Part shown: piece by piece, positions 1-60,042 of the stretch | How positions within the stretch are numbered: position 1 is the first letter of the stretch | Layout: every line of letters begins with the position of its first letter | Virus record (IMG/VR): IMGVR_UViG_3300046028_006424 | Span: 1-60,042 of that record | Length of the DNA stretch: 60,042 nt | Reading direction: 5' to 3' (one strand) | Source: a virus | Lineage: Duplodnaviria; Caudoviricetes | Notes under the pieces: model-generated | Seen by the model: only the letters and a program-made list of their open reading frames with translations | What the model was told of the DNA's origin: nothing | The model's database searches: none | Program-made: the position numbers and the translations under genes

Positions 1-127
1 GAAGCAGCCGCGAAAGCCGAGCGCGAGGCCGCAGAGAAAGCGCAGCGTGAAGCAGCAGCAAAGGCCAAGGCTGAACGCGACGCACTTGAAGCAGCCGCGA
101 AAGCCGAGCGCGAGGCCGCAGAGAAAG
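1..127. repeat. Terminal direct repeat, identical to 59916-60042; probable assembly k-mer overlap of a circular or terminally redundant genome
   Basis: Bases 1-127 match 59916-60042 exactly, and the reading frame of 59259.. continues into 1..522. Confidence 0.85.
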
Positions 128-214
128 CGCAGCGTGAAGCAGCAGCAAAGGCCAAGGCTGAACGCGACGCACTTGAAGCAGCCGCGAAAGCCGAGCGCGA
201 GGCCGCAGAGAAAG
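1..214 (+). repeat. 87-bp perfect tandem repeat (~2.5 copies) encoding EAAAKAEREAAEKAQREAAAKAKAERDAL
   Basis: Units start at 1, 88 and 175, and also at 59916 and 60003. Confidence 0.95.
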
Positions 215-522
215 AACTGGCCCGCATCAAGGCAGAGGCAGACGCAGCGGCCAAGAAGGAACGCGAAGCCCGCGCCAAGCTGGAATCTGAGCTTGCCGCC
301 AAGAAAGCTGCCGAAGAAAAAGCCGCTGCTGAACTTGCCGCCGCGCAGAAGAAAGCCGCCCGCGCCCCTGATAAGCAGAAGGCTCTCACCTTCGCTGCAA
401 CCGTCCGCACGCTCAAGGCTCCCGAGGCTTCCACCGCTGAGGGCAAGGCCGTCATGGCTGAGATTGCGCAGAAGGTCGAGAACTTCGCCAAGTGGATTGA
501 ACTTCAAGCCTCTAACCTGTAA
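1..522 (+). CDS. C-terminal part of an Ala/Glu/Lys-rich coiled-coil phage protein (continues from 59259 across the join)
   Basis: Frame 1 open from base 1 to TAA 520-522, ending ...NFAKWIELQASNL; not in the ORF track because it has no start in the window. Confidence 0.85.
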   Translation, partial: EAAAKAEREAAEKAQREAAAKAKAERDALEAAAKAEREAAEKAQREAAAKAKAERDALEAAAKAEREAAEKELARIKAEADAAAKKEREARAKLESELAAKKAAEEKAAAELAAAQKKAARAPDKQKALTFAATVRTLKAPEASTAEGKAVMAEIAQKVENFAKWIELQASNL

Positions 523-526
523 CACT

Positions 527-736
527 ATGCCACGCGACCATCAAATTAATGATGATGCAGTGCTGAGAATCGCACAACAAGGAGTAGCGAAACTGCTGCG
601 TAAAAAAGCAGAGCGCAAAATCTACCGCTGCAAAGACCGCATGTGTGGTGCTGATGACTGCCCGACATGTTACCCGGCAACTTATGAGCAAGCTTTGAGC
701 GAGTTAGACGCGCTCGATAACGAAACCGACGAATAG
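527..736 (+). CDS. Small hypothetical protein with Cys cluster (CKDRMCGADDCPTC)
   Basis: ATG 527, packed between neighbours; the real part of track ORF 47..736. Confidence 0.65.
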   Translation: MPRDHQINDDAVLRIAQQGVAKLLRKKAERKIYRCKDRMCGADDCPTCYPATYEQALSELDALDNETDE

Positions 737-739
737 ACT

Positions 740-1855
740 ATGAACGAAACTACAACACTGGCCAATACGGTCAAAACATCGGGGGAGATGGCAGGTGCCG
801 CCTCCGCCTCACACGCCAAAGCCCTCGTTGAGGCCAAATACGTCATGGCCGTCCAGCGGCCTCGCAACCTGCTCTCCGTGCGTGACAAGATCCTTGAAGC
901 GTGCGCCCGCCCAGGATTCGCAGCATCGGCATGGTACGCCAAGCCCGTTGGCGGTGGCAAGGTTCGCGGCCCCTCCATCCGGTTCGCTGAGACGGCGATT
1001 CAGTGCATGACGAATATCTCTGTGATGCCCTCCATTGTTTACGAGGACCGCGAAAAGCTGGTTCTCGACGTGCAGGTGATCGACCTCGAAAGCAATACGA
1101 GCTACGGGGATCAGGTCACGATGACGAAGACCGTGGAGCGCAAAGACGGGAAAGGCCGCGAGATCATCGGGGAGCGCACAAACACGAACGGCGAAAAAGT
1201 CTTTATCGTGATGGCAACTGAGGACGAGATGGCGAACAAGACCAACTCGGCAAAGTCGAAGATCATCCGCAACTCGGGACTGCGCCTCATCCCGCAAGAC
1301 ATCATCGAGGAAGCTGAATGGTGCGTGCGTGAAACCATCGCCAAGGGCGGCGGAGATCCAGCGCAGGAGCGCAAGCGCATGGCTGACGACTTCTCTTTCA
1401 TCGGCATCAAGCCTGCCGAACTGGAGAAGTATCTCGGGCACACGCTGGACTCTATCTCGCCGGCGGAATTGGCCGACCTGCGCGAAGTCTTTGCCACTCT
1501 CAAAGATGGCGAGGCAAAATGGTCTGACTACGTGGAAAAGGGCGTGAAGCGTGCGGGGACTACAACCAGCGTGAAAGCACAGCCATTGGAGCAAGTCGCG
1601 ATTGTGGAGGCTGAATCCGCGCCAGTCGCGGCGGTGGATACTACTCCTGCCATGGAGGACAATCCCCAATTGCTCGACCTGCTCGACAGCATCGAACTGT
1701 CGAACACCTGCGAAGAACTCAACACATGCAAAGTGAAGTGCGCTGAAATTGAGCACGAAGCGCACCGCGAACTCGCCAAGAAAAGCGTGGTGAAAAAAGC
1801 AAAAGACCTTCAACTCGTCTGGGACAAATCCACCCACCAATACAAAGCAGCATGA
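740..1855 (+). CDS. Putative single-strand annealing recombinase (RecT/Redbeta/Rad52-like SSAP)
   Basis: Motifs QRPRN...ACARPGFA..AWY.KPVGG..VRGPSIRFAE; overlaps the start of a RecE-like exonuclease. Confidence 0.6.
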   Translation: MNETTTLANTVKTSGEMAGAASASHAKALVEAKYVMAVQRPRNLLSVRDKILEACARPGFAASAWYAKPVGGGKVRGPSIRFAETAIQCMTNISVMPSIVYEDREKLVLDVQVIDLESNTSYGDQVTMTKTVERKDGKGREIIGERTNTNGEKVFIVMATEDEMANKTNSAKSKIIRNSGLRLIPQDIIEEAEWCVRETIAKGGGDPAQERKRMADDFSFIGIKPAELEKYLGHTLDSISPAELADLREVFATLKDGEAKWSDYVEKGVKRAGTTTSVKAQPLEQVAIVEAESAPVAAVDTTPAMEDNPQLLDLLDSIELSNTCEELNTCKVKCAEIEHEAHRELAKKSVVKKAKDLQLVWDKSTHQYKAA

Positions 1856-2709
1856 ACATCTACGAATGCAATCCGCGTGATTACCACGCCAAACTGAAAT
1901 GCAACCGGGCCAACGTTCTCGACCCTGACAGTTACTTGTCAAAATCGGTTCTTTGGGAACTGGATTCGTCCAGCCTTTGGAAGTGGCGCTACTACTACAC
2001 GAAGCCACGCGAAACCACCGCAGCGATGCGCTGGGGAAGTCTGATTGACTGCCTCACGACCACGCCAGAACTCGAAGGCTCTGACATCGCGCTTTCGCCC
2101 TATGACTCGTTTCGCACGAAGGATGCGCAGGCATGGAAGGCCATGCAGGAAGCGGAAAAGAAGATCATCGTCACCGCTGAGGATTTGGAAGAGGCGCGCA
2201 CCGCCGTGAAGATGCTCACAGAGACGTGCAAGGCGAGCGCCGACATCTTCGCCAAGTCCAAGTCACAGGTTATTGTGGCTGGCAACGTTCTTGGCGCGAA
2301 GGTCAAGGGACTCATTGACCTGGCCCCCGAGGGTGAAGACTTTCTGGCCGACTTGAAGACCGTGAGCACGTTCAGTCTCGAAGGCTTCGCAAAGGCAACA
2401 GCAAATTTCGGTTATCATGTTCAGGCCGGAATTTATCTCAATCTCTGGAACTCGCAGCATCCGAACGATCAACGCTCCCGATGGAAGTTCGTCTGGCAGG
2501 ATTCCGCCGCTCCTTATGAGGCGTGCGTGACCGAGCTTGCCCCGCAGGATATTGAGGCTGGATGGGCCTACGCTGTGACGCTGATTCAGCGTATCCTTGA
2601 CGCCACCGCCGCCGATTGCTGGCCGCTGGCATTCTCCGAGAAGGAGTCGATTACTACGCGCCCTACGTGGGCGGCAATGAACGAGGAATCCAAAATCACC
2701 ACCCCATGA
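1852..2709 (+). CDS. PD-(D/E)xK exonuclease, RecE/exonuclease VIII (DUF3799)-like
   Basis: T.AMRWGSLIDC, KGLID...LADLKT, FGYHVQAGIY motifs. Confidence 0.85.
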   Translation: MNIYECNPRDYHAKLKCNRANVLDPDSYLSKSVLWELDSSSLWKWRYYYTKPRETTAAMRWGSLIDCLTTTPELEGSDIALSPYDSFRTKDAQAWKAMQEAEKKIIVTAEDLEEARTAVKMLTETCKASADIFAKSKSQVIVAGNVLGAKVKGLIDLAPEGEDFLADLKTVSTFSLEGFAKATANFGYHVQAGIYLNLWNSQHPNDQRSRWKFVWQDSAAPYEACVTELAPQDIEAGWAYAVTLIQRILDATAADCWPLAFSEKESITTRPTWAAMNEESKITTP

Positions 2710-2879
2710 AAAAGCACTTCTACCCACCCTCCGCCGAGTCCATGACCGTGCTCACCTTTCGCCAGATGGCAGCGTGTGTCGCCGCCTTCACTGCCCTGTT
2801 CATCGTCGCGGTGTTCGTGGTGGTGAAGCGGCCAGCGGAGAAGGATGGGAAACATCAATCGGTGATCCTTGGGAAATGA
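2706..2879 (+). CDS. Small single-TM membrane protein
   Basis: ATGA overlaps at both ends; hydrophobic ACVAAFTALFIVAVFVVV. Confidence 0.55.
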   Translation: MKKHFYPPSAESMTVLTFRQMAACVAAFTALFIVAVFVVVKRPAEKDGKHQSVILGK

Positions 2880-3166
2880 AGCCCCTCTTCATTCCGCTCA
2901 AAGGCGAGTTCTTCGATGCGTTCGAGGCTGGCACTAAGGACACGGAGTACCGCAAGCGTGGCCCGCGATGGAGCAAGCTAAACTGCGCAGTTGGTCGCCG
3001 GGTAACTCTATCGCGTGGCTACGGCAAGCATCGCCGCCTATCTGGCGTCATTACCGGCTTTCACTATGATACATGTCCCTCTAAACTTATCGGCTGGGTG
3101 GCATGCTACGGTGAAGGCGCCGGCGATGCCGCATGCATCAAAATCAAACTCGACATACACCCATGA
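2876..3166 (+). CDS. ASCH/PUA-like domain protein
   Basis: LFIPLKGEFFDAFEAGTKDTEYR matches the ASCH GxKxxExR motif. Confidence 0.8.
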   Translation: MKPLFIPLKGEFFDAFEAGTKDTEYRKRGPRWSKLNCAVGRRVTLSRGYGKHRRLSGVITGFHYDTCPSKLIGWVACYGEGAGDAACIKIKLDIHP

Positions 3167-3546
3167 GAACTTTCAATCTCGGACTCGAAGACCACCAGCA
3201 GGCCGTTCTAATCGAATGGTGCGAACTGAACCGGCAAAAGTATCCGCAGCTTGATTCACTCTACCACATTCCAAACGGAAAAATGCGCCATCCTGCTATC
3301 GCCGCGCAACTCAAGGCCGCAGGAGTGAAGGCTGGCGTTCCTGACTTGCACTTGCCTTTTGCCGCTCATGGCTACCACTCGTTATACATAGAGATGAAGC
3401 GCCTTGTCGGCGGCAAACTCTCGAAGGCACAAAAGGAATGGCGCGACCGCCTCACCGCTCAAGGCAACCTCGTTGTCACCTGCGAAGGCTGGGAGTCAGC
3501 CGTCAAAACTCTCATTGAATACCTCACCCCGAAAACTCACACGTAA
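3163..3546 (+). CDS. VRR-NUC domain nuclease
   Basis: HIPNG...GVKAGVPDL...LYIEMK...GKLS..QKEW. Confidence 0.9.
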   Translation: MRTFNLGLEDHQQAVLIEWCELNRQKYPQLDSLYHIPNGKMRHPAIAAQLKAAGVKAGVPDLHLPFAAHGYHSLYIEMKRLVGGKLSKAQKEWRDRLTAQGNLVVTCEGWESAVKTLIEYLTPKTHT

Positions 3547-3586
3547 CCCTGTTCCCGCTGCGCAGCGGGACATTTTGAACCACCAC

Positions 3587-3889
3587 ATGAGAACTATCCA
3601 ACAGAACGGCGCATCCGTCGCCCGAGAACATCCCGGCTTTATCGCCATCGCTGGCCCGTTTGCCGTCCAGCACACGAAAGAAGAGTTTGCGAAGAAGTAT
3701 CAAGATCAGGCAGTGGGTGCCTACCGGGAGCAGCGGAAGATTTGCCGCAAGGCGCGGATCGTCATGCACGGCACGCAAGCCTGGGTGATCCGCAAGAAGC
3801 CGCTCATCACCGAGGCTGCGGACAAGATGAAGACCTTCCATTGCGGAAGCTACGGTATCAAGGCAGGGAAGGGAGGGGCGCAGGGATGA
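3587..3889 (+). CDS. Hypothetical protein
   Basis: ATG 3587; stop overlaps next ATG. Confidence 0.6.
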   Translation: MRTIQQNGASVAREHPGFIAIAGPFAVQHTKEEFAKKYQDQAVGAYREQRKICRKARIVMHGTQAWVIRKKPLITEAADKMKTFHCGSYGIKAGKGGAQG

Positions 3890-4140
3890 AGACCATGAAG
3901 CCACCCCTCATCAAATGCGAGTGCTGCAACGGCACCGGGAAGCACGAACTGTCCGCCGACCACTGGCGCACGCTTCAAATGATACCCTATGCGCCCGCCT
4001 CTACCTCTCGCCTCATGCTCGATGAAACAGGCGTGACACCAAACGCCATCAACAACCGCCTTATTTACCTTGAGCGTGCTGGCCTCATCCGCCGCGTGGG
4101 CAAAGACGGGAAGTTCATCTTGTGGGAGGCGGTGAAATAA
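3886..4140 (+). CDS. Small winged-helix DNA-binding protein with N-terminal CxxCxGxG
   Basis: CECCNGTG then GVTPNAINNRLIYLERAGLIRR. Confidence 0.65.
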   Translation: MKTMKPPLIKCECCNGTGKHELSADHWRTLQMIPYAPASTSRLMLDETGVTPNAINNRLIYLERAGLIRRVGKDGKFILWEAVK

Positions 4141-4141
4141 T

Positions 4142-4525
4142 ATGTGCGACTGTGAAATGCCATCGTGCTACACCGAATCGAAGCCACGCGCCCGCAAGCG
4201 GCATCAATGCTGCGAGTGTCGCGGCTGGATCGAGATTGGCGAGACATACCAACTCATCACTGGCGTATGGGACGGAAGCGGCGCAAGCTACAAGACCTGC
4301 CCGCAGTGTGCGGCCCTGCGCCAGCGCATCCAAAAGCTAACGGGGTGCTGTGTCGGACTCGGCGGCATGCGCGACGACCTGCGTGACCTTGACGAATACC
4401 ATGGCACCACAGAGAACCAGCGTGAGATGTGGGCGGAGCATAACGCCATACGCATTCGACGGGGCGCGGCCATCTCGCCAGCCTACAAGGAAGAAGAGAA
4501 CGAACTCGCGGAGGTTTTTGCATGA
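4142..4525 (+). CDS. Cys-rich phage hypothetical protein
   Basis: ARKRHQCCEC...IEIGETY...GVWDG...YKTCPQC. Confidence 0.75.
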   Translation: MCDCEMPSCYTESKPRARKRHQCCECRGWIEIGETYQLITGVWDGSGASYKTCPQCAALRQRIQKLTGCCVGLGGMRDDLRDLDEYHGTTENQREMWAEHNAIRIRRGAAISPAYKEEENELAEVFA

Positions 4526-4707
4526 CCCTGCCCGCCATCGCCTCCCGCTGGAAGAACACCCCATGGTCAACAGGCCGCGAGCAGACCGTGACCGTCACGC
4601 GCACCGACGCCGGCTGGGTGTGGTATGAAAGCGAGCTCGGTCGGGGATTGGCTGCGCTGGATTATTTCGTCAATAACTTCACTCCCGTAACTGAATCACC
4701 ACCATGA
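4522..4707 (+). CDS. Hypothetical protein
   Basis: ATGA coupling at both ends. Confidence 0.6.
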   Translation: MTLPAIASRWKNTPWSTGREQTVTVTRTDAGWVWYESELGRGLAALDYFVNNFTPVTESPP

Positions 4708-4994
4708 ACGAACCTCTCACTGACCGCCAAGCCGCCGTGATGGACTTCATCCGCGATTTCTACGCCCAAGAAGACCGGTTGCCTTCAACCCGCGACATCC
4801 AGACGTTCTTTGGTTGGAAGTCTCAAACCGGGGCCGTCAGCCATCTGCGCGCGCTCTGTCGCAAGGGCTACTTGGAGCATCGGCAGGGAGAGTTCAAAGA
4901 GCGCGGATGGTGGCGATTCGCTCGCCATGACAGGCCGATTCCCTCCCCTCCCCCGCCCGCAGGGCCTGCGCAGTTTTCACCACGGGCCGGTTGA
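4704..4994 (+). CDS. LexA-like N-terminal winged-helix repressor domain, without peptidase domain
   Basis: LTDRQAAVMDFIRDF...PSTRDIQTFFGWKS..GAVSHLRALCRKGYL. Confidence 0.85.
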   Translation: MNEPLTDRQAAVMDFIRDFYAQEDRLPSTRDIQTFFGWKSQTGAVSHLRALCRKGYLEHRQGEFKERGWWRFARHDRPIPSPPPPAGPAQFSPRAG

Positions 4995-5019
4995 CAGGCC
5001 GCGCTCGCGTATCTAATCT
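4991..5019 (+). promoter_or_regulatory. Sigma70-type promoter upstream of the replication initiator
   Basis: TTGACA (4991-4996), 17-bp spacer, TAATCT (5014-5019). Confidence 0.6.
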
Positions 5020-5025
5020 CACACA

Positions 5026-5052
5026 GTAACGCAGCGTAACGCTAAATAACGG
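5026..5052 (+). repeat. Three RTAACGS boxes at 10-bp spacing (iteron-like operator)
   Basis: GTAACGC 5026, GTAACGC 5036, ATAACGG 5046. Confidence 0.6.
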
Positions 5053-5054
5053 AT

Positions 5055-5849
5055 ATGGCATACACGAAACTCTTCTCTACCATCGTCACCTCGTCAATCT
5101 GGTCGGAGGATGACGCCACCCGCATCGTCTGGATTACGATGCTGGCGCTTTCCAACAAGGACGGCGAGATTTTAGCCGCGCTCCCCGGCCTTGCCCGCAT
5201 GGCAGGCGTGAGCATGGAGGCATGCCAGAAAGCCATAGAGAAGTTTCTCGGGCCAGATCCTCACTCCCGCACCAAAGAAGAGGAAGGGAGGCGTCTGGAG
5301 GTGATAGACGGCGGCTGGGTGCTCATCAATCACGCCAAATACCGGCGCATGGCGAGCGACGAGGAACGCAAAGAGCAATCAGCCATACGGCAGCAGCGTT
5401 TTCGTGACCGTGCCGCCAAGAATAACGCACCCGTAACGCACCCGTCACGCAAGAGTGACGGCGATTCAGTGAAAGTAACGGCGGAATCACGCCAGATTTC
5501 ACATGCAGATGCAGAGTCAAATACAGAAGCAGACACAAACTCAGATGCAAAAGCAAAAGCAGTAGGCGCAAAAGCGCCGCGACCTCCCGCCACAACTGAC
5601 GAGGAATGGATTCAATCTTTGGAAAATGATCCGACCTATCAAGACCTGAACATACGCCAAGAACTCGGCAAGATGCAGAGATGGTGCGAAACCAACCGCC
5701 AGAAGCCTAGTCGTAAACGTTTTGTGAACTGGATCAACCGAGCAGAGAAACCCATCGGCGTGAACGGCCAGCGCCAACCCAAACACCCAGCCTATGACGC
5801 CAAGACGGCCACGGCGGGCATGACGGCAGAGCAAATCGGAATTTTCTAA
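5055..5849 (+). CDS. Phage replication initiator protein (lambda O-like role)
   Basis: YTKLFSTIVTSSIWSEDDATRIVWITMLAL N-terminus, internal repeats, RKRFVNWINRA C-terminus; followed by a DnaC-like ATPase. Confidence 0.8.
   Translation: MAYTKLFSTIVTSSIWSEDDATRIVWITMLALSNKDGEILAALPGLARMAGVSMEACQKAIEKFLGPDPHSRTKEEEGRRLEVIDGGWVLINHAKYRRMASDEERKEQSAIRQQRFRDRAAKNNAPVTHPSRKSDGDSVKVTAESRQISHADAESNTEADTNSDAKAKAVGAKAPRPPATTDEEWIQSLENDPTYQDLNIRQELGKMQRWCETNRQKPSRKRFVNWINRAEKPIGVNGQRQPKHPAYDAKTATAGMTAEQIGIF
5422..5560 (+). repeat. Probable replication origin: iterons followed by an A-rich 6-bp periodic tract
   Basis: ATAACGC 5422, GTAACGC 5433, GTCACGC 5444, GTGACGG 5455, GTAACGG 5475, ATCACGC 5486; then GCAGAT/GCAGAG/GCAAAA-like units. 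Confidence 0.6.
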
Positions 5850-5853
5850 CCCT

Positions 5854-6702
5854 ATGGACAACATCCCGCCCGATTTCAACGTTGTAATCCCCGACCGCGC
5901 CTTTGACCTTGCCGCGCTCGACCGGTTGGAAGCCACGATCCGAGCCAAGTCGGAAGCGTTCGACGCGATGCTGGATGCCTGCCAGCAGCAAATCTTGTGT
6001 GAGACTCATGCTACACGCTCAATTCTCAACCGGGAGGCATCCCGCGCCGCCGCCAGGCCCGTCTGGACCTGCCCGACGTGCGAGGGTGAAAGGCTCGCCA
6101 AACGGCATGCGCGGCGCATTGAGGCCGCTGGCATCCCGGCAGATGTGCGTCACGCGACTCTTGAGAACTTCGACACCAACCGGCCAGACGCGAAAAGGAC
6201 AGATGGGTGCGTGTCGCCGGCCAAGTTCATCGACGCCGCGAAAAGGCTACAGGCTGGCGAGGTGCGCAACGTGGGATTCGCGGGAACCCCAGGCATCGGC
6301 AAGGGCCATCTCGCCGCCGCGCTCTGCATCGACGCTATCGCGCACGGTAAGAGCGTGGCATGGATCGAATGCGCCCGCTTGTTCAACGCCTACCATCGGG
6401 CCTACAAGACCGACAGCACCGAGGAAGTCACCGACAAATACGCCACGGCTCACTTGATCGTGCTCGATGAAATCTGCCTGCGTGAGTTGCCTGCTGACGG
6501 TGAAGAGATCCTTTTCGCCATCTTGGACCGTCGCCATAAGGCAGGGCTGCAAACCATCTTCCTTGGCAACGCGCCAGCCGAGGCCATCCGCAAGTGGCTA
6601 GGCTCCCGCATCGTGGACCGGCTGAGATCGGGCGGCGTGGCTTTTTGTTACGGCGAATGGGCCAGCATGCGCGGAGCCACGGGAGACGGCGCGGAGTTTT
6701 AA
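5854..6702 (+). CDS. DnaC/IstB-like AAA+ helicase loader
   Basis: Walker A GTPGIGKGH, Walker B LIVLDE, ILDRR, GSRIVDRL, upstream CPTC. Confidence 0.9.
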   Translation: MDNIPPDFNVVIPDRAFDLAALDRLEATIRAKSEAFDAMLDACQQQILCETHATRSILNREASRAAARPVWTCPTCEGERLAKRHARRIEAAGIPADVRHATLENFDTNRPDAKRTDGCVSPAKFIDAAKRLQAGEVRNVGFAGTPGIGKGHLAAALCIDAIAHGKSVAWIECARLFNAYHRAYKTDSTEEVTDKYATAHLIVLDEICLRELPADGEEILFAILDRRHKAGLQTIFLGNAPAEAIRKWLGSRIVDRLRSGGVAFCYGEWASMRGATGDGAEF

Positions 6703-6716
6703 CCAGTGAATAAATT

Positions 6717-7067
6717 ATGAATAGCGAATTGAAAACAGAATCAAGCGGATGCCCGGTGACAGACTCATTAGTGAGTAAGATCATTCATTATTCACCGCCT
6801 GATGACTGGCAATGTTACAATGTGGCCTTCAAGCTTGTGGAGCGCGCCAAGGTCGGGCAGCAAAAGTACAAGACCAACTTGGCTCGAACCGACCTAACGC
6901 GAAAGCAATGGCTCACTCATGCGCAGGAGGAGGCGATGGATTTCGCGAACTACATGCAAGTGCTCATTCTTCAAAGCCCAGGCTACTCAACGCGCTTTGA
7001 TAGCATGCAAGACGAGGCTCTAGCCTTTGCCACCGAGCTGGCAGTTTTGATTGAAAAAGAATCCTGA
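6717..7067 (+). CDS. Hypothetical protein, possibly all-alpha MazG-like NTP pyrophosphatase fold
   Basis: ERAKVGQQKY.TNL.R.DL...WLTHAQEEAMDFANY. Confidence 0.55.
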   Translation: MNSELKTESSGCPVTDSLVSKIIHYSPPDDWQCYNVAFKLVERAKVGQQKYKTNLARTDLTRKQWLTHAQEEAMDFANYMQVLILQSPGYSTRFDSMQDEALAFATELAVLIEKES

Positions 7068-7215
7068 TCTACACCACACTTATGAGCACACCAACAAGCC
7101 CGAATAAGATGCCCAGCGAATGGCATAACTCACCCAATCAAGTCCTCGAACTCGACAACGGGAAGCGTCCCACAAAAACTATGAGCGGCACCTTCGACGA
7201 GAAAGAGTTCTGGGG

Positions 7216-7407
7216 ATGAAGTTTTTCCAACGACTCTTTGCCCTGCGCCACTGCCTATTCGGCAAGCACCGTTACCGCCCATGGAATGTTATCTACCGGG
7301 GGCTGTCTCAATACGAATGCTGCTGCTGCAGGAAGCCTACTAAATGGATGACGCCAGCAGAGCGCCGATGCTTTGAACAAACCGAGAAGCCATCTTGGAG
7401 TAATTGA
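7216..7407 (+). CDS. Small hypothetical protein
   Basis: CLFGKH...YECCCCRK motif; co-oriented in operon. Confidence 0.5.
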   Translation: MKFFQRLFALRHCLFGKHRYRPWNVIYRGLSQYECCCCRKPTKWMTPAERRCFEQTEKPSWSN

Positions 7408-7519
7408 ATGATCCCACCCTTCCAACTCAACAAACCCAAGCCTAAATTCAAATTATGCCTCTAGCCACAATGCGCAAGCTTTCCGCGAATGGGCCAGCAA
7501 CTACACCCAAGGAGAATCT

Positions 7520-7732
7520 ATGAGCACAACACCCACTGCCATGAATGCCACCAAAACCGCTGCAATCTTCGGCTGTTCTCCGCAACAGGCAGAAGTGCAA
7601 ATGCGCAAGAACCTCGCTGGACTCCAATCCATGGAGGCGAAAGCGCGATCCACTGGCCGGAAGGTGAACGGCTACACCGCTGACGATCTCGCGGGCATGA
7701 TTGCCAAAGTGAAGAAAGGCTGGAACCTGTGA
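7520..7732 (+). CDS. Hypothetical protein
   Basis: AAGGAG upstream; stop overlaps the GTG of the MTase. Confidence 0.65.
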   Translation: MSTTPTAMNATKTAAIFGCSPQQAEVQMRKNLAGLQSMEAKARSTGRKVNGYTADDLAGMIAKVKKGWNL

Positions 7733-9525
7733 ATTATTATAATGAATTCGACCCAAAAGCTGCCGCATGGCTCCGAGAACTCATCGCCCGAGGACATATC
7801 CCCGCCGGCGTGGTTGATGAACGATCAATCGAAGACATCACGCCGAAAGAACTCGAAGCGTTTACCCAGTGTCACTTCTTTGCAGGAATCGCCGGCTGGC
7901 CCCGTGCTCTTTGGCTTTCAGGATGGCCGGATGACAAGCCCGTCTGGACCGGATCATGCCCATGTCAACCTTTCAGCACGGCAGGCAAAGGCAAGGGGAT
8001 TGCTGACGAGCGCCACCTGTGGCCCGCATTCAGAAAACTCATTGCAACTTGTCGTCCCTCGCGTATTTTTGGAGAACAGGTTGCATCTAGAGATGGTCGT
8101 CATTGGATGGAGCGTGTTAGGTTTGACTTAGAATCTATTCACTACTGGAGCCTTTATCATGAAAACTTGCACACACTGCTTGCAGCCAAAACCGCCAACC
8201 GACTTTCGGAAATACTCGGGGAGATCGCGGGACGGTCTGAGGCCTTTGTGCAAGCCATGTCAGAGGGCGTACGAGAGCACATGGAGACAGTCCAACAAAG
8301 AGAGGAGGAGGGTGAGTCGAGCGCAGCGAGCTCCCAAGGAAAAGGCATACAGGCTAGTGTACAACGTGTTGAATCGCGGGAGACTTCTTGCCACAGAAGC
8401 AATTCGGCGGAGTTCGAGGAAGAATTTGCCTTGCGATTTGGAAAGGCACCTGCCGGAGATAGAGGAGAGAATACAGATGGGGGTTTGCGAGATGACTGGC
8501 CTACCGTTCAACTTTCACTCGACTGGGATAGCATGGAACAGCCCGTCCATACATCGGCGCGATCCGAAGATGGGATATACTTACAAGAACATCCAAATCG
8601 TGTGCTTTGGTATAAACGCGGCCCTGGGGAATTGGGGGGAAGCGGCGCTCAAAGAGATTGTAAACGCATGGTTAGGGAGGGACACTTAAATGACGAGCGA
8701 GCAATTGCAGAAATCTTTGGGGCAATCATTGAGGCGTCGTTTGAACGCCTTCGTCTCGCCGGAATACAAACTAACGTGGAAGGAATGGCCTATGCTGTCG
8801 GGGCCGCAGATCTGTGCGCTGCGGGCATCGGCGCGCCGCACATCAGACAGCGTCTTTACTGGATGGCCCACAACGGGAGCGGGCGACGAGAAATGGCGAT
8901 GCTCCACGGAGCAAGCGGCACTCAGGCGGGGGGACAGCGGGAAACAGGTGTCATTGGAGGTGGTGGCCTGCCTCTCGGGCTGGCCCACATGCAAGGCTCA
9001 GAACGCAACGGGGACAGGGCCGTCACGAGTGGGCAACAAGGCGGATCTACAAAGGATAGCCGGGTGGGCAACGCCAGACGCCAACGCGATGAATTTGGGC
9101 GAGGGACTGGAGACGTGGGATGCACGGCAGGTCAAGAACAAGGAGAAGGAGAAGCATCACAACGGGAACGGAGCAGGGATGCCGATAGCCATCCAAGTCC
9201 AGACGATTCAGGGATGGTGCAGCCCGACAGTAACGGATGCGTCACGCGGTATCCTACCGCCGCGTCCGCAGGATACAGGCATTCCCCTGACTCAGCAAGT
9301 TTCTGGGCTGACTCACGAGTCATCACCACCCGCGACGGTAAAAATCGCCGGATTCCGACTGAACCCGCACTTTTCCCTTTGGTTGATGGGCTACCCTACA
9401 AACTGGCACCATGCGGGAGTTGCATCCCTGCGCTCCTCAAGGGAAGCGGCAATGCAATCGTCCCCCAAGTCGCCGCGCAGTTCATCCAAGCCTGTGAAGA
9501 AGCCAGCAACGACATAACCCCATGA
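7729..9525 (+). CDS. C5-cytosine DNA methyltransferase, catalytic (alpha-type) chain carrying a 216-codon insertion
   Basis: HFFAGIAG (motif I), GSCPCQPFS (IV), GEQV (VI), PHIRQRLY (VIII), GNAIVP (X). Confidence 0.9.
   Translation: MNYYNEFDPKAAAWLRELIARGHIPAGVVDERSIEDITPKELEAFTQCHFFAGIAGWPRALWLSGWPDDKPVWTGSCPCQPFSTAGKGKGIADERHLWPAFRKLIATCRPSRIFGEQVASRDGRHWMERVRFDLESIHYWSLYHENLHTLLAAKTANRLSEILGEIAGRSEAFVQAMSEGVREHMETVQQREEEGESSAASSQGKGIQASVQRVESRETSCHRSNSAEFEEEFALRFGKAPAGDRGENTDGGLRDDWPTVQLSLDWDSMEQPVHTSARSEDGIYLQEHPNRVLWYKRGPGELGGSGAQRDCKRMVREGHLNDERAIAEIFGAIIEASFERLRLAGIQTNVEGMAYAVGAADLCAAGIGAPHIRQRLYWMAHNGSGRREMAMLHGASGTQAGGQRETGVIGGGGLPLGLAHMQGSERNGDRAVTSGQQGGSTKDSRVGNARRQRDEFGRGTGDVGCTAGQEQGEGEASQRERSRDADSHPSPDDSGMVQPDSNGCVTRYPTAASAGYRHSPDSASFWADSRVITTRDGKNRRIPTEPALFPLVDGLPYKLAPCGSCIPALLKGSGNAIVPQVAAQFIQACEEASNDITP
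8159..8689 (+). CDS. Putative His-Me finger (HNH-like) homing endonuclease nested in the +1 frame of the MTase
   Basis: KTCTHC...CKPC zinc finger; CEMTGLPF...SPSIHRRDPKMGYTYKNIQIVCFGINAALG; GGAG 8 nt before the ATG. Confidence 0.8.
   Translation: MKTCTHCLQPKPPTDFRKYSGRSRDGLRPLCKPCQRAYESTWRQSNKERRRVSRAQRAPKEKAYRLVYNVLNRGRLLATEAIRRSSRKNLPCDLERHLPEIEERIQMGVCEMTGLPFNFHSTGIAWNSPSIHRRDPKMGYTYKNIQIVCFGINAALGNWGEAALKEIVNAWLGRDT
8690..9517 (+). CDS. Overlapping second (beta-type) MTase polypeptide in the +1 frame
   Basis: Repeated GWPT/GWAT/GWCSP units and LNPHFSLWLMGYP, resembling the motif IX missing from the alpha chain; GGAGGG before the ATG. Confidence 0.75.
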   Translation: MTSEQLQKSLGQSLRRRLNAFVSPEYKLTWKEWPMLSGPQICALRASARRTSDSVFTGWPTTGAGDEKWRCSTEQAALRRGDSGKQVSLEVVACLSGWPTCKAQNATGTGPSRVGNKADLQRIAGWATPDANAMNLGEGLETWDARQVKNKEKEKHHNGNGAGMPIAIQVQTIQGWCSPTVTDASRGILPPRPQDTGIPLTQQVSGLTHESSPPATVKIAGFRLNPHFSLWLMGYPTNWHHAGVASLRSSREAAMQSSPKSPRSSSKPVKKPATT

Positions 9526-9761
9526 AGAAAAACCCCAACGCGCAAGCCCTCGGCAGTCTCGGCGGCAGAGTGAAATCCCCCGCCAAGGCCCGTCTCTCCG
9601 CCTACGGCATGCAAGCCCTGGCGACGGTGGCGAAGTGCTCCACGGACACGGTATCGCGGGCGGTTGTTGCCGGGGATATCGACATGGAAAGCATGGAGTC
9701 GGCGCTGATTTGGGTCGGGAACCGCAGGAAGAAGATCAAACCAACCACGAAACCAGAATGA
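9522..9761 (+). CDS. Small HTH-like protein, paralog of 51211..51552
   Basis: ATGA-coupled to the MTase; LATVAKCSTDTVSRAV helix-turn-helix pattern. Confidence 0.75.
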   Translation: MKKNPNAQALGSLGGRVKSPAKARLSAYGMQALATVAKCSTDTVSRAVVAGDIDMESMESALIWVGNRRKKIKPTTKPE

Positions 9762-9914
9762 GTGCAGACCATAATCCGGCAGGCGACTGGCAGCACAGGA
9801 GGCTCAACGGGTTGAGCTTATTCTGGCTGGACCTCATCAATAGAACCAACAATCCATGGAGCCCCCATTGGCAGCGGGCCATAAACTTGAACAACCCTGA
9901 TCTTCACCACACTT

Positions 9915-10169
9915 ATGACCGTATACATCACCAAATACGCCCTCACGCAGGGTATTCTCGAAGTCGAAAGCATTCCCGTAACCAGTAATCACAAGACAGT
10001 TCTGGTGGGTTTTGATCTACCTGGATTATGCCGTCAATACGCTTCTCCTGCGCACGCGCATGAAACTAAAGATGCAGCTATCGCCAAGGCTGAAAAGATG
10101 CGCCTCAAGGCTATCGACTCGCTCACAAAGAAGCTCGCGGAACTCGGAAAACTCACCTTCCAACCATGA
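9915..10169 (+). CDS. Hypothetical phage protein
   Basis: VYITKYALTQGI...AIAKAEKMRLKAIDSL. Confidence 0.75.
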   Translation: MTVYITKYALTQGILEVESIPVTSNHKTVLVGFDLPGLCRQYASPAHAHETKDAAIAKAEKMRLKAIDSLTKKLAELGKLTFQP

Positions 10170-10780
10170 CACCATCCCCATTCACCGAGCTACAACAAAT
10201 TCAGGAGGCGCAGCGCGAGGGCTGCGTGCCTGAGCACAAGCCAGCGGTGGCGACACCGAGAACAGATAAGCTCGAATACGACCAAGAATGTAACTTTGAT
10301 GTTCCATGGGAGGATGAGTGCCGCAAGATGGAAGTCGAGATTACCGAACTCAACCATCGTCTTATCGACCGCCAAAAAAGCGTTCAGGCGCAGTTGATCC
10401 GCATCGAAGATGGGTGGCGGGAGAAGCTGAGGGAATCGCAGGCGCAGATTGTTGCGCTGCGGGACGCGGGGCAACTATCGGAGATCACTAGTTTGCACCA
10501 TTTGCTCGATGAAGCAGGAGTTGAACTCGCCAAAGCCAACGCCGAGCTTGAGCGGCTGCGGTGGCGGAGTGTGGAGGTGAAGCCGACGACGGAGGATGCT
10601 GACTGGAAAGGTCCCTTCTGCCCACCACCAGCACCCACAGCCGAGGAGGTGAGCAGGGCGAAATTCAACACGTGGTACGATGCACGCTGCAAAGACCCGT
10701 CAAAGCACAAAACGGCTCTCCGCGAGGCCATGTTTGATTCATGGCAAGCCGCTCGCGCATCGAAGGAGGAGAAGGCGTGA
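10166..10780 (+). CDS. Hypothetical coiled-coil phage protein
   Basis: Coupled at both ends; TPRTD motif; coiled coil. Confidence 0.65.
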   Translation: MTPSPFTELQQIQEAQREGCVPEHKPAVATPRTDKLEYDQECNFDVPWEDECRKMEVEITELNHRLIDRQKSVQAQLIRIEDGWREKLRESQAQIVALRDAGQLSEITSLHHLLDEAGVELAKANAELERLRWRSVEVKPTTEDADWKGPFCPPPAPTAEEVSRAKFNTWYDARCKDPSKHKTALREAMFDSWQAARASKEEKA

Positions 10781-10962
10781 TCACCGTATCCTCCGCCCTC
10801 ACCGCTGCTCTAGCCCACCTGCAAACCCAGGGGGCGGGGCATTCTATCACCCTGCCCTATAGCGCATTTGGCAACGTGAGTTCCATAGTGAACGACGGCG
10901 ACGGTGGCCCGGTGAGTTCATTTATTGCCAAGTGGCAGAAGCAACATGGACTCTCCACATAA
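10777..10962 (+). CDS. Hypothetical protein
   Basis: GTGA overlap with the previous stop; GGAG upstream. Confidence 0.5.
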   Translation: MITVSSALTAALAHLQTQGAGHSITLPYSAFGNVSSIVNDGDGGPVSSFIAKWQKQHGLST

Positions 10963-11078
10963 TTTCCTCGGCAACGGGGTCTGGCGGTACCAGTTGATCC
11001 GCTCCGTAGTCATCCAAGGAGGTGAAACGGCTTCATTCAACGACTCGGGCAGGCGGGCGTAATTGGCTGGCCCTGCAC

Positions 11079-11118
11079 AAAAACGCCGCACCCTGAAAAG
11101 GTGCGGCGTTCTTTGTTT
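11079..11118. terminator. Bidirectional intrinsic terminator between convergent operons
   Basis: Stem AACGCCGCACC (11082-11092) / GGTGCGGCGTT (11100-11110), flanked by an A-run and a T-rich tail. Confidence 0.85.
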
Positions 11119-11127
11119 GACGGTGGA

Positions 11128-11454
11128 TCACGCTTTGAAAGCGTGCCGCTGGCAGGAGTCAAAGAACGTCACTTCCGCGTCGCGTTGATCCTTCCGCAGC
11201 ACGCACTGGCCGAATTTGGCCCGCCGCATGGAGTCAGGCACGAAGTTGACGCAGTTCTGGCAAATCACCTTCGCGGCCATGACCGCCTGCGTTCCCTCCC
11301 ATCGCACGTTGGCAGCGTCCTCCATAAACTGCGACCTGGCCGCAGGGTCCATGCTTTTCCACCGCGCTTTGCCTGCTCTGACACGCGCCGGCGACTTTGT
11401 GCCCGCTTTCCTGGCGGTGAAGTGGTGTTGGCACTGGGGGCAGCAGGTGGTCAT
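11128..11454 (-). CDS. Hypothetical protein with Cys pairs and a basic GKARW...AANVRW motif
   Basis: CPQC, CQNC; ATGA-coupled. Confidence 0.65.
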   Translation of the reverse strand: MTTCCPQCQHHFTARKAGTKSPARVRAGKARWKSMDPAARSQFMEDAANVRWEGTQAVMAAKVICQNCVNFVPDSMRRAKFGQCVLRKDQRDAEVTFFDSCQRHAFKA

Positions 11455-11708
11455 GCTTTTGTGGCTGTAAGGGCTTCGTGAGCGGCGAGAGACTTGTTTC
11501 CTATGGTGCAGTAGCCGAAAACGGACTCGTTATCGTTGATGACTTTTTGAATCGTGCGAAGATCAGCCGCCAACCGTCTCTCATCCTCGCGGGCTGCGTC
11601 GCGCTGGAGCTCAAACTCGCGGGCAAAGTCCAATACTTGATAGTAGCCAGTGCCAAGGCCGCGTGTAGGCAAGGCAAAGGCGTCAGTTTCGGGGGTGGGC
11701 ATGCTCAT
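11451..11708 (-). CDS. Hypothetical protein
   Basis: MSMPTPETD...DFAREFELQRDAAR; coupled at both ends. Confidence 0.65.
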   Translation of the reverse strand: MSMPTPETDAFALPTRGLGTGYYQVLDFAREFELQRDAAREDERRLAADLRTIQKVINDNESVFGYCTIGNKSLAAHEALTATKA

Positions 11709-12115
11709 GGCGGTGGTAGAAGCGTAAACGGTTGCGGGTGGTTGGGGTGGGGTGCGTAGCCGCGATAGGCCGGGGTGAGCCAGCCTGCTGCATAGGAGAG
11801 GTTGGGAAATTCGTGAATCCAGGCGTGGCACTGAGTGCAGACTTGCACGACTTCGAATAGGCGATCTTCGCAGCGCCCGCTGGGGTGATGAGGCTGAAGG
11901 GGTCCGCATTGCGAGACATGCCACGCGCACCGCTGGCAGCGTGGCAGTCCGTGCATGGCGATCTTGACCCACTCGCGGTATTCACGATCTCGGGCCGCGT
12001 TGCCCTTTGCCGCCTTGCGGAGCGCCTGCCGTGGCTTCCCGGCCACAAGCCCCGCTTTGCACTTCTCCTTGTAGGTGAGGCGCTTGGCGGGCTTGTGCTG
12101 GAACTCGGGGATCAT
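11705..12115 (-). CDS. HNH-like zinc-binding protein
   Basis: CQRC...HHPSGR...VCTQCHAWIH. Confidence 0.7.
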   Translation of the reverse strand: MIPEFQHKPAKRLTYKEKCKAGLVAGKPRQALRKAAKGNAARDREYREWVKIAMHGLPRCQRCAWHVSQCGPLQPHHPSGRCEDRLFEVVQVCTQCHAWIHEFPNLSYAAGWLTPAYRGYAPHPNHPQPFTLLPPP

Positions 12116-12378
12116 GGCTGCGGAGTAAGCAGTTCAACAAGTTCGGTGATGAGGTTTATCACTCGCTCGTTGTGTGTGGGCTGAGGCGCTGCGTCCTTGG
12201 GCTTTGGCCTCGGCGCGAAGATGGCAAACAAGCCATCCCAGCAGGCTTTGCAGAACACAAGCTTGGTGCCGCTTGTGTCGTAGTAACCGATGGTTATTTT
12301 CACCGTGGCGCTATGGTCGTACTCCGCATTGGGGATGACCGCGTTGCATTTGTCGCAGGTTCGAGTTTGTGTGATCAT
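12112..12378 (-). CDS. Small zinc-ribbon hypothetical protein
   Basis: CDKC...FCKAC; coupled. Confidence 0.65.
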   Translation of the reverse strand: MITQTRTCDKCNAVIPNAEYDHSATVKITIGYYDTSGTKLVFCKACWDGLFAIFAPRPKPKDAAPQPTHNERVINLITELVELLTPQP

Positions 12379-12548
12379 GGGATGAATTTGGCGTCTTTCT
12401 CGCTCTCGGTGAAATTGGTGGACGTGTTGGCCCTCGGCTTCCGCTTGGCGGGAAGCTCCACGGGTGGCAGGCTGGCGGAGAGCAGGGAAAGCCGTCTTGT
12501 GTCGGCAATTTGCTGGTCGATTTGGGTTTGGAGGTGGGGAGGGGTCAT
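12375..12548 (-). CDS. Hypothetical protein
   Basis: ATG 12548 just after the upstream TAG; stop overlaps the next ATG. Confidence 0.5.
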   Translation of the reverse strand: MTPPHLQTQIDQQIADTRRLSLLSASLPPVELPAKRKPRANTSTNFTESEKDAKFIP

Positions 12549-12550
12549 GG

Positions 12551-12953
12551 CTATTCGTCCTCCCCCTTGATGAACTCGCGGATGTCGGGATGCTTCGGCC
12601 AGTTGGTGATGATGCCTTGCTCGTTGATCTTGAGCGAGACGTAATCGCCGTATTCGCCGGGGATGAGGCCGTGCGGCACATAGTTCTGTTCGATGGAACA
12701 GTACCACGTTGCCAGCGGCATCCAGCAAGGTGTATGAGCCTTCGTCGCACACCTTCATGTACTTAATCTCGCCCGCTTGACCCTCGGGCCAGCCGAGAAT
12801 CTTACCAGTGTCCATCTCGATTTTCGCCTCCCATTTCTTGCCATGGCGGAGCGGGAAGTTGTTGGGGATGTCCTCTTCCTCGTAGCGGACGGGCAGCGTC
12901 ACAAGGACGTGCGTGATTTCTACTTCTTTGGTGGTGGGTATCAGTGCTTTCAT
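12551..12953 (-). pseudogene. Phage hypothetical gene with a 1-nt frameshift near 12697
   Basis: MKALIP...KVCDEGSYTLLDAAGNVVL continues in another frame as SIEQNYVPHGLIPGEYGDYVSLKINEQGIITNW...GEDE*; span 403 nt = 3n+1. Confidence 0.7.
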
Positions 12954-13138
12954 CGGTGGTTCTGTGTGTGGGTTAAAATCCAATCTGCCCGCATTTGGAG
13001 CAGATCAATGGAGCCGAGGGTTTACCCGGCTGCTGCCAGTCGTGCTGGCCGATGGCCGCAAGCACCGCACGCTTAGTGCGCGTGTCGGTGAGGGCGAAGA
13101 ATACTTTCGTGATGGTGGAGTGCATAGTGGTGAGTGGT

Positions 13139-13477
13139 TCAAATGTTGCGATAAGCGGATTGCAGCACGGCATACACGTTACCGCCCTTGATTCGACGCA
13201 CGCGGGAGACGCTAGACTGCCAGTGACCGCAGCAATCATGCTCGCATCGGCATCCGCTCTGCATGGTATCGCGAATAGCATCCTTGATGCTCTGCTCCCC
13301 CTCCCCTGACTTGACCAGCAGAAGGGAGAACACGCGCTGGCTCTCCCCGTCGTTGCGCTTCGTGCGGCTGCTCACCACGCGGGCGGTGCCAACCTCTTCG
13401 TTGTCGTCCAGGTGCGACCATCCCACGTTGTAGCGGTGCGTAAGACGGCGTTCGAGTGTGATTTTATGATTTTCCAT
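13139..13477 (-). CDS. Hypothetical protein with CRCEHDCCGH motif
   Basis: First gene after the leftward promoter. Confidence 0.7.
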   Translation of the reverse strand: MENHKITLERRLTHRYNVGWSHLDDNEEVGTARVVSSRTKRNDGESQRVFSLLLVKSGEGEQSIKDAIRDTMQSGCRCEHDCCGHWQSSVSRVRRIKGGNVYAVLQSAYRNI

Positions 13478-13532
13478 AATATGAGAGGTGGTTAATGCAA
13501 ATAACTGGCGGTAATGCGGGCGGTACAAAGTC

Positions 13533-13561
13533 AGTATGCTAGCATTGCTAGCATCCGTCAA
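13533..13561 (-). promoter_or_regulatory. Leftward sigma70 promoter with a palindromic operator in the spacer
   Basis: TTGACG-17-CATACT on the minus strand; ATGCTAGCA-T-TGCTAGCAT at 13536-13554. Confidence 0.7.
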
Positions 13562-13726
13562 CGTAATTTGTCTTCACAAGCGCCGCATGAGCTGCCAAAA
13601 CACGAGATTTGGCGCGAAAAGCCACTGAGAGTCAACCGATTGCAATCGTGCCAGCCATGGAAGAAATGTTGCACTTTCGCCCGTGCCATGGAAGAATCGG
13701 CGCAGAAACTTCCACTCCTTTACCCT

Positions 13727-14212
13727 ATGGCATTCCAAAGTATCACACCGAAGGGCTTTCAGATGCCGCAGATCGCCCCGAAACAGGCGAGCGCCGCGAC
13801 GACTGGCTTCTCCCCGACCTCGGCAGCCGCGAAAACGACGCAGCAAGCTCAGTACGCAGCGAACGACGCGCAGGCAGAGAGCGAGGGCGCGAACTATCAG
13901 GCCGCAGCCAACGCCGACGCTGCCAACAAGACGAACGCGCTGGCGCAGACCTTGGCGCAGGCCCGCAACTCGACACCGGGGGGCGGCATCCGCATAGGCA
14001 TCCAGGCGGGCGCACAGAGCGCGAATGCTGCATCTTCCGGCCTGACCGCAGCGAATGCGGCTTCTCGCGTGGCACGCAAAAAGAACCTACTCAAAACACA
14101 GACCGACGCGCAGGCGGCAGCGCAGCAGCAGGCGACCCAGGAAGCCGCAGCGGCAGAACAGCGCGCCGCGTGGGGTGGTAGTTCTATTGGCACCCCCATC
14201 CGTATTTGGTAA
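13727..14212 (+). CDS. Ala/Gln-rich protein, possible internal virion/ejection protein
   Basis: Low-complexity A/Q composition; first gene of the virion region. Confidence 0.6.
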   Translation: MAFQSITPKGFQMPQIAPKQASAATTGFSPTSAAAKTTQQAQYAANDAQAESEGANYQAAANADAANKTNALAQTLAQARNSTPGGGIRIGIQAGAQSANAASSGLTAANAASRVARKKNLLKTQTDAQAAAQQQATQEAAAAEQRAAWGGSSIGTPIRIW

Positions 14213-14233
14213 ACCACTGACCGACACACGACC

Positions 14234-14674
14234 ATGAGCTACTACGGAGAAGAACAGCCCGACGAATCATCTGGCCAGCGCAGCCCAGACCCTTACGTCT
14301 GGACGAATCAAGGACCCGCCCGCAAGATCGGCCCGAAGTCCAAGTACGGCATGAACGCCAACACTGGCGACCAAGTGCAGGCCAGCCAGCGCCGCAAGAC
14401 ACCGACGCGCCTTGGATCTTCCCCGTCCCGTCTCGGTAGCGCGATGCCGCAGACTGAATCCCGGTTCTCAGCCAGCCAGCGCGAGGCAGCCGACCAGACG
14501 GCGGCAAATGCGTCCTATCTCGCCTCGAAGAATGGACCAGCGAAGAAGACATCAGCCGGTGGCAACTACGACGGCGGCAAGATGTCTCTCACCTCGACCT
14601 TGAGCGGCGCTCGCGGCGCCGCACGCAAAGCGAAGCGCGGCCCCGGCTACTCCAAGGGAAAGATGCACCTCTAA
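14234..14674 (+). CDS. Basic disordered protein, possible internal virion protein
   Basis: ORF 146 aa, phage-typical codon usage. Confidence 0.65.
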   Translation: MSYYGEEQPDESSGQRSPDPYVWTNQGPARKIGPKSKYGMNANTGDQVQASQRRKTPTRLGSSPSRLGSAMPQTESRFSASQREAADQTAANASYLASKNGPAKKTSAGGNYDGGKMSLTSTLSGARGAARKAKRGPGYSKGKMHL

Positions 14675-14684
14675 TCTCACGACC

Positions 14685-15248
14685 ATGATTAAGACCGACG
14701 CTCAACGCAAAGCTCGCACTATCGAGGGGAAGCCCGTGGGCGATTGGTTCAACTCCGCCGCTCAACGGCAGAAGCGAGACAACCAGTTCGCCAGCTACGA
14801 TTCACCGATGCGCCGCCCGCTTCCCGAGGCAGAGAAGGAAACGAAGGCAGAGCAGAAGACCGAGCCAAAGGGCGCGGAGAAAGCCGAAGCATCGACCGTC
14901 ACGAAGCGTTTGGCTGCGCCATCTGCGCAGGCAAAAGGCAAGGCGATGGGACTCTCCGCCATTGCCGACGCACGCAACGAGGGAATCAAAGCCTCACGCA
15001 AGCAGAACCGCACAGTGTTATTTCCTGCCCGTCCTGTTGAGAGCAAGCGCCCCTCTGACTCCTACGTGAGCAAACCAGGCAACAAGTCTGTGATGTCACT
15101 GCCCAGCGGAAACAAAGATGTTGAAGCCGCCAAGGTGAAGCGCGTGACCGACGCCAAAGCCAAGGAGGAGCGCCGCAAGAAAGATGTGGCTATGAATGTT
15201 GGTCGCACGCCCTACATGCCGAACAAGCCCCGTTCGTTCTCCCTCTAA
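14685..15248 (+). CDS. Basic K/A-rich protein, possible internal virion protein
   Basis: ORF 187 aa, tightly packed. Confidence 0.65.
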   Translation: MIKTDAQRKARTIEGKPVGDWFNSAAQRQKRDNQFASYDSPMRRPLPEAEKETKAEQKTEPKGAEKAEASTVTKRLAAPSAQAKGKAMGLSAIADARNEGIKASRKQNRTVLFPARPVESKRPSDSYVSKPGNKSVMSLPSGNKDVEAAKVKRVTDAKAKEERRKKDVAMNVGRTPYMPNKPRSFSL

Positions 15249-15461
15249 ATGCCTGACTTCTCCAGCCAGCGGACGAAGCACGCCGCCCCCGTGGCGCAGG
15301 TACATGTCCCGGCTGTGACTAATGCGAGACGCGAGGTGGCCGCTATGGACCGCGCAGAACTCAACCGCATGACCCGCCAGCGCATCCAGTCTGCCGTTGC
15401 CGCCGAGTGGTGGGCAAAGCATAACCTGATGATCGGCCAGCAACTCCCCGCCAAAAACTGA
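15249..15461 (+). CDS. Hypothetical protein
   Basis: ATG directly after the upstream TAA; starts MPDFS like the giant protein. Confidence 0.55.
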   Translation: MPDFSSQRTKHAAPVAQVHVPAVTNARREVAAMDRAELNRMTRQRIQSAVAAEWWAKHNLMIGQQLPAKN

Positions 15462-15465
15462 TTTT

Positions 15466-15672
15466 ATGCCCCTCCTTCCCTACCAGCAACGTGTCGTCGA
15501 TGAAAAAGCCGAACTGGACACCAAGATCGAAGCCCTTGCGCTTTTTATCGGCACGTCGCCAAACTGGGGTGCTGTGCCTGAAGCTGAACAGAACCGCATG
15601 CGTTGCCAGCATACAGCGATGGTGACTTACTCCATCATCCTTGGAGAACGCATCGCTGCATTTCCCGCCTAA
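15466..15672 (+). CDS. Small helical-hairpin phage protein (crAss001_48-like)
   Basis: YQQRVVDEKAELDTKIEAL...Q..AM..YSIILGERI. Confidence 0.75.
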   Translation: MPLLPYQQRVVDEKAELDTKIEALALFIGTSPNWGAVPEAEQNRMRCQHTAMVTYSIILGERIAAFPA

Positions 15673-15768
15673 TTTTACCCATGAAACGTGCCGCCCGCGC
15701 TTTCCTCAAGAACCTCGCCATCCTGGCCGGAGTGAGAAATCGTGTGCCGTCTTCGTTCAACGCCTACC

Positions 15769-18700
15769 ATGCCAGACTTCAGTGAAAACCGCCGCCGCAT
15801 TCGTACCCCTGGCGTAAACAGCCAGCAATCCCAGTCTCCTTTCATCTCTGACACACAGGTGCGGATGATGAACGCGCAACGAGGGCAGAGCATCATGGCC
15901 GACAAGATTGCCCGCGCCGGAGTTCCGTCTAGCTACACGCCGCGCAAATCCACATCAAGCCGCGACACGAACGGCGATGGCGTCATTTCATCTGGCGAAC
16001 GCGTGGACCACATCAAGCGCCCAGACGGCACGCTCGTTCCCGTGGCTGCCGCTACCGGCGACCCCTACCTTGTTCGGCCAAAGGGTGTAGATCACTACGT
16101 CTCCCCCCGCAGCGGCGATCGGTTCAAGGTTGACCCCGCTTCCCCGACTGGGTTGCTGTCCATCGGTAGCGCCCGTGACGAGGCGATGCGCAAGGCGGCA
16201 GAGAAGCAAGCCAAGGAGGACGCAGCCGCATCCAAGATCGAGGCAAAAGCTGTCACGGATGCCGACAAGGCCACCGCGAAGGCAGCCGCCGAGGCGAAGA
16301 AGCTCGCGAACGCCCAGGCTACGGACAAACTCATCGCAGAAGGCCGCGCCTACCATTTGTCCCGCGAGACTGGCACGCCGCTACCGGTGCAGACGGATGA
16401 AGAGTTCGCCAAGGCCAAGCAGGAGAAGATGGCAAAACTTCAGCAGGAGGCAGCCGCGAAGCCCTACAAGAAGCGCCTCGACGAGCTTCAGCTTGAACTC
16501 TCGAACCCTGACCTGCCCAAAGTCACAGACAAAGACCTTTCCGACGCCGACAACGAACGTGCTGCCGCTGAAACTGAACTCATGGCGCAGCGTGGAACCG
16601 ATGACCTCGCCACCCCGTTGACCGATGACGAGGTGAAAGCCGCGCTAGCCGATCCGTTGCGCAAGGATGCCGCGAACAAACTTCTCGCTGCACGCGAAAA
16701 AACCGCCGCGCTGCCGAAGCACGTCGCGAAGCGCCTGGCATTGGAGAAAGAAGCCTACGAGACAAAGAAGCGCATCCTTGACCCGCTAAAATACGCCGCC
16801 GACCTCAAGGCCGAAGCGCCGATGAAGTCAGACGACGAACTCAAGGCGCACGCCGACGAGATCAACAACCGCATCAAGGCCCGCGACGCCGATGTGAGGC
16901 AGGAAGCCGCCCGCATCACGCAGAAAGATGGCCAGTTCAGTCAACAATACGCGCTCACGAAGCAGAAGTACGACGAGGCGCTAACCGGTGGCGACCCGAA
17001 CGTTATCGGCACGCTTGGAGACTCCATGCGCGACCTTGAGCAACAGATGCTCCAATGGCAGGGTTCCAGTCAGGACCAGCGCGCTGCCGTCGATGCCGAG
17101 TCGGAGCAGATCAAGCATGATGCAAGTCATTTGCAAATCTTGGCCGATGAGCAGAAGAAGCGCGACGCCGTGCGGCAGGATCAATACACCGCCGCTCTCG
17201 ATGCCGCGCTCCCTAGCGCAGGCCAGAAGTACAAGTCCGTCACCGAGGACGCGTACAAGCGCCGCGAAGACCTGCGCGCCAAGTATCCCGACCCGTTCGC
17301 ACCTGAGGCAAAGGCTGCTTTTGACGCTCTGAACAAGGATTTCGAGGAGAAGGCCACGGCCATCACCAAGGAAGCAGATGCAGCCGCCCGCGCCAAGCAG
17401 CAGAAGCAGCAAGAACTCCGCGGCAAAGCTTTCGATGCCGCACAGGCCGCCAAAAGCGAGATCGCCAAGCAGCGCGCCGCCGATCCTGCCGCGCCGCACG
17501 GCCTCTCCGACCTTCTCTCAATCTCCAAATGGAAGAAGGCTTTCACGATGACACACGAAGAGCGTTCTGCTGAGGACTCTGCCCAGATGCAGAAGCAGAA
17601 GGCCATCATCGTCGAGCAGATGAAGAAGGCAGGACTGGACCCTGAGAACCCCGAGCATCAGACGTTCATGGAGGATGCTGAGAAGATGGACTGGTCGAAC
17701 GCCATCATTGCCAGCGACGAAAAGGGCGGGTGGGGCGGCAAGATGGGCGCAGAGCACGCCTTGAAGGGCATCACCAACATGCTGGCCAGCGGCAAAGACG
17801 ATTCCACCGCCGAGATCAGCCGCACGCTGTCTGATGGCACGCTGATGATCAACCCGCTTCTTGTGCAGGATGATGCTGGGTACAAGAAAGCCGTGGAGAA
17901 GGCCGACGCCAAGCCAGAAGCCAAGGCCGCCGCGCTGAAACAGCTGCCTGAGCTTCAAATCCAGCAGGCCGCCGCGCTCCTTCCTGCCTTGCTCGACACT
18001 CCGAAGGCAACCCCGGGCGAAAGCTACGAGTCATTCGAGAAGCGCCGCGAGACCGATCCCGAGCATGGGGAATGGTTCAAAGGACTGCGCGACGGTGAGA
18101 AGGTGCGCGAATACTTCAAAGAGCAGCAGAACCGGGGGAATCTGGTCAACGTTATTGACTACCTCGGCACCCAGGCCATGAGCGGCCTGCTCCAAGCCGG
18201 CACGATGGTTCTCGGCACCGCCGGTATCGCCACGGGCTTCATTCCCAAGGTTGGCGAGGCCATTTCACAGACTGCCGCCGAGGGCAGCAAGATCGCTTCG
18301 TCCATGACTGCCACCACCCGCCAGGAAACCGGAGCGGGCGGAGCACTGCGGACAGTCGGCCAGATCGCCAACATGGCCCCGCCGCTGGCGCTCGTCGCTC
18401 TGTCGGGCGGTCGCACCGCGCCAATGCTGGGTTTGTCCGGCATGCAGACGGCTGGATCCCAGTATGCCCAAGGCTATCAGGAGATGCGCGACAAAGGCGC
18501 CACGCACGCAGAAGCATGGAAGGCACAGGCGCTCCCCGCAGTGGCCTCCGGTATCGTTACGGCCGCACTGACGCACGCGGGCGGGCAGAAAGGTATCGAA
18601 GCACTGTATTCACCTGCTGGCCGTGCTGCCGCCAAGGAAGCGATCAAATCCTATTGGACCGCGCTCCCCAAAGCTTTCGTGAAGGAGGGCGGGCGTGAAT

Positions 18701-21700
18701 TCCTGTTCGAAGAACTGCCCGACGAACTGATTTCGACGATCATCGCGGCCAAGGCCAGCGGAGATGACCCAGCCAAGGCAGTTCACCAGCTGATCGACCA
18801 GCTTCCCGAGTTCGGAGCGGCCATCATGCTGCTTGGCGGAGCCGGTGGGGTGAAGGAAGCCATGCAGGAGAATAGAACAGCGAGCCAGCCGCCCGCCGAG
18901 GATCTTGCCGACGCTCCCACACCTTCCGTGTTGCCTGAGACAGAAGCCGCGAGAACCGCAGCGATTCAGGCATGGACCCCTGCCACGGTGCCAAACTCTG
19001 TGCTGAACGCCACCAAGGCCGCGCATGGCAAGGATGCCACCCCCGAGCAGCAAACCGACATGGCCCGCACCGCCGCGCACGCGCTGGTGGAGATTGCCGC
19101 CGGCGGAGATCCGCGCACGATGTCACCCGAAGTCCGCCGCGTGCTGGGCATCAAGATCAATTCCAAGGATGGCAGCATTGTGCCTGCTTCTGCCAACGTG
19201 ATGCCGCTGGTGGAGAGTGTGGCCGACCCCAAGGGGAACCATCAGCCCGTCATCACCGATGCCGCCCGCGCATGGCTGGCAAAGGAGGTGCCGACCGCTG
19301 CCGAAGCCATCAAGTCGTCCTATGCGGAGCGCGTGGAGCAGATCAAGAACCCGCCGAAGCCTGCGAAGAAACCGAAGGTAGAGAAAGCGCAGCCCGCCAA
19401 TGCAAGCCAAGAAATGTCGGCCACCAAGCTTCGTAAGCTGGCCCAGCAGAGGCAAAATGAGCTTTTATGGAAGAGGGACGGTAAAGCGGGCGGCACTGAT
19501 GAGATTGCAACTAGCCCGCGCCAATTATCCGCAGCGGAAAAGGCCGAACTTGAATCTTTAGACAAGCATCTTGCCGCAGATGACACCGAAGCGCTTGCAA
19601 AGCAGTACGGAGTAAAAATCAAGGCTCCGGTTGACGTGACATCACCGGCCACGACTCCAACTGAACCCGCTGCATCGCCAACTAAAGCGACTACTCCGCC
19701 AAGTAAGCCCGCCGAAAGCGTCAATTCAGGCCAAAGTAGCCCCAAACTCCCCCGCGAACTCGCTAGCGCCAAGCCTCGCTGGAAAGAATACGAACTGGAG
19801 TTTGAAAGCGACATTGACCGCGCCGCCTACATCGCCGCGCAGGAAAAGCCATCGAAGCGTGATGCTGACTACTTGGCGTTTGCCATGAAGCACGCGGGTT
19901 TGTCTGAGCCTGCCGTCCGTTCCCATGGGGCCGCAGTCCGCGCCTACATCAAAGCCAACACAGGCAGCGCCAAAAACAGCAAGACTGGACCGACCATCGC
20001 TATTCCATCGCAGATGGAGGCTAGGAAGCCTGCCGTTGAAATCTCCCCCCACTTGATTGAGACGGTTCCCGAGGATTTGGCACGCGCCCAGGAAGACCGC
20101 ACGGCCAACAATGAACGCTGGCAGCGGGCGGAGAAGTCAACCGACCCGATCCACGTCCTACAATTGCCAGGCGGCAAATACCGCGTGATCGACGGCCACC
20201 ACCGGCTGATTGACCGCCTCGCCAAGGGACAGCCCATCATGGCGACCATGGGAAAGGCCAAGACTCCACAAAAGGAGGAAAAACCACAGCCAACAGAGCA
20301 AGAAAAAGCTCCACGCGGAACAATTGAGCCGGTAGCCACCGCCCCCGAGGACCGCAAAGACGCAGCGCAAGGCTTGGCAGGCGGCGCTTTACTCGCTGCC
20401 GCTGAGAAGCAGTCGCAGGCCGTGGTATCGAAGATGCAGGGCGAAGAGAAGCAGCGGGCCATCATCGCCCGTGATGTCATCTTGGCCGTCATCCGCCGCT
20501 ACAATGGTCACTTGCCTATCGACCTTGCCAAGGGTGACAACGGTTTTTCGTTCAGCAACGAGGGCAAGGTGCTGATTAATCCCCGCAAGGCCATCATGGA
20601 CGTGGTAGAGGCCACAAGCAGCAATGCCGAAGCTAAGACCATGGCGGAGAAGTTGTTCGACCATGAGGTGATTCACCTGTTCGCGACGAGCAAGATTGAA
20701 CCCGCCCGCATCAAGGCCGTGTGGAACGACCTCCCGCAGGATGTCAAAAACGCCGTCATCAAAGCGTACTCCATCCGCCTTGTGGCATCCGGCCAGCCCG
20801 CCGTTGATTTGAACGACTTCGCCGGGGGCCATGAGTATTTCCGCGCCATGATCGAGGCCACGCGCACGGGTGTGCTCTCGGAGCAGGCCATCGGGCCAAA
20901 GCTGGCCGAGAAGTGGAAGCAGATCGTTCTCGACTTCCTCGCCATCCTAAAAGACCTCAAGAAGCAGTTCGCCAGCATCAAGTCGGAGGCCAAGCGCACC
21001 GAGCTTACCGCTCGCGTTGAAGCCATCCGCAAGGAAATCAGCGACGCCCTCGACCAGTTCGAGCGTTCCATCGCCCCCCAGGAAAGCAACAACCCCGGTA
21101 AAGAGCCTGCGCTGGCTACAAGTACCGGGGCTGTGAGCACGACCGAAACGTCTTCCGAGTCGCCGGTCAAGGGATCTACCGAAACCGTTGCTGCTGCTGA
21201 TGGGGTTACTTCTATCACAAATGCGAAAGAGTCAAGTGTCAAAAGTGAGAAGCAAGAAGCCATAAGGGCAGGTATCCCGGTGAAGGAGGTTACTACCCCT
21301 GCCGCTATCAAGGAGAAGAATCCAGCGGATGCTAAGGCGCTCCGTGAGATGAAGCGTTACCTGCTGGAAAAGATCGACGATGCCATTGCAACGGCTGGCG
21401 ACCCTTCGCAGCCCAAGGTGGTGATTGAAATCCCAGGAGACGGGACATTCACGCTGCACAACAACAAAAAGACGCTTCAGGAGTTTGCCAAGAAGGCCAA
21501 GAGTTTCCCGACATCGACGCCAGCGGCCACGGTGCCGAAGTTGACGGAAATCCGCCCTTCTGGTATCCCCGTGCTGAACAAAGGCAAAGTGACTACTGCC
21601 ACACTAGTAAAAGTGGCCGGCGCATTTGCCTCAACCGACGACTCGCGGCAAAGCATCATGCAAGTGGCCGACTTTGGCGACACGCTCGTTGCTACCGATG

Positions 21701-24700
21701 GCCGCATGATGTTCACGGCTCCCATCCCAGGGGAAGGAACCGAGGAAGACCCTGTTCTCTACTCCGCGAATGGTGCAAGACTTGGCCCACAGTCGAAGAA
21801 TGAGAAGTTTGGCAAATATCCAGGCTGGCAAGTCGCCATCCCGCAGGATGCGGAGGTTATTTACCGAGGACTCGACACGGGGCGCTTGTGGCAGATCCTC
21901 AAGCAGGCCAGCGCGGTGTACCGTGACACGAACTGGAAAGTCGTAAACGGCAAAGGGCAGACCGAAAACCAAACTCCTTACGTTCAAATCTTCATCAACC
22001 CCGACAATACCATTGGTGTGCGTGGGGAGGCCGACAACAGGACACAGGATGGTGGCGGCTACGTTTCAAATATCGACGTTTACGAGCATAACATGCAGCC
22101 AGGGGCGCAGATCGTTGGCCGTTTTGATGCTGACTTGTTCATGTCGGCGCTCGCGGCATTCCGTGCTATTGGCCAAGAAAAAGTTTCTATCAAAAGCACC
22201 GATGATAAGACGCAGGGAGCCATGATTCTTTCGTCCCGTGCTGCGGATGTCATTATCATGCGGGTGAAAGGCTTGTCTCCATCGGAGAAAGCCGCGCCGT
22301 CGCCAGCAGAAACCAAATCCCCAGCAATCTCCCCGCCCGAAATCAAGGATGATGCCCCATCCTTGAAATCTGAGGAACCCGCAGCACCGAAGGATGCCAT
22401 CGACAGCGCGCTGGACGAGGCATTCGGTGGCCTGTACGCGCCCCCGACTGGTAAAGGCACGCCGTTGGACCTCTCGGAGGCTATCAGCGCCGTGGAAGCA
22501 TTTTACGCAGATCCGAGCGAGCCGACCAACTGGCCCGAAGATTTGCAAGAAGACTTCGAGAAGGCTCCCTTGTCGCAGGCCGTTGAGAGCACCGATTTCG
22601 TGGCGTTTTACGAAGCACTGCCCGAGAATAAGCGCACCAAGGAGTTCACCCAGTGGTACGAGGAAGCCAAAGCCAACGAGACGGTGCAAAAGCGCCTCGA
22701 CGGCTTTTATTCCACGCTCAAAAAGAACCCGCAGGCAGCATTCACCGCCGACGAATGGGCCGCGCTGCAAGCCAGCCCGAACGAGGCAAGGCGCGACATC
22801 GAGACGCAAAAGCAAGTGACGGAGCGCGCCATTCAGCAACTCACCATTCCCGAGCGCAAAATCTATGACGACGACCTTGAAAACCTGAATGAGTTCTGGG
22901 AATCGGACAAGCCGCAGGAAATGGCGATGGCCGGATTCCTCCCGCAAGTGAAGGAGCGCGTTCAGTCCACGATCCAGCAAATCGAAGCCCTTGGCCGTCA
23001 CAAGTGGGACAAGACCATGCAGGCGTTCGACGAACTCGACGAGCCGCAGGTGCTATTCCAGAATCCCGGCCCGGTTGAGCAGGTGGCACTGCCCAAAGAC
23101 CGCCGCGACGCCATGATGAAGGCAGCGGGCGCACTGGTTGACCTTGGCTTGAAGACTCCCCAAGAACTCGCCGCCCGCCTCGACAAGCTGGCTCCAAACG
23201 GTGCGCTGCGCCAATACGCCCGCTCGTTCTGGCGTTTGATGACCGGATTTGACGCGGAACTGGACGAGAATCCAGACTGGCAGGCGATTTACGCGCCGAA
23301 GGTGGAAGCGCCGGCGACGGCAGAACCGGACGCAATTCGCGACCTGATTCTTTCCGATGACAGCCGCGCCAAAAAAGCGCAGGCCATGAAAAAGTTGTCA
23401 CAGGAGCGCGGCGAAACTATCAAGGAGACGCAGGAGTTCGTGGAATCTCGCCTTGTTCAGATCGCTGACGAGGTGGCACGCAATGGCGAGCCTGCAAAGG
23501 ATCGGTTCGACGAACTTGTCAGCATCTACGACAAGCAGCCCCTCTTTTCCGCTCGCACCAGCACAAGCATGGAGAACCAGGCGTATTCTACGCCAGCACC
23601 GATGGCGTTTGTTCTCGGTCACATGACCGGCGTGACTCCGCAGACTTCCGTTTACGATGCCACCGCAGGCAATGGCATGCTTGAAATCGGGGCCAATCTG
23701 GAGAACTCCGTCGCCAATGAGATCGACGAAACCCGCCGCACGGGGCTGCAACAGCTTGGAGTCGGCACGATCACGAACAAGGACGCGACATCGCCAGTTG
23801 GAGCGTTCAAGGACCGCGCAAAGGCCCAGGTGGTTCACTTGAACCCGCCCTTTGGCGGCATCCCGAACACGAACTTCGATGGATTCGGCATTCGCAAGCT
23901 AGAGCACATCATCAGCCTGCACGCCCTCAAGGAAGGCATGGCCGACAACGGCACCGCTGCTATCATCCTCGGTGCCACGATGCACAATCAAGAGCAGAGC
24001 AAGGGCGCACAGTGGGTGTTTGAGAACTACCTGTACGGGAACTACCACGTCATTGATAACTTCGAAGTTTCCGGCGACCTCTACGGCAACCAGGGCGCAA
24101 AATGGCCCGTTCGCATCCTCGTTATCGCTGGCCGTCGCGCCGTGCCTCTCACCAAGCAGGACTTGGCCCCCAAAACGGTTGACCGCCTCGAAACATGGGA
24201 TGATGTTTGGACACGCGCAGAGCGCACACGCCATGAAGTTGAACGCCAACGACAGATTCTCGGCACCGATGGACAATCCTCGGTACCTGCTGGTACTCCC
24301 ACAGGGAACGAAGGAACCCAAAAACCGGGATCAGTATCTAGCGGCCAACCTTCAAATGCTCCAACGCCTGCAAGCGGAGGCAAGCGAGGAGGAAATTCAG
24401 GAGGCAAATCAAGTTCTTCGACAACTGGAAACGGAAGTTCTGGACTGGATGCCTCAGGAACTTCTGAGCAATCCGCAGACGCTGGAACTGCTGACCAGTC
24501 TGACGCCAGTGGACGGAAGCCCACTTCAGGAGTGGAAGGCGGGCGAGGAAGCAGCACTAAAAGCCCCTCGAATGCTGGAAACGGAAGCCCGACAGATCGC
24601 GGAAACGCTGACGCTGGCGGGGCGGATCAGTCAAATGATCGAGGCGTAAAGCGCAAAAAGGCGGAGGCCACCGCAACGCAGGTTCCCTACGACCCTGCAT

Positions 24701-27700
24701 CAACGGGCAATCCATTTGAAACGCTGGTCCCTCGCGGCATTGGCGATGCGCTGCAATCCGCGCTCGCAGAAATCAAAGCCAACCGTGGCCCGATTGACCA
24801 GTACGTTGCCGACAGTCTCGATATGTCGGTTGCTGACCTGCAAAAAGCCATGGCTGCCGAGCAAATCGACGGCGTGGCGATGGCAATCTACCAGATGGAA
24901 ACGGGCGGGGCGCTTATCATCGGGGACGAAACCGGCATTGGCAAAGGCAGGCAGGCGGCATCGTTGATCCGGTTCGCCATCCTCAAGGGCAAGATTCCCG
25001 TGTTCTTCACCAAAGACCCGAAACTCTTCTCTGACATGTGGGGCGACCTGCGCGACATCGGTACGCAGATGTCAGAGCCAAATGCCTCGGCGTCAGATTT
25101 GTCTGTTCGCCCACTGGTGCTTGGCGATGCCGAGAAGGCGCAAATCAAGACGCCTGACAATGTGGTTGTACTGAAACCCGCTTCAAACGCTAAGCAGAGC
25201 AAAATCTTTGCCGCCGCCAAGGAAGAAGGATTCGCATCAACAGGCCACAACGCCATTTTTGCCACCTATTCCCAGATCCGCGACCCGAACGCCCGCCAGG
25301 AGTTCTTGGAGTGGCTGGCCGCGAATGACGATATCGTTGTCGTTCTCGATGAAGCTCACGAATCAGCAGGCGATGGAGAAACCTCCATGCAGGCTGCATT
25401 TATGATGGGCGGCACCATCAAACGCGGCAAAGGATCGGCCAAGACGGAGATTACCAAAAGCGGACTGTTGAACGGCCAAGGCGCCATGCACCCGCGTGGA
25501 GGTGTGTTGTACCTTTCCGCGACCTTTGCGAAGCGTCCCGACAACATGCCCGTGTATTACCGCACGGACCTGCGCCGAGGCGCTGATAACTTCAAGCAGG
25601 TGGTGGAAGCCATGACCAGGGGCGGCGTGGCGCTGCAACAGGCCATCACTGAGGCGCTGGCCGAGGCTGGTCAATACACCCGCCGCGAGCGTGACTTCAC
25701 CGGGGTAAGCTACTCCATGAAGCGTGTGGACGTGGGCGACGAAACGGAACTTGTCCGGCAGGTGGACGAAGTGACGAATGTTCTTTCTGAAATCTCTGCA
25801 TTCTCGAAGCGGATAAGTTCAATCGTTCAGGCTTCGACGGCGCAAAGCAATTCGCAAACGTCCATGACGGACTTTGCTTCCATCGTTCACAACCAAGTCG
25901 GGCAACTGCTGCTGGCCGCGAAGGCGGATGCGGTGGTCGATGAGGTGGTTGAAGCGCATAAGCGTGGTGAAAAGCCCATCGTGGCGCTGATGAACACCAT
26001 GGAGAGCTTTTTGCAGCAATACGTGGATGATTTGGACATCAAGCCCGGCCAACCGCTGAATTTGAACTGGTCAGCGCTGCTGGAATACGCACTATCAAGG
26101 ACGCTGCGAGCATCCGAGAAGCTGCCAAATGGCGACACGGAGATTTTCATCGTTGATCCCGCTGACTACAATTTGGCCGGAAGGTACAATGAAGTGCTGA
26201 AAGCCGCCCGTGCGGTATCGGTGGAGTTCCCAGTCAGCCCTATTGACTACATCATCCAGAAAGCCAAGGCAGGCGGTGTGAATGTGGGCGAACTCACGGG
26301 ACGCGAATCTGGCATCGACTACACCGATTTCAAGACCGGGGCGGGAACGTACCGCAAATTCAAGCGTGCGGACAAGAACACCCTCGTCAACACCTTCAAC
26401 AATGGCACTCTTGCGGGGCTGTTGCTGAATGCCAGCGGTTCCACAGGCTTGAGTATCCACGCCTCCGAGAAGTTCAAGGATCAGAAGCCACGGCACATGA
26501 TTATTGCCCAACCTGCGTTGGACATTAACGTGTTCATCCAGACTCTCGGGCGCATCAAACGCACGGGTATCGTGATGAATGGACGCTACCCAGGCGGGGA
26601 AGCCTACGGCGCTCGCTACTCGCATCTGACGTTGCCTCTCAACTCCGAAATGCGTCCCGCCATCATGGCGGCCCGCAAAATGAAGTCACTGAACGCCAAC
26701 ACCACGGGCGAAAGCGATTCGGCAGTGAAGATCGAGGCGGAAGACCTGATGAACCGGTTCGGCAATCAGGTGGTAGCCGAATACCTGTCCCGAATCCCTG
26801 AATTGCAGGGAGAACTCAACCTTGATGTCACGGAACGCGAAGACGGCACCGTGGAAGTGCCGCAGGACATCGCCCGCAAGTTCACTGGCAGGATGGCGCT
26901 GCAAACCAACGCCCGCCAGGGCGAAGCGTACGCGGAAATCATTGCAGACTACCGCCGCGCCGTGGAGCAAGCCAAGGTCACGGGAGACTATGACCTTGAA
27001 ATCATCATTCACGATGACTGGGACGCTACCAAGGCGAGCTCAGAGCAGATCGTTGCCGGTACCGACGAAAGCTCTATTTTCACATCCAGCGTGAACGTTC
27101 AGGGATGGGACATGACCGATACCCGGCCCACCCCATCCGGCGCTGACATGCTGGCGGAGTTCACCAAGGAAAACGGCAGCAATCAGCAGCTAGACACCCG
27201 CTGGCAGTCTTTTTCCCGCGAGGTGAACGAACGTCTCGACGGTCTGGAAAAGCGCACCCAAGCAAGACTGGGTGAGGCGCAGGCCACATTGGCAGGACTG
27301 GCCGAAGCAGATCCAGGGTACAAGGCTGCGGATCTTGCAGTTTCCATGCTTTTGCGCCAACAGGGCAACATTGCAGTCAAAAAGGCCCGCTGGCGCGACA
27401 CGCAGCGCCGCCTTGATGACATCATCGACGAAGCCGGGAAGCCCGTCATGCTGGAGAACGCCGAGACGAACGAGATGGATCACGGCATGATGACGCAGAT
27501 CAAGTTCCCCGACATCACGGGGCAACTGCGCATTGCTCCGAGTGCGTTCAAGATGACGTACCTTCTCAATCGCCCAGGTGGCCGCATCTACCCTTCGTTG
27601 GCAAGTTTCAAGGCGGACGGCTACACACAGGCCCGTTCTCAGTATTATCTGGAAGACATGACCGGCGACCGTGGAGGCCGCAGAGAGCGCCGCACCATCC

Positions 27701-30700
27701 TTGTCGGCAGCCCAATTCGTGCCTATGGCGCGACGGGCGGCAAGGGCAAGGTGGTTCGCTTCAAATCGCGTGACGGAGAACTCATCACGGGAATTATGAT
27801 GCCTCGTAGTTGGGGAATCTCAAATCTCGTCGAAGATCCACGCAAAGAACTGGCGGACGCAGCCGCCGTTGTTCGCTACATGCAGGAAAACCCGTATTCC
27901 GCTGGCTACGTGGAAAGCGGCGAGTCGGTGCGAATCCATCACAACTACGGAAGCTATCGGATCAGCGCCCCCTCGGCCCGCCGCACTGGTGGTGACATCT
28001 TCCTTGATGAAGAACTCCGCGACATCGTGGGAGACTTTAGCAAGAACGGCCAGCGCATGACTGCCGACCTCAACAGCAGCGATATTGAGCGTGCAGCCGC
28101 CCGCGTGGTGCAGATCACCGGTAAACGGTTCAAAGGCCAGGATTTGAACAAGGTACGGAAGGCAAACGGCACCGCAGAGGACAGCGCCGAATCCAAGACT
28201 GTCCGCCCAAAAAGCGCGCTCAAGGAAGCGGCAACGAAGGAATGGGACAAGCATATCGAAAAAGGCGGGTCACTCGGCCAGCCCCCCGCAGGCCGCGACG
28301 ACCCCAACAGCATCCGCAACGCGAAGCGCATCCGCTACCGTGGCCTGTTTAAGAACCAAGAATCAAGCAATGGCCGCGCAATCACCGAGAACCTGAACAA
28401 TCGCGCTCGCGCCGGCCAGATCATCCGCAGTTTCGAGCGCGATTGGGCACCGTTCTTCACCTACATCGACGACACGGCCCCCGAGGGTAAGCGCAAGGAG
28501 GCCCTGAAAAAGTTGGTGAACAAGTTCGCGATGTCTGACTCCCCTGAGAGCAAGTCGCTCTACAAGTGGTACTCGGAACTCCCCCTTGGCGAGCTTGTCC
28601 CCGAGGACACCGAGCGTGTGAAGGAAGCAAAAGAGCTGCTGCCGTATCTTGAGAATCTGACCATTTCCGCACCGACCGTAACGCACGTCATGCCCGATGG
28701 TGCGCAGTTGACCAGCGAAGGCGTGCAAACGCTCATGGCGAACCCTCGCGCCTACCACGGCACGCCCCACAAGGTGGACAAGTTCAGCATGGACAAGATC
28801 GGAACCGGAGAAGGCAATCAAGCTTATGGCTGGGGTCTGTACTTTGCTGAGTCCCGAATGGTGGGCATCGAATACAGGGACACCCTTGGAAACATGCGGC
28901 TGAAAATGCCCGATGGTGGCTATGTTGACGAGAAGCTGAGCACTTCAGGTGCAAAAAGAATCCTGCGCGAAGCGCGGTCCTACTGGATTGAAAAGAAAAC
29001 TCTGAAACAGTTCAGGAGTGATCTCGAAATGCAGCGAGATCGAGCACTGGTCTGGGCGAAACAAGGGAATTCAGCTGAAAGCAATCAGCAGTTCGCCGCT
29101 GATGCAGATGAGATTCTGAAACTTACGGATGATGCAGTTCTAGAAAGCACAGGGAACCTCTATACCGTCGATCTGTTGCCAGACGAGGAGGATTTTCTCG
29201 ACTGGGACAAGCCATTCCACGCACAAAGCCAGAAGGTTCAAGACGCCATCCGTGCATACTTGCCGACCAGCACGTCTATCCTCAAAAATCGTGACGATAT
29301 TGGCGAATTCGAAGGACAGCGCATCTACACATGGATCTCCAACAGCGGCGACAAAAAAGAGTGCAGCAAAGCCATGCTGGCAGCTGGCATTCCTGGCATT
29401 CGGTATCTTGATGGAAACAGCCGTTCGTTTGCTGGTTTCTGGGCTGAATCCAAACCCGATGAATTCGGCAGGTGGTGGGTCACGAACGGACGCGAAAGGG
29501 TATACACCAACTCGCAGAGCGATGCAGCGGCAGAGGTCAAGAAACGGAATTCGGATAACCGTGGCACCTACAACTATGTGCTCTTCGATGAAAGCCTTGT
29601 CCGCATCATCGCTGAAAACGGGAATCCTGTGGATGCCGCTCTGGGTGCGCCTCCTTCTTCCTACCGCTCCCCTGTCAGCATGCTCGAAGAAGCCGTTGGC
29701 AGACTCGGAGGCACCGCGCCAGCGAACAAGCCCGCCGGCCTCAGCAGCATGTTCAACCCAAAGGCGGGCCGTCCTGCCACCGGGGAGCGCACGCTGTTCG
29801 AGACGCCAAAGAATCCAGGGCCCGCATTCCAGACGAAAGACCTGCACGCCGCCTATCAGCGCGCCATCCGCAGCACCTCTACGATCTGGGCGAGCATCCG
29901 CAGCGTGTTCGATGAGGCGAAAAAGCTGAATCCATCCCTGAAAAAGGTCGATTTCATGGCCCAGTTGAAGGCGGCCTACTACTCGAATCTCGTTGGCATC
30001 GAGCCGTCCGAGCAATCGAGCACAGTCAATGCCGCCGGTGACTTCACCATGCGCGACTCTCTCGGCGTGGTTCACACAAACATGGTGTTCATGCCGACCA
30101 CCGAGGCCGAAATGATCGAAGCAGCGGAGCGCGACACAAGCTCGACTCCTGACCAGATCCTGAACGACTGGGCAAATTCTGAACTTTCGCAGCCGCCATC
30201 CCCTCCAATTGACCCGACCGTAGCCAACCAAGGCGACACCAGAGACAATCGGGAAGCGTTTGCGCGCATCCGAGGCTCTTACATTGCCGAGGAGATCACC
30301 CAGGCCAATTTCGACGAGATCCGCGAGAAAGTGCAAAGCCAGATAGACGAGGACGAAGAGGGGATGCTCGACAACATCCAATGGAAGGTTGCCAACGACG
30401 AGCAGCTGAGCCTTGAGGAGGAAATCGCCCGCCGAATGCTCGCCAACACCTTGCGCACCCGTGGTGTGCGGGAAAATGACCCTTCCCTTGTGGTGCTGGC
30501 AGATTCTCTGTGGGGCCAGGACATCCGCGACGCCACCGAGACCGCCCGCAAGCTCGCCGTGCGCGTCGACCAACTGCAATCACCGCAGGAACGCCTCGAT
30601 GCAGCCATGGGCCGCATCATCGCCCCAAACCGGGCAAAACTGCGCGAACGCCTCACGACTGCGTGGACGCCATCGGCCAAACGCCGGGAGATTGCACGCC

Positions 30701-33309
30701 TCGAAGGAGAGATTGCAAAGGCCGCGACAGCAGCCAGCCGAGCAAGCCTTGAAAGGACACTTGCGGAAGCCAAGGCCCGCATGGATCACAACGACCTCAT
30801 CGACAAGATGGCCGCTGAGAACAACGAGGCCGTGGACAAGATTTTGAAGCGTGTCGGCCTGACACAGGCAGACTTGACCATGACGCCCGATGACCGGCAC
30901 TCGCTGCAAACCGCCGTGCTGGACCTGCCGCCGGTGAAAAACGCCATGGTCACACTCTCCCCCGAGGTGCAAAAGGCCATCGAAATGAGCGTGCGCGGCT
31001 ACACGGACGCCGCAATCGCCCGTGACACTGGCCTGAAAACCGATGTTGTGGAGCGTGTCACCGAGCATTTCCGCAACGTGACTGCCAAGCAGGCCATTTC
31101 TCAGGCTGTCACCATCGGTAAGCAAACCCTCGGCGGATTCATCGAAGGCGGGAAGAACCTGATTCGCTGGATTCTTAAAGCGCCGCCCGCGCCGCTGCAA
31201 AACATGGTCAACATGGGGGTGAAGAACGCCGCCAACGTGCAGGCCCAGGTTCAGGCCATCTTAAACGCTGCCATTCCGACCCGCCGCAACCGCAACCGCC
31301 GCGCCCTGCATGCCGCCGTGGTGAACGGGAAGAAGGGCCAAAAGATCACCGTCTTTGTCCCCTACGACCCGACCGACTGGCAGCAGGTTTACCGTGTGGC
31401 CCGCGAACTCTCCACCCGTGACGCCACGGCGATGAACAAGGTGTACGAGTACTGGATCAACGGCATCCTGTCCGGCCCGCAGACGCATGTGGTCAACACC
31501 GCTTCAAATACCCTCTCGACGCTCTGGCACTACGGCCCGCAGTGGTTCGCCTCCGCGACCGTCAACACCATCATTCGCGACCCCAACTCGACGCAGTGGG
31601 GCGAGTTCCCGAAGGTGTGGGCAGGCTTTATGAAGGGCATTCAGCCCGCCATGGCAAACTTTGCGCTCGCATGGCGCACCGAGGCCGACCCCGTGGAGCA
31701 CACGTACCTCGACCGCCCGGTGACAGTTATGTTCAACGACGCCTCCCTTGAAAAAGCAGGTGGTGGCAAAGCCCCGTCCATTGGTGGCATTCCTGGCCGA
31801 ATCATTCGCTCGCCTGGCCGTTTCCTCGTCGCCATGGATGCGTTCGCCAAGACACTCATCATGCACGGTGAAGTGTCCGCCTACGCCTACCGACTTGGCA
31901 AACAGCGCGGCCTAGTCGGCGTGGCGCTCGAAAACTTCATGGCTTCGCAGATCGCGACCCATGGCTCTGAATCGTGGGAGCACTCCCTGCAAACGGCCAA
32001 GGAACTCACGTTCCAAGACGAGAATGACATTACGAAGGCCGTGGAGAAGGTCACGAATGCCGCCAAGCAGGCGAAGTACATCGGCCTCCTGTTCAAGTTC
32101 CTGCTCCCATTCGTCCGCACGCCGACCAACATCTACCGCACAGGCATGCGGAAAGCGGGCGGAAGCGCCGGTTTGCTGCTCTACCGTCTCGGCAAGGCCG
32201 GGTTCTATAAGATCCACAAGGGCGAAAACTTCTTCGACACCTATTCGAAGGGTAAGATGGTACAGGACGTGTCTGAATCGGTCATGGCTGGCGCTCTTTG
32301 GATGCTGGCTATGTCACTGTCCGAAGGCGACCCCGAGGACGAAAAGAAGGCGTTTGAGATCACTGGCGCACGCCCCTACGGCGTGGCAAATGCCGGGGAA
32401 CGTGCCAGCCAGCTACGGCAGGAGGGCGGTTCAAACCTCATCATCATTCGCAAGAACCCTGTCACGGGCGAGAAACTGGCCGATCCGATCCGCATCCCAT
32501 ACGGGCGATACGAGCCGATGGCGCTGACCATTGGCACGCTGGTGGATGCCGCCCGCGAGTTCAAGGAGTGGTCACGGCTGCCCGGTGGCGAGCAGACCGC
32601 CGACAAGCTGGCAGGCACGATCATGCAGCACATCGTTGCCCAGGCGCAGGACAAGACGTTCCTGCAAGGCATCTCGTCCGTTGCCCAGTTGGCCGAAGAC
32701 TTGACGCAGAACCGGCTTTCCCTTGGCGATTCCGTGGCAAAGCAGTTTGTCAACGGTGTGGTGCCGAACCTCATCCGCCAGACGCTTCGCCAAGCGCGGC
32801 CTGAACTCATCGACTCCAAGAAACCGCTGGAGGTGCTTGGATCGAAAACACTCGGCGGTGCGTTGTCCGAAGGGCAAGCCAAGATCAACGAGGCAGGGAA
32901 ACCCGTCACTCGCCGCGGCGGACCGGTGGGCAATATTCTGTTCCCCGGTGCCACCGAGCCGAGTAAGGCGCTGTTTGATACCGCGTTGAAGGACTGGAAC
33001 GCCCGCCATCCCAGCGAGAAGTGGAACCCTGACCCCATCACGAAGGGCGACTGGTTCATCTATGACCCAGCCATGGGCAGCAAAAAGGGCAAGTTCCCGC
33101 TCAAAGATTCGCGCCAGATTTCCCTGTTCGAGAAGAACGTGGGCATCATGTTCGACAAGCTGGCCGCGCAAGCCTTGGCGAAAACCGGCTACCGTCCCGG
33201 CGTCAAAGTCACCCCCGACCAGATCGAAGCCATCAAAGACGCTCGAACTGCCGCTATCAAACGTGTTCGTTCTATGCCACCATCAGCCTTTACTGTGAAG
33301 ACCAAATGA
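15769..33309 (+). CDS. Giant (~5850 aa) polyvalent DarB-like virion-delivered protein
   Basis: ParB-like VIDGHHR (~20035-20250); zincin HEVIH (20662); sliding-clamp-like STDDSR..LVATDGR (~21610-22270); amino-MTase DATAGNG/NPPF (23656/23842); Strawberry-notch-type SF2 helicase GDETGIGKG/DEAH (~24920-26700); ART-like AYHG..GWGLYF..NYVLFD (~28750-29630); C-terminal LSGP.TH/PFVRTP region. Confidence 0.9.
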   Translation: MPDFSENRRRIRTPGVNSQQSQSPFISDTQVRMMNAQRGQSIMADKIARAGVPSSYTPRKSTSSRDTNGDGVISSGERVDHIKRPDGTLVPVAAATGDPYLVRPKGVDHYVSPRSGDRFKVDPASPTGLLSIGSARDEAMRKAAEKQAKEDAAASKIEAKAVTDADKATAKAAAEAKKLANAQATDKLIAEGRAYHLSRETGTPLPVQTDEEFAKAKQEKMAKLQQEAAAKPYKKRLDELQLELSNPDLPKVTDKDLSDADNERAAAETELMAQRGTDDLATPLTDDEVKAALADPLRKDAANKLLAAREKTAALPKHVAKRLALEKEAYETKKRILDPLKYAADLKAEAPMKSDDELKAHADEINNRIKARDADVRQEAARITQKDGQFSQQYALTKQKYDEALTGGDPNVIGTLGDSMRDLEQQMLQWQGSSQDQRAAVDAESEQIKHDASHLQILADEQKKRDAVRQDQYTAALDAALPSAGQKYKSVTEDAYKRREDLRAKYPDPFAPEAKAAFDALNKDFEEKATAITKEADAAARAKQQKQQELRGKAFDAAQAAKSEIAKQRAADPAAPHGLSDLLSISKWKKAFTMTHEERSAEDSAQMQKQKAIIVEQMKKAGLDPENPEHQTFMEDAEKMDWSNAIIASDEKGGWGGKMGAEHALKGITNMLASGKDDSTAEISRTLSDGTLMINPLLVQDDAGYKKAVEKADAKPEAKAAALKQLPELQIQQAAALLPALLDTPKATPGESYESFEKRRETDPEHGEWFKGLRDGEKVREYFKEQQNRGNLVNVIDYLGTQAMSGLLQAGTMVLGTAGIATGFIPKVGEAISQTAAEGSKIASSMTATTRQETGAGGALRTVGQIANMAPPLALVALSGGRTAPMLGLSGMQTAGSQYAQGYQEMRDKGATHAEAWKAQALPAVASGIVTAALTHAGGQKGIEALYSPAGRAAAKEAIKSYWTALPKAFVKEGGREFLFEELPDELISTIIAAKASGDDPAKAVHQLIDQLPEFGAAIMLLGGAGGVKEAMQENRTASQPPAEDLADAPTPSVLPETEAARTAAIQAWTPATVPNSVLNATKAAHGKDATPEQQTDMARTAAHALVEIAAGGDPRTMSPEVRRVLGIKINSKDGSIVPASANVMPLVESVADPKGNHQPVITDAARAWLAKEVPTAAEAIKSSYAERVEQIKNPPKPAKKPKVEKAQPANASQEMSATKLRKLAQQRQNELLWKRDGKAGGTDEIATSPRQLSAAEKAELESLDKHLAADDTEALAKQYGVKIKAPVDVTSPATTPTEPAASPTKATTPPSKPAESVNSGQSSPKLPRELASAKPRWKEYELEFESDIDRAAYIAAQEKPSKRDADYLAFAMKHAGLSEPAVRSHGAAVRAYIKANTGSAKNSKTGPTIAIPSQMEARKPAVEISPHLIETVPEDLARAQEDRTANNERWQRAEKSTDPIHVLQLPGGKYRVIDGHHRLIDRLAKGQPIMATMGKAKTPQKEEKPQPTEQEKAPRGTIEPVATAPEDRKDAAQGLAGGALLAAAEKQSQAVVSKMQGEEKQRAIIARDVILAVIRRYNGHLPIDLAKGDNGFSFSNEGKVLINPRKAIMDVVEATSSNAEAKTMAEKLFDHEVIHLFATSKIEPARIKAVWNDLPQDVKNAVIKAYSIRLVASGQPAVDLNDFAGGHEYFRAMIEATRTGVLSEQAIGPKLAEKWKQIVLDFLAILKDLKKQFASIKSEAKRTELTARVEAIRKEISDALDQFERSIAPQESNNPGKEPALATSTGAVSTTETSSESPVKGSTETVAAADGVTSITNAKESSVKSEKQEAIRAGIPVKEVTTPAAIKEKNPADAKALREMKRYLLEKIDDAIATAGDPSQPKVVIEIPGDGTFTLHNNKKTLQEFAKKAKSFPTSTPAATVPKLTEIRPSGIPVLNKGKVTTATLVKVAGAFASTDDSRQSIMQVADFGDTLVATDGRMMFTAPIPGEGTEEDPVLYSANGARLGPQSKNEKFGKYPGWQVAIPQDAEVIYRGLDTGRLWQILKQASAVYRDTNWKVVNGKGQTENQTPYVQIFINPDNTIGVRGEADNRTQDGGGYVSNIDVYEHNMQPGAQIVGRFDADLFMSALAAFRAIGQEKVSIKSTDDKTQGAMILSSRAADVIIMRVKGLSPSEKAAPSPAETKSPAISPPEIKDDAPSLKSEEPAAPKDAIDSALDEAFGGLYAPPTGKGTPLDLSEAISAVEAFYADPSEPTNWPEDLQEDFEKAPLSQAVESTDFVAFYEALPENKRTKEFTQWYEEAKANETVQKRLDGFYSTLKKNPQAAFTADEWAALQASPNEARRDIETQKQVTERAIQQLTIPERKIYDDDLENLNEFWESDKPQEMAMAGFLPQVKERVQSTIQQIEALGRHKWDKTMQAFDELDEPQVLFQNPGPVEQVALPKDRRDAMMKAAGALVDLGLKTPQELAARLDKLAPNGALRQYARSFWRLMTGFDAELDENPDWQAIYAPKVEAPATAEPDAIRDLILSDDSRAKKAQAMKKLSQERGETIKETQEFVESRLVQIADEVARNGEPAKDRFDELVSIYDKQPLFSARTSTSMENQAYSTPAPMAFVLGHMTGVTPQTSVYDATAGNGMLEIGANLENSVANEIDETRRTGLQQLGVGTITNKDATSPVGAFKDRAKAQVVHLNPPFGGIPNTNFDGFGIRKLEHIISLHALKEGMADNGTAAIILGATMHNQEQSKGAQWVFENYLYGNYHVIDNFEVSGDLYGNQGAKWPVRILVIAGRRAVPLTKQDLAPKTVDRLETWDDVWTRAERTRHEVERQRQILGTDGQSSVPAGTPTGNEGTQKPGSVSSGQPSNAPTPASGGKRGGNSGGKSSSSTTGNGSSGLDASGTSEQSADAGTADQSDASGRKPTSGVEGGRGSSTKSPSNAGNGSPTDRGNADAGGADQSNDRGVKRKKAEATATQVPYDPASTGNPFETLVPRGIGDALQSALAEIKANRGPIDQYVADSLDMSVADLQKAMAAEQIDGVAMAIYQMETGGALIIGDETGIGKGRQAASLIRFAILKGKIPVFFTKDPKLFSDMWGDLRDIGTQMSEPNASASDLSVRPLVLGDAEKAQIKTPDNVVVLKPASNAKQSKIFAAAKEEGFASTGHNAIFATYSQIRDPNARQEFLEWLAANDDIVVVLDEAHESAGDGETSMQAAFMMGGTIKRGKGSAKTEITKSGLLNGQGAMHPRGGVLYLSATFAKRPDNMPVYYRTDLRRGADNFKQVVEAMTRGGVALQQAITEALAEAGQYTRRERDFTGVSYSMKRVDVGDETELVRQVDEVTNVLSEISAFSKRISSIVQASTAQSNSQTSMTDFASIVHNQVGQLLLAAKADAVVDEVVEAHKRGEKPIVALMNTMESFLQQYVDDLDIKPGQPLNLNWSALLEYALSRTLRASEKLPNGDTEIFIVDPADYNLAGRYNEVLKAARAVSVEFPVSPIDYIIQKAKAGGVNVGELTGRESGIDYTDFKTGAGTYRKFKRADKNTLVNTFNNGTLAGLLLNASGSTGLSIHASEKFKDQKPRHMIIAQPALDINVFIQTLGRIKRTGIVMNGRYPGGEAYGARYSHLTLPLNSEMRPAIMAARKMKSLNANTTGESDSAVKIEAEDLMNRFGNQVVAEYLSRIPELQGELNLDVTEREDGTVEVPQDIARKFTGRMALQTNARQGEAYAEIIADYRRAVEQAKVTGDYDLEIIIHDDWDATKASSEQIVAGTDESSIFTSSVNVQGWDMTDTRPTPSGADMLAEFTKENGSNQQLDTRWQSFSREVNERLDGLEKRTQARLGEAQATLAGLAEADPGYKAADLAVSMLLRQQGNIAVKKARWRDTQRRLDDIIDEAGKPVMLENAETNEMDHGMMTQIKFPDITGQLRIAPSAFKMTYLLNRPGGRIYPSLASFKADGYTQARSQYYLEDMTGDRGGRRERRTILVGSPIRAYGATGGKGKVVRFKSRDGELITGIMMPRSWGISNLVEDPRKELADAAAVVRYMQENPYSAGYVESGESVRIHHNYGSYRISAPSARRTGGDIFLDEELRDIVGDFSKNGQRMTADLNSSDIERAAARVVQITGKRFKGQDLNKVRKANGTAEDSAESKTVRPKSALKEAATKEWDKHIEKGGSLGQPPAGRDDPNSIRNAKRIRYRGLFKNQESSNGRAITENLNNRARAGQIIRSFERDWAPFFTYIDDTAPEGKRKEALKKLVNKFAMSDSPESKSLYKWYSELPLGELVPEDTERVKEAKELLPYLENLTISAPTVTHVMPDGAQLTSEGVQTLMANPRAYHGTPHKVDKFSMDKIGTGEGNQAYGWGLYFAESRMVGIEYRDTLGNMRLKMPDGGYVDEKLSTSGAKRILREARSYWIEKKTLKQFRSDLEMQRDRALVWAKQGNSAESNQQFAADADEILKLTDDAVLESTGNLYTVDLLPDEEDFLDWDKPFHAQSQKVQDAIRAYLPTSTSILKNRDDIGEFEGQRIYTWISNSGDKKECSKAMLAAGIPGIRYLDGNSRSFAGFWAESKPDEFGRWWVTNGRERVYTNSQSDAAAEVKKRNSDNRGTYNYVLFDESLVRIIAENGNPVDAALGAPPSSYRSPVSMLEEAVGRLGGTAPANKPAGLSSMFNPKAGRPATGERTLFETPKNPGPAFQTKDLHAAYQRAIRSTSTIWASIRSVFDEAKKLNPSLKKVDFMAQLKAAYYSNLVGIEPSEQSSTVNAAGDFTMRDSLGVVHTNMVFMPTTEAEMIEAAERDTSSTPDQILNDWANSELSQPPSPPIDPTVANQGDTRDNREAFARIRGSYIAEEITQANFDEIREKVQSQIDEDEEGMLDNIQWKVANDEQLSLEEEIARRMLANTLRTRGVRENDPSLVVLADSLWGQDIRDATETARKLAVRVDQLQSPQERLDAAMGRIIAPNRAKLRERLTTAWTPSAKRREIARLEGEIAKAATAASRASLERTLAEAKARMDHNDLIDKMAAENNEAVDKILKRVGLTQADLTMTPDDRHSLQTAVLDLPPVKNAMVTLSPEVQKAIEMSVRGYTDAAIARDTGLKTDVVERVTEHFRNVTAKQAISQAVTIGKQTLGGFIEGGKNLIRWILKAPPAPLQNMVNMGVKNAANVQAQVQAILNAAIPTRRNRNRRALHAAVVNGKKGQKITVFVPYDPTDWQQVYRVARELSTRDATAMNKVYEYWINGILSGPQTHVVNTASNTLSTLWHYGPQWFASATVNTIIRDPNSTQWGEFPKVWAGFMKGIQPAMANFALAWRTEADPVEHTYLDRPVTVMFNDASLEKAGGGKAPSIGGIPGRIIRSPGRFLVAMDAFAKTLIMHGEVSAYAYRLGKQRGLVGVALENFMASQIATHGSESWEHSLQTAKELTFQDENDITKAVEKVTNAAKQAKYIGLLFKFLLPFVRTPTNIYRTGMRKAGGSAGLLLYRLGKAGFYKIHKGENFFDTYSKGKMVQDVSESVMAGALWMLAMSLSEGDPEDEKKAFEITGARPYGVANAGERASQLRQEGGSNLIIIRKNPVTGEKLADPIRIPYGRYEPMALTIGTLVDAAREFKEWSRLPGGEQTADKLAGTIMQHIVAQAQDKTFLQGISSVAQLAEDLTQNRLSLGDSVAKQFVNGVVPNLIRQTLRQARPELIDSKKPLEVLGSKTLGGALSEGQAKINEAGKPVTRRGGPVGNILFPGATEPSKALFDTALKDWNARHPSEKWNPDPITKGDWFIYDPAMGSKKGKFPLKDSRQISLFEKNVGIMFDKLAAQALAKTGYRPGVKVTPDQIEAIKDARTAAIKRVRSMPPSAFTVKTK
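24233..24649 (+). CDS. Candidate overprinted 138-aa helical protein in the +1 frame inside the giant gene
   Basis: L/E/Q-rich amphipathic sequence exactly where the main frame is a G/S/T/N low-complexity linker; alternative start 24269. Confidence 0.6.
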   Translation: MKLNANDRFSAPMDNPRYLLVLPQGTKEPKNRDQYLAANLQMLQRLQAEASEEEIQEANQVLRQLETEVLDWMPQELLSNPQTLELLTSLTPVDGSPLQEWKAGEEAALKAPRMLETEARQIAETLTLAGRISQMIEA

Positions 33310-35468
33310 ATCACCTGTCCCCGCTCATTCATTCCAGCATCGGCATGACCGCCGCTGACTTCCAAGAACTCGTTTCCTACATCAAGGCACGCACTATCTA
33401 CGAGCGCGACCTGCTTGGATGGGGAGACAACCGGTTCTTCAAGGCCAACTCACTGTTTGCCAAGTGGGCGCAGGTGGAGCGGCAGGTAGAGCAGGATTTC
33501 AAGGACCGAGTGCAGCCGAACAGCATTTACGAGGACTCAAACCTTTCGCAAAACCTGCCTTTCACCATCGCCAGCCAGCATCTTGACCGGATCACCCGCG
33601 ACCTGCTCGACGGCCCGAAGTTCTTTGATGTGAACCCCGAAGGCGACGAGGACGCCCGTTTGCAGGCACAACTTCTGTCGATGCAGCCGCCGATTGTGGA
33701 ACCGGGGCAGATCCTACCACAGACTCCGCAGAAGCCGACCGAAACCTTGATGCGCGTCCTTCACAAGGAGTCCCGCGTGCGAAACCTACATTCGACCCTC
33801 GCAAAAGGCGTGCAGAACGCCCTTTTTCGTGGCCATGAGATCCTGCGGCCAAGCTACGAGCGCCGGCAGATCCCCAAACGCGTGCAGGTGAACGCCTGGC
33901 AGGTAAACGGCGTCAATCTGCGCGACTCGAAAAACAAGGTGATGATGTGTGACCAAGGCTGGCAGTCAGACCCAAGCCAGCCGCCAGACAAGGCTGAAAT
34001 CGTGTCGTTGGCCGATCCGCGCATTCGCCTCCCCGCAGGTACCCTGCTGACCAAATCGCCCGAGCTTTACGGCGTCAACCGCATGACGACGGTGACAAAT
34101 GGGTGCGATGTGAAGCCGATCTATTGGGCCGACTTCGTGATTCCAGTCATTTCGACGTGGGAGGATGCCGACTTTCGCGGGCATTTCTTCCGCGCCTCCG
34201 TCGATGACATTATGTCGATGTACCCCAAGGAGACTTGGACGAACGACGGGGGAGCCTACTGGAAACGCCACATGAACGGCGGACTTGGCATCAACCAGCG
34301 TACTTTTCAGGTGGTAGCCACAGAAGCCGTGCTGGACCGTGGCGAAGTGCAGATATTCACGCAGGACAGCCCATCGTTCAACACGAAGGCATCCCGCCAA
34401 CAGCGGACCTTTTTCGAGTGGTGGGGGCGCTACGACGCCGACAAGGACGGGTACGCAGAACCGCTGCACATCGTGCTCGACTGGGAAGATGAGACGGTGA
34501 TTCGCATGGAGGGTGCAAACATTGTGCTTCCGTGGATGGAAGCCGCGATGCCAAACCCATACTTGAACATGCGGATCTTCCCCGTGGACAAGCGATGGTA
34601 CGGCAATGGCTACTACGACGTGTATTCATCGTGGCACCTTTTTGGGGACCGCTGCTGGAATCAAGCCGTGCTCGACATGGAGAACAGCGGAAACCTGTTC
34701 TTCCAGAACCGGGGAGCCTACGTCAACCCGAACGACGCCGACAACCTCGGCTTTCGCACGGGCCTTGTTTACGACATCCTCAGTTCAGCGGAAACGCCGA
34801 TCAAGACCGTTTCCGTGGCCTCAACAGCAGGCACCTACCTTGACGCCATGGACCGCGTTTCGCAGCGCATGCAGGCGCACGGCGGCACGATGGGGGCGGC
34901 AGATCCAGCCAGCAGCGCATTACCTGGCGCTGACACCCTCGGCGGCCTGAATAAAATATTGGAGCAGGGAGACGTTTTTGTCTCTGCCCGTGAACGCGAA
35001 CTCATGCCGGCGCTGAACGAGGCCGTGCGGCAGGTGGCCGACATCATGGTTTATGCCATCAAGCAAGATCCCAAGTCGATGATGGATCAGGTAGGAGAGA
35101 TGGCGGGCGGGATGCTCCTGCAATTCCTCAACGCACGGCCCGAGCACGTCCGCGACCTCATCGAAGTGAACCTTTCCAAGGCATTCGGCAGCGGGCAGGT
35201 GCAGACCGCGCAGGCCATTATTCAGAGTTTGGGCGCATGGATGGGAGTCCCGAGCCTCTACAAGGTGCAGTTCAGGCCAGCGTATGAGCTTGTCCTGCGT
35301 GGCCTCGGCGTGTCCGACCCGAAAACTTACCTTGCCGACCCCGAAGCCGCCATGCTGGCGCAACAGGCGATGATGCAGCAGCCGGAACAACCGGGAGAGC
35401 CGCCTGCTGGTGGACCTCCCGCGCCCGCCGGACAACCTCAACAACCCGCCCCGAATCAGCCACAATGA
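33306..35468 (+). CDS. Portal protein (podovirus-type)
   Basis: 720 aa; FFDVNPEGDED, FEWWGRYDADKDGYAE, WYGNGY, Q/P-rich tail; coupled to the giant gene. Confidence 0.75.
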   Translation: MNHLSPLIHSSIGMTAADFQELVSYIKARTIYERDLLGWGDNRFFKANSLFAKWAQVERQVEQDFKDRVQPNSIYEDSNLSQNLPFTIASQHLDRITRDLLDGPKFFDVNPEGDEDARLQAQLLSMQPPIVEPGQILPQTPQKPTETLMRVLHKESRVRNLHSTLAKGVQNALFRGHEILRPSYERRQIPKRVQVNAWQVNGVNLRDSKNKVMMCDQGWQSDPSQPPDKAEIVSLADPRIRLPAGTLLTKSPELYGVNRMTTVTNGCDVKPIYWADFVIPVISTWEDADFRGHFFRASVDDIMSMYPKETWTNDGGAYWKRHMNGGLGINQRTFQVVATEAVLDRGEVQIFTQDSPSFNTKASRQQRTFFEWWGRYDADKDGYAEPLHIVLDWEDETVIRMEGANIVLPWMEAAMPNPYLNMRIFPVDKRWYGNGYYDVYSSWHLFGDRCWNQAVLDMENSGNLFFQNRGAYVNPNDADNLGFRTGLVYDILSSAETPIKTVSVASTAGTYLDAMDRVSQRMQAHGGTMGAADPASSALPGADTLGGLNKILEQGDVFVSARERELMPALNEAVRQVADIMVYAIKQDPKSMMDQVGEMAGGMLLQFLNARPEHVRDLIEVNLSKAFGSGQVQTAQAIIQSLGAWMGVPSLYKVQFRPAYELVLRGLGVSDPKTYLADPEAAMLAQQAMMQQPEQPGEPPAGGPPAPAGQPQQPAPNQPQ

Positions 35469-35767
35469 AAGCCCAAGCACCTACCGAAGCAGAGAAGGAG
35501 ATGCGCGCCCGAGTCGTTCAAGCGTGCGTTTTGATGGACGATGACTCGAATCTACGCCTCCTGCGTGACGACTACCTCGACGGCGAACAGGAGAACTTGG
35601 CCGCGCAGGCATTGACCCTTTTGGAGCAAGCCGTCACGCTCGAACAGTTTGCCCTCGCCAAATCCTGCGCCATCGCCCGTGTAAAAGTGCGTGCATTTCA
35701 GCAAAGTCTGGTGAAAATGGCGCAAGACAGCAAGAAAGATTCTGAAAAACCCACTCCTGCGCCATGA
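35465..35767 (+). CDS. Small helical protein following the portal
   Basis: ATGA coupling. Confidence 0.7.
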   Translation: MKAQAPTEAEKEMRARVVQACVLMDDDSNLRLLRDDYLDGEQENLAAQALTLLEQAVTLEQFALAKSCAIARVKVRAFQQSLVKMAQDSKKDSEKPTPAP

Positions 35768-36234
35768 CCTCCACTCCGACCATTGCAACAATCTTGGCAC
35801 AGGAAGACGGCCCCGTTGAGGAACGGCACTATCAGCGCCGGATGTTGGAAGCCGTGGGAGGCGTTGCCGCTACCTTGGCTGCTGGAACAAACACCATCGG
35901 CGCAACCAAGGACGCAGGCCCGTCGTGGACCGTGGCACGGCTTTACACGCCCATCACCACCGCCACGACCACCGACATCACGGCGGCTCCGACCAGCGGC
36001 CAAAAGATCGTGCTGGACGACTGCCTGATTTCCTGTGACGCGGCCTGTGCGGTGTCCATCGTGGAAGAAACCAGCGGCACGGTGTTTGCCAAGGTCTTCA
36101 TGCCTGCCAACGGCACGGTTCAAATCACCCTGCGCGACGCCCTCAAGGCGGCGGTGGCAAACAAGAAGCTGCGGGCGATCACGTCTGCGGCGGTGAATTG
36201 TTCCATCACTGCGTGCTATCACTCGGAGGCGTAA
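35764..36234 (+). CDS. Putative beta-rich virion structural protein
   Basis: T/A-rich beta-strand pattern. Confidence 0.6.
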   Translation: MTSTPTIATILAQEDGPVEERHYQRRMLEAVGGVAATLAAGTNTIGATKDAGPSWTVARLYTPITTATTTDITAAPTSGQKIVLDDCLISCDAACAVSIVEETSGTVFAKVFMPANGTVQITLRDALKAAVANKKLRAITSAAVNCSITACYHSEA

Positions 36235-36237
36235 CCT

Positions 36238-37071
36238 ATGGCTTTTCCTGCTGCCTGCTATCCCCATGGAGGTCAACAAGCCGCGCCGTTTGTGGGGGCG
36301 CTGGATGCTTACACTAGCGGTTTGAAAGTGTGCTGGAGCATCACAAAGCGTCAACTTACGTCATACGCAGGCACCGCCGCATTGGTTAGAGCCGACCGGA
36401 CGGGGCAACCGACTTACCAGATTCCATTCCTGGCTAATGGTGACTGGGATACAGCAGGGCTACTGAGCTTTGCGGGAAGTGACTCTGTGTATGTGGTGAC
36501 TGTGTATGACCAGTCAGGAGCTGCCATAGACTTGACACAAGCGACTGCCGTCATTCAGCCGCGAATCGTTAATGCTGGTTCTTTGGAGACTGCCGGGATG
36601 CGGTTTTACTCCAACCAGCGAATTAACACCGCTTCCCTTGCCTTCACCAATTTTGCGAGTGCAACAGCGGTGCAGGTGGTGAGTAAGGCGACGATTCAAA
36701 CAGGCGGCACCAACGCAAGGTTTTTTGATTTTGGACTGGCAAGCGAGATCGCTTCTTATCTCCCTTTTGGAACCGATGTCTATTGGGATGCTCCGCAAGC
36801 CACAGCACGTATGAACGCCACTCTTCCAGGCGGCACGGTGGGGAGTGAAAAAACTTTCAGTTTTGAGCGGAGTGGTGCAAACCAAGGAGTCGTCATTAAC
36901 GGCAGCAGTCTTGTGTCTGGCAGTGGGGCGGCTGGTAGCATCTCAGCCACAGCCCCGTTTTATGTCGCAAGTGATTCATTTGTAGCATCAACGTGGCGCG
37001 GTTGGATAGCCACCATGGTTCTCTGGGATAACACGACCGATGCCGCAGGGAGGGCGGCGGCGCTGGCATGA
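36238..37071 (+). CDS. Putative tail/receptor-binding protein, concanavalin/LamG-like
   Basis: LTSYAG.ALVRADR...VVTVYDQSG..DLTQAT..QPRIVNAG. Confidence 0.65.
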   Translation: MAFPAACYPHGGQQAAPFVGALDAYTSGLKVCWSITKRQLTSYAGTAALVRADRTGQPTYQIPFLANGDWDTAGLLSFAGSDSVYVVTVYDQSGAAIDLTQATAVIQPRIVNAGSLETAGMRFYSNQRINTASLAFTNFASATAVQVVSKATIQTGGTNARFFDFGLASEIASYLPFGTDVYWDAPQATARMNATLPGGTVGSEKTFSFERSGANQGVVINGSSLVSGSGAAGSISATAPFYVASDSFVASTWRGWIATMVLWDNTTDAAGRAAALA

Positions 37072-37487
37072 ACGAAGATGTTTACATTCCTTCTGCGAAG
37101 GCGGAGGAGCTGACGGCGGCGCTGTGGGAGCTGTCTGATCCGAACCCGACACGGGGGACGACGGGGATGTTTCCGGGGGTGAAGGAGCGGGATGGATCGA
37201 TGTGCCTGCTGGTGCGGCAGGACTACGGTATTCCGGTGCATGGGACAGCGGTGCTGGGGAGGATCGGGGGGATCTTGCAGCCGTGGATTGACGATGAGCT
37301 GCTGCCGGCTGAGACGAATCAGAGACTGAGCGATTACATCATCTCGATGCGCGGACAGAGACTGGTGGTTTACCAGGCGTTTCCGGCGCTGTTCAAGCTG
37401 CGGGATGCGGGGAACCCGGAAGGGCTGGGGCGGACGAAGACGGAGATGATTGAAGAGGGAAGGCTGGAGGGGCCGAAGATGCCATGA
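37068..37487 (+). CDS. Hypothetical protein, possible fiber-associated chaperone
   Basis: Coupled to the fiber-like gene; G-rich codons. Confidence 0.65.
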   Translation: MNEDVYIPSAKAEELTAALWELSDPNPTRGTTGMFPGVKERDGSMCLLVRQDYGIPVHGTAVLGRIGGILQPWIDDELLPAETNQRLSDYIISMRGQRLVVYQAFPALFKLRDAGNPEGLGRTKTEMIEEGRLEGPKMP

Positions 37488-37747
37488 GCGCGGCGGAACA
37501 GCTGACGGAGGTGCTGGATGCGAAGTTCCGGACGCCGGTGAGGTGGCTGATCGCGCTGGTGGTGTTTGTCATCATCGGGACGACAGCGGTGGTGACGATC
37601 GCCTATGACGTGCGGCAGATTGCCATCGACGCGAGACGGGATGCGGTGGAGGCGAAGACCACGGCGGCGGATCTGCGGGCGACGGTGATCGGGCATGAGA
37701 GGGACATTGCGGTGCTGAAAAGTCAACTGGGGAGGGGTGGGGAATAA
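37484..37747 (+). CDS. Single-TM plus coiled-coil protein, holin/spanin-like
   Basis: WLIALVVFVIIGTTAVVTIAY. Confidence 0.55.
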   Translation: MSAAEQLTEVLDAKFRTPVRWLIALVVFVIIGTTAVVTIAYDVRQIAIDARRDAVEAKTTAADLRATVIGHERDIAVLKSQLGRGGE

Positions 37748-37757
37748 ATTTCAATTT

Positions 37758-38222
37758 ATGTGGCCATTCACTCCCAAGCCTCAAGCCAAACCTCTCCGCC
37801 GTCGGTTGACCGGCGAGACGGTGAGCGGGCTGGTGCGTGAGGCGCTGCTGGAAGAAGCGGCAACAAACCTGCGGGTGATCATGCAGAAGGACGAGATGGC
37901 CTGCGTGGAACTGGCGGAGCTGCATGCGCTGGCCAAGAAGTGCGCGATGCCGTGGCGCAAGGATGTGTGGGAGTGCGAGGACATTGCCCGGAACCTGGTC
38001 AACGAGGCGCAGAAGATCGCGGCGAATGAGGGTTGCTCGTGGGCCATCGGCACAGTGCGTGCGCGGCCTCCCGGTTGGAGCGAGATGCAGGTGAAGCCGG
38101 ACGCTTTGCATGTGTACGTCTGGTACATCACCCTCACCGGGCGCGTCTATTTCTACGATCCCGCGGCGCGGACGGCAGCGTATGAGGACGACGTTATCGA
38201 AGCAGACTACGCCATCACCTAA
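37758..38222 (+). CDS. Putative papain/transglutaminase-fold cysteine enzyme
   Basis: WECEDIA...HVYVW...FYDP, spaced like a Cys-His-Asp triad. Confidence 0.55.
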   Translation: MWPFTPKPQAKPLRRRLTGETVSGLVREALLEEAATNLRVIMQKDEMACVELAELHALAKKCAMPWRKDVWECEDIARNLVNEAQKIAANEGCSWAIGTVRARPPGWSEMQVKPDALHVYVWYITLTGRVYFYDPAARTAAYEDDVIEADYAIT

Positions 38223-38225
38223 GCC

Positions 38226-38726
38226 ATGAGTACGCGCACCCTTTTCACCCCTGACATCGAGCCTATCAAGGATGCTGATTTTCTTTTTGGCATCTGGCCT
38301 TGGTCGCGTGGCCCCATGTGGGAACTGCAACCAGACTGGACGTTCGAGGTCGCCAACGGCGATTTCAAACAGCGATATGCCATCCCCGCTGGCTATCAGT
38401 TCGACAAAGCCAGCGTGCCTGCATTCTTTTGGAGTTTTGGCTATACGCCAGACGGACTTTGTACCGTCCCTGCGCTTGAGCATGACTTTCTCTGCGACAT
38501 CTACTCTGGCGGCTCTGGATGGCTCCACGAGAAGCTTGGAAGCATCCCTATCGCTCCGCCTGCGCAAGTGATTCACCGCCATTTCTACAACCAGCTTGTG
38601 AAGTGGGGCATGAGGCCAGGAAAGGCTCGCGTCATGTGGGAAGGCGTACGTAATTTTGGACCGGGGGGTTATATGCGCCCCTCTTCTTGGTTCCAATGCA
38701 AAGCAACAAACACACAACACTCATGA
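38226..38726 (+). CDS. DUF1353-like protein
   Basis: IPAGYQFDKASVP...PALEHDFLC...MWEGVRNFG. Confidence 0.8.
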   Translation: MSTRTLFTPDIEPIKDADFLFGIWPWSRGPMWELQPDWTFEVANGDFKQRYAIPAGYQFDKASVPAFFWSFGYTPDGLCTVPALEHDFLCDIYSGGSGWLHEKLGSIPIAPPAQVIHRHFYNQLVKWGMRPGKARVMWEGVRNFGPGGYMRPSSWFQCKATNTQHS

Positions 38727-39007
38727 AACGCACCGCCCACTACTCCCTCATCCTCATCACCGCGCTCTTCTGCGCCATGCTCGCCTCTTGCGCCAGCGGC
38801 CCGCTCACCCAAGAGCAAGCCACCGCCAACGCTCTCGCCACCGCCGCCGCTACAGTCAACGGCTATCTCATTGGAGGCAAGGCAGGCGCAATCCTCGGCT
38901 TCACCAACCAAGAAGTGAAGAATCTCAACTCGCTGGCGCAGAAGGCGAACGCCGCCATCGCCACTCCAGTCACCAGCTCCAAAGAGCCAGTTGTTATTAC
39001 CCCATGA
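38723..39007 (+). CDS. Lipoprotein
   Basis: Signal peptide with LASC lipobox. Confidence 0.7.
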   Translation: MKRTAHYSLILITALFCAMLASCASGPLTQEQATANALATAAATVNGYLIGGKAGAILGFTNQEVKNLNSLAQKANAAIATPVTSSKEPVVITP

Positions 39008-39105
39008 GTCCGCTGGAAATCGCCGCCCGAATCATCCTCGCCATCGCTGCTATAATCGGCGTGGTGGTCGGGGTGTTTTGGATTGTGCGACCGCGTGGCA
39101 GGTGA
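39004..39105 (+). CDS. Tiny single-TM protein
   Basis: ATGA-coupled; IILAIAAIIGVVVGVFWIV. Confidence 0.5.
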   Translation: MSPLEIAARIILAIAAIIGVVVGVFWIVRPRGR

Positions 39106-39138
39106 TAGCCTGCCAACGTTTGACATTCTCGAACCACC

Positions 39139-39300
39139 ATGAGCACAGAATCAGAATTGGCACGCCTTAGCAGCGAGCAGCGATACGGCGCGTTGCTATG
39201 TTGCGTAATTACCATTTGGCTTGCCGTCATATGGTTTAAAGCAGAAGACACTGAAAAACGCCTCCAAAAATTGGAGCAGCGGGAGGTGGCGAAGCCGTGA
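39139..39300 (+). CDS. Small single-TM protein
   Basis: MSTESELARL...ALLCCVITIWLAVIWF; stop overlaps the next GTG. Confidence 0.5.
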   Translation: MSTESELARLSSEQRYGALLCCVITIWLAVIWFKAEDTEKRLQKLEQREVAKP

Positions 39301-39980
39301 GCCTGTCACCCGTAATCGCCTACACAGTGGCGACCCCTGGATACTTTGAAATGGCCTATGAGTGCGCCCGCCGCATTCGCCAGTTTACTGGAATCGACTG
39401 CCTCATTTTAACGTCTGAAGATCGCGAAAATGGGTACTCGCTCAAATTTGAACTGGCCCGCCTAGCTGGTGGCCGCGTGTTTATATTTGCGGATGCCGAC
39501 TGGTGGGCAATCAAGCCTTTCTCGGTTCAGGAATTCATCGGTCTAGATGGTATGGCGATGGTTCGCGACCCAGCGGCAACGCATGAATCCAACCAGTTTC
39601 CCGCAACGGATTCGGTAGCCCTTGGTTTTCCTCCAAGCAGATATTCAAATACTGGTTTTTTTGTGGCGAACAGCCAAGACTCGCGTGTGATTCAAGCTTT
39701 CGACAAAGGCCACGTTTTGATGCAGGAAAAGCATGCTGGCCTTCACCCCGGAGTGAGAGATTCCACGGAGCAAAGCATGTTCAACAAGGCGCTGTTTGAC
39801 TGCCAGTTACCCACACAGTTCCTCCCGGCCAAATTCAACACGTACTATTACAGCGTCCCCGCTGGCCTGATTACCTCCATCCCCGCCGACATGGTGGCCG
39901 TGCATGCCGCAGGCGTCCCGCTTGAGCGCAAAATGGAGTGGCTGCAAATCCAAGTCAAAGCATGGGAGATTTACCACTGA
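39297..39980 (+). CDS. GT-A fold glycosyltransferase (GT8-like)
   Basis: FADAD (DxD), SNTGFF, EQSMFN, VHAAG. Confidence 0.8.
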   Translation: MSLSPVIAYTVATPGYFEMAYECARRIRQFTGIDCLILTSEDRENGYSLKFELARLAGGRVFIFADADWWAIKPFSVQEFIGLDGMAMVRDPAATHESNQFPATDSVALGFPPSRYSNTGFFVANSQDSRVIQAFDKGHVLMQEKHAGLHPGVRDSTEQSMFNKALFDCQLPTQFLPAKFNTYYYSVPAGLITSIPADMVAVHAAGVPLERKMEWLQIQVKAWEIYH

Positions 39981-40651
39981 TGGACGAACGGGATGTTAGA
40001 ACCGCGCTTTCAATCATCTCGGACATGCCGAGGGCGAAACAGTATGAACTTGCGTGGAGTTGCCTTGCCGAGAAAAACAACAACATCAAAGCCAACGCAA
40101 AGTGCTGGCTCACGTACCGCACCATTGACGGCGGGATCACATTCGAGGACTGGCAGAAGCACGTCGAACAGTCTCCGGTACCGAATCTGTGTAATCATCC
40201 CCGCTGGTTCGTATCGCTGAACACGGGAACCGCTTACGTCAAGATGCTGAACGGCCAAGACGCGGTTCCCATCATTGAAGAGATCCGCGCTTTCGACATC
40301 ACGCCATGCCCAGGGATGCTTTTGAACTTCATGCGCGTGTCTGCCATCCTCGCGAATCACCTTTTCATCGAGCAGCTTCTAATCAACTGCATCGAGGTGG
40401 TTCACCAATCCATCGAAACTTGGCAGCGCGTCGTTTCAACCATCGACCTGATGAAAACGCCGTCATGGGTAGCCGATAACGGCTTTGACATGGCGCCGCT
40501 ACATTGCCTCCTTCGCATTGCGTCACGGCTCAAGATGACCGCCGTACCCATCGCCAACGAGGACTGGATAGACCACCTGCTCAAATCGCAGAAGCATTTG
40601 CCATGGTGGCGCTGCATCGAGAAACTTTCGCGGGAGAAAACGATATGGTGA
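39980..40651 (+). CDS. Hypothetical helical protein
   Basis: Overlaps both neighbours. Confidence 0.65.
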   Translation: MDERDVRTALSIISDMPRAKQYELAWSCLAEKNNNIKANAKCWLTYRTIDGGITFEDWQKHVEQSPVPNLCNHPRWFVSLNTGTAYVKMLNGQDAVPIIEEIRAFDITPCPGMLLNFMRVSAILANHLFIEQLLINCIEVVHQSIETWQRVVSTIDLMKTPSWVADNGFDMAPLHCLLRIASRLKMTAVPIANEDWIDHLLKSQKHLPWWRCIEKLSREKTIW

Positions 40652-41145
40652 CGATCCGAACACGCGCAGAACTGGCGGAGAACCTATTCCGTGGAGTCGG
40701 TGCCGAGCTTGGCGTTGCCGCTGGCGCATTCTCCGCGCACATCCTGCGGCAGGAGCGCGTCTCGCTGCTCTACTCCATCGACCGCTGGAACGATCATCAC
40801 AACATGGCCGAGTACATGACGGCGCTGGCCCTGCTCAAATCGCACGGGAGCCGGTCGCTGGTGATTCGCGCATGCTTCGATGAAATCGCGCCGTGCATCC
40901 CGAATCAACACCTCCAGTTCTGCTATGTGGACGGGTACGCGCACACGGGACAGCACGGAGGCAAAACACTGGCCGACTGGTGGCCCAAACTTAAACCAAA
41001 CGGGATTTTTGCAGGACATGACTACTCGCCACGCTACCAACCAACAATGGACGCCGTGGACAGCTTCGTGAAGGCGCACGGGCTGGAGTTGAACCTTACC
41101 ACCGAGGACGAACTGCCGAGCTGGTGGATTCGGAAGCCTGTATGA
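40645..41145 (+). CDS. Class I SAM-dependent methyltransferase (Methyltransf_24-like)
   Basis: GAELGVAAGAFS, SIDRW, YVDGYAH, WWPKLKPNGIFAGHDY. Confidence 0.85.
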   Translation: MVTIRTRAELAENLFRGVGAELGVAAGAFSAHILRQERVSLLYSIDRWNDHHNMAEYMTALALLKSHGSRSLVIRACFDEIAPCIPNQHLQFCYVDGYAHTGQHGGKTLADWWPKLKPNGIFAGHDYSPRYQPTMDAVDSFVKAHGLELNLTTEDELPSWWIRKPV

Positions 41146-41557
41146 GCACAGACCCCAAGAAAGCAGCAGGCGAGCAGAAGCCGCAATTACAACTCATTCC
41201 GCCCGCCCTCAACCGAGAGACGGCCTTGCACTTACTCTGGGAGCGTCCAAGTACGGGCCTTGGAATTGGAGGCAGAACCGGGTAGAGATGATGACCTATC
41301 TAGGGGCCATTCGTCGGCACATCGACTGCGTTCTAAACGGCGAAGACCTCGACCCTGAGAGCGGGGCGCATCATCTCGGCCACGTTGCGGCAGGCTGCGG
41401 GATAATTCTGGACGCGATGAATCACGGCACCCTCGTTGATAATCGACCGCCGCTAGCTTCTTCCCCATCTGCGCGAAGAACTCGGAAGGCTGCATCACGT
41501 CCCCCGAGCAAAAGCAGCACCCCGCCCACAAGGAGCGGCCATTCTTCCAGCAGGTAG
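41142..41557 (+). pseudogene. dATP/dGTP diphosphohydrolase-like (DUF5664-type) gene with a 1-nt deletion near 41224
   Basis: DPKKAAGEQKPQLQLIPP..ETA then shifts frame to LALTLGASKYGPWNWR..YLGAIRRH..GEDLDPESGAHHLGH. Confidence 0.8.
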
Positions 41558-41572
41558 GGCAGAGGGGGCGGG

Positions 41573-41875
41573 TCATGCCTTTTTGAATTGCTCGCAGACA
41601 GCTTGGCGAAGCGCCGCCGCTAACTGCGCCTCGTTGCACGTTTCGGCATAATCGTCTGCGTCCAAGGTGCCTTGAACAAGGCCAGCTTTAATAAGGGGCG
41701 GCGCAAGATCGCAGGTGAACCAGCCGGAATTGCCAAATGGGCGTTTCCCGCTGAAGCAGTCCTGTTTGTGGATGAGAGTCAGAAGTAACTCTTGCAGGTA
41801 GTCGCGAACCGTCGCGGCGTTTGCATCATTGTCCCCCATGGGAAGATCGAGAATCGGATGCGGTGTGTTGTTCAT
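41573..41875 (-). CDS. Hypothetical phage protein, lone antisense gene
   Basis: ILDLPM..NDANAATVRDYL..LL.TL...FSGKRPFGNSGW. Confidence 0.75.
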   Translation of the reverse strand: MNNTPHPILDLPMGDNDANAATVRDYLQELLLTLIHKQDCFSGKRPFGNSGWFTCDLAPPLIKAGLVQGTLDADDYAETCNEAQLAAALRQAVCEQFKKA

Positions 41876-42464
41876 ACTGGTGCTTTCCTTGATGGCTTGA
41901 ATGGTTACACCTCGAAAGAGGGCAGCGAGCGAAGATCGCCACCCTTCGCGATAAATTCCCCGAGATAATGACTGCCGGGAGTTCTGCCAAGGATTTGAAT
42001 TTCGCTTTCTTCCACCCACACCTATTTATCTTTGGAGGCGCAAAGTTTCCATTGGTTATCCTTCTCAGGATCGGCACGACGGATGATTTCACCTAGCCAT
42101 GTGAGGACGTGGCTGTCATTCACAACAGTGCCGTCGTTGTAGTAGCAATCCCCCATAACTCGTCACTGCTGCGGTGGGCGAATGACATCGGTTTCTTCTT
42201 CGGTTTTCATATTCGGTGGTTCGTGTGTGTTTGCGTTCTCTCTCAGGCAGAACCCCTCCCTCCTCCCCGGCACGTACCAGAAAGAACGAGGGGAACCCTG
42301 CCGACCATGTTTATCCTCGCGCCAGCACAGCACTTGCCGCTCCCTGCGAGTAGTCCAAGAGTTGACGCGATGGACGGCACTGGCTTTCTCACGGCCTGCA
42401 TTGTCGCGCTGCTAGCATTCCTGCTTCGCTGGCCTCTTTGATTGAGTAGGCCAAGGATCAAACG

Positions 42465-42500
42465 AAAGGGCGCGCCCTGTGTCACCAGAACGCGCCCTTT
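42465..42500. terminator. Terminator-like hairpin with a competing distal complement
   Basis: AAAGGGCGCG (42465-42474) / CGCGCCCTTT (42491-42500). Confidence 0.55.
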
Positions 42501-42664
42501 GTGCTTGCGCAGGAGGCCGTGAGAAAATTGTTCTACGCTCTGGTGACACAAAGCGATACCTTTCGGTAGGGGACAAAAGCAAACAAGTTTCAGCCCGTCA
42601 AGGCCGAAAAATGGCGATTTCAATTCTAGATTGACCTTGTGGGGAATATAGACTTTAATTCGAC

Positions 42665-43747
42665 ATGCTCCGAACCAATCACCCTCTTTTCGACCCCGCG
42701 ACCGACGCCCCGGTTGCAGCCGCCTCGTCTGTTCCCCCGGTGAACTTCAACGAGAACACCGAAACCGTGGGAATCGACGGCTTCACCGATGTGGGGGACT
42801 CCCCGGTCGGTACGATCATGGAAGTGTCGCCGCTGGCCCCGCCGATCAATCCGACGGCCCCGGTGCCGAATCCTGCCCAGCGCACGGCAGAGGATGTTTT
42901 CGAGCCTGAACCTGTCCCCGCTGCATTGCAGCCCGCCCCGGCCCCGGCCCCTGCACCAGCCAAGCCCGCAGAACAAGCCCCAGTTGACCCCGTGGCCGCA
43001 ATGGCATCGGCCATGCGTGCCGCGCATCCGCACGAATCCGCTGCCCAAATCTCCGCCCGTGTCGCCGCTGCTCTTGCCGAACCCGGCGAGGAAGAAGCTG
43101 GCGAGCATGAAGCCGACCCCGAGTTGATCGCTTTGCAGGACATGGACACGCGCCTTGAAGCCCTTCGCCAGCAGGCCAATGAAGAAGGTACGTCCGACTA
43201 CGATCAGGACATTCGTAATCTCGAACTCGAAAAGACGAAGGTGGAAGCCCGCCGCGAGATGCGCCAAGAACTCGCAGAAGGCCAGCAGATCGACGCTTTC
43301 TCCCGTGAAGCAACAACTTGGGACCAAGAAGCAGGCCGCGCTTTCCCTGCCGCCGACCAAGCAGGCCACCCCCTTGCCAACGCCGTGAACGCACGTGTTG
43401 CCGCCATCAAGGCGCAAGATCCAGACTTTTTCATTCGCTCCCCAGACGCCGGCTTCTCGCTCGTCGCCTCGGAGGCAGCAAAATTGGGCATCGCCCCAAT
43501 CGCTAAACAGACCGGACCCGTACCGTCCCCGCAACAGCCTGTGCCCATCGCGGCCCCGGTTGCCATGCCTGGATACGTGCAAGGGTCACACCGCCCCGCC
43601 GATGGACCTGCCCCAGATCCGACGATGGCTTTCCTTAACCGCATGGCCGACGCCGAGAAATCGGGTTCGTTCGCCTCGCAGTTGGATGCCGCTCGTTCCT
43701 TTTCTTCGGGTGGATTCAACGCGGCAGGGGTAGCCTTCGCGGGCTAG
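42665..43747 (+). CDS. Probable capsid scaffolding protein
   Basis: Acidic, P/A-rich, coiled coil; directly upstream of the capsid gene. Confidence 0.65.
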   Translation: MLRTNHPLFDPATDAPVAAASSVPPVNFNENTETVGIDGFTDVGDSPVGTIMEVSPLAPPINPTAPVPNPAQRTAEDVFEPEPVPAALQPAPAPAPAPAKPAEQAPVDPVAAMASAMRAAHPHESAAQISARVAAALAEPGEEEAGEHEADPELIALQDMDTRLEALRQQANEEGTSDYDQDIRNLELEKTKVEARREMRQELAEGQQIDAFSREATTWDQEAGRAFPAADQAGHPLANAVNARVAAIKAQDPDFFIRSPDAGFSLVASEAAKLGIAPIAKQTGPVPSPQQPVPIAAPVAMPGYVQGSHRPADGPAPDPTMAFLNRMADAEKSGSFASQLDAARSFSSGGFNAAGVAFAG

Positions 43748-43861
43748 ACAGACAGCCAGGTGTGCTGACGTGGCCGTGTGCTGCGGAACGAAATTTCTTC
43801 TCTTTGGGGAAAGCTTCTCAATCCGTGCTTTCGCACATAAACCACTCAATCACCTACTGTT

Positions 43862-45418
43862 ATGGCTACTTATACCTCTGTTAACGCTCAAGCCGTCGCC
43901 GCCGTCGCCGCCCAAATGGCCGACCCCAAAGAAATCGCTTGGAAGTGGAGTCTCCACACCCAGAAGCGATTCAACAACCCATATGACATGCTCACGGGCG
44001 GGTTCATGGGCGCTCGCCCCATCAAGGAAATCCTCGACACCACGAAGCAGCACGGTACCCGCGTCGTCTTCACCCGCCAGGCCGCTCTCGGCTCTCAGGG
44101 TGTTTCCGGCAACGGTACCTACGTGGGAACTGAAGAACAGCGCGTCTTCGGCCAGTATGAACTGAACTTCGGTCATCACTTCTTCGGCGTGTCTGAAGAA
44201 GACCTTGCAGGCGACCAGACCGTCGTGGGCATGGGTGGCAAATTCGACCAAGCCGCCGTTCCTCTACTCGCAGACCGTCTGCGCATGCACGACCGCGACG
44301 TTCTCGAAGCTACCGCCATCGCTGGCGCACACAGCCTCATCACCGTGTTCCCGAACTTCAAAGCCTCGGTGAACGCCCTCGGCACCGCTGACTACATCAG
44401 CCACACCAGCGTGCAGCAGTTCAAACTCCAGGCCCCTGCTGCCAACGTCCGCAGCATCAACGTTGCCAAGACGAAGGATCAGATCATCTCCAAGCACTTC
44501 CTCACCGGCAGCCAGTACGCTCTCGGCACGATGATGCAGTCCAGCAGCTTGCAGACGCTCATCAGCCAGGCCGGTAGCCGTGGCAGCGAAAACGAACTGT
44601 TCGGTGGCCAGCTTCCCGAGTGGGACGGCACCAAGCTCTACAAGTTCGAGATCGAAGACGACGACAGCGACGGCCCTAAAGGCTCGTTCTTCGCCCCTCG
44701 CGCCTACCTCGGCGTGGCAATCACGGCCAGCAACACCGCTCCCGTCATTTATGGCGGCGGCGTCAACGCTGGTTCCAGCATTGCTACGGCACGCTCTGCC
44801 GCTGCGTCTGCCAAGACCAACGTTGGCTACTTCCAGGCTTTCCCCGGTGCTCCGTACGCTGCCAATGGCCGCACGATCATCGCCCAGGAAACCAGCGACA
44901 ACAAGTATGTGATGATCCAGAACATGAGCGGCGCGAACGTGTTCAAGTTCGGGTTCTACACCTACACCACGACCTCGGGGAACACGATTGCCACCACGGA
45001 GCGCCTTCGTGCCTCCGCAAGTGGCGGCGCTGTCACCACGCTGACCGGCTCCACGATCACTTGGGACTCCGCTCCTTGGGTGGCAACCCCTGCCGCTGGC
45101 AGTGGCTACGCTGGCCTCACCGATGCTCACCCCATCGGCAGCCTCATCGTTCCCGTGAACTCCAAGGGCGTGTACACCGTGAAATCCTTGGTCATCGGCC
45201 AGGACTTCATGATGACCGGCTACGGAAGTGTGAATGGCAAAGCCACTGGCGCAATGGGCCTCCGCACCACGGAAGTTCAGGATCACCAGTCCAAGCTCGC
45301 CATCGGCCTCCGCCGTGTGTACGGCATGGATGTCATCAAGAACAGCTACGGCCTCGCCAACGGGTACTTGCTGGTGACGAGTGCGTACAAGCTGCCCGGC
45401 ATGCCCGACATCGCATAA
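43862..45418 (+). CDS. Major capsid protein (N4-gp56/DUF4043-like)
   Basis: DTTKQHGTRVVF...GVSGNGTYVGTEE, ENELFGG..EWDG; very strong codon bias; follows the scaffold. Confidence 0.8.
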   Translation: MATYTSVNAQAVAAVAAQMADPKEIAWKWSLHTQKRFNNPYDMLTGGFMGARPIKEILDTTKQHGTRVVFTRQAALGSQGVSGNGTYVGTEEQRVFGQYELNFGHHFFGVSEEDLAGDQTVVGMGGKFDQAAVPLLADRLRMHDRDVLEATAIAGAHSLITVFPNFKASVNALGTADYISHTSVQQFKLQAPAANVRSINVAKTKDQIISKHFLTGSQYALGTMMQSSSLQTLISQAGSRGSENELFGGQLPEWDGTKLYKFEIEDDDSDGPKGSFFAPRAYLGVAITASNTAPVIYGGGVNAGSSIATARSAAASAKTNVGYFQAFPGAPYAANGRTIIAQETSDNKYVMIQNMSGANVFKFGFYTYTTTSGNTIATTERLRASASGGAVTTLTGSTITWDSAPWVATPAAGSGYAGLTDAHPIGSLIVPVNSKGVYTVKSLVIGQDFMMTGYGSVNGKATGAMGLRTTEVQDHQSKLAIGLRRVYGMDVIKNSYGLANGYLLVTSAYKLPGMPDIA

Positions 45419-45439
45419 CCCGCCCGCATCTGCATCTTC

Positions 45440-45474
45440 GAGCGCGGGCGGGTTAGAACTGCCCGCGCTCTTTT
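45440..45474 (+). terminator. Intrinsic terminator after the major capsid gene
   Basis: GAGCGCGGGC (45440-45449) / GCCCGCGCTC (45461-45470) followed by TTTT. Confidence 0.7.
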
Positions 45475-45499
45475 GCTGAACATCTCACTCCCCATCTTT

Positions 45500-46015
45500 A
45501 TGCCTACTCTTTTACTCGACAACATCCCCTCCAATCTCCGCGACCTGCCGCTCTTGACCGCCGCAGATCGTGCTTTGCTCACCAGCTACACCGCCAACGC
45601 TCAGGTAGTTTGCTTCGATGCCAACAACCCGCTTGCCCGTCCGTTTCGCATGGGCCTTGCGGAGTTCCTGACTTCGGCAGCACTCGCAACGCCGACGCTC
45701 ACCACTCCAACCATCGCGGGTGCGCTGAAATCAACCACCAGCACTCGCACGGGAGTTGGCGCGATTGATGTCACCTCGCTTGTGACCGAAATCGTTACCA
45801 CGGGGGCCAATGCGCTCACTTTGGCCGATGGTGTTGACGGGCAAATCAAAATCCTCGCCATGAAGACAGATGGCGGAGACGGCACCCTCACCCCGGCAAC
45901 CAAAACCGGGTTTACGACGATCACCTTCGACACTGCTGGCGACGGCTGCGTGCTGGTGTTCACAACGACAACCGGCTGGATCTGCGTCGCGAACAACGGT
46001 TGCACGCTGGCGTAA
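45500..46015 (+). CDS. Putative capsid decoration/fiber protein
   Basis: T/G-rich; LTLADGVDGQIKI...ITFDTAGDG. Confidence 0.6.
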   Translation: MPTLLLDNIPSNLRDLPLLTAADRALLTSYTANAQVVCFDANNPLARPFRMGLAEFLTSAALATPTLTTPTIAGALKSTTSTRTGVGAIDVTSLVTEIVTTGANALTLADGVDGQIKILAMKTDGGDGTLTPATKTGFTTITFDTAGDGCVLVFTTTTGWICVANNGCTLA

Positions 46016-46132
46016 GCTGGCCTTTTCTCAATTCCGTGGAAACCGGTGGTTCGAGCTAAGCGGAACGGCGCACGGTGCTTGCTTTTGGCGGCATCGTGCG
46101 TCATCCTTTGGCTTTTCACCTACTGAACCACC

Positions 46133-46660
46133 ATGACTCTCCGCTACCTCGTCTCTTACCATGATGTGAACACCTCGCAGCCCATCCGTGACGTGATGGG
46201 GGCGCTGATTTGCTTCACGACGCTGCAACCGAATGGCAAGTTTGCCGCCGTCCTGACACGGTTGAAGTGGGACTTGCTGCGGGCGACCCGGTGGACATCT
46301 CCGATTCAGGATATTGGATTCCTCATCCCTGACGTGGACTTTCAGGCCAACGATGGGAAGATTTTCACCACGTTGGAGGAGTGCGCGGAGCATGAGCAGT
46401 CCCTTTTTCTGAACGAGGAAGAAAAATCAGACGCAGGTGCCGCTTGTTGTGTTTTTGACGACATCCACGCCTCTACCGACCTCACCGTTCTCGAATCCCG
46501 CATCCTGACCGCCGTTTCCCAAGGGTCGGTTCACACCAAAGACCTGCGCGAACAACTTGAAGTCAGCGGGGAGGACATCAAGGCCGTGGTGAGTGCGTCA
46601 CAATTCCTCGTCTGGAAAGGCCCGCGTGTCGCGCTGGCTGCAATCTCTACCCCCTCCTGA
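46133..46660 (+). CDS. Hypothetical protein
   Basis: 175-aa ORF in the structural operon. Confidence 0.6.
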   Translation: MTLRYLVSYHDVNTSQPIRDVMGALICFTTLQPNGKFAAVLTRLKWDLLRATRWTSPIQDIGFLIPDVDFQANDGKIFTTLEECAEHEQSLFLNEEEKSDAGAACCVFDDIHASTDLTVLESRILTAVSQGSVHTKDLREQLEVSGEDIKAVVSASQFLVWKGPRVALAAISTPS

Positions 46661-46662
46661 CC

Positions 46663-47532
46663 ATGCCAACGATGATTAACCGACTACGGGACCGCGCACT
46701 AGGTCTGATGGGCCTTGAGGACATCAGCCACGCCCCCGCCGCGCTCACAAATCGGATCATCGACGACTGCAACCGGGCGCATGCCAAGATCAGCGCATTC
46801 CTTGATGACACCTATCATTTCGAGGACGTGCGCGGCGTGTATGTCCAGCCGCAAGTAACGACCACCGTTGACGCGACCCGTGGCAGCCTCACGATTACCA
46901 ATCTGTCAGGATCGGCGGCATGGATGAACGGTTGCACCTGCCAAGTAGGGGATTCCACGACCCCCAACCGACTCCGCAAGAACCTTGCTTCTGGCACGTT
47001 TGAACTCGCGTTGCCCCACATGGGGACCACGGGTACGGGCGTTCAGATCAAGGTGTGGCATGACTCGGTTCAGCTTCCGACCGACGTTCTGCGGATCAAG
47101 GGACCGTTCAAGTATGATACGACGTGGATCTACCCCACCGAGGCCAACACCATCCGCCGCAACTTTGGAGATACGGCGCTGCCAGGCACGCCAACCCGGT
47201 TCGCGGAAATCACGGTACGCGGTGGCGATGCCGCCCAGTACCATGCGCTGCTGCTCGACCAGATCCCCGCTGGGAACTCGGTTATTACCTACACTGCCGT
47301 TGGCAAGATCGCCAATTTCGCAGATTTGAACGATGCACGCGAGCACACGGTGCCGTTCGACATGGAGGCTTCCATTCTCTTCCCGATTTTCAGCTTCTAC
47401 CTTGCTGGCTTCCCGCTGTTCGAAGGTTCTAAGGATGAACTCAGCCGCGATTACGAGGAAGCCCACCTTTGCCTGCAACGGCTTGGCAAACGCTCCGCTC
47501 AACCTCACCACCTCGTACGTCCAAAAAGATGA
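46663..47532 (+). CDS. Probable head-tail adaptor protein
   Basis: LRDRAL..MG...IIDDCNRA N-terminus, GTPTRF; upstream of the nozzle-like gene. Confidence 0.6.
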   Translation: MPTMINRLRDRALGLMGLEDISHAPAALTNRIIDDCNRAHAKISAFLDDTYHFEDVRGVYVQPQVTTTVDATRGSLTITNLSGSAAWMNGCTCQVGDSTTPNRLRKNLASGTFELALPHMGTTGTGVQIKVWHDSVQLPTDVLRIKGPFKYDTTWIYPTEANTIRRNFGDTALPGTPTRFAEITVRGGDAAQYHALLLDQIPAGNSVITYTAVGKIANFADLNDAREHTVPFDMEASILFPIFSFYLAGFPLFEGSKDELSRDYEEAHLCLQRLGKRSAQPHHLVRPKR

Positions 47533-47711
47533 CACCTTCCCGACAAAACACCCTCGCCCAGGCTGAGACGCACCGTGCTGCCATCGAAGGCGCACGCGGC
47601 ACCGCTCCTGCCGCGCACTCTGCCGAATACGGCGGTGGATCTCGCCAAGGGTGGCAGAATCAAGCTGTGCAGACCGCTGCGAAACAACCCCCTGCTGTCA
47701 AAAAGCCATAG
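47529..47711 (+). CDS. Small hypothetical protein
   Basis: ATGA-coupled. Confidence 0.5.
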   Translation: MTPSRQNTLAQAETHRAAIEGARGTAPAAHSAEYGGGSRQGWQNQAVQTAAKQPPAVKKP

Positions 47712-47717
47712 CCCATC

Positions 47718-50687
47718 ATGCGCGAGTTCACGACCTACCCACTTCGACGCTTCGGGACTTTGGCGAGTACCGTTGACACTGTGGACGTGGGGAACGGATC
47801 GCTTCTCACCGCCACAAATGCCATCCTCCGACCAACCGGCGCTGTCAGGGGGCCAATGTTTTACTCCCGCCTCTGGCTGCTGGGAGAAGATAAAGCGCCT
47901 GCAACGGTCACTTCGGTGGATACGGCGGCAAATACCTTTGCCAAGTCTGCCCATGGCCTCGTTCTTTACACCGTCGTGCGCCTTTCCAGTACCGGCTCAC
48001 TTCCCGCGCCGTTTCAGGCAAATACGGACTACTACGTCGCCAACATCCCGAACGCCAACGCCTTCAAGCTGTCGGCCACCCAGGACGGCAGCGTCATCGA
48101 CATGACCACGGGGGGCAGCGGGACGATTACCTATACGGCCACAATCACCATTTCGGCGCTGTACCGCAGCCTGACCTTTTCGGGGTTCGCGTCTGGTGTC
48201 GGCAACACGTCCGGCCACCGAGTCACAAACAAGTGCATCGCCGTTCGCCACTGGCGGCAGGGAAAGAACTTCGTCGCGCTCTACGACCTCGTAAACGACA
48301 AGGGGCGCGGAGTCTTCTACATGGGGGACGACGGCACGTACACGGGTTCCTATGACTTCCTCGCAGGAACCGCTCAAAGCGAGGTTCTGGCCGTGGGGCT
48401 TGATTCGGATGCCATGTGGTTCGGGGGCCGAATCGCTGGCCTCCTGATGCTGCAAAACGGCGTGGACGATCCAGTAGCCGTGCAGCTTGACCGCTCCAAG
48501 ACGCCGGGGAAGTGGCGAAAATGCGCCTCTGATGCGTTCCCGGCCAAGGCCAGCGTTGCGCTTGTCCCGCCCGCGACATCGAGCAACCGCCAGTCTGATT
48601 TGGTAATTCCAGGCGCTACCGTTTTCACTGCCGCCGACTTCTTGAACAACAAATTGCAGGTGGACGGCAAGGCTCTCGTCGATGGCCTGACCTTTACGGC
48701 AACGACAACCACGACGCTGCCGGGGGGGATGGCTGCTGCCACGACCTATTTCATTCGCGATGCGGTGTATGATCCGGTGGCAAACAGGACGATCTTCAAA
48801 ATCGCCGCTACCCTCGCCGGGTCGGTTATCCCTATCACCGATGCGGGAACAGGCGTTCACACGCTCAATTCTCGCGCTGGCGCTGGTGACTTGATTTTCA
48901 ACATTAAGGAGTCCTACAAGGTGGGCGCGAGCGGGAACACGATCTTCAAGGTGGTGATTCGCTCCACGTCCTACACCAAGGCGATTTCATCGACGCTGAC
49001 CGGTATCGGCGTTTCAGGCAATCCCTACATTTACACGATCACTTGCGGCAATGCGGCCTCATCATCGAGCACGGATGCGATTGCAAACTTCGTGTCGAAC
49101 GACGGCAAGGTGATTCCGCTGATTACCTGCTCCAAGAGCGTTTCAGACAACACGGTCAGTACCGACGAGTGCAGCCTGTTCATCCAGAACGGCACAGGAA
49201 CCGGCGTCAGCCAGGGGTTCACAAACAAGACGGTCACGGTGTACCTGCGCTACTTCGATACGGGCGCGTCTGGCTACGGCTACGAAAGCCCAAGCTCTTT
49301 GATTTCAGACTCCGGTTTCATCATTGAGACGGCAAATAATGACATCCTCGTCACGATCACGACCGACCCGACCGCCGAGGGGGGCAGGTTCGACAAGGTG
49401 CGCGTCTATCTCCAGTTCGACGAGGGCGCGGCAGCCATTTGGAGCCTCATGGGCGATGTGGACAACACCGCAGGCACCAAAACGTTGCAGATCGGCACGA
49501 ACACGCCAATCAGCCAGGCATTGAGCCAGTACGACCAGCGCCGCCCGCTGCCTCACAAAGCCATCGTCAACGCATCCTCCCGCACATGGCGCGGCGCGCA
49601 GCTTGACGAAGGATTCCGCGACCGGTTGTACATCTCCAAGCTTGCCACGACCGACGAACGCGCCCCCGAGGGTGTCGGCCTCGAAGGGTATCAAGTGGTC
49701 GATGTGCCAGACGCCACGGTGCCGATTCAGATCACGGCGCTGTACTCCGACCTTTTCCGGCTGCACATCCACTCGAACGCGGGGATTATGATCCTCGATC
49801 CGTCTAACATTGCCACGGCCCCACAAAAGCCAGCGGTGAACGTGGGGGCCATCAATCCGTCCTGCTTCGGCTACGGCCCGAACAACGCCATCTTCTACGT
49901 GGGTAAAGACATCCAGATTTACGACTTTGACGGCGCACGCTATGGCCGGCGTAACGTCAAGAGCGCCACGCGGGAGTCTGCGGCTATCCTGCGCGCCGTG
50001 GCAAATCTCGACACCGTGGGGCAGAACGGCGACGTGGTGAACTCGTTTCAAGATCAGGACTCGCTCATCTGGTGGTTCTTCCCCGACCGGAACGGCGTCA
50101 TCAAAGGGATGTGCTACGACATCGAGCAGGAGGGCGTGGTTGGTCCTTTTGATTACCCCCAGGCTGTCAGTTCGTGCGCGATGGAACCTACCCGGCCCGA
50201 GACGATCATACAGGACGTGGCAGGCAATGTTTTCCTGTACGACGTGACCGCGCAGAATGACATCGGTTCGGATCTTCCCGCCGTCTTCACCTTCTCACCT
50301 ATCTCGACCTCCATCGCGCCGACTGCTGGCAGCCTCGGATTCGGCTACGTCGATTACAACGGTGTGCGGTACCTTCGGGCGTCATGGACCGTTTTGGAGA
50401 CAGGCCACCTGGATCTTGGATCACCGTCCAAAATCAAAGCGTTCAACGGTGTAAGTTTTCGCCCGGTAAATAATTCTCGCGGGCTGATGATCGCGACTTT
50501 TACGGGCGTGACCAGCGGGCAGATTGTGACCCGCACCTTTGGAGAAATGGGGCTGTTCTCTGACGCTGGCCCAAAAAGGATTCTCCTGAATTTGTCCGAC
50601 TCCGCCGTAAAATTGAAGTTGGAGATTCTAAGCGCCGAGGCAAAACCTTGGATAATCAGGGACGCAGTTGTACTTTTCCGAGGCTAA
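47718..50687 (+). CDS. Probable tail nozzle/stabilization protein (tail tubular B / P22 gp10-like)
   Basis: 989 aa beta-rich; LLTATNAI...GAVR N-terminus, RLYISK, ITAL, VGAIN, LETGHLDLGSPSKIK. Confidence 0.65.
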   Translation: MREFTTYPLRRFGTLASTVDTVDVGNGSLLTATNAILRPTGAVRGPMFYSRLWLLGEDKAPATVTSVDTAANTFAKSAHGLVLYTVVRLSSTGSLPAPFQANTDYYVANIPNANAFKLSATQDGSVIDMTTGGSGTITYTATITISALYRSLTFSGFASGVGNTSGHRVTNKCIAVRHWRQGKNFVALYDLVNDKGRGVFYMGDDGTYTGSYDFLAGTAQSEVLAVGLDSDAMWFGGRIAGLLMLQNGVDDPVAVQLDRSKTPGKWRKCASDAFPAKASVALVPPATSSNRQSDLVIPGATVFTAADFLNNKLQVDGKALVDGLTFTATTTTTLPGGMAAATTYFIRDAVYDPVANRTIFKIAATLAGSVIPITDAGTGVHTLNSRAGAGDLIFNIKESYKVGASGNTIFKVVIRSTSYTKAISSTLTGIGVSGNPYIYTITCGNAASSSSTDAIANFVSNDGKVIPLITCSKSVSDNTVSTDECSLFIQNGTGTGVSQGFTNKTVTVYLRYFDTGASGYGYESPSSLISDSGFIIETANNDILVTITTDPTAEGGRFDKVRVYLQFDEGAAAIWSLMGDVDNTAGTKTLQIGTNTPISQALSQYDQRRPLPHKAIVNASSRTWRGAQLDEGFRDRLYISKLATTDERAPEGVGLEGYQVVDVPDATVPIQITALYSDLFRLHIHSNAGIMILDPSNIATAPQKPAVNVGAINPSCFGYGPNNAIFYVGKDIQIYDFDGARYGRRNVKSATRESAAILRAVANLDTVGQNGDVVNSFQDQDSLIWWFFPDRNGVIKGMCYDIEQEGVVGPFDYPQAVSSCAMEPTRPETIIQDVAGNVFLYDVTAQNDIGSDLPAVFTFSPISTSIAPTAGSLGFGYVDYNGVRYLRASWTVLETGHLDLGSPSKIKAFNGVSFRPVNNSRGLMIATFTGVTSGQIVTRTFGEMGLFSDAGPKRILLNLSDSAVKLKLEILSAEAKPWIIRDAVVLFRG

Positions 50688-50704
50688 TTAAACCAACATA
50701 CAAT

Positions 50705-51196
50705 ATGAAACTACCCTCTGCTATCGTTCGCGTTGCTACCCATGAGATCGGAATCGAGGAGGTAGATGGCACGAACTGCGGCCCCCGCGTGGACGACTAC
50801 AAGGCCGCAACAAACTTGCCGCCGCATGAATCCTGGCCGTGGTGCGCTGCCTTTGTGGATTTCTGCGTCAAGACGGCCATGGAGGCCACTGGCATCAAGG
50901 AAACGGCCACATTTAAGCGCCCGACTACCGCAGGCGCGTGGGATTTAGAGAATTGGAGCCGGAAGCAGGACAACACGACCAGCACGAAGAAGCCACATGA
51001 CGGTGATATTCAGGCCGGCGACCTCGTTATTTTCACATTCAGCCATGTGGGGATTGCTATCTCAGCGCCCAAAAACGGTTTTGTTGAAACCATCGAGGGG
51101 AACAGCGACCTGCAAGGCAGTAGGGAGGGCGGAGCAGTCGGCAGGCATACCCGCAAGCTGAGCCAGATTCGCGGCCGCATCCGATTCACCATTTGA
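50705..51196 (+). CDS. CHAP-domain endolysin
   Basis: NCGPRV..Y, PWCAAFV, SHVGI, TIEGNS. Confidence 0.88.
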   Translation: MKLPSAIVRVATHEIGIEEVDGTNCGPRVDDYKAATNLPPHESWPWCAAFVDFCVKTAMEATGIKETATFKRPTTAGAWDLENWSRKQDNTTSTKKPHDGDIQAGDLVIFTFSHVGIAISAPKNGFVETIEGNSDLQGSREGGAVGRHTRKLSQIRGRIRFTI

Positions 51197-51210
51197 CGCA
51201 GTGGCGGAGT

Positions 51211-51552
51211 TTATGGAGCGGCTGGCGTAGTTGGCAAAACATTCCGCAACGGATAGCTAGGCTTTGGATTTTGACGCCATGGCGTTTCTTTCCCGCAGTC
51301 CTCGCAGTAATCTCGAATGAGATCGTCAGGAATGGTCATGCGCTGCTTCCACCTGCGGTTCCCCACCCAAATAAGCACGCTCTCCATACTCTCCATGTCC
51401 AGCGCCCCCGCATCAATCGCCCGCTCAACAGTGCGCGTGGAGCACTTTGCTACGGTGGCGATGGCGAGAATACCATAGGCTGACATGGGAGCTTTCGCGC
51501 CTTTGAAGGCTTTCTGCTCGATTACTACGGTTACTTTGCGGCGGGAGGTCAT
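51211..51552 (-). CDS. Small HTH-like protein with C-terminal CxxC, paralog of 9522..9761
   Basis: 34 of 44 residues identical to the 9522 protein core. Confidence 0.75.
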   Translation of the reverse strand: MTSRRKVTVVIEQKAFKGAKAPMSAYGILAIATVAKCSTRTVERAIDAGALDMESMESVLIWVGNRRWKQRMTIPDDLIRDYCEDCGKETPWRQNPKPSYPLRNVLPTTPAAP

Positions 51553-51559
51553 AGGGGTG

Positions 51560-52165
51560 TTATTTCAAAAGTTTTGACCATCTGGCCTTGGCTGATGAGT
51601 CAGGGATAGATCCGTTTTTGTTTGAGCGATAAAGGCGAGTTGTCCCGACCCTGTTTTTGCTGCGGTCACGTACGCGAGGCTTGGAGGTGTATTCAATAGC
51701 CCATCCTGACGCTTTGTAGATCGTTCCTGTGTGAACATCAAGGTCTTGGTAGCTGATGCACTTCTCACGTTCGGGACATTCTTTTTGGAAGAAGCGGAAC
51801 ATCCATGCAATCATCCGGCTTGGGGTGTTTTTCGGAGAATCAGGGGAGCATGCCATGCGTCGAAGCTCCAACCAATGATGCGGCAGACTTCGAGTGCATG
51901 GGTTGTTCCAAAGAGCGACCGCATAAGTCACCCCATCTTTTTGAGCACGAAACGCATACTGCCAAGGGCCAGCCTGACACCCAGGCAAACGCGAATGCCA
52001 CAACTCAACCATGCTTACAGCGTGGGATTTCTCACATAGTTCAAACGTCAATTCTCTGGCATGGAGCGCGATGGTCGGAATTGAACCGCCATTTTCCAAT
52101 TGGAATAGAGGATGTGTTACCCTTACACTAATCGCGCATTTTTCGCCGTTGAAATCTTGGGCCAT
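51560..52165 (-). CDS. Mom-like GNAT-fold DNA adenine-modification enzyme
   Basis: WHSRLP, LELRRMAC..DSPKNTPSRMI, ISYQD..VHTGTIYKASGW. Confidence 0.8.
   Translation of the reverse strand: MAQDFNGEKCAISVRVTHPLFQLENGGSIPTIALHARELTFELCEKSHAVSMVELWHSRLPGCQAGPWQYAFRAQKDGVTYAVALWNNPCTRSLPHHWLELRRMACSPDSPKNTPSRMIAWMFRFFQKECPEREKCISYQDLDVHTGTIYKASGWAIEYTSKPRVRDRSKNRVGTTRLYRSNKNGSIPDSSAKARWSKLLK
52062..52137 (-). ncRNA. tRNA-Gly(UCC)-like element, non-canonical, inside the Mom-like coding sequence
   Basis: 76 nt; perfect 7-bp acceptor stem, U73, CCA; D-arm GTGT/ACAC; TCC at 34-36; T-loop TTCAATT; weak anticodon stem and bulged T-stem. Confidence 0.75.
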
Positions 52166-52195
52166 GTCGCTAACTACGCCGCACAACCCGCCAAG

Positions 52196-54544
52196 TCAAC
52201 GGTTTTTCATCCGTCCCGGCGTATTCTCGCGCCCGCCTTCAACGCGATGCCCGCCCGACTCCTGCTGAATCGCGGCGCGGAACAGCGTCGCGTGGTCATG
52301 GCAGAGCGTCGCCAACGCAGCCCCCCGCACAAGATCAATCGGTACGCCGTCGCGCCATTCGGGCAGGCCAGCGGTGGAGTTCTGTATCTCTTGGCACTGG
52401 ACGACCAGCGAAGGGCAAGCCAGCACGATTTTACCCGTCCTGATTCGGCCTTGCAGGGTGATGAGCGCGTGTTGCGCCACATCGGCGTTCCATTCCCAGC
52501 CTTCGTGCATCGTGGCTTCTTCCTGCCCAAGGGGGCGCTTCCCGGCGACCTGCTGCCGCGCCATGAGGAACGATCCCAGCTTGCGCAATTCCTGAACGCC
52601 GCCTGGGTGTGACACGACATCGACGGCGATAGGGGCGAGGCCGTAGAATGCCGATACCTGCGCAGCCCAGCGGTAGAAAAGGGAATGGTCGGGCTGCTGA
52701 ATCCATGGGGGGGCAGCCTGCAACGCCATCGGGCCGTCTGGACCGTCTGACTGCCAGACCTGCAACGAGCGCCCGATGAGCGTCACAAGGTAGCGCCTGC
52801 CCTGCCGCGGGCCGTTCCAGACTCGGAGCCAGCCGCCCGTGTCAGGAGCGTCTGTGACGTGCCGCACGGGCCTCCCTGCCCCATCGGAGCAGTTCAGGGT
52901 TACGGTGCGCGGAGGGTTGGCCGCTGCGTCGCTGCTGGCTACCGCGAGCGTGCCGGGGTCAAAGAATGGGCGAGTGGCCACGGCGTTACCGGTGCCTGGC
53001 AGGAATCCCAGCAAATCGGCCTCCCCGATGTAGCGGGCGCTGTCCGCTTCGTGACTCGTCCAATCTTTCACGACTTCATCTAGAAACCGGTTTTCGTCCT
53101 TCGGATCTGGCCGGCGTCGATATGCTTCCGCCGCTTTGATGAAGTCGGTGCATCCCCGATCAATCAGGAAGGTGTTGAACATGCTCGTCATGTGGTTCAC
53201 CCCCGGCCAAATGCTCGTTGCACGGGTGATGACCTCCAAGCGCCCGCTGCATCCCTGCTTCGCGAGTTCTTCACGGAATGCCTTCTCGAACGTCACCCCT
53301 GTTCGAGCCGTCTGCGCCCCGTCATGGGGGATGAAGTGCGTCCGGTACTTGTAGCCGCGCAGGATTAGCCCGCGCACAAGGTCGGGAAGCTCAGACCATC
53401 CGCCCGACTGGCTGGCGATGAGGTGCCGGTAGCCGCCCCGGTGCTGCACGAACTTGATCGACGTGTTATCAGGCGCTCCAAGATCCCAAAACGAATCAAC
53501 TTCGAGTTCGGGATCATGGGGAACGTTGGTGATTCGCCCCTCGTTTCGAGCCTTCGCGATGGCCTCGGCCCAAATGACTCCTTTGACGGGCGCCTCCCAG
53601 CATTCATCGAGGAAAGTTGGGTTTTCCCGCTTCATATAGATGCCCTGGGTACGGTTTTCCTGCGCCCACCAGCGTTTTTGCCCCTCGGAGAGAGTGACGC
53701 CAAACTCATGCTTGAGGCGAACGTCTGCCTTCAGGAAGTACTGGAACGAGTCGGCATCAAGCTCGGCATTCGACACGTTGCGCGGATCTTTCCACCACGG
53801 GCAGAAGCTCACATCCCAGTCGTGTGACCGCTTCTCCATGGTCGGTTCGATAATGTCCCACAACTTGCCGCCGCGTCCGCCCTTCCAAGTAGTTTCCACA
53901 AATTTGACGCCCCATCGAGCGGAGGGGAACGCCCCTGACACGATTTCATCCGCACGGGGTGAATCATCAAACTGGATGACGCCAAGCTCTGAGGCCCAAA
54001 GGAAATCGCAGGAACCGCCTCGGCCACGGGTGCCAGCGTAGAAGGTGGAAGCGCCGCCGTCGTGTGTGAACACGGTCAACTCGCTGTCATTCGACTTCCC
54101 CACCTGCAACGGCCAGACCAGCATGAGCGAGTCCAGGGCCACTTTCACGATGTCGTTCATCTTCCGCGTGGCATCCGTGGCAATTTGGTCAATCAGCGCG
54201 GCGGTGAAGTTGCGGCGGAAGCCAAGGCAGTCGGCAACAAACACGCCGATGGTGGTGGAGAAGCCGAGTCGGCGGGCCTTGAGCTTCACCCGCTGCACGA
54301 CATCCAGCCGCATTTGTGCCAGCGCCGCCTCTTCGCCCTGTTCGTGGAGGATCTTGGCATTTTGCTTTGATGCCTCCACGGCGTTTAAAAGCTCTTTCAG
54401 CAATTCGACCTGTTCAGGCCGTGGCATAAACGGCACGATGCCACGACCGTCCGCTGTTTTGATCTTGTAGATCATGCCCGACGTGAGACGCCAGACGGAA
54501 TCTGATAGGTTTGCTTCGAGGATGGCGATGTCTTCGGCTGTCAT
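52196..54544 (-). CDS. terL: Terminase large subunit with a long C-terminal extension
   Basis: LKARRLGFST, LWASE, VETT, FWDLGAPDNT, PHDG, SHEADSARY. Confidence 0.92.
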   Translation of the reverse strand: MTAEDIAILEANLSDSVWRLTSGMIYKIKTADGRGIVPFMPRPEQVELLKELLNAVEASKQNAKILHEQGEEAALAQMRLDVVQRVKLKARRLGFSTTIGVFVADCLGFRRNFTAALIDQIATDATRKMNDIVKVALDSLMLVWPLQVGKSNDSELTVFTHDGGASTFYAGTRGRGGSCDFLWASELGVIQFDDSPRADEIVSGAFPSARWGVKFVETTWKGGRGGKLWDIIEPTMEKRSHDWDVSFCPWWKDPRNVSNAELDADSFQYFLKADVRLKHEFGVTLSEGQKRWWAQENRTQGIYMKRENPTFLDECWEAPVKGVIWAEAIAKARNEGRITNVPHDPELEVDSFWDLGAPDNTSIKFVQHRGGYRHLIASQSGGWSELPDLVRGLILRGYKYRTHFIPHDGAQTARTGVTFEKAFREELAKQGCSGRLEVITRATSIWPGVNHMTSMFNTFLIDRGCTDFIKAAEAYRRRPDPKDENRFLDEVVKDWTSHEADSARYIGEADLLGFLPGTGNAVATRPFFDPGTLAVASSDAAANPPRTVTLNCSDGAGRPVRHVTDAPDTGGWLRVWNGPRQGRRYLVTLIGRSLQVWQSDGPDGPMALQAAPPWIQQPDHSLFYRWAAQVSAFYGLAPIAVDVVSHPGGVQELRKLGSFLMARQQVAGKRPLGQEEATMHEGWEWNADVAQHALITLQGRIRTGKIVLACPSLVVQCQEIQNSTAGLPEWRDGVPIDLVRGAALATLCHDHATLFRAAIQQESGGHRVEGGRENTPGRMKNR

Positions 54545-55386
54545 CGTGTGTCAGATAGAGTTGCCATTCCAAGCAGCATCATAAGGGCAGCGGGCATTTT
54601 TGTGCCTGCTTTGATGCCGACAAGCTCAGACGGTGGTTGTGGAAACTCACCAGTGAAACGCCTTTTCTTATTCGCCGCGCCGATTTTAGCTTTATGTTCA
54701 GGAGTTAGACGGCGTTTCTGCATAGCTTTCCCAATGGCTAAACGATGCGACATGCTATGCTTTTTGCCGATCTTTGCCAACCTCATGCGTTCTCTAGTCT
54801 CGGCGGAAAACACCCTGCCTTTGAGGGCGTTGGAAATGCGCAACTTCCACTCGGGGTTAAAAATCCTTCCCTTCATAGCTTTAGATATTTTTTCTTTCGC
54901 CTCTTGCGTTAAATGACTGCCTAGAAGCTTATTTGAAATCTTCAAACAGGTTTCGGCGCTTCGCTTCTTTCCTGTGTTTGCCTTCGCAAATGCAGCTTTT
55001 GCATTCGGGTGCATCGGCCTTCCTGTTTTTTTCCCGCGCCTAGACTTACTCCATGCAGCTTTGGTTTATTCTGAGTGCCTGTATCCAGAAACACCCTCGC
55101 CGCCAGATGTTGTATTCACAAGATCATGACCGCTATTACGGAATGCAATGATGGTTTCGCATTCCTCTTTGTTTCCATTTCCATCCACCTCGGCAAAGAG
55201 CGTTATTACAGGGCTGTGGCCTTCTTCTAGCATAGACCTAATCCAGTTATCGCGGTGATGCTTATGAGACCCTTTTTTTGCAGCACATAGGTGCTGCATT
55301 AATCTCAATCTAAGAGGTCGAATGGTCTTTCCTATATAGCGAGGCTGGCCCGTAAAATCACAGAGAGAATAAATCTTGGTTTTCAT
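54541..55386 (-). pseudogene. GIY-YIG/NUMOD3 homing endonuclease with an in-frame ochre stop at 55066-55068
   Basis: KIYSL..RYIGKT..RLMQH..NTTSGGEG; HSE*TK; the same frame continues through NUMOD3-like repeats. Confidence 0.85.
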
Positions 55387-55739
55387 ATCAAAATCTTCGG
55401 AGGAGTTGGGAACTCTCCTTGAAACCGGAATAAATGCAAACATCCCTTATGGATATTCACATACTCCGACTCGGGCGGGTGGAACTGAACGACGCAGTCG
55501 GTCGCGTCCCAGAACAGCCCTTTCACGATGCACATTTCCTCCCATGACGGGCATTTGGCTGGAGAGTCAGGCAAGCTGATGCTCACATGGTCCCACTGTG
55601 TTTCTGTCCCATCGTTGGCGATGATGTACAGGATTCTCCCGTTCGCTGCACGCCCAGGAATGCGAAAGACTCCATAAGGAGAGCCGGGGGCACTTTTCAT
55701 GCCAAAGTGTTGATCGCGGAATTGTTCGGGGAATTTCAT
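55383..55739 (-). CDS. Conserved phage hypothetical protein
   Basis: WDHVSIS..CPSWEEMC.VK.LFW..VVQFHPPESEYVNIH..CLHL. Confidence 0.8.
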   Translation of the reverse strand: MKFPEQFRDQHFGMKSAPGSPYGVFRIPGRAANGRILYIIANDGTETQWDHVSISLPDSPAKCPSWEEMCIVKGLFWDATDCVVQFHPPESEYVNIHKGCLHLFRFQGEFPTPPKILI

Positions 55740-55743
55740 GGTT

Positions 55744-56253
55744 TCATTTCCTTAGTTTGCTCACCAGTGCCGTCAGCGCCTCGGCCACCGACCCGCTACC
55801 CTTGGCTTGTGCTCCATCGCCGGAAAGATCGTTGTCGAGTTTCATCGCCGCGAGTTTGTCGGGATAGTCGTAGTTGGTGCCGAACTGGGTCTTGCGGATG
55901 CCTGACAGGATGTGACCGTGTGCTATGGGGTCAAATTCCAACGGCTTGAACCGCACGCACTCGGCCAAAAACCGGCGCTTTTCCTCAATGTCCAAGAACA
56001 CGGGCAGCGTGCCGTTTGCCTCTGCCTCCGCGTTGATCGCCTCGGCGCGCACGCGGATGTCGGCTTGCAGTTCAGCAATGCGCTTTGCCACGGCGTGCGT
56101 TGGCTTCATCCAGTGGGACGCAAGATCAGATGCCGTTTTCACCTTCATGCGAGGGTTCACGATCTTGCGGACCAGCGCGGCAAGGCTCTGTGACGGATCG
56201 CGGACATAGGCCAGCGCAAAGGATTCGTAGTGGGCGAGAGTTTCGGCTTTCAT
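55744..56253 (-). CDS. terS: Probable terminase small subunit
   Basis: FALAYV..ASDLAS..VAKRIAELQ..DKLAAMKL; upstream of terL. Confidence 0.7.
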   Translation of the reverse strand: MKAETLAHYESFALAYVRDPSQSLAALVRKIVNPRMKVKTASDLASHWMKPTHAVAKRIAELQADIRVRAEAINAEAEANGTLPVFLDIEEKRRFLAECVRFKPLEFDPIAHGHILSGIRKTQFGTNYDYPDKLAAMKLDNDLSGDGAQAKGSGSVAEALTALVSKLRK

Positions 56254-56771
56254 GCTAATTCGTTGGGTAGATCAGTTTCACCCTGCGGCACACCGCCAAA
56301 GTTGACCAACTCGAAGACCTCGCGCTCCTCCTCAAGGTTGCGAAGCTGCCCCTCGCAGAACTGGATGGGGTAGTGTTTGAATCCCCGCTGCTGCGGCATG
56401 GGCAGCATGGAGTAGGTGATTTCGCCCACCAGTCCGAACCACTCGCCGGGAACGGTCAGATCGTCCTGAAGGAATGCCAGAATTGCTGTCATTCGCTGCT
56501 TGCCGTCAATCACTGCGATGCAGTCGCTTTTTTCCAGCCCCCATGATGCCTTGTCGCTGTTGTAGGATGCGGAGAAACGATCATTGATGATGATGGAAGG
56601 AATTGGCACGCCAAGAAGGATTGAGCGAATCAGATTCCTCTGGCGGATCTGTCCCCACACATCGCCCCGTTGATATGGCGGGGACAGTTCCAGATGGCCT
56701 TCATCATGCCAATAGCGGATGACCTCAATCGGTCTGTTTGTGGCGCTCAAGCGCAGGCGTTCAATTTTCAT
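56250..56771 (-). CDS. DUF262 (GmrS/ParB-like) domain protein
   Basis: PPYQRGDVW, LIRSILLGVPIPSI, VIDGKQRMTAI, FELVN. Confidence 0.88.
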   Translation of the reverse strand: MKIERLRLSATNRPIEVIRYWHDEGHLELSPPYQRGDVWGQIRQRNLIRSILLGVPIPSIIINDRFSASYNSDKASWGLEKSDCIAVIDGKQRMTAILAFLQDDLTVPGEWFGLVGEITYSMLPMPQQRGFKHYPIQFCEGQLRNLEEEREVFELVNFGGVPQGETDLPNELA

Positions 56772-57148
56772 GCTGCTTTTGATGCAAGGATTTGACGGAT
56801 ACGGGTACCAGTGACGCCAAGCCGTGCAGCGTTCTCACTGACGCTCTTGGATGGGTCGATTTGATCGGCGGTGCATTTGCGATAGAAGGAACTGGCATCG
56901 CGGAGTTTACGACCCTGCCTACCGCGTGGCTTCTTGAGTTCCCGGCGCTTGCGGGCCACGATGTAGGCGAGGACTCCCAGTTTTGCGGCAATGGCGTTCG
57001 TCGTCCAATCCCAGTCAACCTTGCTCCACAGGATGCGCTCAAGCTGAACCGTCTCGCATTTGCATGAGCACATGAACGGAACCAGCGGTTTCACACCTGG
57101 CAGGGAGCGAACGCGGGAGCAGTTGGGGCAACGATAGTCAGAGTTCAT
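56768..57148 (-). CDS. Putative DNA-binding protein with two HTH-like repeats
   Basis: TTNAIAAKLGV..IVARKRREL and SVSENAARLGVT..RIRQI. Confidence 0.65.
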   Translation of the reverse strand: MNSDYRCPNCSRVRSLPGVKPLVPFMCSCKCETVQLERILWSKVDWDWTTNAIAAKLGVLAYIVARKRRELKKPRGRQGRKLRDASSFYRKCTADQIDPSKSVSENAARLGVTGTRIRQILASKAA

Positions 57149-57618
57149 GGTGGTATCTTGCCGATGCAGATCGGTTTGAAATGCTGCATGGCGTAGGTGG
57201 CGGGTTGGTTGACGCTGGCAAGCCATTCCTCCATCTGCATTCCCCATAGGGTATGCTCCCAGACTTCGGAGGCTGGCGGGCGAGCGCCTTTCAGTAGCGG
57301 GAAACCATCGGGGACGGTGATTTGCTCGTCTGTCCACGCGGAGATTGTGCCGTAGAACGGGTTCGAGTCATTCGTGACGATGATGCCAAGAACGAGGTAA
57401 CCACGGTACAGGCAGACGGCGTACGTTTCCTGCTCGCCTTCCGACTTCGGCCCAACCATGTGGTGATGTTTCTCGAACTCGCTGAAGAAGTCGAAAACGG
57501 CTTCCGATGGCGCGAGGATGATACTGATTCGCTGTCCTGCTGCCGCTGCGTCTTTCTCTGCCTTGTCCACAAACGAGGCGAACATGTCCAACGCCGTGCC
57601 TTCTTGTGGCTGGCTCAT
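57145..57618 (-). CDS. Hypothetical protein
   Basis: ATGA-coupled at both ends. Confidence 0.7.
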   Translation of the reverse strand: MSQPQEGTALDMFASFVDKAEKDAAAAGQRISIILAPSEAVFDFFSEFEKHHHMVGPKSEGEQETYAVCLYRGYLVLGIIVTNDSNPFYGTISAWTDEQITVPDGFPLLKGARPPASEVWEHTLWGMQMEEWLASVNQPATYAMQHFKPICIGKIPP

Positions 57619-58166
57619 GGCGCGACCTCCTCAACGAGTTCTTCGGCGGGTTCCTCTTCTTTCGGTGCGGCAGCAATGATGACCTGCATCAACGCTGGCG
57701 ACGGCTCAACCTGCGCAGGGCCGCGCCGGGTCAGTTTGATGGCATCGCGTTGCAGCCGTTGCGTGACAAAAACCATGTCCATGCCGTTGCGTACCTCCGA
57801 TGACCACGGGAGCAGCGCAGCGGGATACTCGGTAAACGTGCGCGGCCAGTGCAGCGGGTGACGATCAGCCCAGCCGATGACAACTCCCGCTTCAAAGCCT
57901 GCGTGGCAAAGGATGTGAACCCCGCCGTTCGCGTGTTCAGGAACAGGCAGCCATAGGACGATTGCGAGATTGCCGTTCTCTTTGTAGCGCAGGGATTCGG
58001 CATGCGCCTGAACGAGCTTCGTCCCGAGTTCAGCAGCACGCGCACGGCTCAAGCGCAGCGCCGACCAGCGCGGCAGGCCAAAGAGCACAATGGGAACGTC
58101 ACGCGGGCGCATTGCTGCTTCGCGTAGTTGGTTGAGAAGGTCGGGGCCGGTGGTGTCTGGGTTCAT
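57615..58166 (-). CDS. Hypothetical protein
   Basis: ATG 58166 (MNPDTT); coupled downstream. Confidence 0.65.
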   Translation of the reverse strand: MNPDTTGPDLLNQLREAAMRPRDVPIVLFGLPRWSALRLSRARAAELGTKLVQAHAESLRYKENGNLAIVLWLPVPEHANGGVHILCHAGFEAGVVIGWADRHPLHWPRTFTEYPAALLPWSSEVRNGMDMVFVTQRLQRDAIKLTRRGPAQVEPSPALMQVIIAAAPKEEEPAEELVEEVAP

Positions 58167-58361
58167 CGTTTGACTGGGAAAATGACTCTTGTTCCTCGTT
58201 GAGATGGTGGCAGTTCGGATGCTTGAATAACTCGGAACGTTCCATCTGCCTGCTTTATCATGCCGCATTGAACCGCTGTTTTGATTCCTCATTGCTGAGT
58301 TCATCGACCTGTTTTTTAGGCGACGGCTGATTTTCAATAGCCCACTTTTGCAGGTGCTCGC

Positions 58362-58730
58362 TCATCGTGGGAGGTAGTAGGGAAAGAAAACGTTCGAGTT
58401 CGGGTGCGATAACTGCCAAGACTGGATCAGCATCAAATTTTGCATCTGCCGTTGCGCTGCTTGCTGCCGTGCCTGCTCCGACTGGATGGATTGAATCCGC
58501 AGCGCCTCCATGCGACCGCTGGCGACTGCTGCATTATAGATCGCATGCAGCTTGATGGTAGCCTGTCGCCTTTCCTCATCGGTGGACGTGGTAGACGTGA
58601 GGACAGAGCGGGCGGCGAGAGTGCCAGGCTGAACGCCGGACTCGGCAATGGCTGCACTGATGCAGGTGTCGAGCAAATCGCCCGCCATGGATTGAGCACT
58701 GAACAGGATAATGAAAAGAATCGTTTTCAT
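58362..58730 (-). CDS. Putative secreted/periplasmic protein
   Basis: Signal peptide MKTILFIILFSAQSMA. Confidence 0.6.
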   Translation of the reverse strand: MKTILFIILFSAQSMAGDLLDTCISAAIAESGVQPGTLAARSVLTSTTSTDEERRQATIKLHAIYNAAVASGRMEALRIQSIQSEQARQQAAQRQMQNLMLIQSWQLSHPNSNVFFPYYLPR

Positions 58731-58835
58731 GAGATAGGAATAATTCACGACTTCGATTTACGCAACCGGAAATATATTTTCGCTGATTACACGATTTAAT
58801 TTGCGCGCATTCACGAATTGTGTTTTCATGCAGCC
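58731..58835. promoter_or_regulatory. AT-rich divergent control region between the packaging and early operons
   Basis: Intergenic between divergent ATGs; ATTCACGA repeated at 58743 and 58809. Confidence 0.5.
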
Positions 58836-59249
58836 ATGAGCGAAATTTCACACTGCAACAAATGCGCCTCACTGATGCGTAGCGCCGACCACCGCGACGA
58901 GTCCGTTGAACAAGACGGCATGTGCATCTCCTGCCGCAAGCTGCTGGAGCAATGCCGCGAGGAAGAGGCGACGGCGAGTTTCTGCGAAGGCCGTCCGCGT
59001 CCAATCGCCACATGGTACGCCAACATTATCACCGGCTGCGGATTCAAATACGAGTCCCGCCGCCCCGTTGACATCAACGAAACCTGCCACCGCCTGACAT
59101 ACAGCCATCCCGGTTACTCATTGGAGTTCATGGGGCGCACCGTCACACTTCAGCCGACCAACAAAGACTGGTGCATCGAGTTCTATGTGATGACTCCTGA
59201 AAAACTCGTTCTTTCCGCCATCAAAACCGCACTCGAAACCTCCAAGTAA
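58836..59249 (+). CDS. Hypothetical protein with CxxC pairs
   Basis: CNKC...CISC; first gene of the rightward operon. Confidence 0.65.
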   Translation: MSEISHCNKCASLMRSADHRDESVEQDGMCISCRKLLEQCREEEATASFCEGRPRPIATWYANIITGCGFKYESRRPVDINETCHRLTYSHPGYSLEFMGRTVTLQPTNKDWCIEFYVMTPEKLVLSAIKTALETSK

Positions 59250-59258
59250 TCCTTTCCC

Positions 59259-60042
59259 ATGACCACCACCGACACACCCACCGCTGAAAACACCGCTATT
59301 GCAATCGTCGTCCCTGAAAAGGACCAACTGCCACCGTCCCTCCTGACCAACATTGAAACCGGCTTCAAATCCGCATTCGAGCAAGCGGAGAAGTGGCGCG
59401 TCCAGGCTCTCGCCATCCAAGTTACCAGCCTTGACCAAAAAGCCGAAATGAAGCTGGCCCGCACGATCCGGCTCGAGCTGAAGGCCGTTCGCGTCAACGC
59501 CGACAAGGCGCGCAAGGCTCTCAAAGCTGACGCGCTCCTGATGGGCCGCGCAATTGACGGCGTGTACAATCTGCTTGAAGCGGCAATTGTCCCCATGGAG
59601 CGCCATCTGGACGAACAGGAGAAGTTTGCAGAGCGTCTGGCTGAAGCTGAACGCCTGCGACTCAAGGCTGAGCGCGAATCCGCTCTTTCGCCTTTCCTCG
59701 ATATGACCATAACGATGGCGATTCCTGATTTGTCATCCATGACCGCCGAACAATGGGAGTGCTACCTTGCCGATGCCAAATTGCTGCACAACGCCAAGAT
59801 TGAGCAGGCACAACGCGCCGAAGCTGAACGCATCGCCGCAGAGCAGGCCGCAGCCGCAGAACGTGAGCGCCAGCGCATTGAACTTGAACGCCTGCGCAAG
59901 GAGGCCGTAGAACGTGAAGCAGCCGCGAAAGCCGAGCGCGAGGCCGCAGAGAAAGCGCAGCGTGAAGCAGCAGCAAAGGCCAAGGCTGAACGCGACGCAC
60001 TTGAAGCAGCCGCGAAAGCCGAGCGCGAGGCCGCAGAGAAAG
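59259..60042 (+). CDS. N-terminal part of the coiled-coil phage protein continuing at 1..522
   Basis: ATG 59259, open to the window end; ARTIRLELKAVRV..KARKALKAD..GRAIDG. Confidence 0.85.
   Translation, partial: MTTTDTPTAENTAIAIVVPEKDQLPPSLLTNIETGFKSAFEQAEKWRVQALAIQVTSLDQKAEMKLARTIRLELKAVRVNADKARKALKADALLMGRAIDGVYNLLEAAIVPMERHLDEQEKFAERLAEAERLRLKAERESALSPFLDMTITMAIPDLSSMTAEQWECYLADAKLLHNAKIEQAQRAEAERIAAEQAAAAERERQRIELERLRKEAVEREAAAKAEREAAEKAQREAAAKAKAERDALEAAAKAEREAAEK
59916..60042. repeat. Terminal direct repeat identical to 1-127
   Basis: Exact match. Confidence 0.85.

Follow-up and report, generated by a model that had tools for sequence, protein, structure and literature searches.

The DNA analysed here (the window) is 60,042 nt in length and makes up a complete virus record whose ends are direct terminal repeats (Caudoviricetes, IMG/VR record IMGVR_UViG_3300046028_006424). 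A Mom-family (GNAT) gene lies on its minus strand at 51560-52165, read from an ATG at 52165 and assigned to PHROG 1384 and Pfam PF25680 (E 1.9e-12, 47.7 bits against a cut-off of 27.1). The longest form of this open reading frame (ORF), at 51560-52186 on the minus strand, opens at a TTG at 52186, and ATG 52165 is its residue M8. The upstream gene, at 52196-54544 on the same strand, is terminase-large-subunit-like (PHROG 2, E 5.6e-08; PHROG 2472, E 2.9e-27; no Pfam match), and its stop is located 30 nt ahead of ATG 52165. No integrase family was found among the 20 different window ORFs scanned. Within the Mom-like coding sequence, at 52062-52137 on the minus strand, lies a 76-nt tRNA-Gly(UCC)-like element, which was detected by ARAGORN, by the Rfam tRNA model and by R1, a covariance model of the element family built from its relatives.

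Besides passing the PF25680 cut-off, the encoded protein retains both catalytic residues of Mu Mom, an Arg and a Ser, which places it in the Mom family. Mu R111 and S124 align with window R110 and S123, the ELRRM and PSR of the window protein align with ELNRM and ESR of Mu, and its profile matches the Mom structure PDB 8bv8. In alignment A1, R110 is invariant and S123 is at least 90% conserved. The element corresponds to residues 17-42 of the 208-aa form, with its first base (G1) 28 nt past ATG 52165, and its bases are read in ORF 51560-52186 (minus strand) as CAISVRVTHPLFQLENGGSIPTIALH, in agreement with the preliminary description of the locus. In the AlphaFold model, pLDDT is below 50 over residues 1-37 and the fold begins near residues 41-47. 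The closest protein relatives (P0001, P0002 and others) are 78-83% identical to the window protein; at least 351 relatives occur in IMG/VR, and the homologues of Silva et al. (PMC13219725) number over 8,000.

Structure and glycine identity of the window copy

A single tRNA was called by ARAGORN in the 60-kb window, exactly at 52062-52137 on the minus strand, and labelled Trp-cca. This label is a register artefact: Gly(UCC) is the identity both of the family consensus and of the closest cellular tRNAs, and on relatives ARAGORN called Gly-tcc or a 'tc' anticodon, so that the Gly(UCC) reading made beforehand is right. Gly-tcc was called in 6 of 79 loci and also in L206 and L218. The window copy scores 27.2 bits with the Rfam tRNA model RF00005 (E 0.0035), just below the gathering threshold of 29 bits, and 86.8 bits with R1 (E 6.8e-17), as the sole R1 match in the whole virus record. 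Its predicted fold has an energy of -22.3 kcal/mol (z -2.59), which none of 200 shuffles equalled; folded within a 179-nt mRNA context, the acceptor and T arms are retained, with an overall z-score of -0.20, a value that does not speak for occlusion of the start codon.

Base numbers are plain counts from base 1 of the element, position p corresponding to window coordinate 52138-p. On direct checking, the letters of the minus strand from 52137 to 52062 were identical to those first reported, and the arms described at that time were all recovered. The 5' strand of the acceptor stem (GCGCGAU, positions 1-7, 52131-52137, containing G1, C2 and G3) is paired with 52066-52072 over its full length (G1-C72, C2-G71, G3-C70, C4-G69, G5-C68, A6-U67 and U7-A66). 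Pairs 6-67 and 7-66, which are A-U and U-A in the window against G-C and A-U in the family, are both compensated. The D arm (positions 10-24, 52114-52128) has a GUGU/ACAC stem and the 7-nt loop AAGGGUA, and U8, A14 and the D-loop GGG are present. In the anticodon arm (positions 26-43, 52095-52112, loop UAUUCCAA), three of five stem pairs are formed (U26-A43, C27-G42 and C28-G41), with U29/U40 and C30/U39 unpaired; U33, U34-C35-C36 (52104-52102) and A37 are in place. UUGGA replaces the GAGGA of relatives in this arm, and a 12-nt palindrome, TTCCAATTGGAA, occupies positions 33-44 (52094-52105). The T arm (positions 48-65, 52073-52090) consists of GGCGG, the loop UUCAAUU and CCG-A-CC, with A63 (52075) bulged; this bulge, first seen in the window, recurs family-wide in 105 of 106 unique elements. 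The 3' end (52062-52072) comprises the second acceptor strand (positions 66-72), the discriminator U73 (52065) and an encoded CCA (52064-52062).

The window element is therefore a four-arm cloverleaf with a 7-bp acceptor stem, U8, A14, G18/G19 and a TPsiC-type loop. It differs from a canonical elongator tRNA in lacking a 7-nt anticodon loop on a 5-bp stem, and in a T-stem that is broken by A63 instead of running through five uninterrupted pairs. Given its weak anticodon stem and an unusually long 28-nt spacer, the window copy may be less effective than its relatives.

The bacterial GlyRS determinants given in Table 1 of Giege and Eriani (2023, PMC9976931) are G1-C72, C2-G71, G3-C70, U73, C35 and C36, and the full set is present in the window copy. 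Among the 106 unique elements, GCG at positions 1-3 is kept in 101 and CGC at 70-72 in 104; U73 is found in 99 and A73 in 7, the encoded CCA in 87 and UUCC (33-36) in 104, so that the conservation of U73-CCA and of CC at 35-36, singled out earlier as a point to check, holds across the family. In five MAG genomes the next-best R1 matches were cellular tRNA-Gly(UCC) genes (57.8 and 54.7 bits), followed by Gly(CCC) and Gly(GCC); the bulge base of the T-stem is missing from the cellular tRNA-Gly genes. Judged from sequence, the element descends from tRNA-Gly(UCC).

Distribution, selection and reading frame

R1 matches were located at the 5' end of the Mom gene in 64 of 79 IMG/VR loci (63 of them at 56 bits or more, and L034 at 24.6 bits), in 18 of 33 MAG loci from many phyla and in 4 of 8 metagenome loci. 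A scan from the RNA side, using a T-arm-with-bulge pattern and not asking for Mom, yielded 79 further loci; as the pattern was derived from Mom-linked copies, it samples relatives of those copies. A Mom-like ORF lies directly downstream and in frame in 71 of these 79. Other pattern loci include two with the Mom-like ORF off-frame, two cut by contig ends and two with truncated Mom ORFs. All ten representatives of the pattern loci were Pfam Mom proteins (E 1e-20 to 1e-40), with the domain starting from about residue 27. The element is almost always joined to a Mom-family gene. In L206 a stop codon, an SD-like sequence and a separate ATG for the Mom ORF come after the element, and in L218 the element is placed at the 3' end of a Mom-like ORF.

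The element is absent from 21 of 87 tree rows; the 8 changes counted on this tree point to several losses at the least. When the window region and two elements were searched by blastn in 50,697 phage records, no match was found. With tblastn against phage records, the window protein matched 70 records, all from query residue 32 or later, and the L151 protein matched 278, with starts at residues 22-30 and one at 8 among the 25 matches listed. R1, run with filters off on the mom 5' end, detected no element in any of the seven cultured-phage loci covered (Mu, ICP1, EniLVp02, phiKp_21, CRP-902, BC-6 and Lupine).

The computational tests proposed in the preliminary description were all positive: covariation was seen in all four stems, and the cloverleaf is conserved in the family alignment of Mom homologues. 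Pairing was intact in 91.2% of cells, compared with 78.2% in shuffles, none of 500 shuffles reaching 91.2%, and sliding the partners reduced it to 37-49%. Two-sided changes were observed in 16 of 21 pairs, including three of the four pairs of the D helix, and the T-stem with its bulge was 100% paired across 46 sequences. RNAalifold independently recovered the cloverleaf with the same T-stem bulge. With the Mom domain as the sole basis of the tree, gains or losses of pairing numbered at least 12 for pair 4-69 and at least 18 for pair 5-68.

Synonymous sites were evaluated in 68 unique coding sequences, with expectations taken from synonymous usage. C35, C2 and G71 were each observed in 68/68 (expected 27.6, 30.8 and 20.3, respectively), T53 in 64/68 (expected 14.5) and C74, a synonymous site, in 55/68 (expected 14.0). 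C36 was kept in 68/68 although the codon at element positions 36-38 encodes Q, R, P or H. The anticodon loop has 8 nt in 87 of the 106 unique elements and 7 nt in the other 19, which carry UCC. Ten of 20 representative relatives passed the Rfam tRNA threshold, at 29.8-36.1 bits, while a normal tRNA-Met in L046 scored 51.8 bits with the same model. The element is under purifying and compensatory selection at the RNA level in more than 100 phage lineages.

The frame across the element is open in 73 of 74 contexts, and the other two frames contain stops in 66/74 and 58/74. In 72/74 contexts G1 is preceded, at a distance of 4-16 nt and most commonly of 10 nt, by a start codon, usually ATG; an SD-like motif accompanies it in 39/74 against 24% in controls. 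No conserved restart was found downstream of the element, where an ATG with an SD-like motif occurs in 2/74. The open frame, the upstream start and the lack of a conserved restart rule out a gene-caller artefact as the origin of the ORF over the tRNA, and the ribosome is taken to read through the element from a start a few codons upstream. Third codon positions are the most variable (entropy 0.97, compared with 0.53 and 0.69). In the sister loci L122 and L123 the ORF begins right at the Mom domain. The encoded peptide is predicted to be disordered and is regarded as dispensable.

Proposed role and competing explanations

The element is a real, ancient, Mom-linked and non-canonical tRNA-Gly(UCC) gene, placed in frame in the 5' coding sequence of Mom-like genes. 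As to its function, we see an even chance that it is excised from mom RNA and then works as a dedicated, non-ribosomal donor of glycyl groups; perhaps it would also limit mom translation. The transcript would act first as mRNA. The folded cloverleaf would then be cut by RNase P at G1 and trimmed by 3' exonucleases to the encoded CCA, which would free the 76-nt tRNA and destroy that copy of the mRNA. Charging of the freed RNA by host GlyRS is proposed because the identity set is intact. The bulged T-stem, which may lower EF-Tu affinity, and the 8-nt anticodon loop would hold the element off EF-Tu and the ribosome, making it a private glycyl donor with which the Mom-like transferase would glycylate N6 of adenine in phage DNA. 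Since the fold begins 4-16 nt past the start codon, it would in addition hold back translation initiation for an enzyme that may be toxic.

More tentatively, the gene may be bifunctional as a whole: its transcript would initially encode a DNA-hypermodifying transferase and later, through RNase P cleavage and 3' trimming, become the orthogonal glycyl carrier of that enzyme. If so, the carrier would be a natural glycine tRNA that GlyRS can charge but that neither EF-Tu nor the ribosome uses. Enzyme and donor would come from the same bases in a fixed ratio, and the fold would limit translation of the toxic enzyme. A role as donor only leaves the start codon upstream of G1 unexplained, as excision of the tRNA from such a transcript would kill the mRNA. 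The repeated loss of the element also speaks against the donor reading and, since Mu Mom accepts all three host isoacceptors, a private tRNA is not chemically required.

Some of these observations fit a tRNA mimic that acts only in cis, controlling the mom mRNA by blocking initiation, by RNase P removal of the start codon or by feedback through Mom or GlyRS binding, and that never donates glycine. The start 4-16 nt upstream brings the 5' acceptor strand within reach of the initiating ribosome, and the SD-like motifs at this start and the scarcity of restarts downstream agree with such control. There is also a precedent in Mu, where Com governs the translation of mom. We nevertheless consider a purely cis-acting role unlikely. 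In L206 and L218 the element is retained where initiation cannot be gated, which argues for a trans-acting RNA. Neither C35 nor C36 varies, even where the site is synonymous or the amino acid changes, as GlyRS would need and as would not be expected of RNase P or an acceptor-end binder, and the encoded CCA and U73 are conserved as well.

An ordinary translational phage tRNA-Gly(UCC), overlapping mom by chance and aiding GGA/GGG decoding, is improbable. tRNA genes are frequent in phages, and the elements with a canonical 7-nt loop and UCC, the Gly-tcc calls of ARAGORN and the representatives above the Rfam threshold are all in keeping with one; against it stand the bulged T-stem and 8-nt anticodon loop of most elements, Rfam scores well under that of the tRNA-Met of L046, the lack of a second tRNA in the 60-kb genome by ARAGORN, and the near-exclusive association with a single enzyme family whose co-substrate is Gly-tRNA.

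It is very improbable that the N-terminal peptide (RVxxPLFQ...GGSxPTSxL) is the conserved feature and the tRNA likeness a relic of its origin. Such a peptide would account for the open frame, for the variable third codon positions and for the RVxxPL-like residues that persist in decayed copies, but not for Watson-Crick covariation across distant codons, frozen synonymous sites, or the codons at element positions 36-38 and 75-77, where amino acids vary while the bases stay. It is moreover predicted to be disordered by AlphaFold, is missing in L122, L123 and L097, and in L206 is not translated with Mom.

A decayed host tRNA, an attachment-site remnant or a chance match has almost no probability, and as a one-off remnant it is excluded by the comparative data: the window copy does fall under the Rfam threshold with a weak anticodon stem, and L221 holds the 3' half of an element with no Mom-like gene within 10.8 kb, but more than 100 distinct loci carry a full-length cloverleaf in the same fixed position, the window record is a complete virus with direct terminal repeats that contains the whole tRNA and not just its 3' part, with no integrase family among the 20 ORFs scanned, and pairs 6-67 and 7-66 of the window copy show lineage-specific compensation.

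Known parallels and wider meaning

In the main text of Silva et al. (Nat Commun 2026, PMC13219725; bioRxiv 10.1101/2023.03.24.534169), Mu Mom transfers glycine from Gly-tRNA(Gly), rejects Gly-tRNA(Ala) and functions with all three host tRNA-Gly isoacceptors; the use of Gly-tRNA(Gly), which the preliminary description had brought up, is thus published for Mu Mom. The same main text has no mention of tRNA-like or phage-encoded tRNA. No earlier description of a tRNA inside Mom genes was found in the literature, the supplements of Silva et al., which perhaps show homologue N-termini, being outside the scope of the search. The window protein resembles Mu Mom in belonging to PF25680 and in conserving the equivalents of R111 and S124, and the glycyl-tRNA(Gly) co-substrate of Mu Mom is a suspected parallel for it. 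Unlike the window gene, Mu mom has no element at its 5' end (no R1 match), is controlled by Com, and its product scavenges any host isoacceptor.

The non-proteogenic tRNA-Gly of Staphylococcus aureus serve as our working analogy. In the account of Rietmeyer et al. (2021, PMC7826273), they escape EF-Tu and feed the Fem transferases FmhB, FemA and FemB, combining normal GlyRS identity and altered D and T regions with poor binding to EF-Tu and the ribosome; their genes are free-standing and cellular, and their lineage is said to occur in staphylococci only. The element, in contrast, is phage-borne, lies inside the ORF of the transferase and has a T-stem bulge and, in most copies, an 8-nt anticodon loop, features of its sequence that suggest weak EF-Tu binding.

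With ordinary phage tRNA genes the element shares its carriage by phages, the cloverleaf and the often encoded CCA. Those tRNAs are free-standing and canonical, and decode or replace depleted host tRNAs, whereas the element is non-canonical, in frame inside a coding sequence and bound to one enzyme family. The aminoacylatable tRNA-like structures of plant RNA viruses, mascRNA and tmRNA are tRNA-shaped modules recognised by tRNA enzymes such as RNase P, the CCA enzyme or aminoacyl-tRNA synthetases; they occupy the 3' end of an RNA or are assembled from its two termini, and pseudoknots are common in them. The element is likewise a tRNA-shaped module within a longer coding or genomic RNA, but its shape is that of a simple four-arm cloverleaf with a 7-bp acceptor stem, and it lies within an ORF, 4-16 nt past the start codon; the 3'-terminal CCA of viral tRNA-like structures is not found in the window, where the element lies 28 nt past the start codon of an ORF of about 600 nt.

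The E. coli thrS operator is a 5' UTR mimic of the anticodon arm only. Like the element, it is an mRNA structure near the start that mimics a tRNA substrate of the encoded enzyme, a likeness that fits the regulatory explanation; the element, however, is a complete tRNA, CCA included, within coding sequence, and in some relatives it stands where initiation cannot be gated. The sufD tRNA-Gly, a frameshift suppressor and rare mutant decoder with an 8-nt anticodon loop, is another glycine tRNA with one extra anticodon-loop base. In the family described here the 8-nt loop is by contrast the majority state, occurs naturally together with a T-stem bulge and comes with no sign of decoding.

The use of Gly-tRNA(Gly) by Mom was established only lately, and it raises the question of how phage and translation draw on one pool. 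A widespread, covarying tRNA-Gly variant in the enzyme's own frame would answer it naturally, and would be a rare case of selection acting on one sequence for its protein code and for its function as a tRNA. The element suggests, as independent genomic support, that the wider Mom family is dependent on glycyl-tRNA. The scaffold, with its T-stem bulge and 8-nt loop, may be naturally insulated from translation and is a candidate orthogonal tRNA. Such loci are also an annotation trap, as gene callers truncate the ORF at the tRNA or miss the tRNA; the gene caller's own call for the window ORF is a 163-aa protein, cut off at the tRNA.

The element and its gene in the window

Comparative analysis showed the element, at the level of sequence, to derive from tRNA-Gly(UCC) and to be under RNA selection; it is predicted to be co-transcribed with genes of the Mom family (named for the DNA-hypermodifying enzyme of phage Mu) and is usually translated through. 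The minus strand of window 52137..52062 matches the 76-nt string of the preliminary description exactly, and the perfect 7-bp acceptor stem, U8, U73, encoded CCA and bulged A63 described there were all present on direct reading, with three pairs kept in the anticodon stem, for which about three had been claimed. Counting from G1 on the minus strand, the acceptor stem (positions 1-7/66-72) is paired at 7/7 positions (G1-C72, C2-G71, G3-C70, C4-G69, G5-C68, A6-U67 and U7-A66). U8 is followed by a D arm with a 4-bp stem and loop AAGGGUA, the anticodon region carries UUCC at positions 33-36, the T arm reads GGCGG/UUCAAUU/CCG-A-CC with A63 bulged, and the discriminator U73 precedes the encoded CCA.

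The only tRNA that ARAGORN detected in the 60-kb window spans exactly 52062-52137 and is labelled Trp(cca) in a shifted register. The Rfam tRNA model scored the element at 27.2 bits (E 0.0035), slightly below the 29-bit threshold, and its folding (z -2.59) beat 200/200 shuffles. A covariance model (R1) was built from a gap-free alignment (A2) of 46 distinct 76-nt element copies; it scored the window element at 86.8 bits, its sole match in the whole virus record. The window copy is a somewhat atypical family member: the spacer from ATG 52165 to G1 is 28 nt, and the anticodon stem is weakened by two mismatches (UUGGA vs GAGGA in relatives), which give rise to the palindrome TTCCAATTGGAA. In the acceptor stem, pairs 6-67 and 7-66 depart from the family state and both are compensated; selection on the fold therefore persisted in the window lineage.

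The Mom-like ORF containing the element (51560-52186, minus strand) matches Pfam Mom PF25680 and PHROG 1384 'Mom-like DNA modification protein'. R110 and S123 of its product align with R111 and S124, which Mu Mom requires according to the main text of PMC13219725. The database entry for the window's protein (P0003, 163 aa) is called from a TTG immediately past the element. A terminase-large-subunit-like gene precedes the Mom-like gene on the same strand, and a 157-aa ORF just upstream of this terminase-like gene (54541-55014, minus strand) shows similarity to homing-endonuclease PHROGs 314 and 655. The IMG/VR record is complete and classed as having direct terminal repeats; the first ~40 bases of the window (1-40, GAAGCAGCCGCGAAAGCC...) recur at its end (60003-60042), which fits that class. 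A 598-aa ORF (7729-9525, plus strand) has a short C-5 cytosine DNA methylase match (PF00145, E 1.5e-08, residues 73-118) and may be a second DNA-modification function of the same phage. One 5,855-aa ORF (15742-33309, plus strand) fills 29% of the genome and resembles a giant 'polyvalent' virion or anti-defence protein: its second half carries the Strawberry-notch-like Pfam families AAA_34 (E 3.8e-23) and Helicase_C_4 (E 7e-12), an ART-PolyVal match is weak and under cut-off, and the Pfam scan gave no match in the first 3,000 aa.

Occurrence and association with Mom-like genes

Among 646 candidates the protein search yielded 620 relatives with E of at most 0.001, many of them aligning across the tRNA-encoded residues (consensus xxRVxxPLFxxxxGGSxPTxAL). 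From 351 confirmed relatives in IMG/VR, 79 loci were examined; in 27, ARAGORN called a tRNA on the strand of the Mom match and at its 5' edge, labelled Gly(tcc) in 6, Gly(acc) in 1 and '???' with a two-base 'tc' anticodon in 20. With R1 the element was found in 64/79 of these loci (63 at 56-97 bits, L034 at 24.6 bits), in 18/33 MAG loci from many phyla and in 4/8 closer metagenome loci; the mom loci of Mu, ICP1, EniLVp02, phiKp_21, CRP-902, BC-6 and Lupine had none (0/7). On a midpoint-rooted Mom-domain tree the element lies on both sides (55/58 and 11/29 rows), requiring at least 8 gains or losses, and in element-less relatives the N-terminal extension is cleanly deleted or the copies have decayed. 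An identical element and Mom-like gene occur twice, ~50 kb apart, on one contig of a MAG (G002 contig C20, 9298-9373 and 60065-60140; L091/L094, L129/L131), which suggests a prophage duplication or an assembly repeat. In another locus the Rfam 'Betaproteobacteria-1 RNA' (RF02932, 90.7 bits) lies ~1.1 kb upstream of the Mom-like gene (L074:1721-1839, plus strand).

The association was also approached from the RNA side, with a pattern (UUCC, 11-nt spacer, bulged T arm, 3' strand of the acceptor stem) that does not require Mom. In IMG/VR it hit 100 stretches, with 79 new loci examined. A same-frame Mom-like ORF followed directly downstream in 71/79, a Mom-like ORF in another frame in 2/79, the contig end cut the locus in 2/79, the Mom ORF was truncated in 2/79 (L180, L215) and 2/79 were exceptional (L218, L221). 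A second class of sequences, 'HYLG', gave strong Pfam Mom matches in 10/10 representatives (E 1e-20 to 1e-40, domain from ~residue 27). L221:8056-8131 (minus strand) holds only the 3' half of the element (anticodon arm, bulged T arm, acceptor 3' strand, UCCA), with neither a matching 5' half nor a Mom-like gene within 10.8 kb, and could be a remnant of recombination or of an attachment site.

Selection on the RNA and glycine identity

The covariation check put forward in the preliminary description was positive. In A2 the cloverleaf with bulged T-stem pairs in 91.2% of 966 cells vs 78.2% in column shuffles (0/500 as high), a partner-sliding control reached only 37-49%, and 16/21 pairs are altered on both sides. 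Pairing is 99.4% in the acceptor stem, 100% in the T-stem around the bulge and ~80% in the D and anticodon helices; one subgroup is offset by one base in register, which makes the D loop 8 nt long and the anticodon loop a canonical 7 nt, UU-UCC-GA. RNAalifold independently recovered the acceptor stem, D stem and bulged T-stem, and on a tree of the Mom domain only the paired state changed at least 12 times at pair 4-69 and at least 18 times at pair 5-68.

Synonymous sites coinciding with key tRNA bases are frozen. In 68 unique CDS, with expectation taken from codon use elsewhere in the same genes, C35, C2 and G71 were each observed in 68/68 (expected 27.6, 30.8 and 20.3), T53 in 64/68 (14.5) and C74 in 55/68 (14.0). 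TTT is the commoner Phe codon in the rest of these genes (163 vs 113), yet it never occurs inside the element. At positions 36-38 the codon varies among those for Q, R, P and H, any C-initial codon being accepted, and C36 never changes.

The glycine identity set proposed earlier is kept among 106 unique elements: GCG at positions 1-3 in 101, CGC at 70-72 in 104, U73 in 99, CCA in 87 and UUCC at 33-36 in 104. The bulged base is A in 105/106, and the anticodon loop has 8 nt in 87 and 7 nt in 19. The conserved identity bases are the bacterial GlyRS determinants of Table 1 in Giege and Eriani 2023 (PMC9976931). A73 replaces U73 in the remaining 7/106 (L072, L075, L078 and others); the same identity table gives A73 for archaeal and eukaryal tRNA-Gly, and these variants might track host GlyRS type. 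After the elements themselves, the best R1 matches in five MAG genomes were cellular tRNA-Gly(UCC) (57.8 and 54.7 bits), followed by Gly(CCC) and Gly(GCC). The T-stem 3' strand of the element has one base more than cellular tRNA-Gly in alignment.

Translation through the element and possible function

The element bases had been described as also translated, and the Mom frame is without a stop in 73/74 distinct contexts, the exception being the weak match L034, and stops interrupt the two alternative frames in 66/74 and 58/74. Where element length varies, the difference is three bases or is offset by +1/-1 changes between the D and anticodon loops (L042, L032, L008, L118). In 72/74 contexts the nearest in-frame start is found 4-16 nt upstream of G1, most commonly at 10 nt and usually ATG, with an SD-like motif in 39/74 vs 24% at control positions. 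An in-frame ATG with SD-like motif downstream of the element was found in only 2/74, at no fixed position. Codon-position entropy in the element is highest at the third position (0.97 vs 0.53 and 0.69).

Use of Gly-tRNA(Gly) as donor, raised in the preliminary description, is in print for Mu Mom: according to the main text of Silva et al. (Nat Commun 2026, PMC13219725), the enzyme moves glycine from Gly-tRNA(Gly) onto N6 of adenine in dsDNA, accepting all three E. coli isoacceptors and rejecting Gly-tRNA(Ala). That main text does not mention tRNA-like or phage-encoded tRNA or ARAGORN/tRNAscan, the available text of the 2023 Mom preprint mentions no tRNA gene or EF-Tu, and a literature search, supplements aside, found no earlier description of the element.

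The earlier interpretation, a private glycyl donor or a regulatory tRNA mimic, has support as far as the sequence reaches. We give an even chance to the donor model, with or without a regulatory side effect. From the invariant anticodon bases and the acceptor identity set we infer that GlyRS would charge the element RNA; because charging requires a free CCA end, RNase P excision and 3' trimming would have to release it. The bulged T-stem and 8-nt loop would keep the RNA from EF-Tu and the ribosome, much like the staphylococcal non-proteogenic tRNA-Gly, which feeds Fem transferases and is kept out of EF-Tu/ribosome, as described in PMC7826273, and the charged RNA would be a private donor for the Mom-like enzyme. 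Given the tight 4-16-nt spacing past the start codon, the fold may also limit translation, and excision there would therefore inactivate the mRNA.

That the element is purely a cis-regulatory mimic we consider unlikely. Two architectures speak against a pure initiation switch and favour a trans-acting product. At L206:4320-4395 (minus strand) the element is followed by an immediate stop, SD-like AAGAGGA and a separate ATG opening the Mom-like ORF, and reads as a free-standing version of the same tRNA; at L218:1869-2600 (minus strand) the element (1885-1960, called Gly-tcc by ARAGORN) forms the C terminus of a 243-aa Mom-like ORF instead of the N terminus, with the codon phase unchanged. An ordinary decoding tRNA is improbable; only 10/20 representative elements passed the Rfam tRNA threshold (29.8-36.1 bits), and a normal tRNA-Met nearby scored 51.8. 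Function through the peptide only, or a relic, are together very improbable, and the encoded peptide looks unimportant: AlphaFold gives pLDDT <50 over residues 1-37 with the fold beginning near residues 41-47, Pfam and PHROG profile matches begin past the element, and sister loci L122 and L123 begin directly at the Mom domain.

The antiphage toxSAS FaRel2 is reported (PMC11245113) to recognise tRNA-Gly and tRNA-Thr via the acceptor stem and to block their CCA ends; a phage-borne variant tRNA-Gly might also help escape FaRel2-type defences.
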